NCBI GenBank assembly: GCA_016186625.1
Contig: JACPLG010000003.1
Span: 98,576 to 162,575, forward strand
Length of the DNA stretch: 64,000 bases
Reading direction: 5' to 3'
From: Candidatus Levyibacteriota bacterium
Lineage (GTDB): Bacteria > Patescibacteriota > Microgenomatia > Levybacterales > UBA12049
Below the pieces are notes generated by a model. That model was not told the origin of the DNA, ran no database searches, and saw only the letters and a program-made list of their open reading frames with translations. Made by a program: the position numbers and the translations under genes. Shown here one piece after another: positions 1 through 64,000 of this stretch. Positions within the stretch are counted from its first letter, which is position 1. The number at the start of each line of letters is the position of its first letter.

Positions 1-187
1 TCTATGAAGCATACAGAAATAAAAAGGATGCGAAAAGAAGAGAGTTATATTTAAAATCCAATCGCGGGAGAACTACTCTTATGACCATGCTAAAGGAGTA
101 CTTTAGCATGAGTCAGGTATAGAATTGTATCTGACAATGTTGAAAGAATATTTTGTCAAAAACAATAAGTAAACTGAGCAAAGCTAC

Positions 188-385
188 ATGGGAACAATTG
201 AGAGGGGCGAGCGCAACCCAACCCTTATGAAGGTTTACAACATCGCAAAAGCCCTCAATAGCTTATCAACCGTAGCCCCGCCTGCCGAAGCTATGCTTTG
301 CATTGCGGGCAGGGAAAATCGTCAGTTCGACAAGCTCACTGCTATAGCCCACGGGGGAGCAAAAGTTCTTGACAACCTTCCTTAG
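188..385 (+). CDS. hypothetical small protein; C-terminal part resembles the end of an XRE-type HTH domain; possible fragment
   Basis: ORF track 65 aa (ERNPTLMKVYNIAKALN motif); no clear RBS; at the window edge. Confidence 0.2.
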   Translation: MGTIERGERNPTLMKVYNIAKALNSLSTVAPPAEAMLCIAGRENRQFDKLTAIAHGGAKVLDNLP

Positions 386-440
386 TAGTGATAATATGCC
401 CCATAGTTCTTTTCTGCCCGATTCCTGCCCCTAAATTATC

Positions 441-674
441 ATGTTAGTTTGGCTTTTGGCTTTTTTAATTTTTGCTTTTGGTATTGCTGCCCCGACTTTT
501 GCCGCCTCCTATAATTCTGCCGGTGGTTTGGTTATTAATAAAGCAGCAATCAAAGCGGTTGACAATTCCCCGGTTTTAACTTCTTGTGAAGAAGACAAGC
601 GCTGTGACGAGCCCGAAGGTCCGGGTAAGTCCCAAGATGCCGGCCCGCCCGGCGGCGGCCCCGGCCCACATTGA
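441..674 (+). CDS. small membrane or secreted protein with hydrophobic N-terminus and Pro/Gly-rich C-terminus
   Basis: 77-aa ORF; N-terminal TM/signal-like MLVWLLAFLIFAFGIAAPTFAAS; low-complexity tail. Confidence 0.3.
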   Translation: MLVWLLAFLIFAFGIAAPTFAASYNSAGGLVINKAAIKAVDNSPVLTSCEEDKRCDEPEGPGKSQDAGPPGGGPGPH

Positions 675-792
675 AGTATTGACCCAGGATGGCTTGACAA
701 ACCTGATTTTATGGAGGATAATCCACGCAAACACTTTGGGAAAGCCCACCTTCGCATGAAGCTATGGTGGGTAAAGGAGGTGAAGAAAGAAA

Positions 793-1335
793 ATGATTAA
801 TAAAAAAATTTGGGCAGCAATAGGTGGCGCAGCACTTTTGGCAGCTGTTGCATTACCGGCACTGGCAGCAACCGACCAGGGCGTTACTGCGACGGTCACT
901 CCTCAGAATATTTCTATTATCGTTTCGCCTACGTCTGTTGACTATGGCACAGTCGCAGTCCCTTCAGTGGACCTCGTTCCTACGGGTGATACGATTATCG
1001 GTGCCACCAATGATGGAAACATTACAGAAACCTTTAACATTAAAGGTGCCAATGCTACTGGTACAACTAAAACATGGACTATCGTCGATGGAGCGCCAGG
1101 TGGAGCGGAGACATTTAATTACAACCACAAATACGCTGATTGTGGTGTTGGTGACTCAACTTGTACAACCCAAGATGCAGTTAACAACATGACCACCGGT
1201 TACGAAACCCTTGAAGCTGGTGTAGCAGCAGGATCTAGTGATTACTTTAGGTTGAGACTTAGCACACCGACTGAGACTGGCGGTGATACTAGCGAACACT
1301 CAACCACGGTTACTGTTCAGGCAGTGGCAACCTAA
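793..1335 (+). CDS. secreted protein with signal peptide, unknown function, upstream of subtilase
   Basis: Strong SD AAGGAGGTG 8 nt upstream of ATG; N-terminal signal peptide AALLAAVALPALAA; Thr/Gly-rich mature region. Confidence 0.6.
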   Translation: MINKKIWAAIGGAALLAAVALPALAATDQGVTATVTPQNISIIVSPTSVDYGTVAVPSVDLVPTGDTIIGATNDGNITETFNIKGANATGTTKTWTIVDGAPGGAETFNYNHKYADCGVGDSTCTTQDAVNNMTTGYETLEAGVAAGSSDYFRLRLSTPTETGGDTSEHSTTVTVQAVAT

Positions 1336-1446
1336 AGCGGTTGCGGGACGTACCATTCGGTACATCCTTAAAAGTTGCGGATTTGGGGAGGAAAAATCTA
1401 GGACGTCAGGCGTTCTTGTGATATAATTGCCGCGCTCAGGAGATTT

Positions 1447-3624
1447 ATGCGACCGCTTTTTGCTGTTCAGTTAACAATTTTCTTTCTTTTTATCGCCTTT
1501 TTTGTTCTTGCCCTGAGCATGTCGAATGGGTTTGCCCAGGAAAAGAGAGAGCCCCAAGTAACTGTCACTTCTGAATTTTTTCAAGCTCCTCAAAAATTTG
1601 ATAAAGTTGACCGCAATGCCAACAAGATTCTAGAAGACTTAGAAGAGTTGATCGGTCCCGCAACGCCCCAAGATCGTTTTGATGTTATTGTTATGGCAGA
1701 AAAATCAATTGATGAAATTTTGGGGAACCTAAAATCTCGCCATGGAGAATTTTCCGAAACTTTTACCTACCCTTCCATTAACGGTTTTGCCGCCAATTTA
1801 ACCAAAGGCCAAATTATCGCATTTTCCCAAGATCTCGATATTAAACAAGTTGAATTTGACGCGCCCGTCTACCCGCATCTTGATACTTCTCAACAATGGT
1901 TCGGCACTACCAAAGCCCGCAGTGATTTTGGCGTTGACGGAGATAAAGCCAACAATGGTGCAAAAACCTATTCCAAAGACGATATTGTGGTTGCCGTTTT
2001 GGACACCGGCATTGATCCCAACCATGTAGATTTGGGGCCGGGCAAGATAATCGGCTGGAAAGACATCAATAACAATCAGGCCGGGCCGTATGATGAAACA
2101 GGCGCCTGCGGCGGTCACGGAACCCATGTTTCCTCAATGGCCACGGGTGAAGGTGACGGAAACGCCAATCTTAAGGGAGTAGCTCCGGCTGCTGCTCTGG
2201 TTGGCATAAAAGTTTTAAGCGAGCGGTTTGTCCAGGGTGCGATTCGCTGTACTGCTAGCCTTTCCGAGGTTGTAGCCGGAGTCCAGTGGATGATTGATAA
2301 TAAAGCCACTTATGGAATTGAGGTTGGCAATATGAGCTTGGGGGCAGCCGGTTGTTCCGACGGCACGGATTCGCTTTCAACAATTGTCAACACTGCGGTG
2401 GACAACGGCATTGTGATGACTGTTTCTGCCGGCAATGAAGGACCCAAACCTTGTTCTATTGGTTCACCGGCGGCGGCCGAAAAAGCTATCACCGTTGGCG
2501 CCATGGCCGATGTTACTCCGGGAGCTTCCTTTGCCAATGCCTGCGGCGACAATGACCTGCCCAATGCCGGCTTTTATCTGGCTTGTTTTTCATCAAGAGG
2601 GTTAACCGCAGATGGCAGAATCAAACCCGACATCGCCTCACCCGGTGTTTTTATTCGGGCAGCCAAAGCCGGAACAACCAGCGATTATATTGTTTATTCC
2701 GGCACCAGCATGTCCTCCCCGTTTACGGCCGGAGTTGCCGCTTTGATGCTTGATGCCAACTCCGCACAAACCCCGGCTCAAATAAAACAGAAAATCGGCG
2801 ACACTGCCCTGGATTGGGGACCGGCCGGCAAGGATGTCGATTACGGCTCCGGCCGTCTTCAGGGGTATGAAGCCGTTAAATCAGCCGGTTCATTTTCCGG
2901 CACCGGCCCCAGCGTTCCTGCCCACTTTTTTAACCAAGGGACTATAACCGCTTCCGACCCCCAGGACATTTGGAGCATCAATGTTACCGACGCTTCGCTT
3001 CCTTTAGCCATTACCATGATCATGCCGGATTGGTCAGGTGCCAGAAATCCGGATTTTGATATGCAGCTGCGCGATCCGGACGGTAACTTAATTGCCACCT
3101 CGCTTAGTGCCACAAGACAGGAAACAATCGGAGTCCAGCCGGCAAAAACAGGTACCTATCAGTTAAGAGTTTATAGATACGCTGGATCAGGGTCTTATTT
3201 TTTCGATGTCTCCTTTGGCGAGGCGGCGGTGGCCATCTCTCTGACAACCGACGGAACGACTCCCTTTGGCATTTTGCCCCTTGGTGCAACCCGCGATACC
3301 ACGCCAACCGGCACCAATGATGTGCAGACAGTCCAAGTTGATACAGGCCCGGCTAATCTTTCTGTCCGCTCAACTGCTTTTTCAGATGGAGCCGATATTT
3401 GGACGCTTGGGGCTACAAATGGATCAAATCAGGTAAAATGGGAGTTTTCCAAAGACGCAGCTGCCTGGAACACTTTTTCTTCTGCCGACACTCTATTCAC
3501 TCTTGATAACAATGTTGCACAAGGCGCTACTCGTGACCTATACTTAAGATTAACCATGCCAACATCAACAGCATCTAATAATGAACACGCGGGAACTGTT
3601 ACAATAGTTGCAAGTTCACCCTAA
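1447..3624 (+). CDS. secreted subtilisin-like serine protease (peptidase S8) with C-terminal pre-peptidase (PPC) domain
   Basis: Catalytic triad motifs VAVLDTGID (Asp), HGTHVSSMATG (His), GTSMSSPFTAGVAAL (Ser); signal peptide; AGGAG SD; C-terminal QLRVYRYAGSGSYFFDVSF PPC-like region. Confidence 0.9.
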   Translation: MRPLFAVQLTIFFLFIAFFVLALSMSNGFAQEKREPQVTVTSEFFQAPQKFDKVDRNANKILEDLEELIGPATPQDRFDVIVMAEKSIDEILGNLKSRHGEFSETFTYPSINGFAANLTKGQIIAFSQDLDIKQVEFDAPVYPHLDTSQQWFGTTKARSDFGVDGDKANNGAKTYSKDDIVVAVLDTGIDPNHVDLGPGKIIGWKDINNNQAGPYDETGACGGHGTHVSSMATGEGDGNANLKGVAPAAALVGIKVLSERFVQGAIRCTASLSEVVAGVQWMIDNKATYGIEVGNMSLGAAGCSDGTDSLSTIVNTAVDNGIVMTVSAGNEGPKPCSIGSPAAAEKAITVGAMADVTPGASFANACGDNDLPNAGFYLACFSSRGLTADGRIKPDIASPGVFIRAAKAGTTSDYIVYSGTSMSSPFTAGVAALMLDANSAQTPAQIKQKIGDTALDWGPAGKDVDYGSGRLQGYEAVKSAGSFSGTGPSVPAHFFNQGTITASDPQDIWSINVTDASLPLAITMIMPDWSGARNPDFDMQLRDPDGNLIATSLSATRQETIGVQPAKTGTYQLRVYRYAGSGSYFFDVSFGEAAVAISLTTDGTTPFGILPLGATRDTTPTGTNDVQTVQVDTGPANLSVRSTAFSDGADIWTLGATNGSNQVKWEFSKDAAAWNTFSSADTLFTLDNNVAQGATRDLYLRLTMPTSTASNNEHAGTVTIVASSP

Positions 3625-3693
3625 ACCCATCGTGGTTTGGGGCTGCGCCGTAACCGTTAATAGCGCGGATTTTGCGGTTGCAGGGAGGTGATA

Positions 3694-4335
3694 ATGATGA
3701 GCAAAAAACTTTTGTCTATATTACTAATAATTTCAGCGGTTTTTGCGTTTACTTTTGCGAATTCCGCGGTTGCCAAGATTGGTGTGGGAGTCGGTTTGGG
3801 AAAAGTTCAAATTGATGAGAAGCTTTCTCCCGGCGGAATTTATAAATTGCCTACTCTTCCTGTTCTAAACACAGGCGATGAGGATGGAGATTACGAAGTT
3901 GAAGTTACTTATCTTTCCGACCAGCCGGAATTTCAGCCACCGGGTGAGTGGTTTACCTTCACTCCCCAAAGTTTTTCCCTTGATGCCGGCGGTTCACAAT
4001 TGGTTGAGGTATCATTAACTCTTCCGGTTGATGCCAGACCCGGCAATTATTTTGCTTTTTTGGAAGCCCATCCCAAGGCCAAGGGTGAAGGGGTGACTAT
4101 TGGCATTGCCGCTGCCACCAAGCTTAATTTTACAGTTAAGCCTGCCGGTGTATTGGGCGCTGCTATTGAGAGGCTGAGAAGCCTTCTTGAAAACAACGCT
4201 CCTTTCTCTTATATTATTATTGCCGTTGTTGGTGGTGTTTTAGTTCTAAGTTTATTGGTAGTAGTCGGCAGGAAATATTTAGCGGTGCAAATTCGCTTCA
4301 AAGGTAAGTCCGCTAAAAATAAGGAGGGAGGCTAA
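3694..4335 (+). CDS. cell-surface protein: signal peptide plus C-terminal TM anchor with basic tail
   Basis: SD GGGAGGTG; ORF-track start is GTG 3688, ATG 3694 more likely; N-terminal signal; C-terminal IIIAVVGGVLVLSLLVVVGRKY...KGKSAKNKEGG. Confidence 0.6.
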   Translation: MMSKKLLSILLIISAVFAFTFANSAVAKIGVGVGLGKVQIDEKLSPGGIYKLPTLPVLNTGDEDGDYEVEVTYLSDQPEFQPPGEWFTFTPQSFSLDAGGSQLVEVSLTLPVDARPGNYFAFLEAHPKAKGEGVTIGIAAATKLNFTVKPAGVLGAAIERLRSLLENNAPFSYIIIAVVGGVLVLSLLVVVGRKYLAVQIRFKGKSAKNKEGG

Positions 4336-4337
4336 AG

Positions 4338-4799
4338 TTGAGAACATTGGGAATCATCGCTAGTGGTTTTTTACTGCTAGCGACCGCTTTGGGGCCGGTT
4401 CATGCCCAGGGCGGTACTGTTTCCGCTACTGTCAGGCCTAACCCGCTGACTGTTTCTGTTTCCGCTCCCGACCCTGTCACTGTTGGCCAGTGGTTTTATA
4501 TCAAAGCCGAAGTAACCAATTTAGGTAATCAGGCCATCACCAACACCGTGGTCACCATCAATACACCAGCTGGGATAATCGTCCGGGGACAGAAAAAAAT
4601 TAAGATTGGCGATCTTACCGGCAGCCAGACTCAAACAGTTACTTGGCTCGCCAAAGCCAATAGCTCCGGTACTTTTATCATTCAGGTTGAAGCAACGGGT
4701 GATTTGGCCGGTGAACAAATCTCTTCATCCGATTCTCTCAGCATCTCCGCCGTCAGTTCTCTTGCCGCTTTCCTGTTCCGGCTAATCTTTAATGTCTAA
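4338..4799 (+). CDS. secreted DUF11/CARDB-like repeat-domain protein
   Basis: TTG start with AAGGAGGGAGG SD; signal peptide; motif EVTNLGNQAITNTVVTINTPAG typical of DUF11/CARDB adhesin-like domains. Confidence 0.55.
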   Translation: MRTLGIIASGFLLLATALGPVHAQGGTVSATVRPNPLTVSVSAPDPVTVGQWFYIKAEVTNLGNQAITNTVVTINTPAGIIVRGQKKIKIGDLTGSQTQTVTWLAKANSSGTFIIQVEATGDLAGEQISSSDSLSISAVSSLAAFLFRLIFNV

Positions 4800-5160
4800 A
4801 GTGTTCATGAAGAAGGTTTTCATCACCGTCCTTGTAGCTATCGTGATTGCTTTTGGCGCCAGTCTCATCTTATTAAACCGTCAACCGCCAAAAGACGAAT
4901 CCTACGCCCATGCTCCCGATTATTCTTGGGTTACCGGACAACTTCAATATCAGGACATTGAGGGTGGTTTCTGGATAATACGTTTTGGCAGCAGGGATGC
5001 TCCCTACAATGGCCAATTCGTTTTAGGAAAAGACTCGCGTTTGCAAAATTTTAAAAATGGCGATTTGGTAAAAATTACAGGCAAAATATCGCAGGACCAA
5101 ATTAGCATTTATCAAGCCGGTACCATTTACACCCTTCAGTCTATCGAATTTCTCAAATAA
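4792..5160 (+). CDS. membrane-anchored hypothetical protein
   Basis: 122-aa ORF with N-terminal TM helix; 8-nt overlap with upstream gene (operon). Confidence 0.45.
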   Translation: MSKVFMKKVFITVLVAIVIAFGASLILLNRQPPKDESYAHAPDYSWVTGQLQYQDIEGGFWIIRFGSRDAPYNGQFVLGKDSRLQNFKNGDLVKITGKISQDQISIYQAGTIYTLQSIEFLK

Positions 5161-5214
5161 ATCCCCTTATCCCACACCAGTATGTGCAGACACATAGGGA
5201 TTCGGTGGCGATAA

Positions 5215-5511
5215 TTAACATTTTACCTTCCCACATTCCATGTGGGAATACATTTTTCGAAGCTCTTTTTTTGCTTTTTCTAAAATTTTCTTTCTTTCGG
5301 GCGCTAAATTTTTACCGGCGCGGTTAATATAAAAATTAAGCATACTCATGGCGGATTGAAAAGGAGAGGCTTTCCGTCTGGTACTGACATCTGCTGAACG
5401 CTTAAGGCTCAAAGCAATTTTTTTGGGATCATCCCAGGTAAAAACCCCCTCCTCTAAATCCAGTGCGATACTATGTTTGGTAACCTCTCCTGACCATTTC
5501 TTTTTACTCAT
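5215..5511 (-). CDS. DUF3175 family protein
   Basis: Pattern KKWSxEVTxHSxALDLE...SAMSMLNFYINRAGKNL matches DUF3175; C-terminal 8 residues are encoded by the hairpin repeat at 5228-5248. Confidence 0.6.
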   Translation of the reverse strand: MSKKKWSGEVTKHSIALDLEEGVFTWDDPKKIALSLKRSADVSTRRKASPFQSAMSMLNFYINRAGKNLAPERKKILEKAKKELRKMYSHMECGKVKC

Positions 5512-5543
5512 ATAAGATTTACAGTTTTATCTTTGGTAAATTT

Positions 5544-6194
5544 CTATTCTGTTATTATGCGGATTCTTGATGAGACAAGATTTGCCAAGACATTAAGCTG
5601 CGATTTCATTTGCACTTGATATAGTCTTGGGCCTCTATCATAAATTAGTGCCGGGGAGATAAACTGATATGTGTCCTTAGTTCCGTCTCTGGTTACTTCC
5701 GAATTCCAAACGGCGTAATTATCGGTTTTATTAAAAAGTCGGACAGATACCTTTCCATTTGCAGTAGGAACATTAATGAATGCTTCAAAATGTACCTCTT
5801 TAATATTTTCGTAGGCGGCTATATCTGCTGTAGTAAGCGCTCCTCCTACATCTGCCCAATCAAGTGATTGATTAGTTCCGGAGCCAATATTAATATAGTA
5901 TTCCTTGGAGTCTGTTTTTTTGTTTACCTCTGTGGTAACTGGTTTGGGTGTTGGAGTGGGAGATGGTGTGGCAGTTGGTTCTTGAGAGATTGAGGGAGTT
6001 GCATTAATTATTGTAGCCGGCTCGTGGCTTTTTTTTGATTGAAGAATGAGATAGAAGATTCCGGCAAGTGAGATTAAAATAATTATCGAGATTATGGCAA
6101 ATGCTACTGCTACCCTTTTCTCGTCCCTGTGAAGTTCCTCTTCTTCTTCGTGAAGTTCCTCAAGAATTGAAGAATTGCCTATTTCTTTTGTCAC
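5544..6194 (-). CDS. membrane-anchored hypothetical protein with Pro/Thr-rich linker
   Basis: 216-aa ORF; N-terminal acidic region, one TM, PTPTPKP linker, extracytoplasmic domain. Confidence 0.55.
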   Translation of the reverse strand: MTKEIGNSSILEELHEEEEELHRDEKRVAVAFAIISIIILISLAGIFYLILQSKKSHEPATIINATPSISQEPTATPSPTPTPKPVTTEVNKKTDSKEYYINIGSGTNQSLDWADVGGALTTADIAAYENIKEVHFEAFINVPTANGKVSVRLFNKTDNYAVWNSEVTRDGTKDTYQFISPALIYDRGPRLYQVQMKSQLNVLANLVSSRIRIITE

Positions 6195-6249
6195 TTTTTA
6201 AGCTTATAAAAGAATTTTTAAAAAGTAAAGAATCCCCTCCGAAAACGGA

Positions 6250-6357
6250 GTGCTATAATTGCCCCAATGAATGATAGAATCTTGCTTCCCACATTCCAAG
6301 TGGGAAGGTACATTCAGACACCAAAAACCCTAAGCACAACTCTGCTACAATTGCCCC
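6250..6357 (+). repeat. ~110-bp interspersed repeat, copy 1: promoter-like motif at both ends, central hairpin CTTCCCACATTCCAAGTGGGAAG, embedded short ORF
   Basis: Near-identical to 12758-12865 (a few mismatches); hairpin at 6285-6307. Confidence 0.8.
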
Positions 6358-6435
6358 AATTTTCTTGTTGACAATATTTTTCTTTGGGAGTATGTTGCAA
6401 ATACAACCTATACAAGAAAGGGGGTGAAGAAATAA

Positions 6436-7197
6436 ATGGGTATTTCACAAACAAAGTGGACTTTGGGAATTGTTGCCATAGTAATAATTGCCGTTGCAGC
6501 AATTTTTGTCTACCAATCCAAAGTAAGTAACATTCCCTCAACTCAACCAACTTCGCAAGAGTCAACGACAATCGGTAAAATAACTGATATTACGTTTGTA
6601 AATCATATACAGGCAAAGCTACCTGAGCAGGACGTTTTCATTCAAAGTAAGGATGACTCTTCAAAGGTAATACGTGTTGAAGGCGAAACGGCAAGCGATC
6701 CATCAGTATTAGCTCAAACTGTCTATGCGACAGCTGTTGAAACACCGCATGACCCTTTTAAAGTGGGCGACAATCCCTTGGGGCCTTTTCAAAAAGGTGT
6801 TAATCTAGGATTCAACTTAGAAGACTGGCTGGCAGCAACGGGTAAAGGTACGTACAGTGTTGATGGCGATGATGCAGAGCTTTCTCTCTCATTTACAAAC
6901 CTTGTGCCAAATAGCACTTATACTGTTTGGTGTTCACGAATCACTTTCCCACCTACTCCAAATGTGGTGGACAGGCCATGTGGTGCAGCGGATGGCTCAG
7001 AGAATGTATTTACAACAGATGAGAATGGGAATGGTTTATTTTCAGTAAAAATGGAACCATTAGAACCAAGCACCAAAGAAACAGTATCGGCTATTGCACT
7101 TGCTTATCATAGTGATGGAAAAACATACGCGGAAAGTCCTGGCAATTTTGGACTTAACAGCCACGTACAGATTTTCTATCTTTTGCCGGCACAATAA
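6436..7197 (+). CDS. membrane-anchored hypothetical protein
   Basis: SD AAAGGGGGTGAAG; N-terminal TM; 253 aa. Confidence 0.6.
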   Translation: MGISQTKWTLGIVAIVIIAVAAIFVYQSKVSNIPSTQPTSQESTTIGKITDITFVNHIQAKLPEQDVFIQSKDDSSKVIRVEGETASDPSVLAQTVYATAVETPHDPFKVGDNPLGPFQKGVNLGFNLEDWLAATGKGTYSVDGDDAELSLSFTNLVPNSTYTVWCSRITFPPTPNVVDRPCGAADGSENVFTTDENGNGLFSVKMEPLEPSTKETVSAIALAYHSDGKTYAESPGNFGLNSHVQIFYLLPAQ

Positions 7198-7383
7198 TAG
7201 TTAGATAGATATCTGTCTCATACCTGTATGTTTATCTAGCCATATATTTTTTTGTGATAAAGTTGGTTACTTCCCTTGCCCTTCAGGGTGAAACCTTCAG
7301 GATGAATCCCTCGAAGTTCAGCATTGCATGAACGAAGTGGGGTGCTATAATTGCCCCAAAATTTTGCTATCCAAATTACATAG

Positions 7384-7758
7384 CTAATTTTTATTTAGTT
7401 TTTGTCTTTTAATACGAATGCCTGAGAGGGAAATTATAATCAAATTCCCTGAATAATCATTTTTCCTAAGTTTACTTAAGGCAGATTTTACAGCTTTATT
7501 AATGTAACCAGTAGAAAGTTCGTTTGGGAATCGTAGAATTACAATTCCACTATGAGACCCAAGCGGAAAGTTTAATATGTTTGAAAATCCTAAGTCAGCG
7601 GAAAATAAAACAGCTTTATTACCTTTGGCAAACTTAAATATTTCTATATCTGCCTTGCCTCTTAGGCCATGGTCTCTAACATCAAATACATTAAATCCTA
7701 GATTCGAGAGTACATTTGCTAAAGATTTGTGAAGATCCTCATCTATTAAGGCATTCAT
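7384..7758 (-). CDS. DUF5615-family (PIN-like) putative toxin
   Basis: Sequence pattern of DUF5615; 4-nt overlap with upstream DUF433 gene. Confidence 0.65.
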   Translation of the reverse strand: MNALIDEDLHKSLANVLSNLGFNVFDVRDHGLRGKADIEIFKFAKGNKAVLFSADLGFSNILNFPLGSHSGIVILRFPNELSTGYINKAVKSALSKLRKNDYSGNLIIISLSGIRIKRQKLNKN

Positions 7759-8012
7759 CTGAGGGCGACTTCTTCTTCCTCAACAAGTTTTGTGGCGTAC
7801 TTTAAAGCCGCTAAGACTTGCTGGCGAGTAAGTTCGTACTCTTTCATAACCTCATCTACGCTCATCCCTCCGGCAATTTTACCCACAACCACGTCAACCG
7901 GTACGCGCGTTTTTTCAATAATTGGTTTTCCAAAACGTACTTTTGGATCAACAATAATATGTGGAAAAATTTGCTTTTTCATACGACCACTAGTATAGCA
8001 TAACTTAATCAT
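7755..8012 (-). CDS. DUF433-family putative antitoxin
   Basis: IVDPKVRFGKPIIEKTRVPVDVVVGKIAGGMSVDEVMKEYELTRQQVLAALKYA is the canonical DUF433 pattern; start ATG 8012 is more plausible than ORF-track GTG 8036. Confidence 0.65.
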   Translation of the reverse strand: MIKLCYTSGRMKKQIFPHIIVDPKVRFGKPIIEKTRVPVDVVVGKIAGGMSVDEVMKEYELTRQQVLAALKYATKLVEEEEVALR

Positions 8013-8157
8013 GGTTTTTTCTTTGCATTTTTGCACTAGTTAAAATAACGACAGGTTTTCCTGATCGAGTGATTAAAACCTTTTTGTTTCCATAAAATAC
8101 CTCGTTTATTATTTCAGAAAAATTTTGTCGAGCCTGTTTTGCTGTTACCGTTTTCAC
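8005..8157 (-). CDS. Phd/YefM-like antitoxin N-terminal domain (50 aa), not in ORF track
   Basis: Manual translation VKTVTAKQARQNFSEIINEVFYGNKKVLITRSGKPVVILTSAKMQRKNHD parallels E. coli YefM (ARQNLS...ILITRQNG...VLMS); GTG start; its stop overlaps the ATG of the DUF433 gene (cATGATTAA). Confidence 0.5.
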   Translation of the reverse strand: MKTVTAKQARQNFSEIINEVFYGNKKVLITRSGKPVVILTSAKMQRKNHD

Positions 8158-8222
8158 ATCCTGATTTTATTTAACGCGATTACAAAAAAAGTTATAGAGT
8201 TATCTCTGCTATAATTGCCCCA

Positions 8223-8897
8223 ATGGATTTGGACAATAAAAGTGTGGTAATAGTTGGCGCCTCAAGCGGTTTGGGCAAAGCTTTGGCTAAACTTTTGTCC
8301 AAAGAGGGCACAAACTTATTTCTTATCTCAAGAAAAGTCGCCTTATCAAATATTCCCTCCGCTATAAAAATTGCTGCTGATGTAAGAAAAGCCGAAAATA
8401 TAAAAATAGCATTTGAGGAAATTGACAAACACACAGGTAGCATAGATCTTCTAATCAATTGTGCAGGCATAGGTCTTTTAAAAGATTTAAGGGAATCGAC
8501 AATAGAGGAAATAAATGATGTTATTGATACGGATTTAAAAGGGGCAATTTACGTAGCTCAGGAAGTTTATAAAAGAATGGCGGAGAAAGGATCGGGACAT
8601 ATCATAAATATTGTCTCTACTTCGGGACTCCGAGCCAGACCCATGGAGACAGTTTATTGCGCTGCAAAATGGGGACTTCGGGGATTTACAGAAAGTCTCC
8701 AAGTCGCTGGAGAAGAAACAGGAGTTAAGGTAACCGGAGTCTATCCGGGCGGAATGAAATCTGAAAATTTCTGGAAAATAACTCCAGGAAAAGATATAAG
8801 CGGCTTTATGGACCAAAATGAAGTCGCCCAAAAGATTATAGATTTAATCAAGGGGGATTACCAAAAAGAAGTAACAATAGAGCGTCCCAAAAAATAA
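8223..8897 (+). CDS. short-chain dehydrogenase/reductase (SDR) family oxidoreductase
   Basis: VVIVGASSGLGKA (TGxxxGxG), YCAAKWG (YxxxK); ATG 9 nt after TATAAT of the repeat motif. Confidence 0.85.
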   Translation: MDLDNKSVVIVGASSGLGKALAKLLSKEGTNLFLISRKVALSNIPSAIKIAADVRKAENIKIAFEEIDKHTGSIDLLINCAGIGLLKDLRESTIEEINDVIDTDLKGAIYVAQEVYKRMAEKGSGHIINIVSTSGLRARPMETVYCAAKWGLRGFTESLQVAGEETGVKVTGVYPGGMKSENFWKITPGKDISGFMDQNEVAQKIIDLIKGDYQKEVTIERPKK

Positions 8898-8906
8898 CTT
8901 CTCTGC

Positions 8907-8912
8907 TATAAT
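8907..8912 (+). promoter_or_regulatory. copy of TGCTATAATTGCCCC motif with no ORF downstream; candidate sRNA promoter
   Basis: Followed by ~110 nt of non-coding sequence ending in a perfect 10-bp palindrome TCAATGATTT/AAATCATTGA plus AGTTTT (9003-9028). Confidence 0.4.
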
Positions 8913-9050
8913 TGCCCCATTTATCCTTAGCCTCAAAAGGTCTCACCTTGCAAGGCTAAAACTCCATCGTCTAGTCTACGGTCTTATCTTCCATGGATTA
9001 ATTCAATGATTTAAATCATTGAAGTTTTCAGCTTCTGCTATAATTGCCCC

Positions 9051-9773
9051 ATGGACTCAGGAGATTTTCAGAGACGTTTTGAACAAGCACACAAACTCCT
9101 CACCCAGGAGACAACCAACCGAGAGAAATTTGAGGGAGTACGAACTTTGATAAAAGGTTATAATCCCAAAGTTGACAGCGCTTTAGAAAAAGTCTCCGGT
9201 GCTTTGTCTGATCTTGAAAAGCTTAAGGAAGGAGAAATAATTGAACTTAGCGCTCAACATTTACCCGAAAATTCGGAAGAAGAGAAGGAAAGAAAAAAGA
9301 AACTTTTAGCTTTTATTCGTTATTGGAAAGATTTAACTTCAGAAGTTGAAAGAGTTAGAAATGAGCTTTCTTCGCAAAACAACCAAAGCCCGTCCCAACA
9401 AGTCTCTGCTTTTGGAAAAATTGTCAAACTTGCAAAAGGACCATTTGGGGCAGTTACAATTGCTGCAGTTGCTATCGTTGCCGTACTGGGATTTATTAAT
9501 TTTCAAAAACCACCGGAAACGGTTCAGAATCAAGCGATCGATGAAAGTCCAAAACAAAAGATCCAAGTTATTGTAGTAGATGACAAAAAAATTCCTTTAA
9601 GCGAAGTTAGATCTGCAACTGGGAGTGAATGTGAAGGAAAAGCCCATTACCATGCAAGGGAGAATGGTGTTGCTGTGGCAATTGATGGAACGCAAGTCGT
9701 TGATCCAAATCCAACAAGCTGCGGCTATGGAAAAGTGGAAGAAGTTAAGATTGAAGAAATAGAACAACCCTAA
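9051..9773 (+). CDS. hypothetical bitopic membrane protein (cytoplasmic coiled-coil N-domain, one TM, extracytoplasmic C-domain)
   Basis: ATG directly follows the TGCTATAATTGCCCC motif; TM GAVTIAAVAIVAVLGFI. Confidence 0.5.
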   Translation: MDSGDFQRRFEQAHKLLTQETTNREKFEGVRTLIKGYNPKVDSALEKVSGALSDLEKLKEGEIIELSAQHLPENSEEEKERKKKLLAFIRYWKDLTSEVERVRNELSSQNNQSPSQQVSAFGKIVKLAKGPFGAVTIAAVAIVAVLGFINFQKPPETVQNQAIDESPKQKIQVIVVDDKKIPLSEVRSATGSECEGKAHYHARENGVAVAIDGTQVVDPNPTSCGYGKVEEVKIEEIEQP

Positions 9774-9793
9774 ACTTCTGCTATAATTTATGT

Positions 9794-10369
9794 ATGGCAG
9801 TAACATCTACAATGCTTCCGCTTGGCACAAAGGCACCGGATTTTAGTTTACCTGATGTTGTTTCAAATAAAACTGTAAACCTTGAAATCTTTAACGATAA
9901 AAAAGCACTTCTTGTTATGTTCATTTGTCGCCATTGTCCATATGTAAAACATGTCCAAAATGAAATAGCAAAAATCGGAAAAGATTATGAGGATAAAGAT
10001 TTGGGGATTGTCGCAATTAGTGCAAATGATGTTTCGGTTTATCCTGAAGACGGGCCGCAAAGTTTGAAAGAAATGGCAGATGAGTTAGGGTTTACTTTTC
10101 CCTATTTATATGATGAAGCACAAGAGGTTGCAAAAGCATACACTGCAGCTTGTACTCCGGATTTGTTTTTGTTCGATCATGATAGAAAATTAGTTTATAG
10201 AGGACAACTCGATGGGAGTCGGCCAGGCAATAACGAACCTGTAACTGGAAAAGATATAAGAGCGGCAATTGATGCGGTGCTTAATGATAGTGAAGTTTCA
10301 AAAGGCCAAAAACCGAGCATGGGCTGCAGCATTAAATGGAAGATCGGTAATGAACCTTCGTATTTCTAA
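9794..10369 (+). CDS. thioredoxin-fold (redoxin/TlpA-like) protein with CxxC
   Basis: KAPDFSLPD...LVMFICRHCPYV redoxin pattern; ATG 6 nt after TATAAT. Confidence 0.7.
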   Translation: MAVTSTMLPLGTKAPDFSLPDVVSNKTVNLEIFNDKKALLVMFICRHCPYVKHVQNEIAKIGKDYEDKDLGIVAISANDVSVYPEDGPQSLKEMADELGFTFPYLYDEAQEVAKAYTAACTPDLFLFDHDRKLVYRGQLDGSRPGNNEPVTGKDIRAAIDAVLNDSEVSKGQKPSMGCSIKWKIGNEPSYF

Positions 10370-10378
10370 AGAACTAAT

Positions 10379-11140
10379 TTATTTGTATTTTTTAATCAGT
10401 CCTTCAAAAGCGCGGAGCACTTCAAGAGGAGTTACGAAAACTATAGTGTTACTTTTGTCGGATGATAATTCCGAAAGAGTCTGCAGAGTACGGACGTGGA
10501 GACCTCCTGTAGTTTTGGCAAGCCTTCCAGCTGCAATAGCAATATTTTCCGCTGCTGCTTTTTCTCCTTCAGCCCGAATAACAATTGCCCGGCGCTCCCT
10601 TTCTGCTTCAGCCTGGCGTGCTATAACTCTTTTCATCTCTTCTGGCAAAATAATATCTTTTAACTCCACTGACTCTACCTTAATACCCCATGGATCTGTA
10701 GCCCTATCTATAATTGTCTGAATTTTTTTGGCAACTTGATCGCGCTTTGAGAGTAAATCGTCAAGAGAAGTTTCTCCAATTACATTTCTCATAGTTGTTT
10801 GAGCCAGCTGGGACACTGCATAAAAGAAATCCTCTACCTGCAAAACCGCCTTTTTTGCCTGATCTACGCGGTAATAAATGACAGCATTAACGCGGGCTGA
10901 AACATTATCCCGAGTGATTGCTTCCTGATCCGGAACGTCTACTGCCTTTACCCTGATGTCAATTCTTTGCCAGCCTTCTATAATAGGCCAAACAATTCTC
11001 CATCCGGGAACCATCTCGTCTCGAAATTTTCCAAAGCGGAAGCGGACTCCGCGCTCATATTGATTAACCTGTTTTATAGAGGGAATAAGAATTACCAAGA
11101 AAAAGATAATAATCCCAAGTGAAAAGACTGCAAAATCCAT
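10379..11140 (-). CDS. SPFH/band-7 (stomatin/prohibitin-like) membrane protein
   Basis: N-terminal TM plus ERGVRFRFGKF...; typical SPFH domain and coiled-coil tail. Confidence 0.85.
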   Translation of the reverse strand: MDFAVFSLGIIIFFLVILIPSIKQVNQYERGVRFRFGKFRDEMVPGWRIVWPIIEGWQRIDIRVKAVDVPDQEAITRDNVSARVNAVIYYRVDQAKKAVLQVEDFFYAVSQLAQTTMRNVIGETSLDDLLSKRDQVAKKIQTIIDRATDPWGIKVESVELKDIILPEEMKRVIARQAEAERERRAIVIRAEGEKAAAENIAIAAGRLAKTTGGLHVRTLQTLSELSSDKSNTIVFVTPLEVLRAFEGLIKKYK

Positions 11141-11229
11141 TTGGGAAGTATATTACATCAAAACATTTACATTATCAAATTAAGAAAACAGATTTTGAAA
11201 TTTCTATTCTCTGCTATAATTGCCCCGGT

Positions 11230-11667
11230 TTATTGCTTTATATACCTTTCTATTTCTTTTAGAAAATCATCCGGTGTTAGAATTTCTATTTGACGAAAGG
11301 TTTTCAATGTTAATAAATCACTATCTCCTGTTACAATAAAGCCAGATTTACCTTCAATTGCTGCTTCAAGTACTCTATTGTCGTCCTCATCTTCAAGGAT
11401 ATAAATAATTTCATCTGGATGGATAATTTTAAAATGTTTTTTTATGATTTTTTCTAACTGCTTGACTCTGATCAGCTCAAAATTAAATTTTTTGGTTAAA
11501 GTTTCTGTTAATTCAGCAAGGAGCACTGGAGAACTTATCCCAATAATTTGTTTTTCTAAAATGAGGCTATAAACTTGTTCTGGTTTTCCGCCAAATACTA
11601 GAGCGGAGATAATAACATTTGTGTCGAGGACTGCTTTAGGAGGCTTTTTTACCATGCCTAAATTCAT
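11230..11667 (-). CDS. PIN-domain toxin (VapC-like)
   Basis: VLDTNVIISAL N-terminal PIN motif; acidic residues D...E...D; overlaps upstream RHH gene. Confidence 0.75.
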   Translation of the reverse strand: MNLGMVKKPPKAVLDTNVIISALVFGGKPEQVYSLILEKQIIGISSPVLLAELTETLTKKFNFELIRVKQLEKIIKKHFKIIHPDEIIYILEDEDDNRVLEAAIEGKSGFIVTGDSDLLTLKTFRQIEILTPDDFLKEIERYIKQ

Positions 11668-11887
11668 AAACGATCTTATTTACTTCCTTTTCGCTTTTAA
11701 TCCCCATTTTTTTACCAACTTTTTTGCCATAGTCTAAAAGATCATTCCATTCCTGCCTGTCTTGCAAATAAACTCTTAAAGCCTCACGAATTAGCTCGCT
11801 TCTGTTGCGATATTCTTTTTTAGCAAGAATGTCTACTCTTTTGACTAAGTCTTTTGGAAGAGCAATGTTTAATGTTTGTGTTGCCAT
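11636..11887 (-). CDS. ribbon-helix-helix (CopG-like) antitoxin
   Basis: MATQTLNIALPKDLVKRVDILAKKEYRNRSELIREALRVYL RHH pattern; the matching minus-strand promoter is listed separately at 11896-11924. Confidence 0.65.
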   Translation of the reverse strand: MATQTLNIALPKDLVKRVDILAKKEYRNRSELIREALRVYLQDRQEWNDLLDYGKKVGKKMGIKSEKEVNKIVYEFRHGKKAS

Positions 11888-11895
11888 ATACAAAT

Positions 11896-11924
11896 ATTGT
11901 ATGTAATTGATATATCTTTGTCAA
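11896..11924 (-). promoter_or_regulatory. consensus sigma70-type promoter for the RHH-PIN operon (leaderless)
   Basis: Minus-strand TTGACA (11919-11924), 17-nt spacer, TACAAT (11896-11901), 8 nt to ATG at 11887. Confidence 0.6.
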
Positions 11925-12007
11925 CACTCAAAAACCATCATCTGCTATAATTGCCCCAAATTGCAAACAGCCCATTTTGCACTATTTAATCTCCCAGAAT
12001 AATTGTA

Positions 12008-12035
12008 TTGACAAAGTATGTACAGTTAGTATAAT
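12008..12035 (+). promoter_or_regulatory. consensus sigma70-type promoter for brnTA (leaderless)
   Basis: TTGACA (12008-12013), 16-nt spacer, TATAAT (12030-12035), 6 nt to GTG start 12042. Confidence 0.6.
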
Positions 12036-12041
12036 ATGTAA

Positions 12042-12323
12042 GTGAAATATAAGTTTGATTATTCGCTAGAGAAAGATTTAATTCTTAAAGAATCAAGAGG
12101 TGTTAGCTTTAGAGAAGTAATTCAAGCATACAGAACTGGGAAAAAGCTTGCTGACTATGAAAACAAAAGCAAAAAACACCCTAATCAAAGACTTTTAATT
12201 GTTAATATCAAAGGCTATGCATACGTTACGCCATATGTTATAGATGAAAAAAGGAAAAGAGTATTTTTAAAAACTGTATATCCAAGCAGCAAATTAACTA
12301 AGGAGTACATAAAAAAATTATGA
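12042..12323 (+). CDS. brnT: BrnT-like toxin (DUF497 ribonuclease)
   Basis: KFDYSLEKDLILKESRGVSFREVIQAY...RLLIVNIKGYAYVTPYV pattern of BrnT/DUF497; 4-nt overlap with downstream antitoxin. Confidence 0.65.
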   Translation: MKYKFDYSLEKDLILKESRGVSFREVIQAYRTGKKLADYENKSKKHPNQRLLIVNIKGYAYVTPYVIDEKRKRVFLKTVYPSSKLTKEYIKKL

Positions 12324-12628
12324 AAAAGAAAAAATTTGATCCATTTAAAAATCTTAAACTAGATAAATACGAACAGGAAATAGAAGATGCTCTTGAAAGA
12401 GAGGAATTTGTTCCTGTAGAAGACTCTTCGGAAATTAATAAAATATTGACAGAGGCTGCAAAAAATTATACCGAGCTTGAAAACAGCAAGAGTATAACTT
12501 TAAGAATTAAAAATATAGATCTAATAAAATTAAAAGCAAAAGCCGCAAGAAATAAAATTCCCTATCAGACTCTTATAAATTTACTTATAAAAGAATACAC
12601 AGAAGGCAAAACAAAAATATCATTGTAA
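12320..12628 (+). CDS. brnA: BrnA-like antitoxin
   Basis: Typical position and size after brnT; ITLRIKNIDLIKLKAKAARNKIPYQTLINLLIKEY matches the BrnA C-terminal RHH-like region. Confidence 0.6.
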   Translation: MKKKKFDPFKNLKLDKYEQEIEDALEREEFVPVEDSSEINKILTEAAKNYTELENSKSITLRIKNIDLIKLKAKAARNKIPYQTLINLLIKEYTEGKTKISL

Positions 12629-12757
12629 ATTCCTCAATTCTCATAGTTTGAAAAGGTGAGGGGTGCTTGCCCTGTTTACCCTGAACACTTGGAGGGAGCA
12701 ATGCCGAAGGGTTTACGCAGAGCGAAAGTGGGGTGCTTGCCCTGAGCAATGCCGAAG

Positions 12758-12865
12758 GACTATAATTGCCCCAATGAATAATAGAATCTTGCTTCCCACA
12801 TTCCAAGTGGGAAGGTACATTCAGACACCAAAAACCCTAAGCACAACTCTGCTATAATTGCCCCA
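12758..12865 (+). repeat. ~110-bp interspersed repeat, copy 2
   Basis: Near-identical to 6250-6357; hairpin 12792-12814; preceded by internal direct repeats GGGGTGCTTGCCCTG...GCAATGCCGAAGG x2 (12660-12758). Confidence 0.8.
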
Positions 12866-12867
12866 GA

Positions 12868-13083
12868 TCATTTTAGTCTTAAGAATTCTTCTTCGCTAGA
12901 CTCCGCTTGTTTGATTATGCCTCTTACTAGTCCTTTTTTGAGTTCTTTGGTGTGCATTGGAACAGGAATAATCTTCTTTGATTTGGGATTATACATAATA
13001 AGATGACTGCCGGTTTGTCTTTTCTTAATGTATCCGAGTTTTTGAAGAATTTTGACTATCTCTCTTGCTTTAAAACTAGCCAT
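12868..13083 (-). CDS. hicA: HicA-family mRNA interferase toxin
   Basis: REIVKILQKLGYIKKRQTGSHLIMYNPKSKKIIPVPMH is the canonical HicA (YcfA-like) pattern. Confidence 0.75.
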   Translation of the reverse strand: MASFKAREIVKILQKLGYIKKRQTGSHLIMYNPKSKKIIPVPMHTKELKKGLVRGIIKQAESSEEEFLRLK

Positions 13084-13347
13084 TTATAGAGATACTGCTG
13101 GATTTTGTACGGAAATTTGCGTGATGACAACATTTGACCCTTCTTGTGGAATTTCTTGCTTCTCTTCTTTAAGAACCTCTAAATACCCTTTCATAGCGTC
13201 TTTTATCATAGATACCGCTTCCTCAAAAGTCTCACCTTGACTTACACAGCCGGGAAGAGCTGGAACACTAACTACATAACCGCCTTCTTCAGCCGGTTCA
13301 AAAATAACAGTATATTTTAAGATTTTTTTAGAAAGAGATTTAGCCAT
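13084..13347 (-). CDS. hicB: HicB-family antitoxin
   Basis: YTVIFEPAEEGGYVVSVPALPGCVSQGETFEEAVSMIKDAMKGYLE HicB N-domain pattern; TATAAT 6 nt upstream of ATG (leaderless). Confidence 0.75.
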   Translation of the reverse strand: MAKSLSKKILKYTVIFEPAEEGGYVVSVPALPGCVSQGETFEEAVSMIKDAMKGYLEVLKEEKQEIPQEGSNVVITQISVQNPAVSL

Positions 13348-13586
13348 GCTCTAATTATATCACACCCAAACCTTATCTTCCTTGCCCCTCGAAGCTTTTT
13401 GCGAAGTGGGGTGCTATAATTGCCCCCCAAAAAAAGCCCTAATGGATAATATACTTCATTACTTTAAAGTATTGAAGTATATAATAATTTTTCCCTTTTT
13501 CCTCGTAGCATTTCTGTTTACACTGAGTAAAACCGAAGTGCTATAATTGCCCCGGGGGTTATTAATAAAAAAAATGACCCCTGAAT

Positions 13587-13898
13587 ATGTTTAATTTCTT
13601 ATCTGATTTAATCTATTTAATATTAGTTGGCTCAATATCGCTATTAACAATAATAGTTACAAAAAATAGCTTGTCAAAAAAGATATTAGCAAAAGATCCC
13701 AAGGCATTACTTATCAATAATTCCTTAATTATCTTTGGAATTATATTAATAATTATTGTATTTATTAAATATTCGTGGATTGCTGGAATTACAACAATAA
13801 CTATTGCTTTAATCATTTATATTATTATTGCTAGAATATTAGCACGTGCTCTCGAGAAAAATTTATTTGAGTCTCATAAAAAAGAAGGGCAAGAGTAA
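13587..13898 (+). CDS. small polytopic membrane protein (3 TM), unknown function, in AT-rich islet
   Basis: 103 aa, highly hydrophobic; local GC about 25%. Confidence 0.4.
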   Translation: MFNFLSDLIYLILVGSISLLTIIVTKNSLSKKILAKDPKALLINNSLIIFGIILIIIVFIKYSWIAGITTITIALIIYIIIARILARALEKNLFESHKKEGQE

Positions 13899-13978
13899 AT
13901 TCTTCAAAACATCTATAAAAACTTGACTCCGAGGCTAATGAATGGGAAAATGAGCGAGTATTATAGCTGTGGAATAAA

Positions 13979-14503
13979 ATGTTTGTTCCAAATATTAAAA
14001 CCAAAAATAAATTATTCGTACTCTCTTTTTTATCCTTGATGGCTATAATTATTTTTTTAAGTCTAAATAAAATGACAGTAAATTATAGGCTTTCGGCATT
14101 TCTAAGTTTAGCTGCAACTCTAACCTTTTTCTATACATATTTTAAAGAGGCAATATTTGATTGGCATGCTGATCCAAATAGTCAAACCATTAAAAAAATT
14201 AATGGTAAATTAGAAAAAACCTGGTTAGATAAACGAAAAGAATTGAAAGATAAAGAATCATTTATAAAAGATGCTCCTGCTGCTTGGGTGATTGAAGGAT
14301 ATATTCACGTGTTCCTAGGTTTAGCATTGGGCTGGTTTTTCTTTTGGATACTTTTAAATAGATTAAAATTTTTTGATGGAAAATTGGACCTCTCTTCATT
14401 AGGACTACCAGATCTAATTCTATTAATTGCTGGTTGGATCGGAATAAATGGTAGATTACCAACTATTGCTCACGCTGTCCAAGAATGGTTTAAGAGAAGC
14501 TAA
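13979..14503 (+). CDS. polytopic membrane protein (about 4 TM), unknown function
   Basis: 174 aa; AT-rich islet. Confidence 0.45.
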   Translation: MFVPNIKTKNKLFVLSFLSLMAIIIFLSLNKMTVNYRLSAFLSLAATLTFFYTYFKEAIFDWHADPNSQTIKKINGKLEKTWLDKRKELKDKESFIKDAPAAWVIEGYIHVFLGLALGWFFFWILLNRLKFFDGKLDLSSLGLPDLILLIAGWIGINGRLPTIAHAVQEWFKRS

Positions 14504-14571
14504 TAAATTTTAGCATTCTGATATACTTTCTTCTTGTAATCCCCGTAAAAGGATGTTATACTAGTATCAAC

Positions 14572-15351
14572 ATGCACGACATCAATCGCTTGCCACTATC
14601 TCAAATAAAACTATTGCTGCGTTTTTGGAATAATCCCAATAAAATAGGATTTGCTGAGGGAAGAGAAGAGGGAGGTAGTGTAAAGGAATTAAACAAAAAG
14701 GGTCTGATTGAACCAGCAGGGAAAATAGGGCGTAGAGTTAGATGGAGATTAGTCACTGGTAAACTCAACAGTCGAGATATTGATGTAATGATTGGCTTAA
14801 TCAAACACTCTCCAATTCCTGCCGAAGAGGAAAGCTTGATAGTTGAGCTTATAGGGGAAGCAAAAGATCTAGCGATACTAATATCAAGAAATATAGGTAC
14901 AAAAGGTTATCATTATTTTTTACAATCTTTTTTCTTGGTTCTTCGACAAATGGGCTATTTTTTTACTGAACACTCATCAACTATATTTCACTATAGCTCA
15001 GCTCTCTCTCAAGCCGAGGTAGAGATCTTGGAAAAAATCAGAGATATTCGTGATGCAATAGGACACCGAGAATCTCGAAAGAATTTTCTAACAGCTAATA
15101 TTAAACTAGTTGGAGGAATGTTTTTCAAAAATAACGATGTAGAAATTCAATATGGTAGAAATAAAATTTATTTAGTGGGTGAGATTCTTGCGATACATAA
15201 AAAAATGAGAAAGCTTTTTTCTAGCGCAGACGAACTCGCTTTTTTAAGTAGAAGCTATGGATGGCAGTATGACGAAAAAGAACTCCGAGAAGCCGAAAAA
15301 CAGTTGATAGAAAAACTCAAAAATCCAAAAGCTCTTATAAATTTAGAATAG
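14572..15351 (+). CDS. hypothetical cytoplasmic protein, possible N-terminal winged helix and R-x4-H (HEPN-like) motif
   Basis: 259 aa; motif IRDAIGHRESR; no recognisable enzyme family; assignment tentative. Confidence 0.45.
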   Translation: MHDINRLPLSQIKLLLRFWNNPNKIGFAEGREEGGSVKELNKKGLIEPAGKIGRRVRWRLVTGKLNSRDIDVMIGLIKHSPIPAEEESLIVELIGEAKDLAILISRNIGTKGYHYFLQSFFLVLRQMGYFFTEHSSTIFHYSSALSQAEVEILEKIRDIRDAIGHRESRKNFLTANIKLVGGMFFKNNDVEIQYGRNKIYLVGEILAIHKKMRKLFSSADELAFLSRSYGWQYDEKELREAEKQLIEKLKNPKALINLE

Positions 15352-15636
15352 TATTTTTTTAAAAACTAATTCTTACAAAGCTCTTGCATTATATTCCTTG
15401 ACATGTATACAGGTCGCTTTGCTCCAATTTCTAATTTCTAGTTACTAATTTCTAATCAATTCCATACAGAATTTCTATTGATAATTTTTTAAGAATGTTT
15501 AGAATATAAATATGAAGAAAAGTGCCATGACAGAGGGCTGGAATTCATCTCTTAACAAACTCGCCCGATCTTTATACTGATTTGTGCTCAATTTTAGTCT
15601 ATGCTAAGCTAAATACGGTTATTGTTTGCCTTGAGT

Positions 15637-17508
15637 ATGAATATAAAAAATAAGCTTTTGGGTTTTATTCAGCTTCCTATTCTTATTATCCTTATTGCTA
15701 CCGGGGCACTGGGTACTTTTACAGTAGTCAAAGGCCCGGAGCTTGTTGAGGAGTATAAGCAGGGACAGCTTCAAAAAGAGTTGGCACAAAAAAGCCTGCC
15801 TCAGGGCGCTGCAACTGCGGATACAATTCTTGTAGGATTTAGAACCGGAGTTCCCACCACCCAGCGGGATTTTATTCATCAAAAGCTTAGCATCGCTCTC
15901 AAAAAAAGAGTAAATCAAATAAATGCGGATGTTATTAACGTTCCTGCTGGGACGCCGGTTTCGGAACTTATTGATAAATACAGACAAAATCCTCAGGTGG
16001 AATATGCAGAGCCCAATTTCCTTGCCGCCGCATTTTTAACGCCAAATGACCCATATTACGGGAGCCAGTGGAATCTGCAAAAAGTTTTAGTGGAAGAAGC
16101 ATATGATCTTGCCAAAGGAGGAGGGGCGCTTATTGCTGTTGTTGATACGGGTGTTGACGGGAGCCATCCTGATCTATCGGGACTTGTTATTGAGGGATAT
16201 AACACAATTGATGAAAATAACAATTCTTTTGATGATCACGGTCATGGGACGCATGTTGCAGGAATTGCATCAGCCCAAACCGACAACGGGAGCGGTATTG
16301 CAAGCATGTCCTTTGCATCAAGTGTCCTGCCGGTAAAAGTACTCAATAAAGACGGAGTAGGCACATACGCCGATGTTTCGGAGGGGATAATTTATGCTTC
16401 GGACAACGGCGCCCGGATTGTCAATTTAAGCCTGGGCGGAAGCTCAGACTCAGAAACACTTAAAAGAGCTGTAAGATACGCACAGTCAAAGGGAAGTATT
16501 TTAGTTGCGGCGGCAGGCAACAGCGGTAATGATGCGCCTGTCTACCCGGCCGCCTATGAGGGTGTTTTGGCGGTTTCCGCATCAGATAAAAATGATAATT
16601 TGGCGCCGTTTTCAAGCTATGGCAGTAATATTTTTGCCGCATCTCCGGGCGTTTCTATTACCTCATCTGTTCCAGGAAGCGACTACAAGCAAGCAAGCGG
16701 AACGTCCATGGCAGCGCCGCATGTCTCAGGGCTTTTAGCTTTATCAATCTCTCACAAACCGGAATTATCCAACTCGGAACTTATTGATCAGATAAAACAA
16801 AACGCTGAAAAGGTGGGTCAATACAGCTACAATGAAGACGGATGGAACCCTTATTTTGGTTACGGCAGAATCAGTGCCGGAAAAACTCTTACTGCAATTT
16901 CATCGGATGAAACAACAGAAGAAGAGCCGGAGCCAACATTAGATACATCCTCTTCCTCCCGTCTTTCCAAACAGGCAAAAGTGCCCCAGGCATATTCATT
17001 TTCCTTTGACTTGCAGGGTGCTGTTGAGGCAGTGAACACCTTTGATAGCAAACTTACCCTGAAAGTGGGAGGAGGAACACCAAATGTTATGGAACGGCTT
17101 TCAGGCAATCTTATTGATGTATATATCAATTCACAAACCAGAATAAAATATCAAGGCAGGACAATTTCATTAACCCAGGTTTCAAGCGGTTCACAGCTTA
17201 ATATAAAAGGCAACATTATCCAAAACAGGCTTGTGGCGCTTGAAATAATTGTTCAATATCTTGCAACAGGACAGCCTATTGAGGCATTGCCAAATCAAAA
17301 TCAGAATCCTGGACAGGAAAATATCCCGCAATCCCAACAACAGGGTGAGCAGTCTCCTCAAGATTCAGGTCAATCATCGCAAGGCGGTGGAGCACCCCAA
17401 GTGCAATTGCCTCCTCAGGCAGGACAAGGTAAAGGAGTAAAGGGTATTTCTGTAATTTCATGGCTTCAGTTTATTCAGGAAAAAGCATTCGGATTATTTA
17501 ATAAGTGA
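15637..17508 (+). CDS. secreted subtilisin-like serine protease (peptidase S8) with Gln/Pro/Gly-rich C-terminus
   Basis: IAVVDTGVDGSHPDL, HGHGTHVAGIAS, SGTSMAAPHVSGLLAL; ORF-track TTG 15622, ATG 15637 preferred. Confidence 0.9.
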   Translation: MNIKNKLLGFIQLPILIILIATGALGTFTVVKGPELVEEYKQGQLQKELAQKSLPQGAATADTILVGFRTGVPTTQRDFIHQKLSIALKKRVNQINADVINVPAGTPVSELIDKYRQNPQVEYAEPNFLAAAFLTPNDPYYGSQWNLQKVLVEEAYDLAKGGGALIAVVDTGVDGSHPDLSGLVIEGYNTIDENNNSFDDHGHGTHVAGIASAQTDNGSGIASMSFASSVLPVKVLNKDGVGTYADVSEGIIYASDNGARIVNLSLGGSSDSETLKRAVRYAQSKGSILVAAAGNSGNDAPVYPAAYEGVLAVSASDKNDNLAPFSSYGSNIFAASPGVSITSSVPGSDYKQASGTSMAAPHVSGLLALSISHKPELSNSELIDQIKQNAEKVGQYSYNEDGWNPYFGYGRISAGKTLTAISSDETTEEEPEPTLDTSSSSRLSKQAKVPQAYSFSFDLQGAVEAVNTFDSKLTLKVGGGTPNVMERLSGNLIDVYINSQTRIKYQGRTISLTQVSSGSQLNIKGNIIQNRLVALEIIVQYLATGQPIEALPNQNQNPGQENIPQSQQQGEQSPQDSGQSSQGGGAPQVQLPPQAGQGKGVKGISVISWLQFIQEKAFGLFNK

Positions 17509-17531
17509 GAAAATGAAAAGGAGGTGAGAAA

Positions 17532-18242
17532 ATGTTAAAGAAACTAATATTATTAGTGCTTGCTTTATTTTTGTTTGCCGGAGTAGCGCAAGCCCAAACT
17601 GAAGAGTTACCGGATCCCGGTATTACACCGGACAGCCCGCTATATTTTTTTGATACCTTGGGAGAAAACATTGGTTTGTTTTTTGCTTTTGGAGATGAAG
17701 CAAAAACAAGAAAAGCTGTTGAAATTGCAAATGAAAAAGTAGCCGAAGCACAGGCAATGGCTGAAAAAGGTAATGAGGATGCGGCAGAAATTGCAGCAGA
17801 ACGTTATGGTAAGGTAATAAGTACGGCTGCTGAAAGTCTTGCAGCTTCGGCAAGAAGCGGTGAAGGCTTTGATGAAGCTTTGGCCCAGCTTATTGCACAG
17901 GCAACATCCATCCATTTAAGTGTTTTGGCCGATGTATATGACAGGGTTCCTGATCAGGCAAAGTCATCCATTGAGCGGGCAATGCAGGAAAGCGTTAGAG
18001 GAGGAGAAGAAGCATTGAATGCTGTTTCGGGAGAAAAACGAGAAGAGGTAATGCAACAAGTTGAGGAGAAAAGGCAAGAGGTTAAGCAAAAACTCGATAC
18101 CTTGCGTAAAGAAGGAAAACCAATTCCAAATATCCAAACGGGTAATGAACAGGGAGCGCCTGAAGGAGCAGGAGGAGCTGGTGGCGGAAACAGCGGAGCC
18201 CAAAATGTTGGAAGACCAGAGCAAGTTCCGGGAAGACCGTAA
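17532..18242 (+). CDS. secreted Ala/Glu-rich protein; possible in-frame continuation to 18385
   Basis: SD AAAGGAGGTGAG; signal peptide LLVLALFLFAGVAQAQ; the same frame continues after TAA 18240-18242 for 47 more protein-like codons. Confidence 0.55.
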   Translation: MLKKLILLVLALFLFAGVAQAQTEELPDPGITPDSPLYFFDTLGENIGLFFAFGDEAKTRKAVEIANEKVAEAQAMAEKGNEDAAEIAAERYGKVISTAAESLAASARSGEGFDEALAQLIAQATSIHLSVLADVYDRVPDQAKSSIERAMQESVRGGEEALNAVSGEKREEVMQQVEEKRQEVKQKLDTLRKEGKPIPNIQTGNEQGAPEGAGGAGGGNSGAQNVGRPEQVPGRP

Positions 18243-18426
18243 GAAGGTAAAGCTCGTGAATGGCGGATTAGTTCGCCAGAAGAAGGAAGACCCGGATTAT
18301 CAGATGCTGAAATTAAAGATCGGTTAGAAAGAACAGGATTGCCTGGTGACCAGGTTAAGTATTTCCTGAAAAGAATGGCTACCTAAGTTTATAGCCTAGA
18401 GATTTCTCTGATATAATAATTCCCCA

Positions 18427-19392
18427 ATGAAGAAAGTTATTCTGCTTTTGATTATTTTCCTCGCAGTTTTGGGACTACTTTTTTATTTTTTAAGTCTGCT
18501 TCTGCCTACCGGCAAAAGTGATAAAGTTGAAATAGTAATTTTAAAAACACAAAGAGGCGACTCCACGGCACTTGTCCTTGAAGAGAAAGGCTTTATCCGC
18601 TCTTTTGCGGCATTTAATGTTGCCTACATAATTTTAGGAAGTCCCAAAATTGAAGAAGGGGGATATTATTTTTCAAAAAATATGTCTACTTGGAAAATAA
18701 TTGATGAGCTAGCAGATGGTCCTGACTTAAAAGAAGTGGTAATCACAGAAGGCTTGCGAAAAGAGCAAATCGGTGAAAGACTTGGGAAAGTGCTGGGATG
18801 GACAGACGAGGAACTGGACAAATGGAATAATGTCTATACTGAAATGAAACCGGAATACACCGAGGGTGTATATTTTCCGGACACCTATCTTATTCCGGTT
18901 AAAGAAAGCGGTCCGCTTGTTGCTGCACGAATGATTAATAATTTTAATGAAAAATTTGCGCCATATTTTGAACAAGCAGCAGCAAAAAATATCAAGTGGA
19001 CTACAGTTTTAAAAATTGCATCTCTTATTGAGCGAGAAGCTGCAGGAAGAGAGGACATGTCGCTAATCTCAGGGATTATCTGGAATAGGCTTGAGAATAA
19101 TCAAAGACTGGACATTGATGCAACCATTCAATATGCTATTGGCAAAAGAAGTGGAAATTGGTGGTCACGAGTTAGTGGGTCTGATATTAGAAACACTGAC
19201 TCAGTATATAACACCTATAAATACTCCGGTCTTCCGCCAACACCTATTGCCAATCCCTCCCTTTCGGCAATCAAAGCTGCACTAAATCCCAGGCAAACAG
19301 AATGCTTTTATTACCTTCACTCAAGTGGCCAAATTTACTGCTCCGTTACTTACGAAGAACATTTGGAAAACATTAAAAAATATTTGAATTGA
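18427..19392 (+). CDS. mltG: endolytic murein transglycosylase MltG (YceG family)
   Basis: N-terminal TM; YceG-like motifs EREAAGREDMSLISGIIWNRL...YNTYKYSGLPPTPIANPSLSAIKAALNP. Confidence 0.85.
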   Translation: MKKVILLLIIFLAVLGLLFYFLSLLLPTGKSDKVEIVILKTQRGDSTALVLEEKGFIRSFAAFNVAYIILGSPKIEEGGYYFSKNMSTWKIIDELADGPDLKEVVITEGLRKEQIGERLGKVLGWTDEELDKWNNVYTEMKPEYTEGVYFPDTYLIPVKESGPLVAARMINNFNEKFAPYFEQAAAKNIKWTTVLKIASLIEREAAGREDMSLISGIIWNRLENNQRLDIDATIQYAIGKRSGNWWSRVSGSDIRNTDSVYNTYKYSGLPPTPIANPSLSAIKAALNPRQTECFYYLHSSGQIYCSVTYEEHLENIKKYLN

Positions 19393-19394
19393 TT

Positions 19395-21008
19395 TTAGTG
19401 CCAGAATTTTCGCTGCCCCGTGAAGACCATTGGAATTTTTGCTTTGTTCGCCATATCGATCGATGCCTGATCATTGACAGAACCCCCTTGTTGAATAATT
19501 GCTCCGATACCTGCTTTTGCTGCGAGTTTTACTGAGTCAGCAAACGGGAAAAAACTGTCACTTGCCAGAATTGCATGGCGAGCCAACTTACCCGCTTGCT
19601 CAAGTGCAATTTTTGTGGCCCTAACCCGGGAAGTTTGGCCAGATCCAATTCCTCTTGTCATAGGTAAATCTTTGTCAACAATAATTATGGTGTTTGAGCG
19701 AATTCTTCCGATAAATTTCCATGCTATTTTCATTTGTTCTAATTGTTTTTTTGTCGGCTTAAACTTTCCGGCAACTTTCCAGTTTAAAGAATTAAACCTA
19801 TCATCCCAATCCTGCATAACAAACCCGCCGTCAAAAAAACGCAAATGCTTTTTATTTGATCTTTTTCCTGGGATTTTTCCGAATATATAAATTCCCGTAC
19901 TTTTTCTGACATTTTTTATAAACTCCGACGCTTTATCTTCAATTGCTGGCGCTGCGATAATATCTATTAAAACCCCACTCTCTTCTTTAAATGCTGCAAA
20001 AGTTTTAGCTGTCTTAAAATCAATTGGCTTATTAAGAACAATTACTCCGCCAAAAGCTGACTGCGGATCTGCTTCAACAGCTCGTTCAAGCGCTTGTGAT
20101 GTTGAACTTCCCAGCGCGATTCCTGAGGGACTGTTGTGTTTTATGACAACGGCGCATGGTTCTTTAAAAATTCTCACTGATTCAAGTCCTGAGAAAATAT
20201 CTGTAAAATTTGTTGCCGAGAGGTCTCTTCCAGTTACTTTCTCAAGGTTTGCAAGAGGAGAATTTGTATTTGGCTCTATGTAAACAGCAGATTTTTGATG
20301 AGGATTATCACCATATCGCAAGTCGATCTTTTTTCTTCCCGGAATTGCTATTTCCTGGGGAAATTTATTTTTATTCGGCTCAAGATATATTGAAATTTGC
20401 GAATCGTAAAAAGATAAATGTCTAAATGCTTTTGCCGCAAGTTTTTGTCTTAAACGATTTGTCAAAAGTATACTACTATGTAGTAGTGTACTTAATGACT
20501 CATAATCTTTTGGGTCAACAATAACTAAAACGTTCTTGAAGTTTTTTGCTGCTGCTCTAATCATAGTTGGTCCACCAACATCAATACTCTCTATTGCATC
20601 TCCTACTTTAACTTTTGGATTTGCAATTGTTTGCTCAAAAGGATAAAGGTTGCAAACGACTATCTCAATATTTTTTATTTTTAATTTTTTTGCTTCTTTA
20701 ATGTGTTTTCTGTTTCTTCGGTCAAATAAAATTCCACCTTCTATTTGAAAACTGATGGTTTTCATTCTTCCGTCAAAACTTTCAGGATTACCGGTTATTT
20801 CTTGGATTGGAATAACCTTCAAACCCGCATCGATTAAAACTTTAGCAGTTCCTCCGGTTGAAATAATTTTATATCCGAGCAGACTAATGATCTTTGCAAA
20901 ATCTATAATTCCCGACTTATCAAAAACACTGATAAGAGCATATTTTTCCAAAGACTTCGAACTTTTGGCAGTTCCTTTGGGGATTTTCTTATTTGCTGCC
21001 ATAAACAA
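19395..21008 (-). CDS. purH: bifunctional AICAR transformylase / IMP cyclohydrolase PurH
   Basis: MGS-like N-domain ALISVFDKSGI...ISTGGTAKVL and AICARFT C-domain; 537 aa. Confidence 0.9.
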   Translation of the reverse strand: MFMAANKKIPKGTAKSSKSLEKYALISVFDKSGIIDFAKIISLLGYKIISTGGTAKVLIDAGLKVIPIQEITGNPESFDGRMKTISFQIEGGILFDRRNRKHIKEAKKLKIKNIEIVVCNLYPFEQTIANPKVKVGDAIESIDVGGPTMIRAAAKNFKNVLVIVDPKDYESLSTLLHSSILLTNRLRQKLAAKAFRHLSFYDSQISIYLEPNKNKFPQEIAIPGRKKIDLRYGDNPHQKSAVYIEPNTNSPLANLEKVTGRDLSATNFTDIFSGLESVRIFKEPCAVVIKHNSPSGIALGSSTSQALERAVEADPQSAFGGVIVLNKPIDFKTAKTFAAFKEESGVLIDIIAAPAIEDKASEFIKNVRKSTGIYIFGKIPGKRSNKKHLRFFDGGFVMQDWDDRFNSLNWKVAGKFKPTKKQLEQMKIAWKFIGRIRSNTIIIVDKDLPMTRGIGSGQTSRVRATKIALEQAGKLARHAILASDSFFPFADSVKLAAKAGIGAIIQQGGSVNDQASIDMANKAKIPMVFTGQRKFWH

Positions 21009-21075
21009 CTAGTTTTATATATGAAATTGGCCCACGGTGTCAAGAAGTTTAAAAAGTGCTATAATTCCACTCACT

Positions 21076-21663
21076 ATGGCTGTCAGAAAAGTTATCCAAG
21101 CAGGAGACAAAAAATTAAAAGCAAAAAATAAAATTGTTACAGATTTTAAAGGTGCAAAAATTCAGAAACTTATTAAAGATCTGATTTCTACCAATGAAAA
21201 GGCAAATTTAATCGGTATTGCCTCTCCTCAAATTGGAGAAAATTATATGGTCTTTGTAACTTATCCCAGAAATACAAGAGCTAGAAAACTTGGAAAAGGC
21301 GATAAATTAAGAGTTTATATAAATCCCAAAATCACATATAAATCCAAAAAGCAAAATTTGATTTACGAGGGCTGTGGTAGTGTTGCCAGTGGTGCAATTT
21401 TTGGACCAGTAAAGAGACCTGAAGAAATAGAGGTTGAGGCAATTGATGAAAAAGGGCAGAGATTTAGTCTGCGAGCGGACGGAATTTTAGCTCGGGTTAT
21501 TCAACACGAATATGATCATCTCCAGGGAATTGAATTTATTCAAAATGTGAACGATTATTCAAAAATTGTAGTTGAAGAGCATTACAGAAAAAATATAAGG
21601 AATTCTGCACAGCAGAAAAAGAATTCTTTAATTACTAAAATTGACTACAAGGTAGTAAAATAG
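21076..21663 (+). CDS. def: peptide deformylase
   Basis: Motifs IGIASPQIG, EGCGSV, QHEYDHLQG (HExxH); ATG 11 nt after TATAAT 21059-21064. Confidence 0.8.
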   Translation: MAVRKVIQAGDKKLKAKNKIVTDFKGAKIQKLIKDLISTNEKANLIGIASPQIGENYMVFVTYPRNTRARKLGKGDKLRVYINPKITYKSKKQNLIYEGCGSVASGAIFGPVKRPEEIEVEAIDEKGQRFSLRADGILARVIQHEYDHLQGIEFIQNVNDYSKIVVEEHYRKNIRNSAQQKKNSLITKIDYKVVK

Positions 21664-22586
21664 TCATAAACTGCTTTTGAGAAATTTGCAATAGACTCGA
21701 TTGCTTTCTTTACGTCATTTGTATCTGTCAAGACCACAATTATATAATCTCCTTTTGAAGAATAAACTATTCCTGCGTCGTGCTTAGCATTAAACAGCTC
21801 TCCAGTTTTGTGAGCCACCGGAGTATTTTTTTGTAAATATTTCGGTATTCTGTCATTTAGGGTTTGATTTTTAAGAATATCAACCATTTTTTCTGAATAA
21901 TCCTTATCAATGATTTCTCCTTTATAAAGTTTTTCAAAAAATAAGGAAGTATCCTCAGCAGTTGTCTGAGGCGGCTGCCGGAAATTTGAGTTTTTAAAAT
22001 TATAGTCTTTTAAAAATTGGATGACATTTGTTGTCCCTGAGCGGGAGGCAACAAGAAGAGCTGCATAATTATCAGAGATCGTAATCATCCGCTCAATTGC
22101 ATCACCAGTACTCATACTAATAAACCTCGGTTCTTCTTCCAGAGATGGGCTGGGGCTAAATCCTTCAAGGGTGGGTGTTGGAGTTGTTGTTGAAAGTGTA
22201 TCATCTAAATAACTAAGAGGAAGGGTAAGAACATCATCCTCACTAAGTAATCCATCCTTAATTTTCTGAAACGCAACTGCCATTATCCAAAGTTTATAAA
22301 GGCTGGCAGAATTAAATTTTTTGTTTTCATTATAAAAATAATTCTCTCCTGTTTTTAAATTTTTTATAACAATTGCATATTCCCCACTGTTGTTTAATAA
22401 ATGCTTCTCTGCAATATCCGCAAGTTTACTTTCACGGGTATCTGCTGGTAAAACAATAGCTCGGGATAAATTTTCTCTTTTTAAATTCTCCTCATTTTGC
22501 AAATTAGCTAAATAATAAATAACTGAAGGAATAAGAAATAGGGCCGATATAAAAAATAAGAGGATAATTAGCAATTTTATTTTCAC
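21645..22586 (-). CDS. class A beta-lactamase-fold serine hydrolase, membrane-anchored
   Basis: SxxK (SASLYK), SDN (ISDNYAA), KTG (HKTGE) motifs; N-terminal TM. Confidence 0.7.
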   Translation of the reverse strand: MKIKLLIILLFFISALFLIPSVIYYLANLQNEENLKRENLSRAIVLPADTRESKLADIAEKHLLNNSGEYAIVIKNLKTGENYFYNENKKFNSASLYKLWIMAVAFQKIKDGLLSEDDVLTLPLSYLDDTLSTTTPTPTLEGFSPSPSLEEEPRFISMSTGDAIERMITISDNYAALLVASRSGTTNVIQFLKDYNFKNSNFRQPPQTTAEDTSLFFEKLYKGEIIDKDYSEKMVDILKNQTLNDRIPKYLQKNTPVAHKTGELFNAKHDAGIVYSSKGDYIIVVLTDTNDVKKAIESIANFSKAVYDYFTTL

Positions 22587-22635
22587 TCACCAAATTTAAA
22601 CACAATTCGAGGTGTCAAACAAGTCCGAAAAATGA

Positions 22636-23022
22636 TTAAAATCCAAACTCCCTGGCAAACAAATCTGCCTCTTTTTCCTGTTTCCTAATTTCTTTTTTAG
22701 ACTGTCTCTCAAGTACGGAATTTCTATGCCCAAGAATTACATGTCCAATCTCATGTGCAATTGAATGGTAAATTTGTTTTTTGTTTTGTAATAAAAGATC
22801 ATCGCTTAAAAAAATAAGATGCTGACTTTTTAAGTCATCTCCTGTAAAAGTAAAAGCCCACGCATCTTCCAAAGAAGACATAAACCAGCATGTTTTTGTA
22901 ATTTTCGAAGTGATGTTTTTTGGCATCTCTGACAAAACCTCACAAACTGCTAGTTTCATCCTTTTAGTACCAACCAATTTGCCATTAAATTCATGATAAA
23001 TTTCACTTACATCTTTTTTCAT
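22636..23022 (-). CDS. small HExxH zinc-metallopeptidase-like protein (ImmA/IrrE/SprT-like)
   Basis: AHEIGHVILGH motif; 128 aa. Confidence 0.45.
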   Translation of the reverse strand: MKKDVSEIYHEFNGKLVGTKRMKLAVCEVLSEMPKNITSKITKTCWFMSSLEDAWAFTFTGDDLKSQHLIFLSDDLLLQNKKQIYHSIAHEIGHVILGHRNSVLERQSKKEIRKQEKEADLFAREFGF

Positions 23023-23068
23023 TTTAAAAATTATATCAGAAGACTGAAGGGGTTAAATGTGGCATCTG

Positions 23069-23554
23069 CTATTCATAACGAATTTCTATTCTGTCGCCGT
23101 CGCGCATATGGTAATTTTCAAAATCCCTATTTGCCTTTCCATTAACCAACATTTTAACAGCGGCCTCTGAGGAATTTTTAAATTCAAAAATTTGAGATGA
23201 ATTAAATTGCTTTTCCCAAATTTCAAAAAATCTTCCTAATCGAGTTTCATCTTTGGTTACTAATCCATTCATCTCCATATGAAGGATTCCTTCTGGAGCG
23301 TCATCGTGAGTATGGATCTCTTCGTGCTTTGTGGGCAAAATTCCAATATTCGCAGGGGTTTCTTGTTTTTCTCCGTTTACATAAATTTCAAGTCTTGGAT
23401 GCCAATGAAGCCCGTTTTCCGCCACAATTTGCTCTTCCGGAACAGAAGAGTTGTTGTTGCTTGATAATAGAAGAGCCCCGCCTATTAATATGGCAAGTGT
23501 AAAAATTCCTATCCCTCCTATAATTTTTATATCTTTGCTAAGTTGTATGCTCAT
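23069..23554 (-). CDS. membrane-anchored His-rich extracytoplasmic protein
   Basis: TM then HWHPRLEIYVNG...HEEIHTHDDAPEGILHMEMNG; start trimmed to avoid 90-bp overlap with upstream gene (uncertain). Confidence 0.4.
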   Translation of the reverse strand: MSIQLSKDIKIIGGIGIFTLAILIGGALLLSSNNNSSVPEEQIVAENGLHWHPRLEIYVNGEKQETPANIGILPTKHEEIHTHDDAPEGILHMEMNGLVTKDETRLGRFFEIWEKQFNSSQIFEFKNSSEAAVKMLVNGKANRDFENYHMRDGDRIEIRYE

Positions 23555-24131
23555 GACCTGTTCCACCGCAAGCATCGGAAATGTCCCAAAGATTGGCAAT
23601 TTGCTCAGAATCCCATCCGAAGTCAGCAATTAATTTCTTTGCTAATCCCTCATATGCGTCCCAATGCCAGCATTTGCAGCAGCACGGTCCTCCTTCATCA
23701 GACATTTTCATGGCTTCATTGTAGATAGTTTGCTGCTCGGAAGTTAATTCAATCTCCTCAAAAAATTTAAAAAGCTGTTTTGCCTGAGATGCTGAAATAT
23801 CATACGGATCGGTGGGGATAATCGAAATATCCTTATATTTTTTTAAACCTTCAATTTGCTCCTGATAAGCATGGCGATCCATTTTATCACAGCATGAACC
23901 CTGGATTCTTTGATCATCAGGATAATTAAAAACTATCTCCTTTTGAAGACCGCAATTATTACTTGTTTGCGAAACTAGATAATTAAACTTTTGGTCCGAA
24001 CCCGAAGCTGCATTTGCATCACCAAGCTCAATTTCTCCCTGAACATTATTAGTCGGTTTTTCCCAGTTAAAAGCCAAATATCCCAATACTCCAATTACCC
24101 CAATAAGCAGTAAAACTAAAAGATAACGCAT
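23538..24131 (-). CDS. membrane-anchored Cys-rich protein (SCC, PCCCKC, CGG motifs)
   Basis: Start ATG 24131 overlaps the stop of the upstream gene by 1 nt (TAATG); ORF-track upstream extension is unlikely. Confidence 0.5.
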   Translation of the reverse strand: MRYLLVLLLIGVIGVLGYLAFNWEKPTNNVQGEIELGDANAASGSDQKFNYLVSQTSNNCGLQKEIVFNYPDDQRIQGSCCDKMDRHAYQEQIEGLKKYKDISIIPTDPYDISASQAKQLFKFFEEIELTSEQQTIYNEAMKMSDEGGPCCCKCWHWDAYEGLAKKLIADFGWDSEQIANLWDISDACGGTGHEHTT

Positions 24132-24667
24132 TATTTTGTTACTCCCATCTCCTTCATGCTTTTGGAAACAAAATACAATGAAAAAGCAATAAGAACAAGA
24201 GCCAAAAGTGAGAACTCCAAACCCCGCAGGGGAAAAACGGCCAGTCCTCCTGAAACGCCTAAAAGTCCGATAAGTGCAGTATTGCATGCGGAACAGGCGG
24301 CACCAAAAGCCCCACCAAATATTCCGAAAAATCCGAAAACATTTGTGCGCCCAATAAATACCTTTGTTGTTCTTGTTTTAAGAATAACAAGAGAAATATT
24401 GAGTCCTGCCAGAAAAGAGACAAGAACAACCGCCAAAACATTTACCGGTCCTGCAATTTCCCAAACCATTTCAACTTGATTTATAAAAACCTTCCATAAA
24501 ATAGAAGGATCATAAGTTATTGCCAAAATTGAGGTGAAAACAGAAAAGCTGTTAATTACAATGTAGAAAGTAAAAAGAAAGATTGTTAAGATGCCAGTCA
24601 GGGTAACATAGGCTGGTTTATGTAAAAGAAGATTAATAGCGGCGATGAGTATTACAACTTTACTCAT
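24131..24667 (-). CDS. polytopic membrane protein with intramembrane CxxC (ACSACN)
   Basis: 178 aa, about 5 TM; lies between the DsbA-like and Cys-rich genes; possible redox partner (inference). Confidence 0.5.
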   Translation of the reverse strand: MSKVVILIAAINLLLHKPAYVTLTGILTIFLFTFYIVINSFSVFTSILAITYDPSILWKVFINQVEMVWEIAGPVNVLAVVLVSFLAGLNISLVILKTRTTKVFIGRTNVFGFFGIFGGAFGAACSACNTALIGLLGVSGGLAVFPLRGLEFSLLALVLIAFSLYFVSKSMKEMGVTK

Positions 24668-24673
24668 TTAATT

Positions 24674-25477
24674 TTACTGGATTGTATCAAGGGCTGCCTT
24701 AAATGACTCGAAAGGCTGGGCGCCCACAAGGATAGTTCCTTGGAATTTACCTTGTGAATTCGATTTTCCTATAAAAAACGTTGGAGTTCCGTTAGCACCA
24801 TACGCTGATGCGTCTGCCAAATCTTTATCAACTTCCTCCTTATACTTTTCAGAATCAAGACATGATTGAAGCGCACTGCCATTTAACCCTAAATCATTTG
24901 CAATAACCGATAATTGATCGAGTGCAAGTCCTGTTCCGTTTGATGTTGTCCGTTTAAAAATCTCATCGTGGTATTTGAAATAAGCAGTGTCTCCACCCTG
25001 TTCTCTAGCACACTCGGCAGCTTGGGATTCTTTATGTGCATTTTGGTGGAAATCTAAAGGTAAATCGCGAATTACAAGCTTAACTTTTCCAGTATCTATA
25101 TATTCACTTTTAATCTGAGGCAGTGTCTCATCAAAAAATCTTTTACAAAAAGGACACTCATAATCAACAAATTCAATCATCGTAATAGGAGCGTTTTTAT
25201 CTCCCATAACAGGATCATCATCAACTGAAACTTCAATCGGGCCTGTGGGCTGTTGTGGGGCTTGGGGATCTAAACCTTGAGCTATAGAAGAATTATTCCC
25301 AGATACGTTTTTTTCAAGATAAGTTACTTTTGTATATAAAACTCCAATTAAAAATGATGCAACAATGAGAAGTATTCCTAGAACATAGATAATATTTAAT
25401 TTGGAAATTTTAGAAACAATTGATAAGGCATTACTTTTTAATAAATTATTCCCAGATTTTTCACTTTCTGTTGGCAT
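24674..25477 (-). CDS. DsbA-family thiol:disulfide oxidoreductase, membrane-anchored
   Basis: FVDYECPFCKRF active site (CPFC); DsbA-like thioredoxin domain; N-terminal TM. Confidence 0.8.
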   Translation of the reverse strand: MPTESEKSGNNLLKSNALSIVSKISKLNIIYVLGILLIVASFLIGVLYTKVTYLEKNVSGNNSSIAQGLDPQAPQQPTGPIEVSVDDDPVMGDKNAPITMIEFVDYECPFCKRFFDETLPQIKSEYIDTGKVKLVIRDLPLDFHQNAHKESQAAECAREQGGDTAYFKYHDEIFKRTTSNGTGLALDQLSVIANDLGLNGSALQSCLDSEKYKEEVDKDLADASAYGANGTPTFFIGKSNSQGKFQGTILVGAQPFESFKAALDTIQ

Positions 25478-25528
25478 ACTACAAAGTGTAGTAGAATTTC
25501 CCTAAAATTGTCAAGTGGTAATAAATTA

Positions 25529-26536
25529 TTATTCCCGGGGTGTATAAAGGAATGAGGCATTTAATTTATCAAAAGATTTATTAGAGGAGTTTTCAAAGTA
25601 AGCTTTGCTGTAACTTTGAGAAGAACTGCAGGAATTTACACATTGATTAATATTACTGCATAGCATCAAAATATCTTGGCTTTCATCATGAATTTCATCT
25701 GCATACACAGGAGTTATTACCATAATAATAACTGCTACTGAAGATAGTAAGGTGAGAAAGAGATGTTTTAAACGAAACTGTCTGCGGTTATAATTTTTAT
25801 TTACCAATGAATAAATTCGAGGCTCAAGAGTCTCATAGTCGGCGATTGCCGCAACCGGAATTGTTTCAACTATAGGATATGACAGAAGTTTTTTGAGTGC
25901 TGAGATAAGCGGTTTCCTATCACCAATTCTAGCAACTGCAAATTTATCAGCTTTTATTTCTCGTTCAATTCTATATTTTCTAATAATATCCGAAAGCAGG
26001 GGGAAAAAGGGGAAAAATGAATGAAGAGCTGAGGCAACAAGCATTATAAAAGTATCATGATTTTTTAAATGATACTCTTCATGAAGAATTACCGCCTTTA
26101 TTTCTTTTTTTGAGAGGCGAGAAAGGAGCGCTTCTGATATATAAATTTTTTGTGCTCTTATGCCAAAACAAAAAGCAAACAGCTTATTTGATTCAATTAT
26201 TACTATTTTTTCCTTCAATCCATAATTTTTTATAAACTCTTTTTTTGAATAATCAATTTTTACTTTGTCAATAAGTTTATTTTTTAAAATTTGTATCCTG
26301 ATTATTAAAATTATAAATTTGATAACATAGATTGCTATTATAAGAAAAAATCCTATAAGAGGAATTATACTTAAGTAGTGGGGGATGTGAATTATAAAGC
26401 TACTTATAAATGACTGACAGTAATATATTGCGTGACCTATTAAAGGGAAGAGTTTTTGAATAATAAACAGTAGTGTTATTCCAAGTATTGCAAACAATCC
26501 TAAAAACAAAGCGAGATTTTTATTTATTCTTATCAT
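25529..26536 (-). CDS. BlaR1/MecR1-like M56 peptidase transmembrane domain protein, no penicillin-binding sensor domain; Cys-rich C-terminal tail
   Basis: 4 TM plus ILHEEYHLKNHD (HExxH of M56); 335 aa versus about 585 for full BlaR1. Confidence 0.7.
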   Translation of the reverse strand: MIRINKNLALFLGLFAILGITLLFIIQKLFPLIGHAIYYCQSFISSFIIHIPHYLSIIPLIGFFLIIAIYVIKFIILIIRIQILKNKLIDKVKIDYSKKEFIKNYGLKEKIVIIESNKLFAFCFGIRAQKIYISEALLSRLSKKEIKAVILHEEYHLKNHDTFIMLVASALHSFFPFFPLLSDIIRKYRIEREIKADKFAVARIGDRKPLISALKKLLSYPIVETIPVAAIADYETLEPRIYSLVNKNYNRRQFRLKHLFLTLLSSVAVIIMVITPVYADEIHDESQDILMLCSNINQCVNSCSSSQSYSKAYFENSSNKSFDKLNASFLYTPRE

Positions 26537-26900
26537 GTTCTTCTAGAATCTTTAAAAAATACTTTTTCTTTTTCTGGGGCAACTTATCTACACTTTCCGC
26601 AAACGAGGCAATTGCGCTGTCTCCAAACGAATTAATAAATCGTTTCAAAAATGTCTGAGCAACATTTTTAGTGTATGATTCTCTGCTTACTTTAGGCGAG
26701 TAAACATATCCCTCTTTCTCTATTTTTTTAATAACTAAACCTTTTTCATTCAAGCGATTAAGAAGCGTGGCTATTGTTGTGTATGCGTATTTTTTATCTT
26801 TATTTATTTTGTTTAGAACATCTCTTGTAGAGCATTTTTTAAATTCCCAAACTATATCCATTACTCTCTGCTCTAAGTTGCTTAAGGATTTTAATTTCAT
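26520..26900 (-). CDS. BlaI/MecI/CopY-family transcriptional repressor
   Basis: LSNLEQRVMDIVWEFKKCSTRDVLNKI...YAYTTIATLLNRLNEKGLV winged-helix penicillinase-repressor pattern; overlaps the M56 gene by 17 nt. Confidence 0.8.
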   Translation of the reverse strand: MKLKSLSNLEQRVMDIVWEFKKCSTRDVLNKINKDKKYAYTTIATLLNRLNEKGLVIKKIEKEGYVYSPKVSRESYTKNVAQTFLKRFINSFGDSAIASFAESVDKLPQKKKKYFLKILEEHDKNK

Positions 26901-26940
26901 ACTACATATTGTAGCAGATATTTAATGGTTCTTTTCTATC

Positions 26941-28389
26941 CTATATGCAACAACTTAACTTTGTAATATCTTGGGTAAATGAAAGCGCAACGAGTTTGAT
27001 TGACTCGGAAAGCGTTGGAAACATAGGTAGGGAATTAGCAACATCATCTATAGTATTTTTGTTTTTGATAAGCATCATCGCCTCTGCTATGAGTTCACCC
27101 GCATTAGGAGCTAAAATATGAACTCCCATAATCTGTTTTGTATCGGGATGAATTGCCATTTTAATAAGTCCTTCTGTTCTATTGAGGATTAAAGCTTTTG
27201 GAACATCTTTAAAAGAGACAGTCTTACACATACAAGTACCAAACTTTTCCATTTGCACTTCTTCGGTAAGTCCTACCCCTGCCAGTTGCGGATCCGTAAA
27301 AATAGTCCAGGGAACTGAGTTATAGTCTATACTGTTCTGCGTATCTTTGAGGGCATTTTCTGCTACCAGTGTTCCTTCTCTGCCTGCTGTTGTTTCTTGT
27401 CTTATAGGTAGATTGGTAACATCACCAACTGCAAAGATATGAGCTTGAGAAGTTTGAAAATGTTCATTTACTCTTACCGCTTGCTTGTCGGTAATTTCTA
27501 CTCCGGCTTTGTCAAGACTTAATCCTTTCGTATTTGGCGTTTTACCAGCTGCGAGTAAAATTTCATCGCCTGATACTTCTTCCACTTTACCATTAATACT
27601 ATAAGAAACAATCTTTTTGTCTCCTTCTTTTCTAGCACTCTTTACTTGGACATTTGTTTTAATGGAAATACCCTCTTCTGTAAGTATTTCTGTTAGTCTT
27701 GTAATTAGTTCTTCTTCTCCTCGGAAAATAGATGGTCCCCGGTGAAGAACTGTTACTTTTGTGCCAAACCGGGCATACATTTGAGCAAACTCAAGTCCTA
27801 CCGGTCCTGCTCCAATGACAATAAGTTCTTTTGGCTGTTGCTTAAGCTTTAAAGCCTCGATATGGGTTATATAACCTGTTTCTTTTATTCCTTCAATTGG
27901 AGGAACAGTCGCAGTTGAACCGGCTGCAATGATGAACTTCTTGGCTTGATATCTTTTTCCACCTTGTCCTGCCTGTCCGCCTCTGGAGGAAGATGTCGAA
28001 GGATCAACTTCTATTTCATTTGGGGAAACAAATACAGCCTGTCCTTCCAAATGAGTAACATTCTCTAAGTTACTGAGAACTTTTTCATATTTTTCAGCTC
28101 GTAATTTCGCCACCAGATCAAGTTCATATTGGACAACTCTTGCAAAATCAAAGTTTTTAATCTCAAGTTCTACTCCGGGAATACCATGGTGCTTTGCCTG
28201 ATGCATGATTTCACCTGCCCAGAGAAGTGTTTTAGATGGCACACAACCTACATTGACACACGTTCCACCAAGGGGCAAACCTTTATTTACCATTAAGGTT
28301 TTAGCTTTCAGTTCGCTTGCTTTAATGGCAGCGGCAAATGCTCCAGCTCCTCCGCCAATAATTATTAAATCAAAATTATTAATACTCAT
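26941..28389 (-). CDS. merA: class I pyridine nucleotide-disulfide oxidoreductase, mercuric reductase-like (core MerA without NmerA)
   Basis: GGTCVNVGCVPSK redox-active disulfide; FAD/NAD Rossmann motifs; C-terminal KLSCCI vicinal Cys pair as in MerA (LSCCAG). Confidence 0.6.
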   Translation of the reverse strand: MSINNFDLIIIGGGAGAFAAAIKASELKAKTLMVNKGLPLGGTCVNVGCVPSKTLLWAGEIMHQAKHHGIPGVELEIKNFDFARVVQYELDLVAKLRAEKYEKVLSNLENVTHLEGQAVFVSPNEIEVDPSTSSSRGGQAGQGGKRYQAKKFIIAAGSTATVPPIEGIKETGYITHIEALKLKQQPKELIVIGAGPVGLEFAQMYARFGTKVTVLHRGPSIFRGEEELITRLTEILTEEGISIKTNVQVKSARKEGDKKIVSYSINGKVEEVSGDEILLAAGKTPNTKGLSLDKAGVEITDKQAVRVNEHFQTSQAHIFAVGDVTNLPIRQETTAGREGTLVAENALKDTQNSIDYNSVPWTIFTDPQLAGVGLTEEVQMEKFGTCMCKTVSFKDVPKALILNRTEGLIKMAIHPDTKQIMGVHILAPNAGELIAEAMMLIKNKNTIDDVANSLPMFPTLSESIKLVALSFTQDITKLSCCI

Positions 28390-28440
28390 ACTTTAACCGC
28401 AATTCGGACACATAATCTTTCACCTCCTAAAAATCATAAA

Positions 28441-28746
28441 CTACGACATGAATTCTTTTAATGTTTTGGTAAACTCATTTTTCTTCATAGAATAATAGAC
28501 TGTCTGAGCTTCTTTTCTCCTTGTAACAAGCTCCAACTCCAAGAGTCTCTTGACGCTATGTGAGACAACAGAAATAGAAGTATCCAGAATTTTTGCCATT
28601 TCGCCAACAGAAATTTCAGGATAATGACAAAGAAGATAACAAATCTTTAAGCGAGTAGTATCTCCCACAACTCCTAATTGCTTGGCACAAGCAATAAGCT
28701 CCTTCTTATTTTTTAATTCCCTCTTGATTTGCAGATAGTCAGACAT
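28441..28746 (-). CDS. ArsR/SmtB-family metalloregulator
   Basis: HTH ICYLLCHYPEISVGEMAKILDTSISVVSHSVKRL; start set at MSDYLQ (ORF-track start 28794 possible). Confidence 0.6.
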   Translation of the reverse strand: MSDYLQIKRELKNKKELIACAKQLGVVGDTTRLKICYLLCHYPEISVGEMAKILDTSISVVSHSVKRLLELELVTRRKEAQTVYYSMKKNEFTKTLKEFMS

Positions 28747-28856
28747 GTATTTGAACGTATATTCAAATATACAAGCTGGGAATAGTAATGTCAAGAGGAT
28801 TAATTAATTCTTTCATACAGTAATTAAGTCTTTTTCAGCGCAAGTTTCATAATATT

Positions 28857-30932
28857 TTATAATTTTGTTCGCCGGAGTAGTAGGGCATTTGCAACTACAA
28901 TGATTGACGATGCAGACATTAAAACCGCGGCCCATTCGGGGCGAAGCAGTATTCCAAATGCGGGAAAAAGTACGCCCGCTGCCGTAGGTATTGCAAAAAC
29001 ATTATATCCTGTTGCCCATGCAAGATTCTGAACCATTTTGAAGTTGGTTTTGCGGGAAAGTGAAATTGCCTTAACAACATCTTGCAGATTATTTTTCATA
29101 AGTACTATTTCTGCTGATTCTACGGCAACGTCAGTTCCTGCCCCTATTGCAATTCCCATGTGTGCCTGAGTAAGACTTGGCGCATCATTCACGCCGTCCC
29201 CAACCATTGCCACAATATAGCCTTTATTCTGGAGTTCTTTGACTTTCTCAACTTTGTTACCAGGTAAAACTTCTGCAAAAACCGTATCAAGATTTAAAGC
29301 AAGACCAACTTCATCTGCCACTTCTTTTTTGTCCCCTGTCAGCATTGCTGTTTTTATGCCCATTTCGTGGAGCTTGTCAATCGCGGGACGGGACTCATCT
29401 CTTATTAAGTCGGACAATACGAAAGCGCCTGATAACTTTTTATCAATAGCAATATAAACTATTGTTCCTGCTTTTTTTGTCTTAAGTCTATTAATATCTT
29501 CTTTCTTAATACCTATCTCTTCCATCATGCGGCCGTTTCCCACAATAATTTCTTTATTATCAACCGTGCCCAAAGCGCCTTTGCCCGGATAAGATTTAAA
29601 ATTTTTAGGAGAAGGGGTCATAATTTTATGCTTTTTTGCTTCATTTACTATACCCATTGCTATTGAATGCTGGGAGGAGGATTCAACAGCTGCAGCAAGC
29701 CTTAATAGCTCCTCTTCCTCAACTACTGAATCTGATACGCGAACTGACTCTGCTATACCAAACTCTCCACGGGTAAGTGTCCCTGTTTTATCAAAAACTA
29801 CATAATTTATTTTCCGCGCTATCTCCAACCCTTTCATATCTTTTATTAAAATGCCGTTTTTAGCACCAAGTGTTGAGGTAATTGTTGTAACAGTTGGAAT
29901 AGCAAGGCCCAGCGCATGCGGGCAAGCAACAACCACAACCGCAACAGCAAGGGTTGATGCAAAGACTGCGCCTTGAGGATTAATAATTAGCCAATATATA
30001 AATGTTCCTGTTCCAATGGTTATTGCGGTTATTGTCAAAACGTTTGCGGCGCGGTCTGCAAGCTCCTGAACCTTTGGTTTTGATTCCTGTGCGTGTCTTA
30101 TCAAATCCATAATTTGGGAAATTGCCGTATCACTCCCTGTCTTTGTAACCTGAATCGTAAGCGACCCGTCCTGATTAATGGTTCCGCCTATAACTTTGTC
30201 TCCTTTTAATTTTCCTACGGGGCGGGATTCGCCTGTCACCATTGATTCATTAACAGAGCTTTCTCCATCCAAAACCTGTCCGTCAATTGGAATTTTTTCG
30301 CCCGGCTTGACAAGGAGTTTGTCACCTGATTTTACTTCATCGGTTTTAACATCAATAACCTTACCCTCTTTTAAAAGATGGGCTTGGGGCGGGATAAGTT
30401 TTGCAAGTTCTGAGAGCGCACCAGTTGTTCCACGAACCGCCCTCATCTCAAGCCAATGTCCAAGCAAAAATACTGAAATAAGAGTTGAAATTTCCCAAAA
30501 CAAAGACTCTCCGGGAAAAAGGAATGTAGCGGCAACTGAAAATGTATACCCAACAGTTATTGCCAGGGCAACAAGCGTCATCATTCCCGCATTCTTTGCA
30601 AAGAGTTCTCCCTTTGCGCCCCTAAAAAAAGGAACTCCCCCATAGAAAAATATAAATGTGCCAATGAAAAAAAGTGCAATTTCCCGGCCGGCAAAATCAA
30701 TACTTAATGAAAGCCAATTTTGAATATTTGGGGACAGAATCATTGCAAGAATAACAAAAGGAAGAGTTATGAAAAAACGCTTTTTGAATTCCTGCTCCAT
30801 TGAGGAATGATCTTCATGCTCAGACGCAGCAAGCGGGACAAGCTTCATTCCGCATTTTGGACAATTACCCGGTTTGTCCAGAATTATATCCGGATCCATA
30901 GGACAGGTATAAATTTTGTTATTCATATCCAT
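28857..30932 (-). CDS. heavy-metal translocating P1B-type ATPase (CPH-type, CopB-like) with N-terminal zinc-ribbon/YHS-like motif
   Basis: CPMDPD...CPKCGMKL; TGES; intramembrane CPH; DKTGTLT; GDGVNDAP. Confidence 0.9.
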
Positions 30933-30937
30933 TGTTG

Positions 30938-31237
30938 TTATTTTTTTGCCAGCCTGTTATATAATTCTACAAATGCGTATGACGTTACCCATGTTACTGC
31001 GGAAATTGTTACCAGCCCGTAAACAAGAGTTCCTAACGAAAGCTGAGTTTTTATTTTAATTGCTTCCAGGTTTAGCGAATGAACCCATGAATTTCCAATA
31101 CCAGCTACTAAGTCCGGAGCAACATAAGACAAGAGTGCGCAAGCTATAAAAAATATTGCTATAACTATTGTCGCAGCATTTGCAAAAGCGATAGATTTAA
31201 GCATAATTTTCACCTCCTTTACCCGCCGCTCAAGCAC
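30938..31237 (-). CDS. small membrane protein (3 TM)
   Basis: 99-aa hydrophobic ORF immediately upstream (in operon) of the ATPase. Confidence 0.4.
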
Positions 31238-31304
31238 TCTTTAAGGCGTGTATGGATAATACTGAAAAGCCTTAAAGTAAGCTTAGGCGGGCCTTTTAAA
31301 AAAC

Positions 31305-31733
31305 TTAGTATCCCCAACTCTTCTGCCACTCCGTCATCATGTTAATTTCACTCGTCTGGGCTTTTATGATGTCATCGGCAAGATTTTTTATTTCATCATG
31401 GCTTGCATTTTGTTGAGCCAACTTTGCCATCTCAATTGCTCCCCGATGATGAGGAATCATTTGCTCTATAAATGCTTTGTCAAAATCATCCCCTGTTTTT
31501 CCTTCTAATGCATTAACCATGCCACTCATGGACATTTCGTCTTCTCCCATCATCTGATCATGCATTTGACTCATTCCTTGAGAAAATAAATCCTGGTTAT
31601 TAACCATCTGGCGCATCCCCATCATTCCCATCATTCCCATATTATTAGAATTAACTGCGTTATTTGCAAAAATAACAGTAATAACTATTCCCGCAAGAAA
31701 TCCAATTATTGCGTATAAATATTCTGTTTTCAT
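31305..31733 (-). CDS. DUF305-family protein with Met-rich (MGMMGMMGM) segment
   Basis: PHHRGAIEMAKL DUF305 motif; N-terminal TM; Met-rich copper-binding-like stretch. Confidence 0.65.
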   Translation of the reverse strand: MKTEYLYAIIGFLAGIVITVIFANNAVNSNNMGMMGMMGMRQMVNNQDLFSQGMSQMHDQMMGEDEMSMSGMVNALEGKTGDDFDKAFIEQMIPHHRGAIEMAKLAQQNASHDEIKNLADDIIKAQTSEINMMTEWQKSWGY

Positions 31734-31737
31734 TTTT

Positions 31738-32580
31738 TCACCTCCTTTTGATTTTTTTAAAAATATAATAAATTAGTCCAAAAATTAAAATCAAAAATAA
31801 GATATTTAAGAGAAAATTATTGCCCAGATAATCATTAACTAGTATTCCCGCGTCCTGAATTACTTTTGCAAATCTCTCACTTTTTGCCATCGAAAGCTGA
31901 CCGCGAAGTGTTAGAACAAAAATAAAAATCCCGGCAGTTATAAAAATAGTGAAAGAAATAAAATTACTTACACTTACAAAATATTCCCTTCCAAATATTT
32001 TTAGAACAGTTAATTTGCTTTTTAGAATTTTAAGTTTGTCTATTTTGTCCGATAGGAAAAGAGAGATTAGAAGAAGAGGAACTATCATTCCCAAAACATA
32101 AACACCGCCTATAAGAAGTGATCCAATGAAGGTTGGTGACAAAAATGCCAGTGCTAATATACCGATTAGAACAGGTGCACAGCATGCGCTTGTTATTCCA
32201 GAGAAAATTCCAAGCGTAAATATAGACAAAACATCTACTTTTCCCTCATTCCTTGTAGGAAGATGAATCATAATAGGCGATTTAAGGCCAAGAAGTGAAG
32301 CAACTGCTACCAAAATCATAACAATTCCGCCAAGTATATATATAGTATCGTGATTTCTGTATAGAAATTGAGATATGAGCGCAACTCCTAAAACTGCGGG
32401 CATGAGTACTACAAAAATTCCTGCGCCAAAAACCAGAGTCATAGAGAGAACTTTTTCTTTCTCTTTAAATACGCTTCCTAAATAGGCAGGAAGTAGGAAT
32501 GTTATGCAACAAGGAGCAAAAAGCGCAATCATTCCTGCTACAAATGCCGCAATAAGTGAGATTTGAAAAATTCCATCCAT
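31738..32580 (-). CDS. CcdA/DsbD-fold transmembrane protein with vicinal Cys-Cys pairs in two TM helices
   Basis: FAPCCITFLLPAYLG and SACCAPVLIGIL occupy the positions of the CcdA TM1/TM4 cysteines; 280 aa, multi-TM. Confidence 0.6.
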   Translation of the reverse strand: MDGIFQISLIAAFVAGMIALFAPCCITFLLPAYLGSVFKEKEKVLSMTLVFGAGIFVVLMPAVLGVALISQFLYRNHDTIYILGGIVMILVAVASLLGLKSPIMIHLPTRNEGKVDVLSIFTLGIFSGITSACCAPVLIGILALAFLSPTFIGSLLIGGVYVLGMIVPLLLISLFLSDKIDKLKILKSKLTVLKIFGREYFVSVSNFISFTIFITAGIFIFVLTLRGQLSMAKSERFAKVIQDAGILVNDYLGNNFLLNILFLILIFGLIYYIFKKIKRR

Positions 32581-32582
32581 AT

Positions 32583-33518
32583 TTATGCCGAGCAGCTCCC
32601 TCCTTCTCCATCAAGACTTGGCCAGGGGATTTGTCCTACTCTTTCTCTAACCACGCCATATCCGTCTGAGCTTGAGAAAGTTTTGGATAAAAGCTCTTTA
32701 GGAGAAACTTTTGCAAACTCTCTTCCGTTTTCTTCAAAAAAGTAAGCAATATCTAAATATGTATCTGGAAACCAATATGTATTGAGTGCTAAAGCAGCTT
32801 TATAAATCTCTTCTTGTGATTTTCCTTGAGAAACCATCAACTCAATTAGCCCAAGCATTGCCATTCCGTGATTGCAATCGGGAAATGCTGTTGAGTTCCC
32901 ACAACATGGCCTGTAAATACTGCCTGCTATCTCCGAAACTGCTTTTTGCTGATCTTTAGAAAGTGTAATATAAGAATGTCCGGAATAATGATCCATTGGA
33001 TCTCCTACCCCCAAACTCCATCCGCCAGTTGATGCAAAAATTGAAGGATCACTCTCCACCATCATCTCTCCTTCTTCCAAGATCCGATTTCTATTGGCAA
33101 GTCCCAGTCCCCACAGTATATCTACCCAAAATTGCGAATTTTCCAAATTTACTTCTATTTGATCTTGTCCTTCTTCAAAATATTTATCCAAATCTTTTGG
33201 AAGCTCATCTCCCCCTGTTACTGCCTGAGCTAACTTCACCTTATCAATAACTCCATCCTCAACCATTCTTCTTCCAAGATCTGCCCATTTAATATTCAAT
33301 ACATAACTGTCTTTAATTACTTTGTTTTGTAGGGCAGAGAGTTTTTCCTCATCAATATTTTGTGATACATCAAAATCCGAAGAGTTGGAATTTTTTGAGG
33401 TTGTTTTTTCAAAAAGAACGCCAAGAAGAAACGTTGTAATAGAAAAAAGAATAATTAAAAGAATTTTCAAAAGAATATCCAAGACATTCTTCTTAAATTT
33501 TCTAATTTTTACTTTCAC
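32583..33518 (-). CDS. membrane-anchored hypothetical protein with PCC/C motif
   Basis: 311 aa; N-terminal TM; RPCCGNSTAFPDCNHG motif. Confidence 0.5.
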   Translation of the reverse strand: MKVKIRKFKKNVLDILLKILLIILFSITTFLLGVLFEKTTSKNSNSSDFDVSQNIDEEKLSALQNKVIKDSYVLNIKWADLGRRMVEDGVIDKVKLAQAVTGGDELPKDLDKYFEEGQDQIEVNLENSQFWVDILWGLGLANRNRILEEGEMMVESDPSIFASTGGWSLGVGDPMDHYSGHSYITLSKDQQKAVSEIAGSIYRPCCGNSTAFPDCNHGMAMLGLIELMVSQGKSQEEIYKAALALNTYWFPDTYLDIAYFFEENGREFAKVSPKELLSKTFSSSDGYGVVRERVGQIPWPSLDGEGGSCSA

Positions 33519-34024
33519 TTAACAACATTCCCTTCAAAAGAAAATTCAACGTAGGGATTGTCCGGATCATTTGTTTCAAAACTGACAAACCTTGAAATTT
33601 TACCTACTCCCTGTGGTCCATGATAAGCAGGATCAAACGCAGCAACTACTTCTCCCTCTTCTCCCGGCCGGAGTATTCCTTTCCAATCTGATGGAGCAGA
33701 CATTCCTTTCATTCCAAAACTTGGTCCGTCTTTTCCATTTTGCCTTAGAAAAACTTTTGTACACATACAAGAAGTTGTCATATTTGCTATCTCTAAATCT
33801 TTAGTTCCATTATTTCTAATAGGAAAACTGTGATATAGAATTCCGTCCGAAAAGCCTATATCGCCTACTGTTTTAGCGGCATGATCAATTAAAACCTCTG
33901 CTCCAGATATTGAGGAAAGCATCGCTTTTGTTTCTGTTTTGGATTTTGATGAAATAAAAATAGCTCCAATAATAATTGTGCCTACAACTAGACCTAGCAT
34001 GACAAAAAGTTTTAAATTATTCAC
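33515..34024 (-). CDS. DUF1573-domain protein, membrane-anchored
   Basis: FPIRNNGTKDLEIANMTTSCMCT matches the DUF1573 signature (N.G...L.I..v..sCgCT). Confidence 0.6.
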   Translation of the reverse strand: MNNLKLFVMLGLVVGTIIIGAIFISSKSKTETKAMLSSISGAEVLIDHAAKTVGDIGFSDGILYHSFPIRNNGTKDLEIANMTTSCMCTKVFLRQNGKDGPSFGMKGMSAPSDWKGILRPGEEGEVVAAFDPAYHGPQGVGKISRFVSFETNDPDNPYVEFSFEGNVVK

Positions 34025-34032
34025 TATTAATT

Positions 34033-34560
34033 TTATAAATATTTATTCGGACTCTTCTTAAATGTTTCAAAACATCCTGATGCACAGAAATAATATGAAA
34101 GGCCGTTTAAATCCAAGGCATATGATGCTGTTTTTGGACTAAGTCTCATTTTGCACACGGGATCATTAGTTAGAGGAACTAGATCTGTCATTTTTTTGGT
34201 AAGATTTTCCATTAAAGGATCGTTTTTACTTTTATGCTGCTCTACTAGAATCTCCCTCATTAAATCACTTGCTTTTATAAAATTTTTATGGGCAATTTTG
34301 TAGTAAATTTGCTTACCGTTTCTTTTTGTTGTTACAACATTTGCCTCTCGCAGAACTTGAAGGTGCTGGCTTAAATTTCCCTGTGGCAGGCTTAACATTT
34401 CCTGAATTTCACCAACAGTTAATTCCTGACTTCGAAGAAGCTGAAGAATTTCCAAGCGTTTTGGGTTGGACAGTGCTTTAAGCAGTTTTGCATGTAGACT
34501 AAACACTTCTGAATACATATTCGATATTTCGAATATATCATGGCGACAGACCACTGTCAA
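34033..34560 (-). CDS. ArsR-family regulator fused to C-terminal TRASH/YHS metal-binding domain
   Basis: ArsR HTH LSNPKRLEILQLLRSQELTVGEIQEML...HLQVLREANVV; C-terminal DPVCKMRL...YYFCASGCFETF (C-x19-C-x3-C). Confidence 0.75.
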   Translation of the reverse strand: MTVVCRHDIFEISNMYSEVFSLHAKLLKALSNPKRLEILQLLRSQELTVGEIQEMLSLPQGNLSQHLQVLREANVVTTKRNGKQIYYKIAHKNFIKASDLMREILVEQHKSKNDPLMENLTKKMTDLVPLTNDPVCKMRLSPKTASYALDLNGLSYYFCASGCFETFKKSPNKYL

Positions 34561-34591
34561 TATCTAAAATGGTATAATTTATTACGACCCT

Positions 34592-35125
34592 GTGAGATTT
34601 AATCCAAGAATATTAATTATAGTAATTATTGCAATTTCACTTATATTTATCGGTATATTTTATTTATTCAATTCCAAACAGAGTAACCAATCACAGACCT
34701 CATCCACTACTCAAAATTCGTCTGAGATAACATCAGAAAAATTTGATTATAAGGCTTCCTTTGCAATTTATACTAATGGCACTTTCAGAATCTTCGAAGA
34801 TCCAAAATATCACAATCTCTCAGAAGATGTTTATATTGGTTCCAGTAATCCGAACATTGTAAATATTAAAAAGGCAAATATAACATGGGATAATTTTTTC
34901 AAAACTCTTCCTATGAGTTTAAGAAAGGATTGTTTAACTACCGGAACAATCCAAACTTTTTGTACAAATGGAGAGTTTGTTTTGCAATTTTATATAAATG
35001 GTACTCGAAACCAATCTGCGCTTGATCAAGTGATAAATCTTGGAGATAAACTGCTTGTAACTTTTGAGCGAGAAAATTCACCAGTAATCCAGAGTCAGAT
35101 TTCTTCAATTCCGGACTCTAACTGA
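34592..35125 (+). CDS. membrane-anchored hypothetical protein
   Basis: 177 aa; N-terminal TM; followed by hairpin ACCTGCCTTTAGAGGCAGGT. Confidence 0.5.
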   Translation: MRFNPRILIIVIIAISLIFIGIFYLFNSKQSNQSQTSSTTQNSSEITSEKFDYKASFAIYTNGTFRIFEDPKYHNLSEDVYIGSSNPNIVNIKKANITWDNFFKTLPMSLRKDCLTTGTIQTFCTNGEFVLQFYINGTRNQSALDQVINLGDKLLVTFERENSPVIQSQISSIPDSN

Positions 35126-35360
35126 AAATTCTTTATGATACCAAATATGCTAATATTAACCTGCCTTTAGAGGCAGGTGATAACAAATGAGTAGAAATAT
35201 TTTAATTGCAATTGGAGTTGTTTTCTTGCGAGTCAACAAAACAACAAATCCGCTGATTCACTAGTGCAAAAAGAAGAAAAAACATCGTGGATAAGTCCGG
35301 AAACGAGATTACTAGATGGAATGGCACAGATTTTGAAGAAGTAATTGCTAATATTAAATA

Positions 35361-37103
35361 ATGAGTTTGCTTTTGATATTCGCTTTAGTCTCTGGGCTAA
35401 TTACAATTCTAGCGCCGTGTATATGGCCGCTTCTTCCTATTATTCTCTCTGCAACTGCAACAGGCGGACATAGAAAACCTCTTGGAATAACACTTGGAAT
35501 AATTATCAGTTTTGGGATCGTAACCTTAACAATTTCATATATTGTCAGAATTATTCCGTTTGATCCAAATATTCTTCGTATATTTTCAGTAATTGTGATT
35601 ACAACTTTGGGATTAACGCTCCTTATTCCAAAACTCTCAGGAATTTTAGAAGGCTATGTCAGTAGGCTGTCAGGAAAATTTGCAATTCAGCGTCAGGGAA
35701 ACGGATTTTGGGCGGGGCTGATTACTGGTTTTGCCCTGGGAATTGTTTGGACTCCATGTGCCGGACCAATTCTTGCAACAATTGCAACTCTTGCTGCAAC
35801 ACAGCAGGTAAATAGCTCAATAATATTAGTTACTATTGTATATGTAATTGGCGTTGGAATCCCTCTTTTTCTTTTTGCAATCCTTGGAAGAAGAATTTTC
35901 TCAGGTTCCAAACTTTTATCTCCCTATCTAGGAAAAATTCAACAGGTGTTTGGGGCGATTATGATAATAACTGCAATTTTAATATTTACAAATTATGATA
36001 AGACACTTCAGGCAAAACTTCTTGATCTTTTTCCTTCATACGGAAATTTTATTATTAATCTAGAAAGTAATGAAAAAGTTAAAAAACAGCTTGATAATTT
36101 AAGGGGTGGAACAAACAAGGGAGACGAGATGATTGGAAAACCTTTTGAAATGCCAAAAAGCAACAACCTTCCCAATTTGGGAACAGCACCTGAGTTTGTG
36201 GGAATAAGTAATTGGCTTAACAGTAAACCTTTGATGATGGAGGGGCTTAAAGGAAAAGTAGTTTTGATAGATTTTTGGACTTACACTTGTATTAATTGTA
36301 TTAGAACTCTTCCCCACGTAACTTCCTGGTACAACAAATATAATGATCAGGGATTTGTAGTGGTTGGTGTTCATACTCCTGAATTTGAATTTGAAAAAGA
36401 TACAGGAAACGTTGAGAATGCCATTGCCCAATACAAAATTCTTTATCCAGTTGCGCAAGACAATGACTATGCCACTTGGAATGCCTACTCTAATCAATAT
36501 TGGCCGGCAAAGTATTTGATCGACAAAGATGGTAATATCCGATATGCACATTTTGGAGAAGGAAAATATGAAGAAACAGAGAAAGCAATTCAAGAACTGC
36601 TCAGGCAAGCTGGCCAAAAAGTAGATTCCTCTTTAGAACAAATGCCGGATCAGACACCAAGGATGCGGCTTTCACCCGAAACTTATCTTGGATCAGCACG
36701 AATGCAATACTATTATCCTTCAGGAACCTTATCGAACGGAAAATCCAATTTTAAACTCGAAGAAAACCCATCGCCTAACTCTTTTAGTCTGGGCGGAGAA
36801 TGGGAAATAAGCGATGAGTATTCCGGTCCTTCTAAAAATTCAACTTTAACAATTAATTTCTACGCAGACAAGGTTTTTCTTGTTTTAAAACCGCAAAGTT
36901 CAAATTCTGCGACAAGAATTTATATAGATGGTAAACTCGTGGATTCTAATAATCAAGGAACAGACGTAAAAAACGGAATTATGAATATTGATTCTGATAG
37001 GCTTTATAATTTAGTAGACCTACAAAACGGACCGGAAACACACACCTTAAAAATCGAATTCTTAACTCCTGGGGTAAAAGCTTTTGCTTTTACTTTTGGT
37101 TAA
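35361..37103 (+). CDS. DipZ-like protein: CcdA/DsbD transmembrane domain fused to thioredoxin-like and C-terminal beta-sandwich domain
   Basis: ILAPCIWPLLP and WTPCAGPILA (CcdA TM cysteines); thioredoxin-like WTYTCINCIRTLPH. Confidence 0.85.
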   Translation: MSLLLIFALVSGLITILAPCIWPLLPIILSATATGGHRKPLGITLGIIISFGIVTLTISYIVRIIPFDPNILRIFSVIVITTLGLTLLIPKLSGILEGYVSRLSGKFAIQRQGNGFWAGLITGFALGIVWTPCAGPILATIATLAATQQVNSSIILVTIVYVIGVGIPLFLFAILGRRIFSGSKLLSPYLGKIQQVFGAIMIITAILIFTNYDKTLQAKLLDLFPSYGNFIINLESNEKVKKQLDNLRGGTNKGDEMIGKPFEMPKSNNLPNLGTAPEFVGISNWLNSKPLMMEGLKGKVVLIDFWTYTCINCIRTLPHVTSWYNKYNDQGFVVVGVHTPEFEFEKDTGNVENAIAQYKILYPVAQDNDYATWNAYSNQYWPAKYLIDKDGNIRYAHFGEGKYEETEKAIQELLRQAGQKVDSSLEQMPDQTPRMRLSPETYLGSARMQYYYPSGTLSNGKSNFKLEENPSPNSFSLGGEWEISDEYSGPSKNSTLTINFYADKVFLVLKPQSSNSATRIYIDGKLVDSNNQGTDVKNGIMNIDSDRLYNLVDLQNGPETHTLKIEFLTPGVKAFAFTFG

Positions 37104-37230
37104 ACTTATCTTCCTGTCCCTCTTCTTCTTCCTCTTTTTCTTTTAGCAAACTGGCCTTTGCCAAGCCTTTTTCTTTTTGACCTCGCCATATCCCTCCTTT
37201 ATTTTATTTTAACATAACATTGATTTTGTT

Positions 37231-38214
37231 TTGATTAAATTTTATAATTCCGCAATGAGTTTGGAACGGGAAGGCAGAGCAGATTTCTCAACTGAAACTT
37301 ATCAAATAGGTGCAATGGGGGTTAAAGTCAGCTCAAGAGTTTTGCTTCCAAGTCAAGAGGGAATGATCATTCCCGATAGAAGGATTTTAGAAGAATCAAT
37401 AGTTTTCTTGCCAGGTTGGGGAGTAGATTCAAATTCTAGATCCGCATCTTTAATCGGACAATCTTTTGCTGATGCCGGCGGACAAAGTACGCTAGTTGTT
37501 GATACACAACCAAATGGTGTAGCAAGAGACTCTCTTTTTAGAGAATCTGTGGCTATTGCTGATTTTTTACGAAATCTAGGACTAAGAAGAATAACTTTAG
37601 TGGGTTACTCTGAAGGCGGGATTAAGGCTGCTAATTTAGCTGTTATATTACAGGATTCAGAAATAGAAATTGATGGACTAGTTTTAATGGATCCTATGGG
37701 ATTATACCGGCAAAAACAAACTGGTTTATTTTTGGGTTTTTTTAAAAATGCTTTTCGAAGTGCTCAAAGCCTAAGAGATACTAATATCGTAGATAGACGG
37801 GATTTATTCAGTCGCGGATTCCAATCAGCCGGAGATCTTGCGCTTAATCTTTTAAGAGAAGCTATAAGAATGAAAGGAAAATATCCAAAGAGAATTGTAT
37901 CCCAAGCCAAAAATATGGCAGCAGCAAATCCTAGATTTGGTGAGGTTGATCTGCCCATTGTTTTAATACAAGGAGCTCAAGATCCAGTGTCTAATCCAGA
38001 TCGAACTCTCCCGGGATATAAGGATAAAAAACCGATTGAGAGACAGGAAGCTCTTCAGAGAACTATTTTCCCAAGGAGTCCCTATATCAGAATGGTTACT
38101 GGAGAAAAGTCTCCCATTCATACAATGCCTATATTAAGAGCCGAACAAATTGCTAGAGTTTCACTAAGATTAATCGGGAGATTTCAAAAAGGACAAGTCA
38201 ATTCTCCAACCTAA
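37231..38214 (+). CDS. alpha/beta-hydrolase fold protein
   Basis: GYSEGG nucleophile elbow (GxSxG); 327 aa. Confidence 0.55.
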   Translation: MIKFYNSAMSLEREGRADFSTETYQIGAMGVKVSSRVLLPSQEGMIIPDRRILEESIVFLPGWGVDSNSRSASLIGQSFADAGGQSTLVVDTQPNGVARDSLFRESVAIADFLRNLGLRRITLVGYSEGGIKAANLAVILQDSEIEIDGLVLMDPMGLYRQKQTGLFLGFFKNAFRSAQSLRDTNIVDRRDLFSRGFQSAGDLALNLLREAIRMKGKYPKRIVSQAKNMAAANPRFGEVDLPIVLIQGAQDPVSNPDRTLPGYKDKKPIERQEALQRTIFPRSPYIRMVTGEKSPIHTMPILRAEQIARVSLRLIGRFQKGQVNSPT

Positions 38215-38776
38215 TTTTATATTCGTCTCTAACTTCTTCACCAAATTTTTCCATTAACTTCTTAAGTTTTGGCGTTATTACATAAGTGCAATACGGCGCA
38301 TCTTTATTTTTTTCAAAATAGCTTTTGTGGTAATCTTCTGCAATATAGAAGTTTTTGAACGGCTCTATTGTTGTAACAATTGGCCGAGAGAAAACCTTTT
38401 CCTGTTCTAAATCTTTTATAAACTTTTGAGCAATATCATTCTGCTTTGCAGAATGATAAAAAACAACCGATCTATACTGCTCTCCAACATCATTTCCTTG
38501 CTGATTTGGCGTTGTGGGGTCATGGGTATAGAAGAAAACCTCAAGAAGCTTTTCATATGCGATTTCCGAAGGGTCAAACTCTATCTGGATTGCCTCGGCA
38601 TGCCCAGTTGTGCCTTCACAAACTTGCTCATATGTTGGGTTTTCGATCGAACCTCCGCTATATCCGGGCAAAACCGAGGAAACGCCTTTTAATCTTTTAA
38701 AAATTGCCTCCGTACACCAAAAACAACCGCCTCCGAAGCTAGCTATTTCGTTATTAGTTTTTTGTGTAACCAGCAT
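38198..38776 (-). CDS. msrA: peptide methionine sulfoxide reductase MsrA
   Basis: [13 protein letters not shown] active-site motif; full-length 192 aa. Confidence 0.9.
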   Translation of the reverse strand: MLVTQKTNNEIASFGGGCFWCTEAIFKRLKGVSSVLPGYSGGSIENPTYEQVCEGTTGHAEAIQIEFDPSEIAYEKLLEVFFYTHDPTTPNQQGNDVGEQYRSVVFYHSAKQNDIAQKFIKDLEQEKVFSRPIVTTIEPFKNFYIAEDYHKSYFEKNKDAPYCTYVITPKLKKLMEKFGEEVRDEYKIRLEN

Positions 38777-38816
38777 TATAGTATAAAATAATTAACTAAT
38801 AGAATTTTCATATACA

Positions 38817-39938
38817 TTATTTTTCAAAAGTTTCAATAGAATTAGCCGCACGCAAATAAAGGGCGGCGCTCCACATTTGTTTTTTCTCACCATGACCTCT
38901 TCCATCAATAGGATTATACCATTCATAGAAACCTTCAAGCCGGTCCCAAATAGCCATCTGCTCTCTTGCCAAATCGAAATGTTTCATTTTTACTAAAGCT
39001 AAAATAGCATACCCATGGATAAAAGGCCAAACAACCGAAAATTGATTTGTCCTCTCATGCGGTTGAAATTGGGAAAGCTCATGCGGAAACTGCATATCAT
39101 TTGCTTTGTATCCAAAAGGTGTTTTCATATCCTCCAATTTTTTTATAATTTTCCCATGTCGATCTTCCGGAATAAAATCCCACAGTATCGCAAGCGAGTG
39201 ACCAAGTGTGTCAAAGGTAAAACTTCCAGGAGTATCATTATAAAAATATCCATTCCAGAATTTTTCCTCGATGTTTGTTTGTAATATTGCCGCTTCAGAA
39301 CTCTTACCATTAAGAATATATGCCCTCCAAAGCATAAGATTTACACTAAAAACAAATTTATCAGATAAAGTATAGACAATATCGCGCCAATCAGATCCTA
39401 CAACTAAACCATCCTGCATCAAGTGTTTCTTGATATAGTTAAATGCCTTACTTATATGGGGAACAAGTAAATTATTAACATTGACATCAGCAGTCCTCTC
39501 TATATATTCATAAGAGGCTATAATGAATAAAATTTCGTTATCAGCATACCAAAAAAGCCATCTGCGAAAATTAAGCCGATTGGAGGCAATTGCATACTTC
39601 TGAGACAACATAAGCTTGCGGAATAAAAACTCCCATTCGCTTGCAATTTCTTCTTTGAATAATTTTAGGGCAAAAAGAGTACGATTTTTTGTAAATCTAG
39701 CTGGGATACTCCCTGATCGATGCTGCCTAGCGGCAATAGCGGAAAGATGTTTGAGGGCAATATTGCGATTTTTCAATTCTAGTAATGCGTTAAGACCTGC
39801 TAAAGCAAAATCGCGTGTCCAATATTGATCTCGATAACGATCACAGCCTGCTGAAATACCCAAAGTTCCAATAGAGCAATTAACAATTGATTGTGCCTCT
39901 CGTAACTTGTTTATCCGTTCTTTAAAGTTTAAACTCAT
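38817..39938 (-). CDS. six-hairpin glycosidase-like protein (GH100/GH63/amylo-1,6-glucosidase-like)
   Basis: Trp/aromatic-rich (alpha/alpha)6-like pattern; family assignment tentative. Confidence 0.45.
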   Translation of the reverse strand: MSLNFKERINKLREAQSIVNCSIGTLGISAGCDRYRDQYWTRDFALAGLNALLELKNRNIALKHLSAIAARQHRSGSIPARFTKNRTLFALKLFKEEIASEWEFLFRKLMLSQKYAIASNRLNFRRWLFWYADNEILFIIASYEYIERTADVNVNNLLVPHISKAFNYIKKHLMQDGLVVGSDWRDIVYTLSDKFVFSVNLMLWRAYILNGKSSEAAILQTNIEEKFWNGYFYNDTPGSFTFDTLGHSLAILWDFIPEDRHGKIIKKLEDMKTPFGYKANDMQFPHELSQFQPHERTNQFSVVWPFIHGYAILALVKMKHFDLAREQMAIWDRLEGFYEWYNPIDGRGHGEKKQMWSAALYLRAANSIETFEK

Positions 39939-40195
39939 ACAAAAACTATTTTTAATAGCAGCAGTTACGGTGGGCTTTCTCCATCATGGGCAATAACATC
40001 TCCTGCAAGAGTTGCTTTTTCCATATTATTATTATTATAACGTATAGAAAATTATAGAATGAGGCCGGACAAGAATAATATGAAGTTTTAAAGTTGTTTG
40101 CAATTGGATTTGCAGTAGAATCTACGGGGATTACCATTGCAATTATTTTGTTTGTATTTGCTTATAAATAATTAAAATCTCAAAATTCTCCCAAC

Positions 40196-40292
40196 AATTA
40201 CTCCAATAATGGTTGCATAACCGAGGAAACGCCCTTTAATCTTTTAAAAATAGCTTCCGTGCACCAAAAACACCCGCCTGCCACGGTTGCCC
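40196..40292 (-). pseudogene. duplicated fragment of msrA 5' end (encodes about [18 protein letters not shown]), no start codon
   Basis: About 80 nt about 85% identical to 38672-38745 inside msrA. Confidence 0.55.
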
Positions 40293-40352
40293 TGGCATAG
40301 CGGGCAGGCCCGCCTGCAAACGTTGCCTTCTCCACTAGTTAATTATAGCATC

Positions 40353-41174
40353 CTAGGAGGTCGTTACGCTTTGAGCCGAGTCTACTTCTACTCTTCGGGG
40401 AATTAAATTCTTTCTTCTTCTCGGCCTTTTGACTTCTATTGGCCTGTATTTATCGACATTATCAATCTCAACTCTTGGTTTCATTGATATGACAATTCCT
40501 TCAACAGGAACTCCATCAACAATTAGTTGAGCGAGTCTTCTGTTTCTCCTTGCCTCATCCGTCCTTTGCAGTAAGTGCTCTTTTAAAAATCTCTCATCTA
40601 CTCCTCCGCCAAGAAGAGCGTACCTTATTATTCTAACGGCACTTTGTGGAGTAAGTCTGGTACCATCCGAAGTTTCCAGCTCGCCATCAAACGTCAGTGC
40701 AATAACAGTTCGGGGAACATAAACTTGTCCAGCAGCCTCCTCACCAATTGACTCTTTTATTACTGGATCATCAAACAAAACTTCTCTTTGAGCTACAGCA
40801 TTAACATTAAAATTTCCATGATCGGGATCCCTATGAATACCAATAACTCCTAATTCTCCTGCATATAATATTATCCCTTCTTTAACTTCCGGAAGCCTCT
40901 CATCATGTTGTTGTTCAATCCAAGCTGCTTCTCTACCCATGGTATCAAGAATTACGACTTGATCAGAAGTTATACCTGATGTATCCGTTCCTCTTTCAAC
41001 TCTTAAAGAAACGCCTTGTATGTCCGTTGGCGCATCAACAATTTTGCTACGCCTTGGCTTTGATAATCCTAATTGCTCTTCAGCCCAAGCCTGAACTTCT
41101 GGAGCTATTCCTGTTACTTCCGCTGGAATTGGTGGTCTCTCTCCTACTGCCATAGTCATTGGATTATAGACCAT
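40353..41174 (-). CDS. hypothetical protein, unknown family, basic C-terminus
   Basis: 273-aa ORF with good codon structure; no recognisable motif; flanked by the msrA fragment and a GC-rich palindrome. Confidence 0.45.
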   Translation of the reverse strand: MVYNPMTMAVGERPPIPAEVTGIAPEVQAWAEEQLGLSKPRRSKIVDAPTDIQGVSLRVERGTDTSGITSDQVVILDTMGREAAWIEQQHDERLPEVKEGIILYAGELGVIGIHRDPDHGNFNVNAVAQREVLFDDPVIKESIGEEAAGQVYVPRTVIALTFDGELETSDGTRLTPQSAVRIIRYALLGGGVDERFLKEHLLQRTDEARRNRRLAQLIVDGVPVEGIVISMKPRVEIDNVDKYRPIEVKRPRRRKNLIPRRVEVDSAQSVTTS

Positions 41175-41231
41175 AAACTTAATCTGTCAAGCAAGGATCA
41201 AACCATCAAACTTTTATGCTATAATTTAGCC

Positions 41232-41840
41232 ATGAAAAACACTTTTTCTCCTAGCGTGTTTTTTGATTTGTCAGACTTCAAACATAAGGAGATTTTTGAA
41301 GTAGAGAATGTTTGGGAGACAGTTTCAAAAATTTCTGATTTTATACGCAACAATAATGGGCCAAAGAATGTTGTCATAGGAAAAGGAACAGTTATTGAGG
41401 AAGGCGCTTTGATTAAAGGTCTGGCAATAATTGGTGATAATTGCTTTATTGCCCACGGAGCTTATATCAGAGAAGGTGCAATAATTGGTGACAATGTAAA
41501 AATTGGCCATTGCGTTGAGATTAAAAATAGCGTTATTCTTAATAATACCAATGTTGCCCACTTCAACTATGTAGGAGACAGCATAGTAGGAAACGATGTA
41601 AATATTGGCGGTGGAGCAATTATTGCTAACTTTAGGCTTGATGGTCAAACAATAAAAATTAAATACAATGGGAAGCATTTTGACACTAATCTTAAAAAGC
41701 TTGGTGCAATTGTAGGAGATAAAAGCAAAATTGGCGTAAACTCAGTTTTGAATCCCGGGACAATTCTCTCCAGAAACTCCAAAGTTTTTCCATTAACCAG
41801 TGTTTTTGGAACTCATTTTAACGAAGATGTAATCAAATGA
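41232..41840 (+). CDS. left-handed beta-helix (hexapeptide-repeat) acyl/acetyltransferase-like protein
   Basis: Repeating [LIV]GxxxxI hexapeptides (IGDNCFIAHGAYIREGAIIGDNVKIGHCVEIKNSVI...); ATG 7 nt after TATAAT. Confidence 0.7.
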   Translation: MKNTFSPSVFFDLSDFKHKEIFEVENVWETVSKISDFIRNNNGPKNVVIGKGTVIEEGALIKGLAIIGDNCFIAHGAYIREGAIIGDNVKIGHCVEIKNSVILNNTNVAHFNYVGDSIVGNDVNIGGGAIIANFRLDGQTIKIKYNGKHFDTNLKKLGAIVGDKSKIGVNSVLNPGTILSRNSKVFPLTSVFGTHFNEDVIK

Positions 41841-42454
41841 GAGGCAAAAGAATAATCCTATTTGACATTGATGGAACTATTTTTGATGCTTTATCATTTA
41901 TAGAAGGCTTCTATCAGACTATTTCTCAAGTTTTTAATTTATCAGATCAAGATATTGGTAAGATAAAAAAAATCTACAAAAAGACTAAAGAAAAATATGA
42001 CTATTTTTATCCCCCTTATTTTGAAAGCAAAATCACAAAGATATTTCCTAAAATTCTGGGAGATGAACTTCATAAAATCCTTTGGAATGTTGATTTATTT
42101 GAAAAAAACGTGTATAAAGACGCTTCTGCTATTAATAGCTTAACAAACATAGTAATTGGAATACTCTCAAAAGGAGATTCCGATTTCCAGAGACAAAAAA
42201 TAAAATTCATAAAAAACTTAGCAGAAGAAAACATTCATGTTTTTAAGAATAAAATTGAAAATCTTGGGCAGGTTTTAAAAAAATACAATGATTATGAAAT
42301 CTTTCTTGTGGATAATGAGACTGAGGTCTTAAGAAAGGCAAAAGCTCTAAATCGCAGCGTTATTACAATACTTATTAATAGGAATGGTAAACAACAGGAA
42401 GATAATGGGATTATTAAGATAAAAAATCTTGAAGAGATTAAAAAAATAATATGA
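41837..42454 (+). CDS. HAD-superfamily hydrolase
   Basis: ILFDIDGTIFD motif I; 4-nt overlaps with neighbours (operon). Confidence 0.6.
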   Translation: MRGKRIILFDIDGTIFDALSFIEGFYQTISQVFNLSDQDIGKIKKIYKKTKEKYDYFYPPYFESKITKIFPKILGDELHKILWNVDLFEKNVYKDASAINSLTNIVIGILSKGDSDFQRQKIKFIKNLAEENIHVFKNKIENLGQVLKKYNDYEIFLVDNETEVLRKAKALNRSVITILINRNGKQQEDNGIIKIKNLEEIKKII

Positions 42455-43440
42455 CAAAAATTCCAAAAGTTGTAACAATTGGCGGAGGCACAGGAAGTTA
42501 TGTTACTTTAATGGGACTTAAAAAGTATGATTTTAAGTTGACCGCAATAGTAACAATGACTGACACAGGAGGGTCAAGCGGAAAACTGCGAGATGAACTT
42601 GGAGTACTTCCTCCGGGAGACGTAAGGCAATGTCTTGTTGCTCTTTCTGAATCTTCCAAACTTTTGCGGGACATGTTTAATTACAGATTTGAGGAAGGCG
42701 CATTAAAGGGTCACAGTTTTGGAAATATTTTCTTATCAACTCTTGAAAAAAATACGGGGAGCATGAAAAAGTCAATTTCTGAGATTGGGAAAATTCTTCG
42801 AATTAAAGGTAGTGTTGTTCCTATCACATTTACAAAAAATACAAATCTTTGTGTTGATCTTTCGGATGGAAAAACTATTGTTGGAGAAACCCACATTGAT
42901 GTTGTTGAAAAAATGCAGCACAGAGCAAGAATTGTTAGGGCTTATCTAAAGCCGGAAGCACAGCTTAATAATGATGCAAAATTAGCTATTGAAAAAGCGG
43001 ATTTTATTGTCATAGGACCAGGGGACTTATACACAAGTATAATCCCAAATATTCTTGTCAAGGATGTTCCTAATGTTATCAAAAGTTCAAAAGCCAAGAA
43101 AATATTTGTAATGAACTTAATGACAAAATTTGGCCAAACAACTAACTATAGCGCCCGGGATCACATTGATGCTTTGGAAAAAACCTTAGGAAAAGGAATA
43201 CTTAATTATGTCTTGATAAATTCAAAGTTGCCTCGCCGGACAACCTTAGCCTGGTATGAAGAATATGGAGAAGAACCGGTTGCAGATGATTTAACGAAAA
43301 CAGATTTTAAAGTAATTAGAAAAAGTCTAATAAGAGATGTCATTATTAAGGCAGATGAAAACGACGCGCTGAGGAGGGGAATTATCAGACATGATCCGGA
43401 AAAATTAGCAAAAGAAATTATTAGGATAATCTATGGATAA
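42451..43440 (+). CDS. yvcK: gluconeogenesis factor YvcK/CofD-family protein (UPF0052)
   Basis: VVTIGGGTGSYVTLMGLKKY...AIVTMTDTGGSSGKLR signature. Confidence 0.85.
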   Translation: MTKIPKVVTIGGGTGSYVTLMGLKKYDFKLTAIVTMTDTGGSSGKLRDELGVLPPGDVRQCLVALSESSKLLRDMFNYRFEEGALKGHSFGNIFLSTLEKNTGSMKKSISEIGKILRIKGSVVPITFTKNTNLCVDLSDGKTIVGETHIDVVEKMQHRARIVRAYLKPEAQLNNDAKLAIEKADFIVIGPGDLYTSIIPNILVKDVPNVIKSSKAKKIFVMNLMTKFGQTTNYSARDHIDALEKTLGKGILNYVLINSKLPRRTTLAWYEEYGEEPVADDLTKTDFKVIRKSLIRDVIIKADENDALRRGIIRHDPEKLAKEIIRIIYG

Positions 43441-43536
43441 AAAAAACGAATATAACTGGCTTAAAACTTTAACAATAGGTTTTGGGGTTGCTTCTTTAGG
43501 AATTGCACTGGCAATTTTTCTCTATTTTATTTCAAA

Positions 43537-44043
43537 CTAAACTTTAAATAATCTTCCTACAACTAATCCTATTAAAGTTGCCGCGCCTCCTAAAATAAAA
43601 ATTTCAATTGCACTTTTAAAAGGATTGACTTTAACAATATGAGCTTTAAGATAACCAAGAATGAATAATCCACATAATGCAAAAACTACGCTAATAGTTA
43701 TGGATAACGGAAGTTTAAATAAGATTATTGGCGTCAGCGGAACAAGACCTCCTAGAAAATAAGAGAAAAACATGAGGCCTCCAACAAGATATAAGTTGTC
43801 TGTGTGTTTTCCTGATTTATCCATTTGATGAACTGCCTTCTCGCTCATGTATTGTCCTGCTCCCATAGATAAAGACTCTACTGTAATTGTGACTAGTCCT
43901 GCAAGAATTACCAGTTCTTTGCTGTTACTTCCGGCCGCAACTCCTGCAATTACTCCGGTAGTTGAAACTAATGAATCTTGAAAACCGAATATGATACTTC
44001 TTAGATAATCTTCATGCATATCTAAATTTCCTAAAAATCTCAT
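43537..44043 (-). CDS. VIT1/CCC1-family membrane protein (iron/manganese transporter-like)
   Basis: GFQDSLVSTTGVIAGVAAG motif; 168 aa, multi-TM. Confidence 0.7.
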   Translation of the reverse strand: MRFLGNLDMHEDYLRSIIFGFQDSLVSTTGVIAGVAAGSNSKELVILAGLVTITVESLSMGAGQYMSEKAVHQMDKSGKHTDNLYLVGGLMFFSYFLGGLVPLTPIILFKLPLSITISVVFALCGLFILGYLKAHIVKVNPFKSAIEIFILGGAATLIGLVVGRLFKV

Positions 44044-44096
44044 CTTTTATATTTTAACAAATTGACAAACTATTTATATTCTGGAATAATTTTTAA

Positions 44097-44270
44097 ATGG
44101 CAAAGCCTAGAAAGAATTATGGAAAAAGGCCTCTTTGGCAATGGGTTGTTTTTTATCTAATTATTGGAGGGGTGATATATGCGCTGATTTACTATTCAGG
44201 AGTTATTAAGGCAGGAAATAACAATTATTCTACGAATTATGATTCAGCCCTCTACGACTTAGTGGAGTAA
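44097..44270 (+). CDS. small single-TM protein (57 aa), not in ORF track
   Basis: TTGACA at 44062 and an AT-rich -10; ATG about 7 nt later; MAKPRKNYGKRPLWQWVVFYLIIGGVIYALIYY. Confidence 0.35.
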   Translation: MAKPRKNYGKRPLWQWVVFYLIIGGVIYALIYYSGVIKAGNNNYSTNYDSALYDLVE

Positions 44271-44319
44271 AAATCATAGTTTACATCCCGTCCTCTTGGT
44301 AATATACTACATAGCATTG

Positions 44320-44739
44320 ATGGAATTTATTAAGAAAAATTTTGCGCAGCTTGCTCTTCTTCAGGCCCTCTTAGCAACTTTAGGCAGTCTTTATTTTAGT
44401 GAAATTTTAAAATTTCCTCCCTGTGTCCTTTGCTGGTATCAGCGAATTTTCATGTACCCTTTGGTAGTAATTCTTGCTGTCGGAATTTGGAAAAAGGATA
44501 AGAATCTTCCCTATTTTGTTTTACCTCTTAGCGTCTTAGGAGCGGCTACGGCAATTTATCATAACCTCTTATACTATAAAATTATCCCTGAGTCGCAAGC
44601 GCCTTGCACTCTTGGAATCTCATGCACAACTAAATTTATTGAGTGGGCGGGGTTTATAACAATTCCATTTTTGTCTTTGTCTTCTTTTATAACAATTACA
44701 ATCCTAATGCTTCTTTACAAAAAATATTCAAAATCTTAG
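44320..44739 (+). CDS. DsbB/BdbC-family disulfide bond formation protein
   Basis: PPCVLCWYQRIFMYPL (CxxC in TM1 as in DsbB CVLCIYER); 4 TM. Confidence 0.75.
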   Translation: MEFIKKNFAQLALLQALLATLGSLYFSEILKFPPCVLCWYQRIFMYPLVVILAVGIWKKDKNLPYFVLPLSVLGAATAIYHNLLYYKIIPESQAPCTLGISCTTKFIEWAGFITIPFLSLSSFITITILMLLYKKYSKS

Positions 44740-44749
44740 AAATATCTTT

Positions 44750-45145
44750 ATGGAACTTTTGATAAACTCTGTGACTAAGGATCAAGTTATTGATATTACC
44801 CAAAAAGTGAGCAAATTAATTTCGGAAAAAAATTTTAAAAAGGGGATCTGTTCTATTTTTGTAAAACACACAACCTGTGCAGTTACTACTGCAGATCTTG
44901 ATCCGGGAACAGACAAAGATCTGATTAATTTTCTTAGAAAAATCTCTCCAAATATTTCCTATAATCATCCTCATGATCCCACTCATACTCCTGACCATCT
45001 TCTTTCATCAGTGATTGGAACCAGTGTGGCAATACCTGTTGAGAATAGGGAACTTGAATTGGGAACATGGCAAAGAATTATTTTGGTAGAATTGAATGGC
45101 CCAAAGCAAAGAAAAATAAAAATAAGTTTTTTAGAAGAAACATAA
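44750..45145 (+). CDS. YjbQ-family protein (UPF0047, secondary thiamine-phosphate synthase-like)
   Basis: ICSIFVKHTTCAVTTADLDPG...HPHDPTHTPDHLLSSVIGTSVAIPV pattern. Confidence 0.75.
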   Translation: MELLINSVTKDQVIDITQKVSKLISEKNFKKGICSIFVKHTTCAVTTADLDPGTDKDLINFLRKISPNISYNHPHDPTHTPDHLLSSVIGTSVAIPVENRELELGTWQRIILVELNGPKQRKIKISFLEET

Positions 45146-45216
45146 TCCATTTTGCGACAGGCAAATGTTACAAAATGGACAAAAAATCTAGGGAAAATAA
45201 GAAAAGATCTAGCCTA

Positions 45217-46299
45217 TTAACCTAAATAATCTTTGAGTTTGTTTCCACGGGAGGGGTGGCGAAGTTTTCGCAAAGACTTTGCTTCAATTTGTCTTATTCG
45301 CTCTCTGGTTACCGCAAACATTTTTCCTACTTCTTCCAAAGTTTTTGGACGTCCGTCTTTTAGTCCAAATCTTTCTTCTAAAACTCGTCTTTCCCTGTCA
45401 GATAATGTTCCTAAAACCTGGTCCACCTGTTCTTTCAAAAGTTCCCTACTGGCAGAGTCAAAAAGAGTGGGTGCAGCAGCATCATGGATAAAATCTCCAA
45501 GTCGCGAATCCTCTTCATCAGAAACCGGTGACTCAAGGCTTGCCGGTTCTTGAGAAATTTTTATAATTTCAAGTGCTTTATCAGGATCAATCTCCAAAAC
45601 TTTTGCAACTTCCTCTGGAGTTGGTTCACGGCCTAATTCTTGCATTAATTTTCTTGAGGCTCGCAAAAATCTATTGATATTCTCAACCATATGTACCGGA
45701 ATTCTAATTGTTCGCGCCTGATCTGCAATTGCACGAGTAATGGACTGCCTAATCCACCAAGTTGCGTAAGTTGAAAATTTAAATCCTCTTCTCCAATCAT
45801 ATTTTTCAACTGCCCTAATTAAACCCTGATTCCCCTCCTGAATTAAATCAAGTAAAGTGAGTCCGCGGCCAACATATTTTTTGGCAATTGAAACAACCAA
45901 ACGAAGATTTGAATTAACTAATATTTTTTTTGCTTCCTCGTCTCCCTTCTCTACTCTTTTGGCAAGAATTATTTCCTGATCAAAATTAAGAAGTGGAATC
46001 CTTCCAATTTCCTTAAGATACATTCTGACAGGATCACTTACTGTTCCTTCTGTAAGAACAGTAAGTGCTTCCAACTCTTTTTCTAAATCTTCTATTGGCT
46101 TTTCATTTTCTGCTCCTTCTGCTACCGATTCAAAAACATCAATATCCGACTTTAATAATTTATCGTACAAAGAATCCAACTCTTGGATGTGTTCCTCAGG
46201 TTTTGGAAAAATTGATAGAATTTCCTCCTGGGTTATGTACCCTCGTTTTTTTGCTGAATTAACAATATCTTGTAAAATATCTGGGATATTTTTTGTCAT
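45217..46299 (-). CDS. rpoD: RNA polymerase primary sigma factor (sigma-70 family)
   Basis: Regions 1.2-4 present; [34 protein letters not shown]. Confidence 0.9.
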
Positions 46300-46335
46300 A
46301 GTAATATTTTAACACAGAAGCTTCTCAATTTAAAG

Positions 46336-48087
46336 CTAAGCCGAGGCAATTTGAGAGACAATAGCTGAGATTTCTTCTCGAAGTTTTTTTATTTCCCAAT
46401 CATTCTTTTTTGTATTTTTAAAAGTTTCACTTATTTCTCTTATTCTGTTTTTGAGAAAAAAAACCCTAAGCTCTTTAGAAACTTTTATTGCTTCTTCGCT
46501 CACTTTTTCTGCATTTTCAAATTTTGGTAAAAGCATCAAAAAACACTTATCAAAAACAGGAAGAAGCTCTTTTGCCAAATTTTTAGATAGGTTCTTTATA
46601 TCAAACTGTTTAAATTTTTTAGACAGAATAAGAAATTCTGAAAGAATTTTCCCTATACTGGGGACTAAAAACTCATAATTTATAAGGATTTCTTTTGATT
46701 TTAGATATTCGTCTTTTGGATTTTTGCTTTGAATAATTAAAGCAAGCAAATATTCTTCAAGCATTTCACGTCTATCTAATTTTTTAAGTTTTTGAAAAAC
46801 TTTCTCATTTTTCCCTTCAGTTTTTCTATCTAATTGTCTAAGAAGAGATTCATATGAAGTGTTTACTTCCCTACTTAACTTCTTAAGGTAATGTTCTTTG
46901 ACAATTTCATTTTGGATCATGGAGATTAACGGAAGTAATTCATCGGTTACTGCTTTTTTACCACTTGCTGAGTTTATATCATTTTCGGAAGTTAGTTTTG
47001 AAATAAAAAAATCATAAATTTCTATATCATTCTTGATTGCTTTTTTAAATGCCGAAGGATTCTTTTTTATTGCCTCGTCTGGATCTTTTCCTGAAGGGAC
47101 TATTACTGAGACCATAAGTCCCCTTTTTTCCAAAAAAGGTATGCTTCTTTTCATTGCCAAAATCCCGGCTGAATCTTGATCAAGACAAAGTGCAGTTTTA
47201 GGAGCAAAACGGGAAAGTAAAAGTGCCTGAGGCTCTGTTAGTGCTGTGCCTTTGAGCGCTACAACATTTGTGATTCCTTCTTTGTATGCTGAGATAACAT
47301 CAAACTCGCCTTCCATAACTATTGTTGATCCCTGCTTTTTAATTTCATCTTTTGCCAAATTCAATCCAAAAAACATACCGCCCTTGTGGTATACAAGTGT
47401 ATCTTTGGTGTTTATGTATTTAGGTCCAAAATCTTTCTCAGTTAGAGTTCTTCCGGAAAATCCAGCCACATTGCCTCTATGATCAATTAGAGGAAAAATA
47501 ATTCTTCCTCTAAAAAAATCAATGACTCTATTTTCTCTTTGGAACGAAAGTCCTGCTTCAATTAGATCATTTTTGCTAAATTTCTTTTTATTAATTAGAT
47601 AGTTGGACAGGTCTTCTCCCCTAAAAGGAGCAAAACCGATATTAAAAGTTTTAATTAACTTATCTGTAAGTTTTCTATGCTTAACCAAATACTCCAATGC
47701 TTCTTTTCCTGCAGAGTGCTTTGTCAAAACAAAATTATAATATTCAGCCGCCAATTTATTCAAAGAATAAATAAGTTCTTTTTTGGAAGAGGAAAAAGGC
47801 GTACCGTAAGTTTTAATCTCAATCCCTGCTTTTTTGCCTAAAATTCTAAGGGCTTCGATAAATTCCAAATTTTCATATTCCATGAGAAACGTGAAGGCAT
47901 CTCCTCCTTTTCCGCAGCCAAAACAATGCCAAATCTGCCTCTCAGGAGAAACAACAAAGGAAGGAGTATTTTCGCTGTGAAAAGGACAAATTGTCGTAAA
48001 ATTCCTTCCCATTTTTTTTAGAGGAAGGTATTCGGAAATAAATCCAACAATGTCTATTTTTTCGCGAACTCGGGATGCCTGGTCCAT
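46336..48087 (-). CDS. dnaG: DNA primase DnaG
   Basis: Zinc-binding CPFHSENTPSFVVSPERQIWHCFGCGKGGD; TOPRIM EGEFDVIS...; classic dnaG-rpoD order. Confidence 0.9.
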   Translation of the reverse strand: MDQASRVREKIDIVGFISEYLPLKKMGRNFTTICPFHSENTPSFVVSPERQIWHCFGCGKGGDAFTFLMEYENLEFIEALRILGKKAGIEIKTYGTPFSSSKKELIYSLNKLAAEYYNFVLTKHSAGKEALEYLVKHRKLTDKLIKTFNIGFAPFRGEDLSNYLINKKKFSKNDLIEAGLSFQRENRVIDFFRGRIIFPLIDHRGNVAGFSGRTLTEKDFGPKYINTKDTLVYHKGGMFFGLNLAKDEIKKQGSTIVMEGEFDVISAYKEGITNVVALKGTALTEPQALLLSRFAPKTALCLDQDSAGILAMKRSIPFLEKRGLMVSVIVPSGKDPDEAIKKNPSAFKKAIKNDIEIYDFFISKLTSENDINSASGKKAVTDELLPLISMIQNEIVKEHYLKKLSREVNTSYESLLRQLDRKTEGKNEKVFQKLKKLDRREMLEEYLLALIIQSKNPKDEYLKSKEILINYEFLVPSIGKILSEFLILSKKFKQFDIKNLSKNLAKELLPVFDKCFLMLLPKFENAEKVSEEAIKVSKELRVFFLKNRIREISETFKNTKKNDWEIKKLREEISAIVSQIASA

Positions 48088-48201
48088 ATCCTGAAAATTT
48101 CTAAATCCTAATTTCTAATTTCTAAACATTTAGGTTAATTAGGTCAATTTCTTGGCTATTGTACCACGCCTAACTTGCAAGTGCGAGTCAAGTTGGGGTA
48201 A

Positions 48202-50239
<2,038 letters not shown>

Positions 50240-50266
50240 GGAAGATATACCTGGTATATTAGTCCT

Positions 50267-51625
50267 ATGATATCGAAAATGAAAAACCTAATTAATACTC
50301 TAAATGCAATCTCTCCGATTGACGGAAGGTATAGAAATCATGTTGAAGAATTATCGGATTACTCATCTGAGTTTGCTTTTATTAAATATCGAACAGAAAT
50401 TGAAATCCGCTATTTGATCGCTCTTTCTAAAATCGGAATATTTCGAAAATTAAGTAATAACGAACAAAAAATTTTCAATAAGCTGATTGAAAATCTTGAC
50501 ATTGATGAGGCAGAAAAAGTTAAAGATATCGAAGAAACCACACGACACGATGTTAAAGCTATCGAGTACTATCTTAAAGAAAAACTTTCAAACACAACTC
50601 TCTCAGATATTTTAGAATTCATTCATTTTGGCCTCACTTCGGAGGATGTAAATAATCTGGCAATTAGACTCATGTTAAAAGATGCAATCCAAATTGTTAT
50701 TTTGAAGAAATTACAAAACTTAAGTAAGGAAATTTTAAATCAAACAAACAAATACAAAAAACTCCCAATGCTTGGAAGAACTCATGGACAGGCAGCGCTC
50801 CCAACAACTCTAGGAAAGGAGTTTTTAGTTTTTTACGAAAGAATTAATATCGAACTAAAGATACTGCAAGCTTTCAAATTAAAGGGAAAGTTAAATGGCG
50901 CTGTTGGTAATTATAGCGCGCTAAATTTTGCCTATCCCAAAATTGACTGGAGAAAATTTTCAAAAGACTTTGTTACTTCTTTTGGTTTGGAAGTGAATCA
51001 AACAACAAATCAAATTGCGCCTTATGAGGATATAATTTATATTTTTCAAACTCTTCAGAGAATAAACGGGATTTTGCTTGATTTTAATCAGGACATGTGG
51101 CGATATATTTCAGATGGATGGTTAATCCAAGAAAATAAAAAGGGAGAAATTGGCTCCTCAACAATGCCCCAGAAAATAAATCCGATTATGTTTGAAAATA
51201 GTGAAGGAAACTTGATAATTGCCAACTCATTAATCGAAGGGTTTACGAGTAAACTTCCACTCTCTCGTTTGCAACGCGATTTATCAAATAGCACAATTTC
51301 AAGAAATTTCGGACTAACCCTTGCCTATTGTTTATTGGCCTACAAGAATTGTTTATCAGGACTGCTTCGCATCAAAGTAAACGAGAATAAGATTATTGAC
51401 GACCTAAACAGTGATTGGTCAATTCTTTCGGAAGCGGTTCAAATTTATCTTAAGAAACAAGGAGTTAAAAAAGGATATGAAATATTAAAAGACTTAACTC
51501 GGGGAGAAAAAATGGGCAGAGATGATTTTCTAAGAATGGTTGATAAACTTCCGCTCAATAAAAATCAGAAAGACGAACTTAAAAAGTTAACTCCTCAAAA
51601 CTATATCGGTATTACTTATCCATAA
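50267..51625 (+). CDS. purB: adenylosuccinate lyase
   Basis: ISPIDGRYRN...; fumarate-lyase signature SSTMPQKINPIMFEN. Confidence 0.85.
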   Translation: MISKMKNLINTLNAISPIDGRYRNHVEELSDYSSEFAFIKYRTEIEIRYLIALSKIGIFRKLSNNEQKIFNKLIENLDIDEAEKVKDIEETTRHDVKAIEYYLKEKLSNTTLSDILEFIHFGLTSEDVNNLAIRLMLKDAIQIVILKKLQNLSKEILNQTNKYKKLPMLGRTHGQAALPTTLGKEFLVFYERINIELKILQAFKLKGKLNGAVGNYSALNFAYPKIDWRKFSKDFVTSFGLEVNQTTNQIAPYEDIIYIFQTLQRINGILLDFNQDMWRYISDGWLIQENKKGEIGSSTMPQKINPIMFENSEGNLIIANSLIEGFTSKLPLSRLQRDLSNSTISRNFGLTLAYCLLAYKNCLSGLLRIKVNENKIIDDLNSDWSILSEAVQIYLKKQGVKKGYEILKDLTRGEKMGRDDFLRMVDKLPLNKNQKDELKKLTPQNYIGITYP

Positions 51626-51675
51626 TGACCATGGCATACCTCGATTGCAAAAACCTTTGGAAATTGTTTTTTATT

Positions 51676-52539
51676 TTAAGAAGTGGTGACGCTATCCCAA
51701 TCAGAGGAAAATTTTTCAATTCCTTTATCCGTTAGGGTATGTTTTATATCAAACTGATCCCAATTATTTTCTAAATTAAGCTCCTTATACGAAATGTTTA
51801 AAAGTGAACCTTTATTATATTCATAACTTTCCAAACCTTCTAAATGGCGTTCCCCAAGTTCTTCATAAATTTTTGCCGGTGCAGTTATAATATCTGATCC
51901 TAATTTTACAGCATATTTAAGATGGTCAATACTTCTAACACTTGCAGTCAAAACTTCAACATGTCTATCACTATCCTTAAACATTTTAATAATATTTTTT
52001 ATAAGATCCATGCCGTTTTCTCCTATATCATCTAGTCTTCCGATAAAAGGAGAAACAAAAACATCACCTTTTTTTGCTCCTTTTGTTGCACAGTAAACTG
52101 CTGCTGCCTGTTCCTGGGAAAAACAAAGTGTCATATTAACTCTTATACCTAAATCGATTGATCTTCTTGCGGCAATTAACCCTTCTCTGTTAATCGGAAA
52201 TTTAATATGTGCATTTGGAATCCAGGTATACATTTCTTTGGCTTGGCTTAGCATTTCATTTGCAGTTGAATCCTTATCTGCATAAACTTCAATTGACACA
52301 AATCCTTCTGGAATTAATTTTGATATTTTCCCAACAGTGTCTTTGTAGAAATTTAAAAGCTCTTCCCGCTTTACCTTCTCTCTTCCACTTAATAAACTTT
52401 TAATAGCTGGATTTTTAATAGCAAGAGTGGGATTTGTAGTCTGACCGTCAAGCCGGCCAATTAATTTTATTACTTCCGCTGTTTCATTTGGATCGGCGCT
52501 GTCTAAAAATAATCTTGTTTTTATATTGTTAAGGCTCAT
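51676..52539 (-). CDS. tal: transaldolase-family protein
   Basis: LFLDSADPNE and GQTTNPTLA motifs. Confidence 0.8.
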   Translation of the reverse strand: MSLNNIKTRLFLDSADPNETAEVIKLIGRLDGQTTNPTLAIKNPAIKSLLSGREKVKREELLNFYKDTVGKISKLIPEGFVSIEVYADKDSTANEMLSQAKEMYTWIPNAHIKFPINREGLIAARRSIDLGIRVNMTLCFSQEQAAAVYCATKGAKKGDVFVSPFIGRLDDIGENGMDLIKNIIKMFKDSDRHVEVLTASVRSIDHLKYAVKLGSDIITAPAKIYEELGERHLEGLESYEYNKGSLLNISYKELNLENNWDQFDIKHTLTDKGIEKFSSDWDSVTTS

Positions 52540-52643
52540 TTTTTATGATATTTACTTGTCACATTTTAGCTTCCCACTTGACATGTGGGAACTCGGGTAT
52601 AGTTCTTGTTTGGTATCTTCTAAAATTGGTATAAAAAGTTTAT

Positions 52644-52892
52644 TCATATTCCTAGAACATTATTTATTTTTTCTTTGTCAAAACCCAAAATATTTACTAC
52701 CGTTCCATCGTCTTTTGTGATATGAGTACAAGGCACACCCATTGATCCGCATGAATCAATTGACGCCTGCATTTCTTCGGGCTGCTGATCAATTAAAACA
52801 TCTTCAAATTGAATATTTTTCTCACTTAAGTATTGTTTTAACATTTTGCAATAAGGACATGTTGTTGTTGAGTAAATTTTTACTTTTGGCAT
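52644..52892 (-). CDS. glutaredoxin/NrdH-like redoxin
   Basis: VKIYSTTTCPYCKMLKQYL (CPYC). Confidence 0.8.
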   Translation of the reverse strand: MPKVKIYSTTTCPYCKMLKQYLSEKNIQFEDVLIDQQPEEMQASIDSCGSMGVPCTHITKDDGTVVNILGFDKEKINNVLGI

Positions 52893-52916
52893 ATTACTAA
52901 TTCACCTCCTTTAGTT

Positions 52917-53201
52917 TTATTTTACACTTTTTAAATTAAATTTCTCATCAGGATCTAAATAATCATTATCCTCATAACACCAGATAAATGAGTGTTCATC
53001 AGCCGGATATGAGGCCATAACTTGATGTCCTGTTTTTGCTGCATGAATCCTCATATGCTGGGCGCATGAATCACAGCAGCCAACATATCCGCAAGTCAAA
53101 CAAACTCTCTGGCCGAAAGGACAAAAATGATTTTCTTCGCACTTTTCAACTCTTGGACCAACAAATTTTTTTGGTAAATGCTTACACTCGGCTATCTTCA
53201 T
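52917..53201 (-). CDS. UBP-type zinc-finger (zf-UBP) domain protein
   Basis: CxHL...C..C...C-C..C..H...H Cys/His spacing of the Znf-UBP domain. Confidence 0.55.
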   Translation of the reverse strand: MKIAECKHLPKKFVGPRVEKCEENHFCPFGQRVCLTCGYVGCCDSCAQHMRIHAAKTGHQVMASYPADEHSFIWCYEDNDYLDPDEKFNLKSVK

Positions 53202-53206
53202 ATTAA

Positions 53207-54196
53207 TTAATTCCTATAAAGCTCTGTATCGGGATGAAACGCCGCCCAGGCAAACCAGAAAAGACGAATTGGTATAACTTCCTCTTGCGTTTGTAAATTT
53301 GTGGCTTTAATCTGTCCAGAATCAGTTCGTTCCAATCTAATCGACGTGTTTCCAACAGTATCCTCTATTATTTTTTTCTTATCAAAAACGCTTTCAGGAT
53401 AGGCTTTTGATAATCCATCTAACTCAACACCATAAACTACGGTTTTTATCTGGAGTTGTCTGTTTAAATCCTTAACTCCAAAGTAAATTTCATCATCCTG
53501 CTCATAAGTGCCATAAGGGTATTGATCATAATTCCTTGAAAAACCTGTATCCCTTGATAAAACCAAAGTATCAGGGTGTTCTTTATACCACTCTCCCCAG
53601 GTAGTTGTAACAATAGGAATTTGTTTTAATTTTTCGTTTCTTCTTGCCCCGGGACCAACAATTGCCTCGCCTGTGATTTGCTGCCATAAATTCCCTTCAT
53701 ACCTGTCATACATAACCAGATCTGAGTTATGGAGTTTTCCTGATACCCCAAATTCGGTTATTACCCTGTTAACCTTTCTTTCAAACGCAACAGCTGAGCC
53801 ACAAAGAGGACAAAAAGTAACAGCAACAGGTTTATTCAGGAGAGTATCATTTACTATTTCATGCCAGTTCATTATTCTCTGAGGATACGCTCTTTGTACG
53901 CCCTCATAATCAATTGCAAAGACTATATCATTGTCATTTAACCACCCAGCTTCATTTGCGCTTTCAAATTTTGGATTATCTATTGATGGAATACAGTCTT
54001 TTCCTCCAAAGCATCCTTGTAAAAGGTCTTCTGGTTTTATTTTTGCACCGGAAAAATCAGTTTGAAATGAAACTTTGTTAACAACAGTAGAACCTGGCTC
54101 TGCTTCTTCAAACGATTGGAAACTATACTGCCCTCCTATCCATGTTAGTAAGGTTGATAGAAAAAATATGGGAATTAAAAAAATCATGTTAAACAT
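53207..54196 (-). CDS. DUF3179-like secreted/membrane-anchored protein
   Basis: IPSIDNPKF and CPLC motifs; N-terminal TM. Confidence 0.5.
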   Translation of the reverse strand: MFNMIFLIPIFFLSTLLTWIGGQYSFQSFEEAEPGSTVVNKVSFQTDFSGAKIKPEDLLQGCFGGKDCIPSIDNPKFESANEAGWLNDNDIVFAIDYEGVQRAYPQRIMNWHEIVNDTLLNKPVAVTFCPLCGSAVAFERKVNRVITEFGVSGKLHNSDLVMYDRYEGNLWQQITGEAIVGPGARRNEKLKQIPIVTTTWGEWYKEHPDTLVLSRDTGFSRNYDQYPYGTYEQDDEIYFGVKDLNRQLQIKTVVYGVELDGLSKAYPESVFDKKKIIEDTVGNTSIRLERTDSGQIKATNLQTQEEVIPIRLFWFAWAAFHPDTELYRN

Positions 54197-54644
54197 CTTT
54201 TATTTTTTCCAGTATCAGATCGAAATTTCCACCTACCCATCTATCTAATTCGCTGTCGTTTTCGTCAAGTAAAATGAGCGTTGATTGCATTGTAACCTTA
54301 TGCTTTGATTTCATTTTCTTATCATTATCATAATCAACTTTAAGAATTGTGGTATTTCTTGGTAGTTCTCCTGCCCTTTCTTTAATTTCCTTATCTAGGA
54401 CGACACAATTGACACACCATCTTAATGCTGCAAAAAATAATAAAGTTTTCCCATTCTTTTGAGATAGCGCTAAATTACTTTCAGAATAGTCACGGTAATT
54501 TTTAAGATCCATTAAAACTCTGTTTGAGGATTTATCTAAATTACTTTCTTTTTGGGATTTACTAAAGCCATCTTTAAGAAGTAGAAAAGCAGCCACAATT
54601 AAACCGAGAGCTATAAAAATAATAAAAAAATTAAACGATTTCAT
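54189..54644 (-). CDS. membrane-anchored thioredoxin-fold protein (WCVNC)
   Basis: N-terminal TM; LLFFAALRWCVNCVVLDKE CxxC. Confidence 0.6.
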   Translation of the reverse strand: MKSFNFFIIFIALGLIVAAFLLLKDGFSKSQKESNLDKSSNRVLMDLKNYRDYSESNLALSQKNGKTLLFFAALRWCVNCVVLDKEIKERAGELPRNTTILKVDYDNDKKMKSKHKVTMQSTLILLDENDSELDRWVGGNFDLILEKIKDV

Positions 54645-55060
54645 ATTTTTTTAAGTTTTTCAAGTAAACTCAAAATTTTATTTGTTTCACTATTTCTGAT
54701 AATGAAGTAGCAAATTAGCTGTCCGCATTTTCTAAAGTCCACCAGTCCCAGATCTTTTAAGCTTGACAGAGCATGGGATATTGCTGACTGTGATAAATCA
54801 AGAGTAATAGAAATATCGCTTACAGAAATTTCTTCCACTTCATTAAGCAATAAGTATATTTTTAACTTAGTTGGATCCAAAAGATATCTTGCAATCCTAT
54901 GAATTTTTTCTTCTTCTTGCAAAAGTCTCATTTTTCTTTGAAAAGATTTTATCTTCCCATCAGGAAAGTAATGTGGATGCCCTTTGTGGGAATCTATATA
55001 TGAACGTATGAACATATATTCATATATATACACCTTTTCACCTTCTTTGTCAACCAACAA
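54641..55060 (-). CDS. ArsR-like HTH transcriptional regulator
   Basis: LLLNEVEEISVSDISITLDLSQSAISHALSSLKDLGLV winged HTH. Confidence 0.55.
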   Translation of the reverse strand: MLVDKEGEKVYIYEYMFIRSYIDSHKGHPHYFPDGKIKSFQRKMRLLQEEEKIHRIARYLLDPTKLKIYLLLNEVEEISVSDISITLDLSQSAISHALSSLKDLGLVDFRKCGQLICYFIIRNSETNKILSLLEKLKKI

Positions 55061-55102
55061 TTAAGTTTTATAACATGAGATGATATTTGGTATTATATTG
55101 AT

Positions 55103-56629
55103 ATGCTTGCAAAGGTTAATTCCGCAGCTATTATTGGGCTAAATGCCACTCCTGTTGAGGTAGAAGTAGATATCTCATCCCAAGGTCTTCCCTCTTTTAC
55201 AATTGTTGGACTTCCGGACAAAGCAGTTGAAGAAGCAAAAGAAAGGGTGAGGTCTGCTCTTAAAAACACCGGTGCAGAATTTCCGGCAAAACGAATTACA
55301 GTTAATCTTGCTCCAGCAGATCTTCCAAAAGAAGGAGCACTTTATGACCTTCCAATTGCTTTGGGGGTTTTAATTGCAAGCGAACAAATAAGGGTAAAAA
55401 TCGGATATTTTCTTTTCATGGGAGAATTATCTTTGGAGGGAAAATTAAGACATACTCCAGGAGCTTTGTCCATGGCGATTCTGGGAAAAGAAAAAAAATT
55501 AACTTCATTTTTTCTTCCTCATCAAAATGCAAAAGAAGCAGCAATCATAAAAGGGATTGACATAATTCCACTAACTTCCTTACATGAGCTTCTTGATCAT
55601 TTGTCAGAAACAAAAATTATCAAAAAACAAAAACATACATCTCTTGAGAATTTCTCAAAAGAAGATTTTGAATTTGATATGAGAGACATAAAAGGACAGG
55701 AACAGGCAAAGAGGGCCATGGAAATCTCCGCTGCAGGAGGACATAACATTATTTTAAAAGGCCCGCCTGGTGCGGGAAAAACCTTACTTGCCCGCACTTT
55801 CCCATCAATTCTTCCCAAACCAACTTTTGAGGAGGCAATTGAAATCACAAAAATTTATAGCATATCAGGCCTACTTGACAGAGAAAGTCTTGTTATAAAA
55901 CGTCCCTTCCGCTCCCCCCATCATACTACCTCCCATATTGGACTTATTGGCGGAAGCAATGTTCCAAAACCTGGAGAAATTTCTCTTGCTCACCGCGGTG
56001 TTTTATTCTTGGATGAATTTCCTGAATTTCCCCGTCACGTTTTGGAAGCAATGCGCCAACCCATGGAAGACGGATTTGTAACAATTTCTAGAGCCTCCGG
56101 AAGAATTACTTTTCCTGCAAAATTTATATTAGTGGCAGCCCAAAACCCCTGTCCTTGCGGATATTTAGGAGATCCCACGCACGAATGCCGTGACTCAACT
56201 TCTGAAATCTTGCGCTATCAAAAGAAAGTTTCAGGCCCAATACTGGATAGGATTGACATCCATCTTGATGTTCCAGCTGTAAAAGTGGAAAAGTTAACAG
56301 AACAAAAAACACCATCTGGCCCTACTTCTTCTGAGGTTAGAAAAATAATCCAAAAAGCAAGAGACTTACAAACAAAAAGATTCAGAAAAGAAAAGATTCT
56401 TTCAAATTCAGAAATGAATAACAAGTTAATTAAAAAATATTGTCAGCTTTCCAATGAATCTTTGGAAATTTTAAAGCTTGCAGTTACCAAGCTAAATCTC
56501 TCTGCCCGCTCTTACAATAAAATTATAAAAGTAAGCCGCACCATTGCAGACCTTGATAGTTCGAAAGAAATCAAACCCAACCACATCGCAGAAGCTTTGC
56601 AATATAGACCTAAATTAACAGAGATATAA
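55103..56629 (+). CDS. comM: YifB/ComM-family Mg-chelatase-like AAA+ ATPase
   Basis: Lon-like N-domain; Walker A GPPGAGKTLLAR; 508 aa. Confidence 0.85.
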   Translation: MLAKVNSAAIIGLNATPVEVEVDISSQGLPSFTIVGLPDKAVEEAKERVRSALKNTGAEFPAKRITVNLAPADLPKEGALYDLPIALGVLIASEQIRVKIGYFLFMGELSLEGKLRHTPGALSMAILGKEKKLTSFFLPHQNAKEAAIIKGIDIIPLTSLHELLDHLSETKIIKKQKHTSLENFSKEDFEFDMRDIKGQEQAKRAMEISAAGGHNIILKGPPGAGKTLLARTFPSILPKPTFEEAIEITKIYSISGLLDRESLVIKRPFRSPHHTTSHIGLIGGSNVPKPGEISLAHRGVLFLDEFPEFPRHVLEAMRQPMEDGFVTISRASGRITFPAKFILVAAQNPCPCGYLGDPTHECRDSTSEILRYQKKVSGPILDRIDIHLDVPAVKVEKLTEQKTPSGPTSSEVRKIIQKARDLQTKRFRKEKILSNSEMNNKLIKKYCQLSNESLEILKLAVTKLNLSARSYNKIIKVSRTIADLDSSKEIKPNHIAEALQYRPKLTEI

Positions 56630-56668
56630 ATATCATTACGGATATACTAGTATATCCGTATTAAACAC

Positions 56669-57556
56669 ATGGAGAATCAATTTTCTAATAATCAAGCCTC
56701 ACCGAATTATTACAAGAGGAGAATTGCTGCAATCTTTGTTTTTGCAATTTTTTTTATGTTCCTTGGTCGTCATCTCACATTTCTTCCAACAATTAATCTA
56801 TCCACAAATCCTAAAGAAGTTGATTTAAAAAATGACATTGAAAAAATTATAAAAGATAGGAAGGGTTTTTATTCCATCTATTATAAAGACATAATGTCTG
56901 GAATTTTTTTTGCAATGGATGAGAAACAGATTCAAACTGGCGCATCAATTAATAAACTCCCGATAATTTCGGCACTTTATTATTTAGATAAAAACGGGAA
57001 ATTAAAACTCGATGATAAAATTACAATTCAAGAGTCTGACGTACAAGATTATGGAACAGGATCCATTCGTTATCAAACTATGCCACAGACTTATTCTCTG
57101 CGAAATCTTGCAAAGCTTGCATTAAAAGAATCTGACAATACAGCAGCCCACGTTTTGTCATTAAAAATTGGAGAAGAAAACGTACAAAAACTGGTTGACT
57201 CATGGGGGCTTAAGCAAACCAGCATGGTAAATAATAAAACTACAGTTTATGACATGGCAATTTTATTTGAAAAAATTTACAAAGGAGAAATTGCCAATCC
57301 AGAAAATTCTAAAGAGCTTTTAGAATTCTTAACAGATTCAAACATCGAAGACCGCCTTCCTGCTAAGTTACCATCAAACACAAAAGTTTATCATAAAACC
57401 GGAGACGGAGAAGGATTTATCCACGACATTGGAATAATTGAAACAGAAAAAGGCGCTTATTATCTAGGGGTCATGACATCAGATATTGGAGATCAAGAAG
57501 AACAAACAAAATCCACTATCGCCGAGATTTCAAAAAAAGTCTTTACCTATTTTTAA
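56669..57556 (+). CDS. class A beta-lactamase-fold serine hydrolase (paralog of 21645-22586)
   Basis: SxxK (GASINK), SDN (ESDNTAA), KTG (HKTGDGEG); N-terminal TM. Confidence 0.7.
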   Translation: MENQFSNNQASPNYYKRRIAAIFVFAIFFMFLGRHLTFLPTINLSTNPKEVDLKNDIEKIIKDRKGFYSIYYKDIMSGIFFAMDEKQIQTGASINKLPIISALYYLDKNGKLKLDDKITIQESDVQDYGTGSIRYQTMPQTYSLRNLAKLALKESDNTAAHVLSLKIGEENVQKLVDSWGLKQTSMVNNKTTVYDMAILFEKIYKGEIANPENSKELLEFLTDSNIEDRLPAKLPSNTKVYHKTGDGEGFIHDIGIIETEKGAYYLGVMTSDIGDQEEQTKSTIAEISKKVFTYF

Positions 57557-57980
57557 CCTGTTCCTTAATGCTTGAAAAAACGTGGTCAACAACACTGTCT
57601 TGAATTGTGCTTCCTCTTGCTTGACTAGACATATTGGGGTCTCGTAGACCTAGATGGCCTGCTAAAGCAAGGTCATAATTTTCACCAAATGCATACCCAA
57701 TCGGAGCAGAATCAAATTCGAAAAAGTATCCATCACGAGAACTATCTCTTTTAATTTCTACAAATGAAAGTATAAATTCATTCCTCCCCACAACAAGCAT
57801 GTATCCAACATTTCCTGTCAACTCTGCTATTATTTGCTCATTTCTTGCAATTACCACTAATCCTCCTGAAAAAGAAATTTCTGTTCGGCGATGGACGCGG
57901 TCTTTCCTCATTTGACGAACTACCCTACCTTCGGCATATTGAAATGTTTGTATAGAACTAAGTCCTTGTTCTACCGCCAT
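57543..57980 (-). CDS. hypothetical protein, possibly LURP-one-related/tubby-like fold (DUF567)
   Basis: 145-aa ORF; weak pattern similarity only. Confidence 0.35.
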   Translation of the reverse strand: MAVEQGLSSIQTFQYAEGRVVRQMRKDRVHRRTEISFSGGLVVIARNEQIIAELTGNVGYMLVVGRNEFILSFVEIKRDSSRDGYFFEFDSAPIGYAFGENYDLALAGHLGLRDPNMSSQARGSTIQDSVVDHVFSSIKEQVKNR

Positions 57981-58024
57981 ATAATAGTCGATGGATTATA
58001 GGTTTGAGGGTAGTAAAAGTCAAT

Positions 58025-59059
58025 CTAGAGGAGTTTTTGTTGGGATTTGCTCGAAGTGTCCTCAAACGGCAGACCGAAATGTTGGTAGGCAAATTTTGTG
58101 GCAACGCGGCCGCGAGGAGAACGCTTAATAAAACCGAGCTGCATAAGATATGGCTCAATTACATCCTCAATTGTTGAAATATCTTCAGAGATGGTGGATG
58201 CCATTGTTTCAATTCCCACAGGTCCTCCCCCGTGTTTTTCAATTAAAGCCTTTAAATATCTAATATCATTATTGTCCAAACCAAGTGAATCAACTTCCAG
58301 CAGACTGAGCGCTTTGTCGGTTAAGTCTTTTGTAATTTTCCCTTCTCCATGAACTTGAGCGAAGTCGCGAACTCTTTTCAAAAGCTTTAGCGCAATCCTT
58401 GGTGTACCCCTGGCTCTAATTGATATTTCTGAAATCGAATCCCTATCTATTGCTGTTTTTAATTTTTGCGCACCGCGCTTAATAATCTCCTCAAGTTCTT
58501 TGGGGCTATAAAAATTAAGTCTGTGAACTACTCCAAAACGGTCTCTAAGAGGAGCGGAAAGAAGACCAATTCTAGTAGTTGCTCCTACTATTGTAAATTG
58601 AGGCAGATCCAAGCGTAGCGTCCTGGCACTAGGTCCTTTGCCAATGACTATGTCCAGGGCATAATCTTCCATAGCCGGGTACAGCGTTTCCTCAACGACT
58701 TTGTTGAGACGGTGCACCTCATCAATAAATAAAATGTCTCCTTTCTCAAGATTTGTAAGAATTGATGCCAGATCTCCCGCCCGTTCAATTGCCGGGCCAC
58801 TTGTTACTTTAATGTTTACTTCCATTTCTTTGGCAATAAGGTGAGAAATGGTGGTTTTCCCAAGCCCCGGAGGGCCATATAATAGTATGTGTTCTATTGG
58901 CTCTTTTCTTTTTTTGGCAGCGGAAATTGCTATTTGGAGTGCTTTTTTTATGTTTTCTTGACCAAAAAACTCCTCCCACTCTTTAGCCCGTAGCGATACG
59001 AACAAAACCTCTTCTTCGGGCGTTTCGTTTTCTGTCTTCTTTTTAGTTGGCTTAGCCAT
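58025..59059 (-). CDS. ruvB: Holliday junction branch-migration helicase RuvB
   Basis: [18 protein letters not shown] Walker A; AAA+ plus winged-helix. Confidence 0.9.
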
Positions 59060-59065
59060 AAATTC

Positions 59066-59185
59066 TGTTATCTGTTTTCAGTTGTCGGTTATCAGTAATT
59101 TGTCTGCCAGTTTTCAGTTTGTCAGTCGGATTAACTGAAAACCGATTAACTTGTATCCGAAAACAGAAAACCGAGAACCGATAAC
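59066..59185. repeat. imperfect long inverted repeat in the ruvB-ruvA intergenic region
   Basis: GTTATCTGTTTTCAGTTGTCGGTTATCAG... pairs with ...CTGAAAACCGATTAAC...CGAAAACAGAAAACCGAGAACCGATAACTG. Confidence 0.5.
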
Positions 59186-59187
59186 TG

Positions 59188-59757
59188 CTACTTACCTAAA
59201 AATTTCAGTGCTAACTTGATCTTCTCCTCTGCTGTTTCAGCTTTGGAATCAATATTTTTTAGAGCTTCTCGAGCTTCTTTAGATGAAAATCCAAAACTTT
59301 GAAGAGCTTGTAAAGCCTCACTATTTTCGGGAGATTCTTCGCTTGAAAGATCCAGACTGCCAGTATCTCCAAGCTTACTTTTAAGCTCGATTATTATTTT
59401 CTGAGCATTTTTCTTGCCCAATCTTGGAATTCCCTCAAAAACACTTGTATCTCCTTTTATAACTGCATTTACTACCTCTTCCCGGGTTAAAAAAGAAAAA
59501 ATTGACATTGCAGTTCTTGGTCCAATTCCGGAAACAGAGAGTAAATTTTCAAAAAGTTTTAAATCAGCAAGTTCAGAAAATCCAAAAAGCTCCAACGCAT
59601 CTTCTCTAACATGGGTGTAAGTAAAAAGTGAAACTTCGCTATTTGTTTTTGATAAAACTTTTGAAGACACCAATACTCTGTAGCCTACCCCTCCTGTCTC
59701 TACCAAAATATGATTTCCATCTGTAAGTATAATTTTTCCCCGAATTGAACCAATCAT
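59188..59757 (-). CDS. ruvA: Holliday junction DNA-binding protein RuvA
   Basis: MIGSIRGKII...GGVGYRVLVS; HhH motifs. Confidence 0.9.
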   Translation of the reverse strand: MIGSIRGKIILTDGNHILVETGGVGYRVLVSSKVLSKTNSEVSLFTYTHVREDALELFGFSELADLKLFENLLSVSGIGPRTAMSIFSFLTREEVVNAVIKGDTSVFEGIPRLGKKNAQKIIIELKSKLGDTGSLDLSSEESPENSEALQALQSFGFSSKEAREALKNIDSKAETAEEKIKLALKFLGK

Positions 59758-59775
59758 AAAAAAAGTTACTAGATA

Positions 59776-60282
59776 CTAGTTATTAGATATTAGTTTGCCA
59801 AGTTTCGAACTAAAAGCATGAGTTATGGCAACTGCCAAAGCATCAGAAGTATCATCTATTTTTGGAATTTTTTCAAGTTTCAAAATCACTTTTACCATTT
59901 GGCCTATCTGATTCTTATCTGCCCTACCATATCCGGTTAGCGCCATCTTTACCTGAAGAGGCGTATAGATCGCGACATCAAGTTTGTTTTGCCCGGCCAG
60001 AAGCAATACTACTCCCCTGGCTTGTCCTACTGTAAAAGCCGTTTTTGCATTAGTGCTGAAAAATAACTCTTCAATACTTAGCACATCAGGCTTATATTCT
60101 TTTATGAATTTTTCAATCTGCGAACTTATTATAAGAAGCCTCTCCTCAATCGGCGAATTCGCCCTAGTCTCAATACACCCAGAGTTTCGAATTTCGAGTT
60201 TCGAATTTCGAGTTTCTATGATTCCCCATCCGCATCTTCCAATCCCCGGATCAACACCTAAAATAATCATAATTTCAAACAA
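59776..60282 (-). CDS. ruvC: crossover junction endodeoxyribonuclease RuvC
   Basis: ILGVDPGIGRCGWGIIE RNase H-fold; contains an internal 14-nt tandem repeat at 60177-60212. Confidence 0.85.
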   Translation of the reverse strand: MFEIMIILGVDPGIGRCGWGIIETRNSKLEIRNSGCIETRANSPIEERLLIISSQIEKFIKEYKPDVLSIEELFFSTNAKTAFTVGQARGVVLLLAGQNKLDVAIYTPLQVKMALTGYGRADKNQIGQMVKVILKLEKIPKIDDTSDALAVAITHAFSSKLGKLISNN

Positions 60283-60333
60283 TTATAACAGACCTTGTGT
60301 TCGATCAAGCTTTTTTGTTAAAATATCAGGATC

Positions 60334-61098
60334 ATGAAACGGTTTTTGCTAACTGCTGAGAAGCGAAAAATTACGGGAAAACAAGTTAAAAAGCTTAGGC
60401 GTGAAGGGATACTTCCTGCAAATGTTTATGGAAAAGACATAAAATCCCAATCCCTACAGCTTCCTCTGACAGAATTTCAAAAAGTTTTTTCAGAAGCTGG
60501 AGAAACAGGATTGGTTGACCTTAAAGTGAATGGGCAGACAATACCGGTTCTAATTCACAATCTTCACACAGATTATAGGAATACTCCACTTCACGCCGAC
60601 TTTTTCAAAGTAAATCTCAAAGAAAAAGTTACTGCTATGATTCCAATCGAATTTGTGGGTGTTGCAAAAGCAGAAACTGACAAAATTGGACTTTTGGAAA
60701 AAATTACAAATGAGATTGAGGTTGAAGCGCTACCAACAGAGCTTCCTGAAAAATTTGAGCTAAATGTTGAACCACTCGCCAACATTGATGATCAAATTAC
60801 AATTGAAATGCTTCACCGACCAAAGGATGTTGAAATCCTGTCTGATCCGAATCTAGTTATTGCTAAAATTGGAGAATTAGTAACTAAAGAGGCGGCAGAG
60901 CAAGCAGCCGCAGAGGCAGCGGCAGCCGAGGCAGCGGCAGCAGAAGGCGCTCCTGAGGGAGAAGAAGGAGAAGCTGCGGAAGAAGAAGCACCAGCTGAAG
61001 GTGAAGCTAAACCAGAAGGCGAAGGCGCAAAGCCTCCAGAAGGTGGACAACCTCAAGCGCAAGACGAACCTAAGTCAGAAGAAAAGCCAAAAGAATAA
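60334..61098 (+). CDS. rplY: ribosomal protein L25/Ctc with Ala/Glu-rich C-terminal extension
   Basis: TAEKRKITGKQVKKLRREGILPANVYGKD. Confidence 0.85.
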   Translation: MKRFLLTAEKRKITGKQVKKLRREGILPANVYGKDIKSQSLQLPLTEFQKVFSEAGETGLVDLKVNGQTIPVLIHNLHTDYRNTPLHADFFKVNLKEKVTAMIPIEFVGVAKAETDKIGLLEKITNEIEVEALPTELPEKFELNVEPLANIDDQITIEMLHRPKDVEILSDPNLVIAKIGELVTKEAAEQAAAEAAAAEAAAAEGAPEGEEGEAAEEEAPAEGEAKPEGEGAKPPEGGQPQAQDEPKSEEKPKE

Positions 61099-61201
61099 TT
61101 TTTAAATTAACCTAATTAGTCTAATTGCTCTAATTTCTAAACAAATCCCAATTTCAAAATCCCAAAATTTAGGTCAATTAGGTCAATTAGGAATTAGAAA
61201 T

Positions 61202-61633
61202 TTAAAAATTGCTCAGCAACTTTTCCAGCTCTCTCCCCTCCTCAAAGTTAGGATCAAATTCCAGACTTTTGTCAAGATTATTTCGGGATTCATCAATATT
61301 CTTAAGTTGAAAACTTAAAAGAGCAAGGTTAAAATAAGCATCTCTAAACTTAGGGTGTGTTCTTACTTCGCTTTCCCAGAAAGCTATTTCATTTAAAACC
61401 TTAGTTTTCTCATCAATTAAGATTTTTTGCTTGATAAAATTTGAATACAAATCTAAAGATATTATTAGGATTGCAGCAAGGATAACGACAAACCCAACAA
61501 AAAAAACAGTCTCATCCCGATTAAGTTTCTCGGGAATAATTCGGTAAATACTCGGGAATTGTTTGGATTCCTTCGCTTTCCCCTTCTTGTAAACTTTCTT
61601 TGTTTGTTTTCTTTTAAATTTCATTGTAATCAC
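61202..61633 (-). CDS. membrane-anchored hypothetical protein with TPR-like C-terminus
   Basis: 143 aa; basic N-terminus, one TM. Confidence 0.45.
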   Translation of the reverse strand: MITMKFKRKQTKKVYKKGKAKESKQFPSIYRIIPEKLNRDETVFFVGFVVILAAILIISLDLYSNFIKQKILIDEKTKVLNEIAFWESEVRTHPKFRDAYFNLALLSFQLKNIDESRNNLDKSLEFDPNFEEGRELEKLLSNF

Positions 61634-61667
61634 TGAATCACAGAATTGTCCACTGAACCAACAGAAT

Positions 61668-64000
61668 TCAATTTTCAGTGTTTTCTGTGGACTTCTCAGT
61701 GCTTTTCTGCGCTTGCAAGGGCCACGGCTCTGTAATTAATAACCGATTATTTCCCGAGAATTTCCCGAATATCTCTTCGGTAATAAACGGCATGAAAGGA
61801 TGAAGAAGCGCAAGTTGAATCATGAAGCATGAATTAAGAATTAAGAAGGAGTTCTCGTTAATCCGTTTCTTGACATCTTCAATATATTTATCCGCAAACT
61901 CGTGCCAAATAAATTCGTAAAGTCCCTCAGCTGCCAGATTAAATTCAAACTTCTCAATATGCCTAGTGGTTTTTTCAATCAATTCCTCTACTTTATCGAC
62001 CATTTCTTTATCGACTTTCTCAATTGCTAAATTATTCAATTGTTCGATTGTTAGGCTATTTGGAATTTGTGATTTGGGATTTAGGGCTTCCCGTTTCATT
62101 GAAATGAAACGGGCAATGTTCCACAATTTATTTGAAAAATTTCTTGCAGCTTGAAGCTTTCCATAAAATAGCGCTTGATCATTCCCGGTTGCATTACCAT
62201 AAATTAGCGCGAAGCGAATAGAATCAGCTCCATACTCATCGACGAGTTCGAGAGGATCCACTACATTTCCCTTGCTCTTGCTCATTTTCTTGCCATACGG
62301 ATCTTTTACCAAGCCATGAAATAAAACTTGTTTAAAAGGAACTTCCCCAGTAATGTAAATTCCAAGCATTACCATGCGTGTTACCCAAGCCTTTAAAATA
62401 TCATAAGCAGTCTCCATAATACTTGTTGGATAAAAGGTTTCAAAAAGTGTCTCTATATTTTCTAATTCTTCAAGAGGACGAAATTCATAAGAGTATGAAT
62501 AAGCCTTTGTTTTAGGATTGACTTTTGCATTCTGATTTCTTAGCTTTAAAGCTTTTATTAACTCATCTAATGATTTATAGGTTTTAAAATGAGATTCATC
62601 TTTATAGTTGATCTTCTCAATAATTGTTTCTTCTGCTTCCTTGACAATTCCATATCCAAATAGTTCACCTGTTTGAGTATTTTTAAACAAAACCTTATCC
62701 CCAACTTTGAAATTATGATCTCTTAATCTATAAGTTTTTGTTTTTCCTTTTAGAACCTGATCAGCCACATCTTCATCAAAACCCATTTTGGGAAGTGAAT
62801 AATTCGTTTTTAAAGTCACATATGGCCATTGGCCTGAGGAAAACCAAGTATCAAAGGTGTCTGTGTCTTGAGTTAATTTTTTGGAAGTACACTTCGCACA
62901 TTTTTTGGGAGTTTCTCCTTCCGTAACAATCCAATGGGAATTTTCGCATTTCCAGGCAGGAATCCTAATCCCCCACACAATTTGGCGGGAAATATTCCAA
63001 TCCTCAAGCCCCTCAAGCCATTGGAAATAAATTGATTCAAAATTTTTAGGGTAGATTTTAATTTTTCCTTCTTTTACCACTTTTATTGCTCCTTTTTTAA
63101 GGCCCTCAACTTTTACAAACCATTGCTCCAATGGAAGCGACTCAATGGGATTTTTGCATTTATAACAAAGAGGGGTTCTATTGATATAACTCTCGTCTAT
63201 TTTTTCAAGCATTCCTTTTTTCTTCATCTCCTCAACTACTTCCGTTCTGGCTTGTTTGATATATAGTCCCGAAAACTTACCGGCTTTTTCGTTCATTTTG
63301 CCATCGTAATTTATTACCTGAACAAGGGGAAGATTGTGGCGCTTTCCTACATCAAAATCCTGGAAGTCATGTGCCGGAGTTATTTTTACAACTCCCGTTC
63401 CAAAAGAAGGATCTACAAACACATCAGCAATAACTTTTATTTTTGCTTTTCCTATGACTGTCTCAATTTCAATTTCTTTTCCAATATACTCTTTATACCT
63501 TTTGTCCGCAGGATTGACTGCAACGGCGGTATCACCAAATTTAGTTTCTGGCCTGGTAGTTGCCAAAACTAGGGGCCCGTACTTTATGTAGTAAAGCGGG
63601 TTTTTTCTTTCTTCATAAATTACTTCCAAATCAGAAAAGCTTGTTCCGTCATATGTACAATAATTTACCAATCGATAGTCTCTGTAAATTAAGCCATCGT
63701 CATACATTTTTTTGAATGTTTTATAGACAAGCCTAACAATATCAGGATCTAGTGTATATTTTTGCCGCGACCAGTCTAATGAAAAACCTAAACGCCTAAG
63801 TTGGCGCTCAATCCCTCCCCTATTCTCATTTACATAATTTTCAATCATTTTATAAAGAGTTTCTCGGTCATAATCTAATCTTGACTTCCCTTCTTCTTTA
63901 AGTTTTTTCTCAAAAACAAATTGGGTTTCAATTCCAGCGTGATCTGTCCCCGGAAGCCACAAAGACTTATCTCCCTTCATTCTGTGGTATCTAATAAGAA
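61668..64000 (-). CDS. valS: valyl-tRNA synthetase, N-terminus lies beyond the window end
   Basis: LPGTDHAGIETQ, WNISRQIVWGIRIP, KMSKSKGNVVDP; the ORF is open at 64000. Confidence 0.9.
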   Translation of the reverse strand, partial: LIRYHRMKGDKSLWLPGTDHAGIETQFVFEKKLKEEGKSRLDYDRETLYKMIENYVNENRGGIERQLRRLGFSLDWSRQKYTLDPDIVRLVYKTFKKMYDDGLIYRDYRLVNYCTYDGTSFSDLEVIYEERKNPLYYIKYGPLVLATTRPETKFGDTAVAVNPADKRYKEYIGKEIEIETVIGKAKIKVIADVFVDPSFGTGVVKITPAHDFQDFDVGKRHNLPLVQVINYDGKMNEKAGKFSGLYIKQARTEVVEEMKKKGMLEKIDESYINRTPLCYKCKNPIESLPLEQWFVKVEGLKKGAIKVVKEGKIKIYPKNFESIYFQWLEGLEDWNISRQIVWGIRIPAWKCENSHWIVTEGETPKKCAKCTSKKLTQDTDTFDTWFSSGQWPYVTLKTNYSLPKMGFDEDVADQVLKGKTKTYRLRDHNFKVGDKVLFKNTQTGELFGYGIVKEAEETIIEKINYKDESHFKTYKSLDELIKALKLRNQNAKVNPKTKAYSYSYEFRPLEELENIETLFETFYPTSIMETAYDILKAWVTRMVMLGIYITGEVPFKQVLFHGLVKDPYGKKMSKSKGNVVDPLELVDEYGADSIRFALIYGNATGNDQALFYGKLQAARNFSNKLWNIARFISMKREALNPKSQIPNSLTIEQLNNLAIEKVDKEMVDKVEELIEKTTRHIEKFEFNLAAEGLYEFIWHEFADKYIEDVKKRINENSFLILNSCFMIQLALLHPFMPFITEEIFGKFSGNNRLLITEPWPLQAQKSTEKSTENTEN

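What the first reader, a model, noticed from the sequence alone, without database searches (positions are those of the whole stretch)
6250..13553. About 12 copies of a 17-nt extended -10-like repeat confined to a 7-kb toxin-antitoxin island, often abutting start codons
Exact or near-exact copies of (T/G)CTGCTATAATTGCCCC(A) sit at about 6251, 6342 (TACAAT variant), 7346, 8206, 8902, 9040, 11209, 11946, 12759, 12850, 13416 and 13539. Only weak variants lacking the TGCCCC tail occur elsewhere in the 64 kb (9776, 18404, 21059, 41220). The core reads as an extended -10 promoter (TGnTATAAT) with a GC-rich discriminator. In several cases the ATG lies 6-9 nt downstream (8223 SDR, 9051, 9794, 13587), implying leaderless mRNAs. 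Other copies have no downstream gene, or point antisense into toxin genes (11209 into the PIN gene, 12850 into hicA). Two flank subfamilies exist (TCTGCTATAAT... and GTGGGGTGCTATAAT...). Together with GC-rich companion repeats, this looks like a proliferating promoter-bearing mini-element rather than independently evolved promoters.
Basis: seen in the sequence. Interest (0 to 1): 0.7.

Follow-up and report, generated by a model that had tools for sequence, protein, structure and literature searches.

The report
Promoter-bounded mobile gene-cassette array
The repeated 16-base motif marks the boundaries of about a dozen small gene cassettes in a groundwater Levybacteria chromosome, and it looks like an integron-style gene-shuffling array that has neither the integron enzyme nor integron sites, because each boundary is instead a ready-made promoter.

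Summary
Twelve copies of (C/G)TGCTATAATTGCCCC lie between 6250 and 13553, all on the + strand (0.08 expected by chance). A decayed copy sits at 9778.

The core is an extended -10 promoter with no -35 box. Across 59 unique junctions in relatives, 47% have an ATG 6-8 nt after TATAAT, which fits leaderless mRNAs. Other promoters in the window share TGnTATAAT but never the TGCCCC tail.

The motif is not a self-spreading mini-element. It is the junction of discrete gene cassettes (92-1433 bp here; median 577 bp over 68 cassettes in other Microgenomates arrays).
- Homology between genomes starts and stops at the motif.
- One toxin-antitoxin cassette is 98.9% identical to a Levybacteria genome whose yceG is only 69% identical.
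- Two strains 100% identical downstream carry different cassettes upstream.
- Every cassette family shared by non-clonal genomes has different neighbours.

Gene content resembles a chromosomal integron (toxin-antitoxin pairs, GNAT, NUDIX, glyoxalase). However, there are no attC sites, no structured repeats and no recombinase gene beside about 12 arrays.

The recombination enzyme is unknown. I favour an unlinked site-specific recombinase. Short-homology recombination, as with phage PeSL repeats, is the main rival. I found no published description.

The parts
6250..13553 (+). Whole array: 12 co-oriented junction motifs (C/G)TGCTATAATTGCCCC at 6250, 6342, 7342, 8206, 8903, 9035, 11211, 11942, 12757, 12849, 13411 and 13538, plus a decayed copy at 9778
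   Evidence: All copies are on the + strand; 0.08 expected by chance.
5544..6194 (-). Left flanking 'anchor' gene, divergent from the array. It encodes a membrane-anchored secreted protein of unknown function, not a recombinase. It is conserved in relatives that carry different cassettes.
   Evidence: Syntenic loci L029, L110 and L117.
6250..6341 (+). Cassette 1. 92 bp, gene-less, with the hairpin CTTCCCAC..GTGGGAAG at 6285-6307. Near-identical duplicate of cassette 10.
6342..7341 (+). Cassette 2. Holds a 253-aa protein without a Pfam match (6436-7197), with its own TTGACA/-10 promoter and a Shine-Dalgarno site. It ends in a GC-rich module (7270-7345).
7342..8205 (-). Cassette 3, genes reversed. 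Contains a DUF5615/PIN-like toxin (7384-7758), DUF433 (7755-8036) and a truncated Phd/YefM ORF (8005-8157).
8206..8902 (+). Cassette 4. Short-chain dehydrogenase 8223-8897, with ATG 7 nt after TATAAT.
8903..9034 (+). Cassette 5. 132 bp, gene-less, with two hairpins (8927-8959 and 9002-9023). A homologous gene-less cassette in L096 shows a compensatory stem change.
9035..9777 (+). Cassette 6. 240-aa protein without a Pfam match (9051-9773), with ATG directly after TGCCCC.
9778..11210 (.). Cassette 7, probably two fused cassettes. A decayed junction (CTGCTATAATTTATGT) precedes a leaderless redoxin gene (9794-10369, +). An SPFH gene (10379-11140, minus strand) follows. The SPFH part (10378-11210) is a stand-alone motif-bounded cassette in L072 and L091.
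11211..11941 (-). Cassette 8, genes reversed. PIN_3 toxin (11230-11667) plus RHH antitoxin (11636-11893), with their own TTGACA-17-TACAAT promoter.
11942..12756 (+). Cassette 9. A 93-aa putative toxin (12042-12323) plus a CopG/BrnA-type antitoxin (12320-12628), with their own perfect TTGACA-16-TATAAT promoter. Positions 11942-12667 are 98.9% identical to L053, L101 and L102. The cassette is followed by 94 bp of GC-rich units (12667-12760).
12757..12848 (+). Cassette 10. 92 bp, gene-less, a duplicate of cassette 1 in a different context.
12849..13410 (-). Cassette 11, genes reversed. HicA (12868-13083) and HicB (13084-13347). The same cassette occurs at about 84% identity in L089 and L087, with unrelated flanks.
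13411..13537 (+). Cassette 12. 127 bp, gene-less, with an AT-rich palindrome (13453-13478) and a GC-rich unit (13517-13541).
13538..13898 (+). Last junction, followed by a 103-aa membrane-protein ORF (13587-13898). The ATG is 39 nt after the hexamer, so this gene is not leaderless.
15388..15413 (+). Conserved right-hand flank ATTATATTCCTTGACATGTATACAGG. In L029 and L082 it directly follows the last junction motif. In L110 the last cassette abuts it without a full motif.

Best explanation
The region 6250-13553 is a chromosomal array of at least 12 mobile gene cassettes in a Candidatus Levybacteria (CPR/Patescibacteria) genome.

Every cassette boundary is the same 16-nt site, (C/G)TGC-TATAAT-TGCCCC, always in one orientation. 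The site has two roles.

(1) It is a self-contained extended -10 promoter with no -35 box. Its predicted +1 falls on the A of the ATG that follows directly in about half of all junctions. A co-oriented cassette gene would therefore be expressed as a leaderless mRNA. Insertion into an operon would also not be polar.

(2) It is the place where cassettes are cut and joined. Recombination between two directly repeated sites would release a cassette carrying one site. Recombination of that site with any other copy would insert it.

Toxin-antitoxin cassettes carry their own promoters and often sit reversed, so the junction promoter then reads antisense into the toxin gene.

Shown here: the motif, its orientation, its restriction to the island, the cassette boundaries, shuffling and recent horizontal transfer of single cassettes, and the lack of attC sites and of linked recombinases.

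Inferred: promoter activity and leaderless translation, circular intermediates, and the enzyme.

My committed guess for the enzyme is a site-specific recombinase encoded elsewhere in the genome and acting in trans. I put about 0.45 on that and about 0.3 on host short-homology recombination. For the cassette-array architecture itself I put about 0.85. The confidence given for this explanation (0.6) is a compromise between the well-supported architecture and the inferred enzyme.
For: Motif statistics and strand.

Island specificity:
- Inside the island, 11 of 13 + strand TGnTATAAT sites carry TGCCCC. Outside it, 0 of 14 on either strand do.
- Only about 7 of 73 genes in the window have TATAAT 5-8 nt before the start codon.

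Promoter geometry:
- No -35 box next to the copies.
- Of 59 unique junctions, 28 have an ATG 6-8 nt after the hexamer, 23 of them at exactly 6 nt. About 5% would be expected by chance.
- 20 of those ATGs open ORFs of at least 60 aa.

Cassette boundaries:
- Window 11942-12667 matches L053, L101 and L102 at 98.9%. The match starts 4 nt before TATAAT and ends at the next junction.
- L101 versus L102 are 100% identical over 1827 bp starting 4 nt before TATAAT, and unrelated upstream.
- L082 versus L087 are 99.3% identical up to the motif and then diverge from position +7.
- The HicAB cassette occurs in three genomes, with unrelated sequence outside the two motifs.
- The SPFH cassette ends 5 nt before the hexamer.

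Horizontal transfer: yceG of the same two genomes is 68.9% identical in DNA and 62% in protein, against 98.9% for the cassette.

Inventory: 68 complete cassettes fall into 46 families with a median length of 577 bp. Every family shared by non-clonal genomes has different neighbours. Two gene-less cassettes are duplicated at non-adjacent positions of one array.

Same locus, different content: window, L029, L110 and L117.

New loci: the L096 array lies between rpsJ and rplC.

Gene content is integron-like: NUDIX, GNAT, glyoxalase, Phd, HicB, ParE and RelB.

The TGCCCC tail is not expected for promoter strength. Discriminators are AG- or AT-rich in Terrabacteria, and C-rich ones weaken E. coli promoters (PMC12641261).
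Against: - No recombinase gene was found within 6 kb upstream or 50 kb downstream of the window array, or beside about 11 other arrays.
- The site has no dyad symmetry of the kind core sites of tyrosine or serine recombinases usually show.
- GC-rich companion modules do not fold better than shuffled sequence.
- No transcript or read-level data were available, so neither promoter activity nor circles were observed.
- Some arrays have decayed motifs (L110: TAGCAT, TGCTCC). This shows a continuum with ordinary leaderless promoters.
- Junction conservation statistics are partly biased, because loci were found by searching for the motif.
- All comparison loci come from metagenome assemblies.
Confidence: 0.6

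Rival explanations
1. Same cassette architecture, but no dedicated enzyme. Cassettes are exchanged by the host's general or short-homology recombination between the repeated promoter sequences. The shared sequence is sometimes extended by TAACTTCTGC...ATGAA or by 35-50 nt GC-rich modules. This would work as proposed for the promoter-stem-loop (PeSL) repeats of T4-type phages.
For: - No linked recombinase beside about 12 arrays.
- The site is asymmetric and unstructured.
- Co-oriented junctions share up to about 25 nt from stop codon to ATG, and G-type junctions share about 50 nt.
- RecA-type machinery is indicated by ruvABC in the window.
- There is a precedent of recombination between PeSL repeats producing mini-circles (PMC2839356).
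- Arrays grade into ordinary leaderless gene strings (L110).
Against: - Single cassettes moved between genomes that are only about 69% identical, with nothing but the 16-mer shared on either side. From general knowledge, that is far below the usual minimum for RecA-dependent exchange.
- All 46 families appear individually shuffled.
- The invariance of TGCCCC on reversed cassettes needs continuous homogenisation or selection.
Confidence: 0.3
2. One reading: a short promoter-bearing mini-element (MITE-like, comparable to Correia elements) copies itself into intergenic sites of the island.
For: - Identical 16-mers with two flank subfamilies and companion repeats.
- Some copies have no downstream gene or point antisense.
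Against: - Conservation ends at -5 and +12, with no terminal inverted repeats or target-site duplications.
- Inter-genome homology blocks comprise the genes between two motifs, not the motif alone.
- No transposase is present.
Confidence: 0.05
3. Nothing mobile. The motif is simply the lineage's optimal leaderless promoter, kept by selection in front of independently regulated small genes.
For: - TCTGnTATAAT plus ATG is used by ordinary genes in the window.
- The 17-mer occurs singly before an ATG or a tRNA in Saccharibacteria and WWE3 genomes.
Against: - The TGCCCC tail is absent from all 14 extended -10 sites outside the island.
- The motif is retained where it faces the 3' end of reversed genes.
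- Homology breakpoints sit exactly at the motif, with 98.9% versus 69% identity between cassette and housekeeping gene.
- The single hits in the 596-Gb scan (62 loci) are about the number expected by chance for a 17-mer, by my own estimate of roughly 70.
Confidence: 0.03
4. A canonical integron cassette array, or a CALIN (a cluster of attC sites lacking an integrase).
For: - Variable cassettes at a conserved locus, about 0.6-kb cassettes, rich in toxin-antitoxin, GNAT, NUDIX and glyoxalase genes, with reversed TA cassettes and gene-less cassettes.
Against: - No RYYYAAC...GTTRRRY pairs at any junction.
- No hairpin-forming repeats.
- No intI or any tyrosine recombinase in the window.
- The junction lies at the 5' promoter end of cassettes rather than being a 3' attC.
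Confidence: 0.02

Closest known systems
Sedentary chromosomal integrons and CALINs (IntI/attC cassette arrays)
   Same: - Co-oriented arrays of short cassettes (0.1-1.4 kb) at a fixed chromosomal locus.
- Cassette content differs between relatives.
- The cassette pool is shared and shuffled.
- Enriched in toxin-antitoxin, GNAT, NUDIX and glyoxalase genes.
- TA cassettes carry their own promoters and are often reversed.
- Gene-less cassettes are present.
   Different: - No attC (no R''/R' cores, no folded palindromes).
- No integrase beside any array.
- The conserved site is 16 nt, asymmetric and lies at the 5' end of the cassette.
- The site is itself a promoter, so cassettes are not promoterless and do not depend on a Pc promoter.
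PeSL (promoter-early stem-loop) regulatory cassettes of T4-type phages (PMC2839356, PMC4122927)
   Same: - Repeated strong sigma70-type promoter sequences flank small non-essential genes in hyperplastic regions.
- Insertions, deletions and replacements between close relatives break at the repeats.
- Each gene becomes an autonomous transcription unit.
   Different: - Bacterial (CPR) chromosome, not a phage.
- The repeat is 16 nt rather than a promoter-terminator composite of about 50-100 nt.
- A stem-loop is present only in some junctions.
- Transfer occurred between genomes about 69% identical, and T4's hyper-recombination machinery is absent.
Xer-dependent modules (pdif modules of Acinetobacter plasmids; IMEX arrays at dif). 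Comparison from my own knowledge, not tested against a paper here.
   Same: - Modules, often toxin-antitoxin genes, are bounded by short sites.
- They are moved by a recombinase that the module does not encode.
- Tandem arrays can form.
   Different: - No 28-bp two-arm dif-like site.
- Nothing is conserved beyond +12, where the XerD arm would be.
- All sites are in direct rather than alternating orientation.
Phage 'morons' and promoter-bearing MITEs (Correia elements). Comparison from my own knowledge.
   Same: Inserted DNA brings its own promoter, so expression does not depend on context.
   Different: - Morons have no common junction site.
- Correia elements are 100-155 bp with inverted repeats and TA duplications, and they move without cargo genes.

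Membership tests
Integron / CALIN | IntI-type tyrosine recombinase gene next to the array (integron proper) | tested here: not met
   Pfam scans of window ORFs found no recombinase. The divergent flanking gene 5544-6194 encodes a membrane-anchored secreted protein.
Integron / CALIN | attC sites: imperfect palindromes with RYYYAAC...GTTRRRY cores at cassette 3' ends | tested here: not met
   The pattern scan finds no such pair at any junction. Junction-proximal repeats fold no better than shuffles, with z from -0.2 to +1.2. The IntegronFinder attC covariance model itself was not available.
Integron / CALIN | Mostly promoterless cassettes expressed from a common Pc promoter | tested here: not met
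   Every junction carries TGnTATAAT, and 47% are followed by an ATG at 6-8 nt. Promoter activity itself is inferred.
Integron / CALIN | Variable cassette content at a conserved locus, with cassettes shuffled between genomes | tested here: met
PeSL-type regulatory cassettes | Repeated composite of a strong sigma70 promoter plus a stem-loop terminator | tested here: inconclusive
   The promoter part is present at all junctions. Palindromes lie upstream of only some junctions (9002-9023, 13453-13478). There is no excess of terminator-like sites.
PeSL-type regulatory cassettes | Indel and replacement breakpoints between close relatives fall in the repeats | tested here: met
   L101 versus L102, L082 versus L087, and window versus L053.
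PeSL-type regulatory cassettes | Resides in hyperplastic regions of T4-type phage genomes | tested here: not met
   The window carries sigma70, dnaG, ruvAB, leuS and purABH. There is no match in the phage collection or in viral contigs.
PeSL-type regulatory cassettes | Mini-circles formed by repeat-to-repeat recombination | not testable with these tools
   Needs reads or outward-facing PCR.
MITE / Correia-like promoter element | Terminal inverted repeats and target-site duplication; the short element itself is the mobile unit | tested here: not met
   The junction logo shows information only from -5 to +12. The homology blocks are gene-sized.
Xer/dif-type module site | About 28-bp site with two conserved 11-bp arms around a 6-8 bp spacer | tested here: not met
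   There is no conservation beyond +12 and no dyad symmetry.
Extended -10 sigma70 promoter giving leaderless mRNA | TGnTATAAT without the need for a -35 box | tested here: met
Extended -10 sigma70 promoter giving leaderless mRNA | Transcription starts at the A of the ATG about 7 nt after the hexamer | not testable with these tools
   Only the spacing is shown. No RNA data were available.

The most novel reading that the evidence does not exclude
Microgenomates (CPR) bacteria possess a previously unrecognised gene-capture system analogous to integrons. Its recombination site is a 16-nt portable leaderless promoter rather than a folded attC. Its recombinase is unlinked and so far unidentified. 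Cassettes are exchanged between distantly related genomes and can even be stacked inside essential operons, such as between rpsJ and rplC, without polarity.
Probability: 0.4. Interest if true: 0.9.

Novelty: new variant of a known kind. Interest (0 to 1): 0.72.

Why it matters
CPR/Patescibacteria have tiny genomes, and how they acquire and exchange accessory genes is poorly understood.

A cassette array with junctions that are both recombination boundaries and context-independent leaderless promoters would be a compact solution to acquiring a gene and expressing it at once. It would be a second, independent invention of the integron logic.

It would also give a simple sequence handle, the 16-mer, for finding the flexible gene pool of these uncultivated bacteria in metagenomes. 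That same handle could be used to hunt for the enzyme involved.

On the practical side, the junctions cause gene callers to add spurious 'CYNCPM' N-termini, and near-identical duplicated cassettes can fragment short-read assemblies.

Tried and rejected
- attC-type cores (RYYYAAC..GTTRRRY): none at junctions.
- Rfam at gathering and E-value thresholds: nothing relevant.
- Folding of GC-rich modules and of the G-type junction on both strands: no better than shuffles. Alifold gave only a weak 5-bp GCCCC/GGGGU stem.
- Recombinase hunt. I ran Pfam on about 65 window ORFs, 149 ORFs from array loci, and 30 large flank ORFs. None was found. One search lists only families with several members, so a single hidden hit in that set cannot be excluded.
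- Exact-protein look-ups to find alternative contexts in the source samples: either nothing on record or only short contigs.
- Phage and plasmid collections and viral contigs: no similarity and no arrays.
- GC skew to place the array relative to the terminus: skew follows the coding strand and is uninformative.
- tRNA scan: none in the window.
- Literature searches for integrons, cassettes or leaderless promoters in CPR, and for the motif string: nothing relevant.
- I also considered and dropped CRISPR-like arrays, DNA-uptake sequences, REP/RAYT and IS200/IS605-type ends. The spacing, the single strand, the island restriction and the lack of hairpins or transposases do not fit any of them.

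Full report
OBSERVATION

The motif is real and highly non-random. CTGCTATAATTGCCCC with up to 2 mismatches occurs 11 times, against 0.08 expected. The 12-mer TATAATTGCCCC adds a twelfth copy at 12757-12772. All twelve lie between 6250 and 13553, and all are on the + strand.

A decayed copy (CTGCTATAATTTATGT) sits at 9778. The only near relative elsewhere is TGATATAATTGCCGC at 1419.

The two flank types (TCTGC and GGGGTGC/GAGTGC) and the GC-rich companion repeats exist.

SETTING

The window is a piece of bacterial chromosome carrying sigma-70, dnaG, ruvAB, leuS, purA/B/H, def and yceG. It comes from a Candidatus Levybacteria metagenome-assembled genome. The flanking protein is 100% identical to HYW63_00775 on a 171.7-kb contig.

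Between successive motif copies lie twelve units of 92, 1000, 864, 697, 132, 743, 1433, 731, 815, 92, 562 and 127 bp. Their contents fall into four groups:
- Co-oriented genes that start 6-7 nt after the hexamer: SDR at 8223, an unknown protein at 9051, and redoxin at 9794.
- Genes with their own canonical promoters: the secreted protein at 6436, and the BrnA-type TA pair with a perfect TTGACA-16-TATAAT.
- TA pairs on the opposite strand: DUF5615/DUF433, PIN/RHH and HicAB.
- Four gene-less units rich in palindromes.

PROMOTER READING

The conserved block runs only from -5 to +12 around TATAAT. It contains TGn-TATAAT, and no -35 hexamer accompanies it. It can therefore only act as an extended -10 promoter.

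Across the window and related arrays there are 59 unique junctions. Of these, 28 have an ATG 6-8 nt after the hexamer, 23 of them at exactly 6 nt. About 5% would be expected by chance. Twenty of those ATGs open ORFs of at least 60 aa. This geometry puts +1 on the A of the ATG, which would give leaderless mRNA.

Ordinary genes of the window use the same TCTGnTATAAT-N6-ATG design: hicB, and the genes starting at 23022, 26900 and 41240. None of the 14 extended -10 sites outside the island has the TGCCCC tail, whereas 11 of 13 + strand sites inside do.

A C-rich discriminator is not what promoter strength would select. Discriminators are AG- or AT-rich in Terrabacteria, and C-rich ones are the weakest in E. 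coli libraries (PMC12641261). Promoter activity itself was not measured.

THE MOTIF IS A CASSETTE JUNCTION

A scan of 185,579 species-representative genomes with the 17-mer gave about the number of single hits expected by chance (my estimate is roughly 70 for 596 Gb). It also gave same-strand clusters, which occur in Microgenomates MAGs (Levybacteria, Gottesmanbacteria, unclassified Patescibacteria) and in one contig of a bin labelled Gammaproteobacteria (L075). A metagenome scan added more clusters.

Comparing these arrays shows that homology blocks begin and end at the motif:
- Window 11942-12667 is 98.9% identical to L053, L101 and L102. The match starts 4 nt before TATAAT and ends at the next junction, and both neighbours differ.
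- L101 and L102 are 100% identical for 1827 bp starting 4 nt before a hexamer, and unrelated upstream.
- L082 and L087 are 99.3% identical up to a motif and then diverge from +7. One continues into a HicAB cassette and the other into the chromosomal flank.
- The HicAB cassette is shared by three genomes at about 84% identity, with no similarity outside its two motifs.
- The SPFH part of window unit 7 is a separate motif-bounded cassette in L072 and L091.

The genome that shares the 98.9% cassette has a yceG gene only 68.9% identical in DNA and 62% in protein to that of the window. A single 0.7-kb cassette has therefore moved recently between distant relatives.

Over 24 loci I counted 68 complete cassettes in 46 families, with a median length of 577 bp. 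Every family shared by non-clonal genomes has different neighbours. Two gene-less cassettes are duplicated at non-adjacent positions of one array.

The window's locus, next to the divergent gene 5544-6194, holds different cassettes in relatives L029 (3), L110 (3, with partly decayed motifs) and L117 (7). It holds none in L108 and L111.

Arrays also occur at other loci, including between rpsJ and rplC in L096. Pooled gene content (NUDIX, GNAT, glyoxalase, Phd, HicB, ParE, RelB) resembles that of chromosomal integrons.

WHAT IT IS NOT

- It is not an integron or CALIN. No R''/R' cores occur at junctions, no repeats form hairpins, and no IntI or other recombinase is present in the window or beside about 11 other arrays.
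- It is not a MITE. There are no inverted repeats or target duplications, and the repeated unit is gene-sized.
- It is not dif-like. There is no second arm.
- It is not phage or plasmid DNA.
- It is not a known RNA family.

MECHANISM

The data require recombination whose crossovers fall inside CTGCTATAATT(GCCCC). The left-hand identity persists to at least +6, and the right-hand identity begins by -4.

The simplest scheme is excision of a cassette by exchange between two direct copies, followed by re-insertion at any other copy. It accounts for several findings:
- the uniform orientation of the junctions;
- the single-cassette duplications;
- the seeding of arrays at new promoter-like sites;
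- the retention of the motif next to reversed cassettes.

Because each insertion brings a promoter reading the same way, downstream genes remain expressed. This may be why an array is tolerated inside the S10 operon (inference).

Which enzyme acts is unknown. I favour an unlinked site-specific recombinase (about 0.45) for two reasons:
- Single cassettes cross between genomes that share nothing but 16 nt on each side.
- The TGCCCC tail is kept although it is not promoter-optimal.

The main rival (about 0.3) is host short-homology recombination between the repeats, as proposed for PeSL promoter-stem-loop cassettes of T4-type phages (PMC2839356). It is supported by three observations:
- There is no linked recombinase.
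- The site lacks symmetry.
- Some junctions share longer homology: TAACTTCTGC..ATGAA, or the roughly 50-nt GC-rich module plus motif.

COMPARISON AND NOVELTY

Functionally this works like an integron array, and formally like PeSL-mediated modular shuffling. It fails defining features of both: attC and IntI for the integron, and phage context and the promoter-terminator composite for PeSL.

I found no description of such arrays in CPR bacteria in the searchable literature. That is not proof that none exists. I rate it a new variant of a known kind (gene-cassette arrays), with a substantial chance (about 0.4) that it represents a distinct recombination system.

LIMITS

All relatives are metagenome assemblies found by searching for the motif, which biases the conservation statistics. 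Only 2-13 kb around each array could be read. No expression or read-level data were available. The GC-rich units stacked immediately 5' of some hexamers, each starting TTGCCCy like the motif's 3' half, remain unexplained, as does the motif-less stretch 13554-15393.

Noticed in passing
window 6285-6307 and 12792-12814; 8927-8959; 9002-9023; 13453-13478; L096 (reverse strand) about 5668-5843; L102 370-572: Gene-less cassettes contain perfect or near-perfect palindromes. Examples are CTTCCCAC..GTGGGAAG, TTCAATGATTTAAATCATTGAA, ACTTCATTACTTTAAAGTATTGAAGT, and CTCGAG-centred palindromes of 24-32 nt in L096 and L102. The window 8903-9034 cassette and its L096 homologue differ by a compensatory stem change (TTCAATGA/TCATTGAA versus TTCGATGA/TCATCGAA). 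They could be small RNAs, terminators or protein-binding sites.
   Followed up: partly
window 7270-7345, 12667-12760, 13377-13414, 13517-13541; L053 130-183; L072, L087, L037 and L096 junctions: GC-rich units of about 24-38 nt come in three types: TTGCCCTGAGC..CGAAGGGy, TTTACaCTGAG..GAAGTG..GGTGC and cTTGCCCCTCGTAGCCTTGCGCGAAGTGGGGTGC. They are stacked 1-4 deep and end exactly at TATAAT. Each begins like the motif's 3' half (TTGCCCy). The window has 94 bp of them where L053 has none, after an otherwise 98.9% identical cassette. They do not form significant hairpins.
   Followed up: partly
L096 (oriented) 2934-8378: An array of about 8 cassettes is inserted between rpsJ (S10) and rplC (L3), downstream of tuf. 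It includes LysM, alpha/beta hydrolase, VTT-domain and zeta-toxin-like kinase genes. All junctions point in the direction of the ribosomal operon.
   Followed up: yes
junction plus ATG in many loci, e.g. L105 5170-5571, L102 546-1091, L097 693-980: ORFs called from upstream start codons translate the junction as ...CYNCPM.... This gives spurious N-terminal extensions on cassette proteins. The peptide could serve as a database handle for such arrays.
   Followed up: no
window 1419-1433: A one-mismatch variant, TGATATAATTGCCGC, lies upstream of a Shine-Dalgarno site and the subtilase gene 1447-3624, about 5 kb outside the array. A second subtilase (15622-17508) flanks the other side.
   Followed up: no
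window 8005-8157 (minus strand): A 50-aa Phd/YefM antitoxin N-terminal fragment without a partner toxin overlaps the start of the DUF433 gene. It is probably a remnant of an older TA cassette.
   Followed up: no
window 13554-15393: Three genes without Pfam matches (13587-13898, 13979-14503, 14572-15351) lie between the last junction and the conserved right flank (15388-15413). They have ordinary promoters and no junction motif. They may be old cassettes with decayed junctions or a different insertion.
   Followed up: partly
L117 298-6460: In this relative the 'anchor' gene itself sits inside a run of seven co-oriented junction motifs, with arrays on both sides. It may therefore be a reversed cassette rather than a fixed chromosomal landmark. 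A small GIY-YIG ORF (6572-6814) lies just beyond the outermost motif.
   Followed up: no
window about 19400-21700: Gene orientation switches from mostly + to mostly - strand near purH/def. GC skew follows the coding strand, so a replication terminus could not be placed.
   Followed up: partly
L115 and L116 (Logan contigs of the source samples): Short-read contigs end about 22 nt before the first junction, that is, close to the start of the duplicated 92-bp cassette. Arrays of this kind probably fragment assemblies and are under-represented in MAGs.
   Followed up: no

Follow-up and report, generated by a model that had tools for sequence, protein, structure and literature searches.

A probable gene-less promoter-REP-promoter mini-cassette present twice in a cassette island of a Levybacteria genome

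The interspersed repeat of about 110 bp found at positions 6250-6357 and 12758-12865 of a 64-kb stretch of Candidatus Levyibacteriota DNA (64,000 nucleotides in total, hereafter the window) is a gene-less mini-cassette, present twice, in which a REP hairpin is enclosed by two promoter motifs. We put at roughly two in three the probability of the complete reading, namely that this mini-cassette is one member of an island of units that are separated from each other by a single conserved promoter. CPR bacteria (Patescibacteria) have tiny genomes and, to our knowledge, little is known about the gain and expression of their accessory genes.

The repeat unit and its filled and empty sites

Positions 6253-6358 and 12760-12865 align without gaps and are identical at 104 of 106 positions, with mismatches at 6278 (G/A) and 6348 (C/T), in agreement with the near identity claimed in the original prediction. 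The homology between the copies breaks off sharply outside the flanking TA(T/C)AATTGCCCC motifs (TAYAATTGCCCC) and the repeat is therefore not part of a larger segmental duplication, the explanation against which the prediction was to be checked: similarity is confined to the interval between the motifs. The two copies (A and B), 98% identical, lie 6.5 kb apart in direct orientation, and both contain the perfect central stem-loop that had been described, CTTCCCAC-ATTCCAA-GTGGGAAG. Within the unit, 19 nt separate a first linker promoter from the REP, and 35 nt lie between the REP and a second linker promoter. The respective features are the following.

6251..6266, + strand: left-edge linker promoter of copy A, TGC-TATAAT-TGCCCC-A, the first motif of the array, found in the same place in the syntenic locus L031
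6267..6342, + strand: body of copy A, 76 nt, including the REP hairpin; a non-conserved 34-codon ORF begins here
6285..6307, no strand assigned: REP hairpin of copy A, CTTCCCAC-ATTCCAA-GTGGGAAG
6343..6358, + strand: right-edge linker promoter of copy A, TGC-TACAAT-TGCCCC-A, upstream of the gene for a 253-aa protein (6436-7197)
12656..12760, + strand: linker modules GGGGTGC-TTGCCCTGAGCAATGCCGAAGG... and GTTTAC...CGAAGTG, which precede the left motif of copy B and are found only just upstream of motifs
12758..12773, + strand: left-edge linker motif of copy B, GAC-TATAAT-TGCCCC-A, without the TG of the extended -10 element
12774..12849, + strand: body of copy B, 76 nt, with a 27-codon ORF
12792..12814, no strand assigned: REP hairpin of copy B
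12850..12865, + strand: right-edge linker promoter of copy B, facing the 3' end of a reversed HicA toxin gene (12868-13083)

An empty site corresponding to copy B is present in the related loci L082 and L097, which read ...GAAGGGC-TATAATTGCCCCA-GTTATTTTAG (the 3' end of HicA) without the 92 bp, whereas the window reads ...GAAGGAC-TATAATTGCCCCA-[92 bp]-GATCATTTTAG. The window thus contains exactly one 92-bp unit and one motif more than these relatives. This comparison supports the interpretation of the unit as a putative insertion relative to L082/L097, and the difference at copy B would fit either a gain here or a loss there.

The original prediction regarded the whole repeat as a MITE-like mobile element. 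In a version of this view that we consider unlikely, the entire unit of ~92 bp is a small non-autonomous element (MITE- or REPIN-like) that targets the motif, duplicates ~14-16 bp of it and delivers a promoter. The relationship of the window to the L082/L097 arrangement, with 92 bp added and (C)TATAATTGCCCCA on both sides, is what such an element would leave behind, and the two 98% identical copies 6.5 kb apart, as well as a core consisting of a REP, a known mobile repeat, point in the same direction. However, terminal inverted repeats are lacking: the unit has no inverted repeat apart from its central hairpin, and its ends, AATGAATG... and ...CAACTCTGC, are unrelated to each other. The search for a target-site duplication returned the same 14-16-nt promoter motif on both sides of both copies, which is also present at 10 other junctions and flanks every other, unrelated cassette of the array. 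On these grounds, the MITE identity is rejected. Moreover, Y1 transposases of the IS200/IS605 family insert without target duplication. The unit contains a single REP and not the inverted REP doublet that defines a REPIN (PMC3337134), and the promoter-hairpin units of L083 and L085 share nothing with it except the motif and the hairpin. Further copies of the unit were not detected in the 64 kb, among ~115 related loci or in collections of plasmids and phages, and the two copies in the window both lie within the array. What survives of the mobile-element claim is the hairpin, which does belong to a mobile REP family; the 110-bp unit as a MITE does not. By the same token, the promoter motif is indeed found at both edges of the repeat but, with 12 exact sites, is not specific to it, and the promoters that the element was thought to deliver are the standing linkers of a cassette array.

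The promoter linker and the cassette island

The motif TAYAATTGCCCC occurs exactly 12 times in the window, always on the + strand and always within positions 6254-13553 (7.3 kb), with no exact copy on the - strand or in the remaining 57 kb; when up to two mismatches are allowed, there are 21 sites, compared to 7.2 expected. Its consensus, T(C/G)TGC-TATAAT-TGCCCC-A, is of the extended -10 type and is often directly followed by ATG. When 51 distinct copies, taken from the window and from related loci, are combined in a logo, conservation extends only from -5 to +12, a -35 element is not seen, and ATG is located 0-2 nt after TGCCCC in 23 copies. Likewise, ATG directly follows the motif in eight of the nine copies listed for L097, the genes for an SDR protein (8223) and a 240-aa protein (9051) in the window begin right after it, and in a Saccharibacteria locus (L023) it is found 6 nt upstream of a tRNA-Pro gene. 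A variant of the motif, TATAATTACCCG, is present in L098.

The extended -10 element (TGnTATAAT) and a start codon placed where transcription would be expected to begin bear out, at the sequence level, the promoter-like character originally ascribed to the terminal motif. They show the bounding motif to be a predicted extended -10 promoter with an invariant C-rich discriminator, TGCCCC, and the predicted transcription start should lie at or beside the ATG, which would give a leaderless mRNA. C-rich discriminators are typical of rrnB-P1-type promoters and unusual for Terrabacteria (PMC12641261). Several ordinary genes of the window, including rpoD, hicB and redoxin, are preceded by TGnTAnAAT, with ATG 6-8 nt later and varied discriminators, suggesting that this genome habitually uses leaderless promoters of the extended -10 type. 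The features that are apparently specific for the array are the invariant TGCCCC discriminator and the single orientation.

The linker motif also stands before reversed genes, where there is nothing to express in sense.

The 12 co-oriented motifs delimit 11 units.

6251..15385, + strand: variable cassette island with 12 co-oriented linker promoters in a conserved locus
TATAAT starts (TACAAT at 6346): 6254, 6346, 7346, 8210, 8907, 9039, 11215, 11946, 12761, 12853, 13415, 13542
9782: degenerate linker motif
Unit 1, 92 bp: copy A of the repeat
Unit 2, 1000 bp: unknown 253-aa protein
Unit 3, 864 bp: reversed DUF5615/DUF433 toxin-antitoxin pair and Phd fragment
Unit 4, 697 bp: SDR
Unit 5, 132 bp: without a gene
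Unit 6, 2176 bp: 240-aa protein, redoxin (at the degenerate motif 9782) and reversed SPFH gene
Unit 7, 731 bp: reversed PIN/RHH pair
Unit 8, 815 bp: BrnT/BrnA-like pair
Unit 9, 92 bp: copy B of the repeat
Unit 10, 562 bp: reversed HicA/HicB pair
Unit 11, 127 bp: without a gene
After the last motif, to about 15385: membrane and unknown proteins

The island thus encompasses four toxin-antitoxin pairs (three of them reversed), a Phd antitoxin fragment, the SDR, redoxin and SPFH genes and four gene-less cassettes, along with several unknown proteins. Elsewhere, the window consists of ordinary chromosomal sequence (rpoD at 45217-46299, dnaG, ruvABC, purA/B/H, def, yceG, leuS). The population is present in the runs SRR12113420-30, and the Logan contigs recovered in a search for extensions of the source contig were all short and ended at repeats of the array. 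No recombinase, and specifically no Phage_integrase or IntI domain, was identified among the 70 of 79 ORFs that were scanned in the 64-kb window or in 20 kb of L097. A phage or plasmid origin was considered and rejected: the motif has only single chance matches in viral contigs, the hairpin has none, and the unit is absent from plasmids and phages. A match of the linker modules in L113 is also attributable to chance.

A scan of a genome collection with TCTGCTATAATTGCCCC retrieved 62 loci, ~18 of these from CPR genomes. Arrays with multiple copies on one strand are present in Levybacteria (L055/L097 and L074), Gottesmanbacteria (L039) and other Patescibacteria (L041, L056), as well as in three probably mislabelled bins (L031, L052, L077); L082 has two one-strand arrays in opposite orientations. 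Individual cassettes can be traced between these genomes. The BrnTA cassette is 98.9% identical to its copy in L055, among unrelated neighbours, and the homology spans from CTGCTATAAT to the GGGGTGC ahead of the next TATAAT. The HicAB cassette shows 86.6% identity from motif to motif with L082 and is tandemly duplicated, again from motif to motif, in L098, from another Rifle sample, compared to L097. The SPFH cassette is 85.6% identical to that of L074, with the homology starting right after ...TGCCCC and stopping 7 nt before TCTCTGC-TATAAT.

Furthermore, the syntenic locus L031 contains two cassettes between the same flanks that enclose at least 11 in the window; its left flank consists of a homologue of the gene at 5544-6194 and the first motif, and its right flank of homologues of 15388-15430, yceG and purH. 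Taken together, these alignments show that, when related genomes are compared, cassettes have been exchanged or duplicated or are missing and that the breakpoints lie at the motif; the same cassettes come in different orders in different Levybacteria. A literature search yielded no relevant paper containing the motif and no description of cassette arrays in CPR.

The REP hairpin, a RAYT-like transposase and the proposed origin of the unit

The hairpin TTCCCAC-N7-GTGGGAA occurs four times in the window (5228, 6286, 12793 and 52571), compared to 0.01 expected from shuffles. The recurrence outside the repeat, claimed in the original prediction for 5228-5248 and for about 52569-52593, is accounted for by two copies with the exact stem.

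5228..5248, no strand assigned: REP hairpin with the loop ATTCCAT, providing the last codons and stop of the DUF3175 gene (5215-5511, - strand)
52571..52591, no strand assigned: REP hairpin with the loop TTGACAT, between the glutaredoxin and transaldolase genes

The first of these encodes the terminal HMECGKVKC and the stop codon of the DUF3175 gene, and the Pfam match to DUF3175 stops at residue 89 of 98. In L082, the 84% identical ortholog has a different C-terminus, ...ELRKIFTE, without the hairpin, and the DNA homology between the window and L082 is lost exactly at the hairpin start. The coincidence of this breakpoint with the REP and the different end in L082 show that the REP replaced the 3' end of the gene. 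The proposed remodelling of gene 3' ends by the hairpin, along with the ortholog comparison suggested for checking it, is thus upheld.

A metagenome scan with CTTCCCACATTCCANGTGGGAA gave 15 exact matches with unrelated flanks, 14 of them intergenic (the exception, L090, is inside an ORF on a GC-rich contig), usually a few to ~170 nt past a stop codon; six informative contexts are between convergent genes. In this family, the stem is invariant, the loop is variable and the 5' foot is often TA(C/G)C. Apart from a nested duplicate in L082, all hairpins are single. Three of them cluster around one gene in both L084 and L093, one at each end and one inside the coding sequence. The products of 225 aa (L084) and 215 aa (L093) are 67% identical to each other, match Pfam Y1_Tnp with 35.8 and 37.4 bits, respectively, against a cutoff of 23, and have a visible HUH motif (NHFHLL) and Y motif. 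Their best NCBIfam match is the REP-associated tyrosine transposase (REP_Tyr_transpos, NF047646), with scores of 38.7 and 42.1 bits, below the equivalog cutoff of 80. A third ortholog (P0013, in L114/L115), 70% identical, has the same hairpin arrangement and housekeeping neighbours; Y1_Tnp is precomputed for L114, no tnpB is annotated beside the transposase gene, and a further hairpin lies 8 kb away.

A Y1 gene flanked by hairpins with the same stem in three loci is the defining REP/RAYT configuration, which identifies the hairpin, on sequence grounds, as a REP element of the kind maintained by a single-copy RAYT (Y1, IS200-like) transposase. More than 5000 proteins belong to the RAYT-like family, and the nearest of its named members come from Daviesbacteria, Levybacteria and other Microgenomates. 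RAYTs are single-copy genes with cognate REPs on both sides, and REPs have been co-opted as terminators (PMC3337134, PMC3116915). No RAYT was found in the window by tblastn with a RAYT query or among the 70 of 79 ORFs scanned. Two proteins adjoining the repeat exactly match MBI2621164.1 and MBI2621165.1 of a Candidatus Levybacteria MAG (171,713-bp contig), and MBI2621608.1, from a 238,547-bp contig of a Levybacteria MAG, is 67% identical to the RAYT of L084 and carries an accession number 444 after that of MBI2621164.1. Judging by the accession numbering alone, a RAYT gene is very probably located on a different contig of the source MAG. A literature search returned no paper linking RAYT or REPIN to CPR.

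Other identities of the hairpin were considered. Outside the hairpins, the half-sites TTCCCAC and GTGGGAA show no over-representation, and a role as an uptake sequence is rejected for this reason. The loop TTGACAT is the same as the tRNA-Val(GAC) loop in L071, and ATTCCAA matches tRNA-Gly(UCC) at six of seven positions. The loops vary widely, with no link to neighbouring tRNAs, so that mimicry of an anticodon arm is dismissed as coincidence. In a test for intrinsic terminators, no U-tract was found after the hairpins of the unit, which precede GGTACATTCAGAC; a T-rich tail on the + strand follows only the copy at 5228. No Rfam family matches the window or the hairpin loci, so that a known RNA is also rejected.

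Compared to shuffles, two of the other gene-less cassettes have far more stable folds.

8920..9035, + strand: body of a gene-less cassette, fold z = -5.05, palindrome TTCAATGAT-TTAA-ATCATTGAA followed by TTTT
13428..13538, + strand: body of a gene-less cassette, fold z = -4.0, palindrome core shared with mini-cassettes of L039, L077 and L043

These cassettes bear on a second improbable alternative, under which the unit is one of several dedicated small-RNA genes of the array and could, e.g., regulate neighbouring toxin-antitoxin cassettes. Each of the four gene-less cassettes pairs a promoter with a palindrome, the two listed above end in T-runs, and one core is kept in three other loci; in addition, copy B adjoins the reversed HicAB cassette. 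In L083 and L085/L096, a promoter is likewise followed by the REP; the spacers there (25-27 nt) are unrelated, a second motif is missing and the hairpin is read in another frame. Including the window, there are three unrelated contexts in which the hairpin is located 19-27 nt downstream of the motif, each of them with flanking pairing. Against this stand the fold of the 92-bp unit itself, which improves only slightly on shuffles (z = -1.6 to -2.0) and is not significant, the lack of a terminator T-run and of an Rfam match, the prevalence of the hairpin at ordinary gene 3' ends unrelated to toxin-antitoxin genes, and the lack of an identified complementary target. The predicted fold consists of the REP stem-loop extended by UGAAUG/CAUUCA pairing.

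It is very unlikely that the unit encodes a leaderless micro-protein of 27-34 aa, MN[DN]RILLPTFQVGRYIQTPKTLSTTLL. The embedded mini-ORF reported in the original prediction is indeed open in both copies, with the ATG one base past TGCCCC exactly as in the genuine SDR gene. It comprises 34 codons in copy A (6267-6371) and 27 in copy B (12774-12857), where the TATAAT that follows provides the TAA stop; the corresponding TACAAT of copy A is read through. However, the C-terminus and stop accordingly differ, the single difference between the bodies of the two copies is non-synonymous (D/N), the homologous L085/L096 units read the hairpin in another frame (MARKFRSTFPHSKWEGR...), and the predicted fold places the AUG in a paired region. 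Neither exact mini-ORF is present among 15 billion proteins, and no homologue was found for the 64-aa extended ORF. The mini-ORF is thus not conserved. Equally unlikely is the notion that the copies are junction repeats of one 6.5-kb block (6358-12760) that recombined into the array at a unit already present there: the direct orientation, the 98% identity and the location of copy A at the very start of the array would fit, but the block is a mosaic of cassettes found separately elsewhere (SPFH in L074, BrnTA in L055) and no relative carries it as a unit.

Under the preferred reading, that of a gene-less mini-cassette in a promoter-separated island, a REP would have lodged in a short promoter-to-promoter spacer, creating the unit, which would then have been copied within the array through recombination between identical linkers rather than by transposition of its own. 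Because a 92-bp circle seems implausible, unequal exchange, slippage or conversion between identities of 14-23 nt would be likelier than excision and integration of the integron type. Most likely, we infer, the upstream promoter would make a short RNA with a 5'-AUG that would fold around the REP through the UGAAUG/CAUUCA pairing, the embedded ORF being incidental. The REP might attenuate or insulate this RNA before the next promoter, or protect 3' ends, as REPs do elsewhere, and the second promoter would serve the next cassette. Given the lack of a U-tract and the weak fold, a terminator or insulator action of the REP in the unit is a conjecture. The recurrent spacing of 19-27 nt hints that promoter and REP may form a specific functional unit rather than an accidental one, which counts against this explanation.

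More tentatively, and in our estimate improbably, the linker T(C/G)TGC-TATAAT-TGCCCC-A could be the attachment site of an undescribed gene-capture system of CPR. The array may then be a platform of the integron kind that lacks both attC hairpins and an adjacent integrase and whose recombination site doubles as a leaderless promoter; captured cassettes would be expressed on arrival, and the promoter-REP units would be the smallest cassettes.

Comparison with known systems

The unit resembles MITEs, including the promoter-carrying Correia elements of Neisseria, in being small, non-coding and repeated, with both a filled and an empty site, and, as in the Correia type, in having promoter-like -10 boxes at its ends. 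Unlike MITEs, it lacks terminal inverted repeats, is flanked by a repeat that is not a variable short target duplication, and has been detected in only two copies, both in the array, in the 64 kb and the ~115 related loci.

REP/RAYT elements are best known from Proteobacteria. The hairpin shares with them the form of a short extragenic palindrome with an invariant stem and a partly conserved 5' foot, TA(C/G)C, mostly located at gene 3' ends or between convergent genes, as well as the association with a Y1 (HUH) transposase gene without tnpB that is bracketed by the same hairpins in three divergent loci and surrounded by housekeeping genes in L114/L115. The differences are the CPR (Microgenomates) lineage, the low density (four copies per 64 kb), the occurrence as single hairpins and not as the inverted doublets of REPINs, the third hairpin inside the RAYT coding sequence, and the loop triplet, which is variable in contrast to the fixed stem. 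The repeat is of a known type but occurs in a CPR lineage for which we found no prior description, and it is active enough to rewrite a gene 3' end.

As for the linker, TGnTATAAT without a -35 element and with 6-7 nt to a 5'-terminal AUG is shared with the leaderless extended -10 promoters of Actinobacteria and Deinococcus, and the C-rich discriminator is shared with stable-RNA promoters (PMC12641261), in line with the motif copy that precedes a tRNA gene. In contrast to leaderless and rrnB-P1-type promoters, the discriminator is invariant across unrelated cassettes and CPR lineages and the motif is also found before reversed genes. The linker offers a ready-made, testable consensus promoter for organisms without genetic tools.

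The pdif modules of Acinetobacter plasmids are small, often encode toxin-antitoxin systems, are bounded by a short conserved site and are reshuffled between replicons; the pdif sites are XerC/XerD sites in alternating orientation. The cassettes described here are likewise small, often toxin-antitoxin modules that are reshuffled between short conserved sites. In contrast to pdif, all these sites are direct and have no Xer-type dyad.

In its layout, the array resembles integrons and CALINs, clusters of attC sites without an integrase. Co-oriented boundary sites delimit cassettes of one or two genes, many cassettes are toxin-antitoxin pairs, mostly reversed, some are gene-less or duplicated, the number of cassettes at one locus differs between relatives (two versus at least 11), and the same cassette is found in different orders in different genomes. 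Nevertheless, the array fails the tests that define integrons: the boundary is a 17-nt sequence-conserved promoter and not a structured attC, lies 5' of the gene and supplies its promoter; the motif logo contains no GTTRRRY core and the seven junction DNA folds are no better than shuffles, so that an attC-like structure is rejected; and no IntI was found among the 70 of 79 ORFs scanned in the 64 kb or within 20 kb in L097. One invariant, predicted leaderless promoter appears to punctuate a fast-turning island rich in toxin-antitoxin cassettes. If the linker turns out to be a recombination site, the island would represent a new kind of gene-capture platform; otherwise, it remains a clear example of a genomic hotspot organized by promoter-sized homology. 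Compared to the REP/RAYT elements, the promoter linker that organizes this integron-like, attC-less island is the more interesting part.

Array promoters facing reversed toxin genes, and promoters outside the array

In all three reversed toxin-antitoxin cassettes of the array, the array promoter (the extended -10 motif that separates the cassettes) is directed at the toxin gene from its 3' side:

Motif at 7346, toxin 3' end at 7384 (DUF5615)
Motif at 11215, toxin 3' end at 11230 (PIN)
Motif at 12853, toxin 3' end at 12868 (HicA)

Given this orientation, the array promoter would be expected to produce antisense RNA to the toxin in each of the three cassettes. The arrangement of motif and toxin 3' end is the same for HicA in two related loci, L097 and L082.

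Many ordinary genes of the window carry TGnTAnAAT 6-8 nt 5' of the ATG, with no room for a Shine-Dalgarno sequence, for example:

46314, - strand, rpoD
13362, - strand, hicB
9779, + strand, redoxin
41217, + strand
26916, - strand
23038, - strand

In the source Levybacteria genome, most genes therefore seem to be expressed from leaderless mRNAs. One S8 protease gene lies on either side of the array, the first at 1447 and the second at 15622. A near-copy of the motif, TGATATAATTGCCGC, is located beyond the array at 1419-1433, 13 nt 5' of the gene at 1447.

Linker modules and gene-less cassettes

A second repeat family, CTTCC(C)TTGCCC...GCGAAGTGGGGTGC, is found only immediately 5' of some array motifs, within the linkers between cassettes, and TTGCCCTGAGCNAWGYCGAAGGRC or GTTTACACTGAGTGAAACCGAAGTG modules are sometimes added after GCGAAGTGGGGTGC:

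Window, 7270-7345, 12656-12760, 13379-13414 and 13515-13541
L097 (Levybacteria array), 3697-3762 and 4283-4350
L074 (Levybacteria array), about 2610-2755, reverse strand

The string GGGGTGC|TTGCCC in these modules resembles the motif minus TATAA. As a result, one and the same cassette, SPFH, has linkers of 7 to about 150 nt.

Further examples of gene-less cassettes, made up of promoter plus palindrome, are the following:

Window, 8907-9039 and 13415-13542
L039, 597-750
L077, 1036-1146
L043

Two gene-less cassettes of this type fold far more stably than shuffles (z = -5.05 and -4.0) and have T-runs at their ends, and thus could be either small-RNA genes or bare promoter-terminator slots. The palindrome core of one such cassette recurs in L039 and L043 at 95-98% identity, the L077 copy being more diverged.

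REP hairpins and other repeats

Each RAYT gene (a Y1 transposase gene flanked by REP hairpins) contains a copy of its own REP stem inside its coding sequence, and this position is shared by the three orthologs, which have 67-70% identity:

L084, about 5560, encoding PLKEWEG
L093, about 427, encoding PLKMWEG
L114, about 10475

The REP loops compared (window 5235, 6293 and 52578; L084, L093 and L114) are mostly N-U-NNN-A-N, with variation confined to the central triplet (e.g., UCC, GAC, UUC, CUU). The loop TTGACAT is identical to the anticodon loop of tRNA-Val(GAC) in L071, probably by coincidence, given that REP loops show no association with neighbouring tRNA genes.

The window also contains a 76-nt direct repeat (86% identity), one copy of which (38668-38743) is the 5' part of msrA (GGGCFWC motif, - strand); the other (40215-40290) lies between genes and looks like a gene fragment. 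The heptamer AATTTCT forms short intergenic runs (AATTTCTAATTTCTAG...) at 15426-15461, 48096-48131 and 60183-60218.

Related contigs and the right border of the island

Three CPR motif arrays (L031, L052 and L077) are on contigs named 'uncultured Gammaproteobacteria', labels that are probably binning or naming errors. L031 is syntenic with the Levybacteria window, and L052 has one gene in common with it (67-76% DNA identity).

The right edge of the island includes 43 nt (15388-15430) that are 88% conserved with L031 6559-6601, identity elsewhere being about 70%. This stretch has TTGACA ahead of the palindrome TGTATACA and is a possible operator or promoter. The gene at 14572-15351, with which the variable region ends, encodes a 259-aa protein with no Pfam match. 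Its R-x4-H stretch, RDAIGH, reads like a HEPN nuclease motif, and the gene may be an additional defence or toxin gene.

Follow-up and report, generated by a model that had tools for sequence, protein, structure and literature searches.

A Variable Chromosomal Cassette Array in a Levybacteria-Like Genome, with a Promoter-Like Repeat at Its Junctions

Introduction

Chromosomal integrons hold small co-oriented cassettes, among them toxin–antitoxin (TA) cassettes with their own promoters and cassettes that code for nothing, and their content varies from strain to strain. The locus considered here has much in common with such chromosomal (sedentary) integrons and with attC clusters lacking an integrase (CALIN): it is a polar array of short cassettes (~0.3–1 kb), mostly co-oriented and with one or two genes each, whose TA cassettes are self-promoted in either orientation, whose noncoding cassettes have their counterparts there, and whose content, a mixture of accessory and detoxification functions, differs between strains while its place in the chromosome is fixed (PMC4889954). 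It differs in having no integron integrase and no attC-type imperfect palindromes, and in its hosts, which are Patescibacteria. Its junction is a 15-nt direct repeat that is itself a predicted promoter, so that each cassette would bring a promoter of its own rather than depend on one Pc as in integrons.

Two other comparisons are instructive. The dif modules of Acinetobacter, bounded by pdif sites for XerC/XerD, are small, often hold TA pairs or single accessory genes between short conserved sites, adjoin no dedicated recombinase gene and are shuffled between replicons (PMC13141974, PMC6449649); pdif sites, however, are 28-bp, two-armed, alternating and plasmid-borne, whereas most copies of the repeat described here lack a second arm, all are direct and chromosomal, and the repeat is apparently also a promoter. 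Promoter reuse in prokaryotes, in which dispersed copies of a near-identical promoter stand ahead of many non-homologous genes and across species (PMC3575422), is likewise matched here, but reused or “mobile” promoters do not form polar arrays with the promoter as the cassette boundary, gene-less boundaries included.

The CPR (Patescibacteria) have tiny genomes, and how they acquire and express accessory genes is little understood. In this paper, we argue that the locus, from a Levybacteria-like genome (Patescibacteria/CPR), is probably an array of cassettes on the chromosome, variable in content, with a junction that would serve both as crossover site and as promoter.

A Repeat That Points One Way

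The window—the whole 64,000-nt stretch of DNA analysed—carries a 15-nt repeat, TGCTATAATTGCCCC (“R”), in 10–11 exact copies plus two variants between positions 6251 and 13553. Shuffled sequence is expected to yield 0.16 copies, and 13 were reached in 0 of 100 shuffles; all 13 R copies of the window lie on the + strand. Exact copies occupy 6251–6265, 7343–7357, 8207–8221, 8904–8918, 9036–9050, 11212–11226, 11943–11957, 12850–12864, 13412–13426 and 13539–13553; there is a one-mismatch variant (TGCTACAATTGCCCC) at 6343–6357 and a two-mismatch variant (GACTATAATTGCCCC) at 12758–12772, and the interval 7384–13347 thus holds six exact copies and one variant. (A two-mismatch R-like site at 1419 is unrelated to the array.) The first copy opens the array directly past a conserved left-flank gene (5544–6194, − strand) that is syntenic with L082, and the copy at 13539 is the last. 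Beyond it, the final cassette (13554–15387, +), with three genes of no known family (103, 174 and 259 aa), carries the array out to ~15387, and homology to L082 resumes at 15388.

The junction consensus is (A-rich)-CTTC-TGCTATAATTGCCCC-ATG. R lacks dyad symmetry, and a search of 150 nt upstream in 127 contexts found no inverted partner. Some copies, which we call class B, read GGGGTG-CTATAAT-TGCCCC, an imperfect inverted repeat of 6–7 bp whose 7-nt centre is AT-rich; in class A, to which most copies belong, the left arm is missing.

Arrays of the same kind, with different or reshuffled cassettes, occur in related uncultured groundwater bacteria. At least two R copies were found at 47 further loci, mostly from Levybacteria and other Patescibacteria, and at none of the 47 (copies with at most one mismatch) is the orientation of R mixed. 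The 48 arrays together hold 223 copies and sort into 23 groups without any common cassette, and the 175 inter-repeat segments reduce to 97 cassette types, nine of them reverse-only and three mixed in orientation. The cassette proteins encoded outside the window (n = 113) match 89 Pfam families, which include TA parts, glyoxalase, PNPOx, RidA, GNAT and hydrolases. These comparison loci are mostly short metagenome contigs, and in Logan, the window’s own genome appears as three short, 100%-identical contigs only.

R copies mark cassette edges whatever the orientation of the genes between them. Those at 7343, 11212 and 12850, all exact, lie against the 3′ ends of TA operons in reverse orientation, whose promoters are different, and reverse genes within arrays never have R on their own strand.

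The Toxin–Antitoxin Cassettes

The preliminary description of this DNA had seen five TA modules in 6 kb. The cluster is real by profile and fold comparison, but the count is not: there are four type II TA operons, the first with three genes. That first cassette (7384–8157, − strand) encodes a DUF5615 PIN-like toxin (7384–7758; Pfam E 1e-18), DUF433 (7755–8036; E 6e-20) and a 50-aa Phd-like protein (8005–8157; E 3e-11, with a phd family match too); the R copy at 7343 faces the 3′ end of its toxin gene, with no forward gene downstream. A second reverse cassette (11230–11893, −) pairs a PIN_3 toxin (11230–11667; E 1.5e-19, also matching the TIGR00305 PIN toxin) with an RHH_1 antitoxin (11636–11893; E 4e-10), and a third (12868–13347, −), which has a class-B end, pairs HicA (12868–13083; E 9e-21) with HicB (13084–13347; E 1e-13). 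In both of these, 3 nt separate the end of R from the toxin gene’s stop codon. All of these families, which the preliminary description had named, pass the Pfam cut-offs, and the short-chain dehydrogenase, redoxin and SPFH genes that it had placed among the modules have their family matches as well (coordinates below).

The remaining operon is a forward cassette (12042–12628, +), and here the name BrnT/BrnA has survived by half. The antitoxin (12320–12628) matches CopG_antitoxin, the BrnA family (E 1e-6; 29.7 bits against a cut-off of 28). The toxin (12042–12323) does not match the BrnT family PF04365 at E ≤10 or anything else significantly in Pfam or NCBIfam (DUF4258 alone appears, at E 0.012), and against the true BrnT of L133 it gives a BLASTP E of 0.2; its identification as BrnT is not supported. 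Its AlphaFold model (pLDDT 90.6) best matches TA toxins of the RelE/HigB/YoeB type (7vd7_A, TM 0.68); as modelled, therefore, it is a RelE-fold toxin, partnered by a BrnA-type antitoxin.

Each module had also been credited with a near-consensus promoter of its own. This holds for the BrnT-like operon (TTGACA-16-TATAAT at 12008–12035, a 12/12 consensus match), for RHH-PIN (TTGACA-17-TACAAT, leaderless) and for HicBA (the leaderless TGATATAAT, hexamer 6 nt before the ATG), but not for the Phd operon, where a TAAAAT was read by eye. None of the TA operons uses R. With their overlapping or abutting frames and own promoters, these gene pairs resemble described type II modules (HicAB, RHH-PIN/VapBC-like, DUF433/DUF5615, BrnTA-like, Phd); they differ in being predicted from family and fold, in the extra Phd-like gene of the first and in a “BrnT” that is RelE-like by fold alone, from a family without a Pfam model.

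A Predicted Promoter at the Junction

R reads as an extended −10 element (TGnTATAAT) followed by a GC-rich discriminator, with an ATG at the predicted start site. At the genes beginning at 8223 and 9051, the ATG stands 7 and 6 nt, respectively, past the TATAAT hexamer of the R copies at 8207 and 9036, as expected of leaderless mRNAs. An ATG follows R immediately in 47 of 129 unique contexts, and among 74 forward cassette types, about 36 have a gap of 0–1 nt between R and start codon. The same 15–17-mer occurs 5–15 nt upstream of tRNA genes in L074, L089, L119, L131 and L093, whose hosts are Saccharibacteria and Chloroflexi, and in Saccharibacteria it does so in both orientations. R has the build of stable-RNA (tRNA/rRNA) promoters, differing in that the array copies drive, or at least abut, accessory protein genes with leaderless mRNAs. 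From these features of its sequence, we infer that R is active as a promoter. Like a reused promoter, it stands ahead of non-homologous genes in several genomes: the 129 unique contexts represent 97 cassette types and proteins of 89 Pfam families.

The window’s other leaderless promoters share (CTTC)TGCTATAAT with R, but their discriminators are AT-rich, which makes TGCCCC array-specific. In that respect, those other promoters resemble the generally AT- or AG-rich discriminators of Terrabacteria (PMC12641261).

Probable Exchange at R

The cassette with the BrnT-like toxin and BrnA, whose left edge is the R copy at 11943, is common to L106 and L133, and in L106, it is 98.9% identical over 726 nt, from one R to the next, between unrelated neighbours; the HicB region is only ~80% identical to that of L106. 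LigT, HicAB, SPFH and other cassettes have varying neighbours, too, and the junction lies exactly at R. Where L134 has two HicAB cassettes and L133 has one, homology starts at nucleotide 2 of R. Of 43 internal homology breakpoints, 15 lie no more than 5 nt from R, as do 3% of random positions. The tight packing of the arrays would by itself draw tolerated breakpoints toward R to a degree; another 21 of the 43 are over 100 nt away, most of them in a giant repetitive surface-protein gene, at an assembly gap or outside the array. A G for T at position 1 of R stands beside the same upstream flank in 11 of 11 cases, and certain variants at the 3′ end are found repeatedly ahead of one and the same cassette. 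Since the first position goes with what lies upstream and the 3′ end with what lies downstream, the crossover would fall inside the invariant core, CTATAATT.

Whole arrays vary as well. L082 and L195 have both flanks of the window’s array with a single 861-bp cassette between them in place of ~9 kb, and in a related array, entire cassettes set nearly identical strains apart. The preliminary description spoke of a defence or plasticity island and proposed a comparison of synteny with relatives; that comparison bears out plasticity, the flanks being shared with L082 and L195 and the content not. Defence is not supported: PADLOC found no family among 10 island proteins, no phage or plasmid similarity of the island was found, and TA modules by themselves do not establish defence. 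Promoter-bearing repeats interleaved with the modules had also been described; what had been missed was their uniform direction, their place at cassette boundaries whichever way the genes run, the TA operons’ independence of them and the recurrence of this architecture in Levybacteria and other Microgenomates.

How Such an Array Might Work

We can now say what we think the array does. R would start transcription at the A of the adjoining ATG, so that a forward cassette would need neither promoter nor ribosome-binding site of its own. R would also be the point at which whole cassettes are inserted, lost, duplicated or exchanged between strains and species, and since a crossover between two copies that point alike leaves the direction of the site unchanged, R would face one way however the genes are turned. 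TA cassettes bring autoregulated promoters of their own and sit either way round; by analogy with the TA cassettes of chromosomal integrons, they probably stabilise the array against loss. In a reversed TA cassette, the junction promoter would be aimed at the 3′ end of the toxin gene and should yield an antisense transcript, and an antisense role may follow. In short, relatives have such arrays too, their cassettes different or in another order, and in this the array behaves like an integron without the integron’s known parts.

What moves the cassettes? No recombinase gene was found among the ORFs scanned on both sides of the array in the window or in 20 kb of L133, and none recurs in the flanks of other arrays, where the only recurrent neighbour is YceG/MltG. 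We count this against the explanation just given, as we do the lack of dyad symmetry in R (unlike most tyrosine recombinase core sites), the tight packing, the breakpoints far from R and the shortness of most of the contigs compared. Between a site-specific recombinase encoded elsewhere and general recombination at short homologies, we lean slightly toward the former.

A bolder version, which we offer tentatively and would not bet on, is a “promoter integron”: an undescribed mode of gene capture in the Microgenomates (CPR) with a tRNA-type leaderless promoter as its site, a non-integron recombinase encoded off the array, TA cassettes as anchors and antisense RNA against reversed toxins. Any ORF joined to such a site would be expressed at once, without a ribosome-binding site. 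On either version, a junction that is both exchange point and ready leaderless promoter would be a compact answer to how accessory genes are acquired and expressed, and a second, independent route to an integron-like cassette platform. The array offers handles: a 15-nt site searchable in any metagenome, 97 cassette types and the prediction of cassette circles or alternative adjacencies at R. For TA biology, it shows TA operons as self-promoted cassettes that can face either way, with a convergent promoter, predicted to be strong, directed at the toxin gene.

Other Explanations

One might object that this is an ordinary accessory/TA island with one shared promoter type, the signature of a regulon. 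Selection would keep R identical as an optimal, perhaps growth-rate-controlled, leaderless promoter, and ordinary rearrangements would seem to stop at R because nearly all of the intergenic space is R. The objection has force: R is a credible promoter that serves tRNA genes elsewhere, an ATG comes right after it in many cassettes, packing is so tight that the stop codon of the dehydrogenase gene lies 6 nt before the next R, and no recombinase was found. We nevertheless hold it to be unlikely. Exact R copies without a forward gene face reverse operons, and the comparison of many genomes suggests that these copies are as conserved as the gene-serving ones; no reverse gene in an array has R on its own strand, and R never changes direction within an array; the window’s leaderless promoters tolerate many discriminators; and the BrnT-like cassette breaks at R despite having 84 nt (left) and ~130 nt (right) of other intergenic DNA in which to break.

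Xer/dif-type or other tyrosine-recombinase modules, with cassettes integrated serially as by Xer-exploiting elements or in Acinetobacter dif modules, would make the class-B form the full site and R a degenerate one. The class-B inverted repeat and its AT-rich centre fit this, yceG recurs near arrays, dif modules likewise carry TA genes (PMC13141974, PMC6449649) and ~6 kb from the array, near 19.4 kb, gene orientation and GC skew both switch, at what may be the terminus. Yet most copies are class A, without the left arm, and neither a xer gene in the window nor an Xer-type site was found; a dif module has 28-bp sites with two arms and a 6-bp centre in alternating orientation, whereas R is 15 nt and all direct. 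To our knowledge, R is unlike the known 28-bp dif sites. We regard this explanation as improbable.

Less credible still, R might act in RNA, for instance as a processing site that frees leaderless mRNAs from a long + strand transcript, as strict co-orientation and the position of R immediately ahead of AUG could suggest; but a perfect TGnTATAAT with the start codon at the right distance, the occurrence ahead of tRNA genes in both orientations in Saccharibacteria and the lack of any conserved RNA structure or Rfam match for R all speak against this, and homology breakpoints in DNA at R would be left unexplained. Least credible is a classical integron or CALIN, for although the small co-oriented cassettes, some of them noncoding and some self-promoted TA cassettes, their variation between strains and their integron-like range of functions (PMC4889954) all recall one, no intI was found among the ORFs scanned on both sides of the window’s array or in 20 kb of L133, and none recurs in other arrays’ flanks, no attC-like inverted repeats or GTTRRRY core were found at cassette ends (127 contexts; junction consensus CTTC-TGCTATAATTGCCCC), and every junction is a putative promoter, which attC sites are not.

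The Other Cassettes

The rest of the array is a mixed company, all on the + strand unless noted. A noncoding 92-nt cassette (6266–6342) with an 8-bp-stem hairpin, CTTCCCAC-ATTCCAA-GTGGGAAG, has a second copy of 96% identity at 12773–12849. A 253-aa protein of no known family, with an N-terminal membrane anchor, is encoded at 6436–7197, in a cassette that terminates in a GC-rich class-B element (~7270–7342). The short-chain dehydrogenase gene (8223–8897; adh_short, E 4e-45) is followed by a noncoding cassette (8919–9035) with three hairpins, including the palindrome TTCAATGATTTAAATCATTGAA, that has relatives in the L176, L179 and L144 arrays. A compound cassette (9051–11140, mixed orientation) combines a 240-aa protein without a family match (9051–9773), a redoxin (9794–10369) with a half-decayed R, cttcTGCTATAATTTATGT, upstream, and SPFH (10379–11140, − strand); the SPFH gene forms a cassette by itself, behind an R, in L125 and L193. 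GC-rich degenerate repeats at 12655–12757 contain the R-like GGGGTGCTTGCCC twice, with the TATAAT missing. A 127-nt cassette (13427–13538) contains a palindrome, and a possible hydrophobic ORF of 34 aa (13441–13545) has its stop codon inside the next R.

A Repeat That Divides the Array

Why should one 15-base repeat, R (TGCTATAATTGCCCC), occur 11 times exactly and 2 times nearly so between 6251 and 13553, where 0.16 occurrences are expected, always on the plus strand, and be absent from the other 50 kb of the window except for a site with 2 mismatches at 1419? The preliminary description had spoken of a repeat interleaved with genes; the repeat is indeed there, but it is wider and more ordered than described, dividing 6251–15387 into 12 units, or cassettes. 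Four are noncoding (92–132 nt). The coding units are forward ones with an ATG at R, reverse toxin–antitoxin (TA) operons, and one compound unit (9036–11211) that holds a 240-aa protein, a redoxin, and a reverse SPFH gene; within this unit, R survives at one junction as its 5′ half alone and has been lost completely at another. Upstream of the redoxin, at 9779–9793, cttcTGCTATAATTTATGT-ATG joins the 5′ two-thirds of R to an AT-rich discriminator and resembles a decayed junction within the compound unit.

In composition, R joins an extended −10 element, TGnTATAAT, to a TGCCCC. The ATG lies 7 nt past the hexamer at 8223 (an SDR) and 6 nt past it at 9051 (the 240-aa protein), where transcription is expected to begin; both mRNAs would then be leaderless. 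Other genes of the window have the same layout, often with the same (CTTC)TGCTATAAT, but their discriminators are AT-rich, which makes the GC-rich TGCCCC a mark of the array; a recent survey describes Terrabacteria discriminators as AT- or AG-rich in general (PMC12641261). The exact 15–17-mer also stands 5–15 nt upstream of tRNA genes in one Saccharibacteria genome, three Chloroflexi genomes, and one other Patescibacteria genome (comparison loci L074, at 4368–4465, 5310–5410, and 6877–6987, L089, L119, L131, and L093), in both orientations and with variants of 1–2 mismatches among the copies. These positions suggest that the 15–17-mer is a widely conserved form of stable-RNA promoter in Saccharibacteria, Chloroflexi, and Patescibacteria, and they support the reading of R as a real promoter of the stable-RNA type.

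R is also a boundary, beyond any role as a gene promoter. Three copies, at 7343, 11212, and 12850, all exact, are orphans with no forward gene behind them, and they lie 26, 3, and 3 nt, respectively, from the stop codons of reverse TA operons. These operons, and the forward operon of a BrnT-like protein, have promoters distinct from R: TTGACA-16-TATAAT at 12008–12035 for the BrnT-like operon, TTGACA-17-TACAAT for the RHH operon, and TGATATAAT for the HicB operon.

The Same Architecture in Other Genomes

Scanning one genome per species for TCTGCTATAATTGCCCC returned 62 stretches, with multicopy matches in Levybacteria (MFOV01000012, MFPL01000002, and JACOXV01), Gottesmanbacteria, and other Patescibacteria bins, and a metagenome scan added 60 more. 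When all loci were rescanned on both strands, with an array taken as at least 2 copies at no more than 1 mismatch, 47 loci had two copies or more, and not one of the 47 was of mixed orientation. With the window included, the arrays number 48 and the copies 223; the arrays form 23 groups with no cassette in common. The 175 segments between repeats fall into 97 cassette types (74 forward only, 9 reverse only, 3 mixed, and 11 lacking any ORF of 50 aa or longer); in about 36 of the forward types, the start codon lies 0–1 nt past R, and forward TA cassettes retain a spacer of 36–153 nt, space enough for a promoter of their own. The junction consensus is A-rich sequence, then CTTC-TGCTATAATTGCCCC-ATG, with positions 4–10 of R essentially invariant. 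Outside the window, 113 cassette proteins match 89 Pfam families, made up of TA components (DUF433/DUF5615, HicAB, PIN, ParE, and Phd) alongside small enzymes (glyoxalase, PNPOx, RidA, GNAT, and hydrolases). We found neither the motif nor such arrays in CPR described in the literature. The array is best counted among site-bounded cassette arrays, with a real chance of its being a new system.

Cassettes Change Neighbors at R

The BrnT-like cassette (window 11942–12667) is 98.9% identical over 726 nt to one in L106, and the match starts at R and stops within the opening bases of the R that follows; its neighbors are unrelated on both sides, RHH-PIN and a 92-nt noncoding unit in the window vs. 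LigT and a 77-aa gene in L106 and L133. Another segment common to the window and L106, the HicB region, is only ∼80% identical. The LigT cassette has two left and two right neighbors among near-identical strains, the HicAB cassette has four different left neighbors, and the neighbors of SPFH and several other cassettes vary likewise. L134, which is 99.5% identical to L133 downstream, carries two HicAB copies that are 96% and 98% identical to the single one of L133, and homology between the two loci sets in at the second nucleotide of R. Between arrays, 15 of 43 internal homology breakpoints are no more than 5 nt from R and 18 of 43 no more than 20 nt, against 3% and 6% of random positions; most of the remainder belong to a giant, repetitive gene for a surface protein, to a gap in an assembly, or to sequence beyond the arrays. 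Assembly chimeras at R were rejected by reasoning: the assembly k was far above 15–25 nt (k127 and k141 in the contig names), and many independent samples are involved.

Where within R would the crossover fall? A G for T at position 1 goes with the same upstream flank in 11 of 11 cases, and for some 3′ variants, the cassette downstream is repeatedly the same; this would place the crossover in the invariant CTATAATT core. Several arrays have a variant R as their first or last copy (L133, L134, L082, L125, L128, and L174), which would fit homogenization of the internal copies by recombination; in the window, the first and last copies are exact.

One Junction, Two Proposed Roles

In the model that we prefer, each junction would serve both as promoter and as recombination point of the cassette array, and recombination between parallel R copies would preserve orientation automatically. 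It is the simplest model to accommodate polarity and orphan copies together with seams at R and reshuffling at the strain level. The main rival holds that the arrays are a shared promoter class subjected to ordinary rearrangements; this explains the forward cassettes but leaves unexplained the orphan R copies, the strict polarity, and the positions of the breakpoints.

Within the model of promoter and crossover combined, we lean slightly toward exchange by a dedicated recombinase encoded elsewhere rather than by general short-homology recombination, because exact R copies persist where no gene needs them and because the BrnT-like cassette was exchanged with only R-sized flanking homology, between genomes whose one further segment under comparison is divergent. 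General short-homology recombination at R is conceivable, since the near-identical stretch reaches ∼25–30 nt in junctions with the longer consensus (upstream ATAAC in 15 of 129 contexts and a direct downstream ATG in 47 of 129).

In its workings, the array resembles integrons and sets of dif modules, yet it fails the tests that define either. No recombinase or integrase gene adjoins the array in the window or in 20 kb of L133, nor does one recur beside other arrays, and no inverted counterpart of R stands at the ends of cassettes; without intI or an attC-like inverted repeat, the integron reading was rejected. Unlike pdif sites, most R copies are without two-arm symmetry, and all are direct. 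Other candidates were rejected as well: 2.9 million viral contigs gave only single chance-level matches to the 15-mer, a search for phage similarity gave none, the sole plasmid match is a 154-nt segment of a thioredoxin gene, the window has no tRNA from which R or the short noncoding cassettes might derive, and Rfam offered no known RNA for them at gathering score and none worthwhile at E up to 1.

From the parallel with chromosomal integrons, we infer that TA cassettes might stabilize the array and that R might exert antisense control of the reversed toxins.

Genes of the Array

Most gene calls of the preliminary description hold, the SDR, redoxin, and SPFH among them; its count of TA modules and one family label do not. 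ORF map and HMM scans give four TA operons rather than five modules, three on the minus strand and one on the plus strand, all with family or fold support: Phd (8005–8157), DUF433 (7755–8036), and the DUF5615 PIN-like toxin (7384–7758) in a three-gene minus-strand operon; RHH (11636–11893) with PIN_3 (11230–11667), minus; HicB (13084–13347) with HicA (12868–13083), minus; and, on the plus strand, the 93-aa protein (12042–12323) upstream of a BrnA-type CopG antitoxin (12320–12628). The label BrnT for the 93-aa protein was rejected: neither HMM scans nor BLASTP match it to BrnT. A PDB sequence search and PHROGs were uninformative, and resolution came at the level of the fold alone: the model (pLDDT 90.6) is nearest to RelE/HigB/YoeB-type toxins. 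Sixteen homologues (P0001–P0016), without a Pfam domain, are paired with BrnA/CopG antitoxins, and on its modeled fold, this is a predicted TA toxin family overlooked by current HMM libraries.

HMM scans found no family for the 240-aa protein or for a 253-aa protein, nor does the 259-aa protein of the last cassette (14572–15351) match one; by eye, the last has a putative N-terminal helix–turn–helix-like region and a putative R-x4-H motif (RDAIGH), as in HEPN nucleases. Exact protein look-ups for close strains led from the SDR to three short identical Logan contigs only and returned zero matches for the 253-aa protein, HicA, and DUF5615.

The Chromosomal Site

Was this a defense island or a plasticity island, as had been proposed? 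PADLOC matched none of 10 island proteins, and a defense island is not supported. A plasticity island is. Two loci from a related species, L082 and L195, whose flank proteins are ∼70–80% identical to those of the window, have in common with it the left-flank 216-aa gene (5544–6194), the right flank from 15388, and YceG beyond; between the flanks, they hold two R copies and one 861-bp cassette, where the window holds ∼9 kb. The island is no conserved core region. In an all-against-all comparison of 201 ORFs flanking arrays, YceG/MltG alone recurs in different contexts, with yceG 0.7–4 kb from the arrays in L172, L082/L195, and the L133 group.

At ∼19392–19395, where YceG (plus, ending at 19392) meets a 537-aa minus-strand gene (ending at 19395), gene orientation and GC skew both flip sign, and this could be a replication terminus; R is oriented toward the switch. 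Positions 1–5200 have a G+C content of 46–54% vs. ∼36% elsewhere and encode a subtilase (1447–3624) together with several proteins that look secreted; past the array, at 15622–17508, is a second subtilase.

Noncoding Elements

Some cassettes end in GC-rich elements, class B (7270–7342, 12655–12757, and 13375–13411; elsewhere L133 3690–3757, L125, L176, and L193), with the consensus AACTTCCCTTGCCCC-TCGTAGCC...CGAAGTGGGG, then R, and a GTAG motif as in REP elements. At the SPFH cassette end in three genomes, the element is inserted right behind a TTGCCCC stripped of TGCTATAA, and from this comparison, class B looks like a mini-insertion at R.

A conserved three-hairpin noncoding cassette (8919–9035; L176 5262–5425, minus; L179 776–920; L144 8419–8541) lies directly downstream of an R promoter and has no Rfam match; its third hairpin, a palindrome (TTCRATGATTYRAATCATYGAA), shows compensatory changes. 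The cassette may act as a small RNA or as a binding site for a protein, and because the consensus structure comes from only four sequences, with one helix a DNA palindrome, the two readings are inseparable from these four.

The two 92-nt cassettes (6266–6342 and 12773–12849) are 96% identical to each other, with a hairpin of 8-bp stem (CTTCCCAC ATTCCAA GTGGGAAG), a third copy of which lies at the end of a DUF3175 gene (5227–5248), and each has a possible ORF of 27–34 aa beginning at the R transcription start. A 127-nt cassette has a possible 34-aa hydrophobic peptide, MDNILHYFKVLKYIIIFPFFLVAFLFTLSKTEVL (13441–13545), with its TAA stop within the next R; the ORF may encode a small membrane peptide or have arisen by chance.
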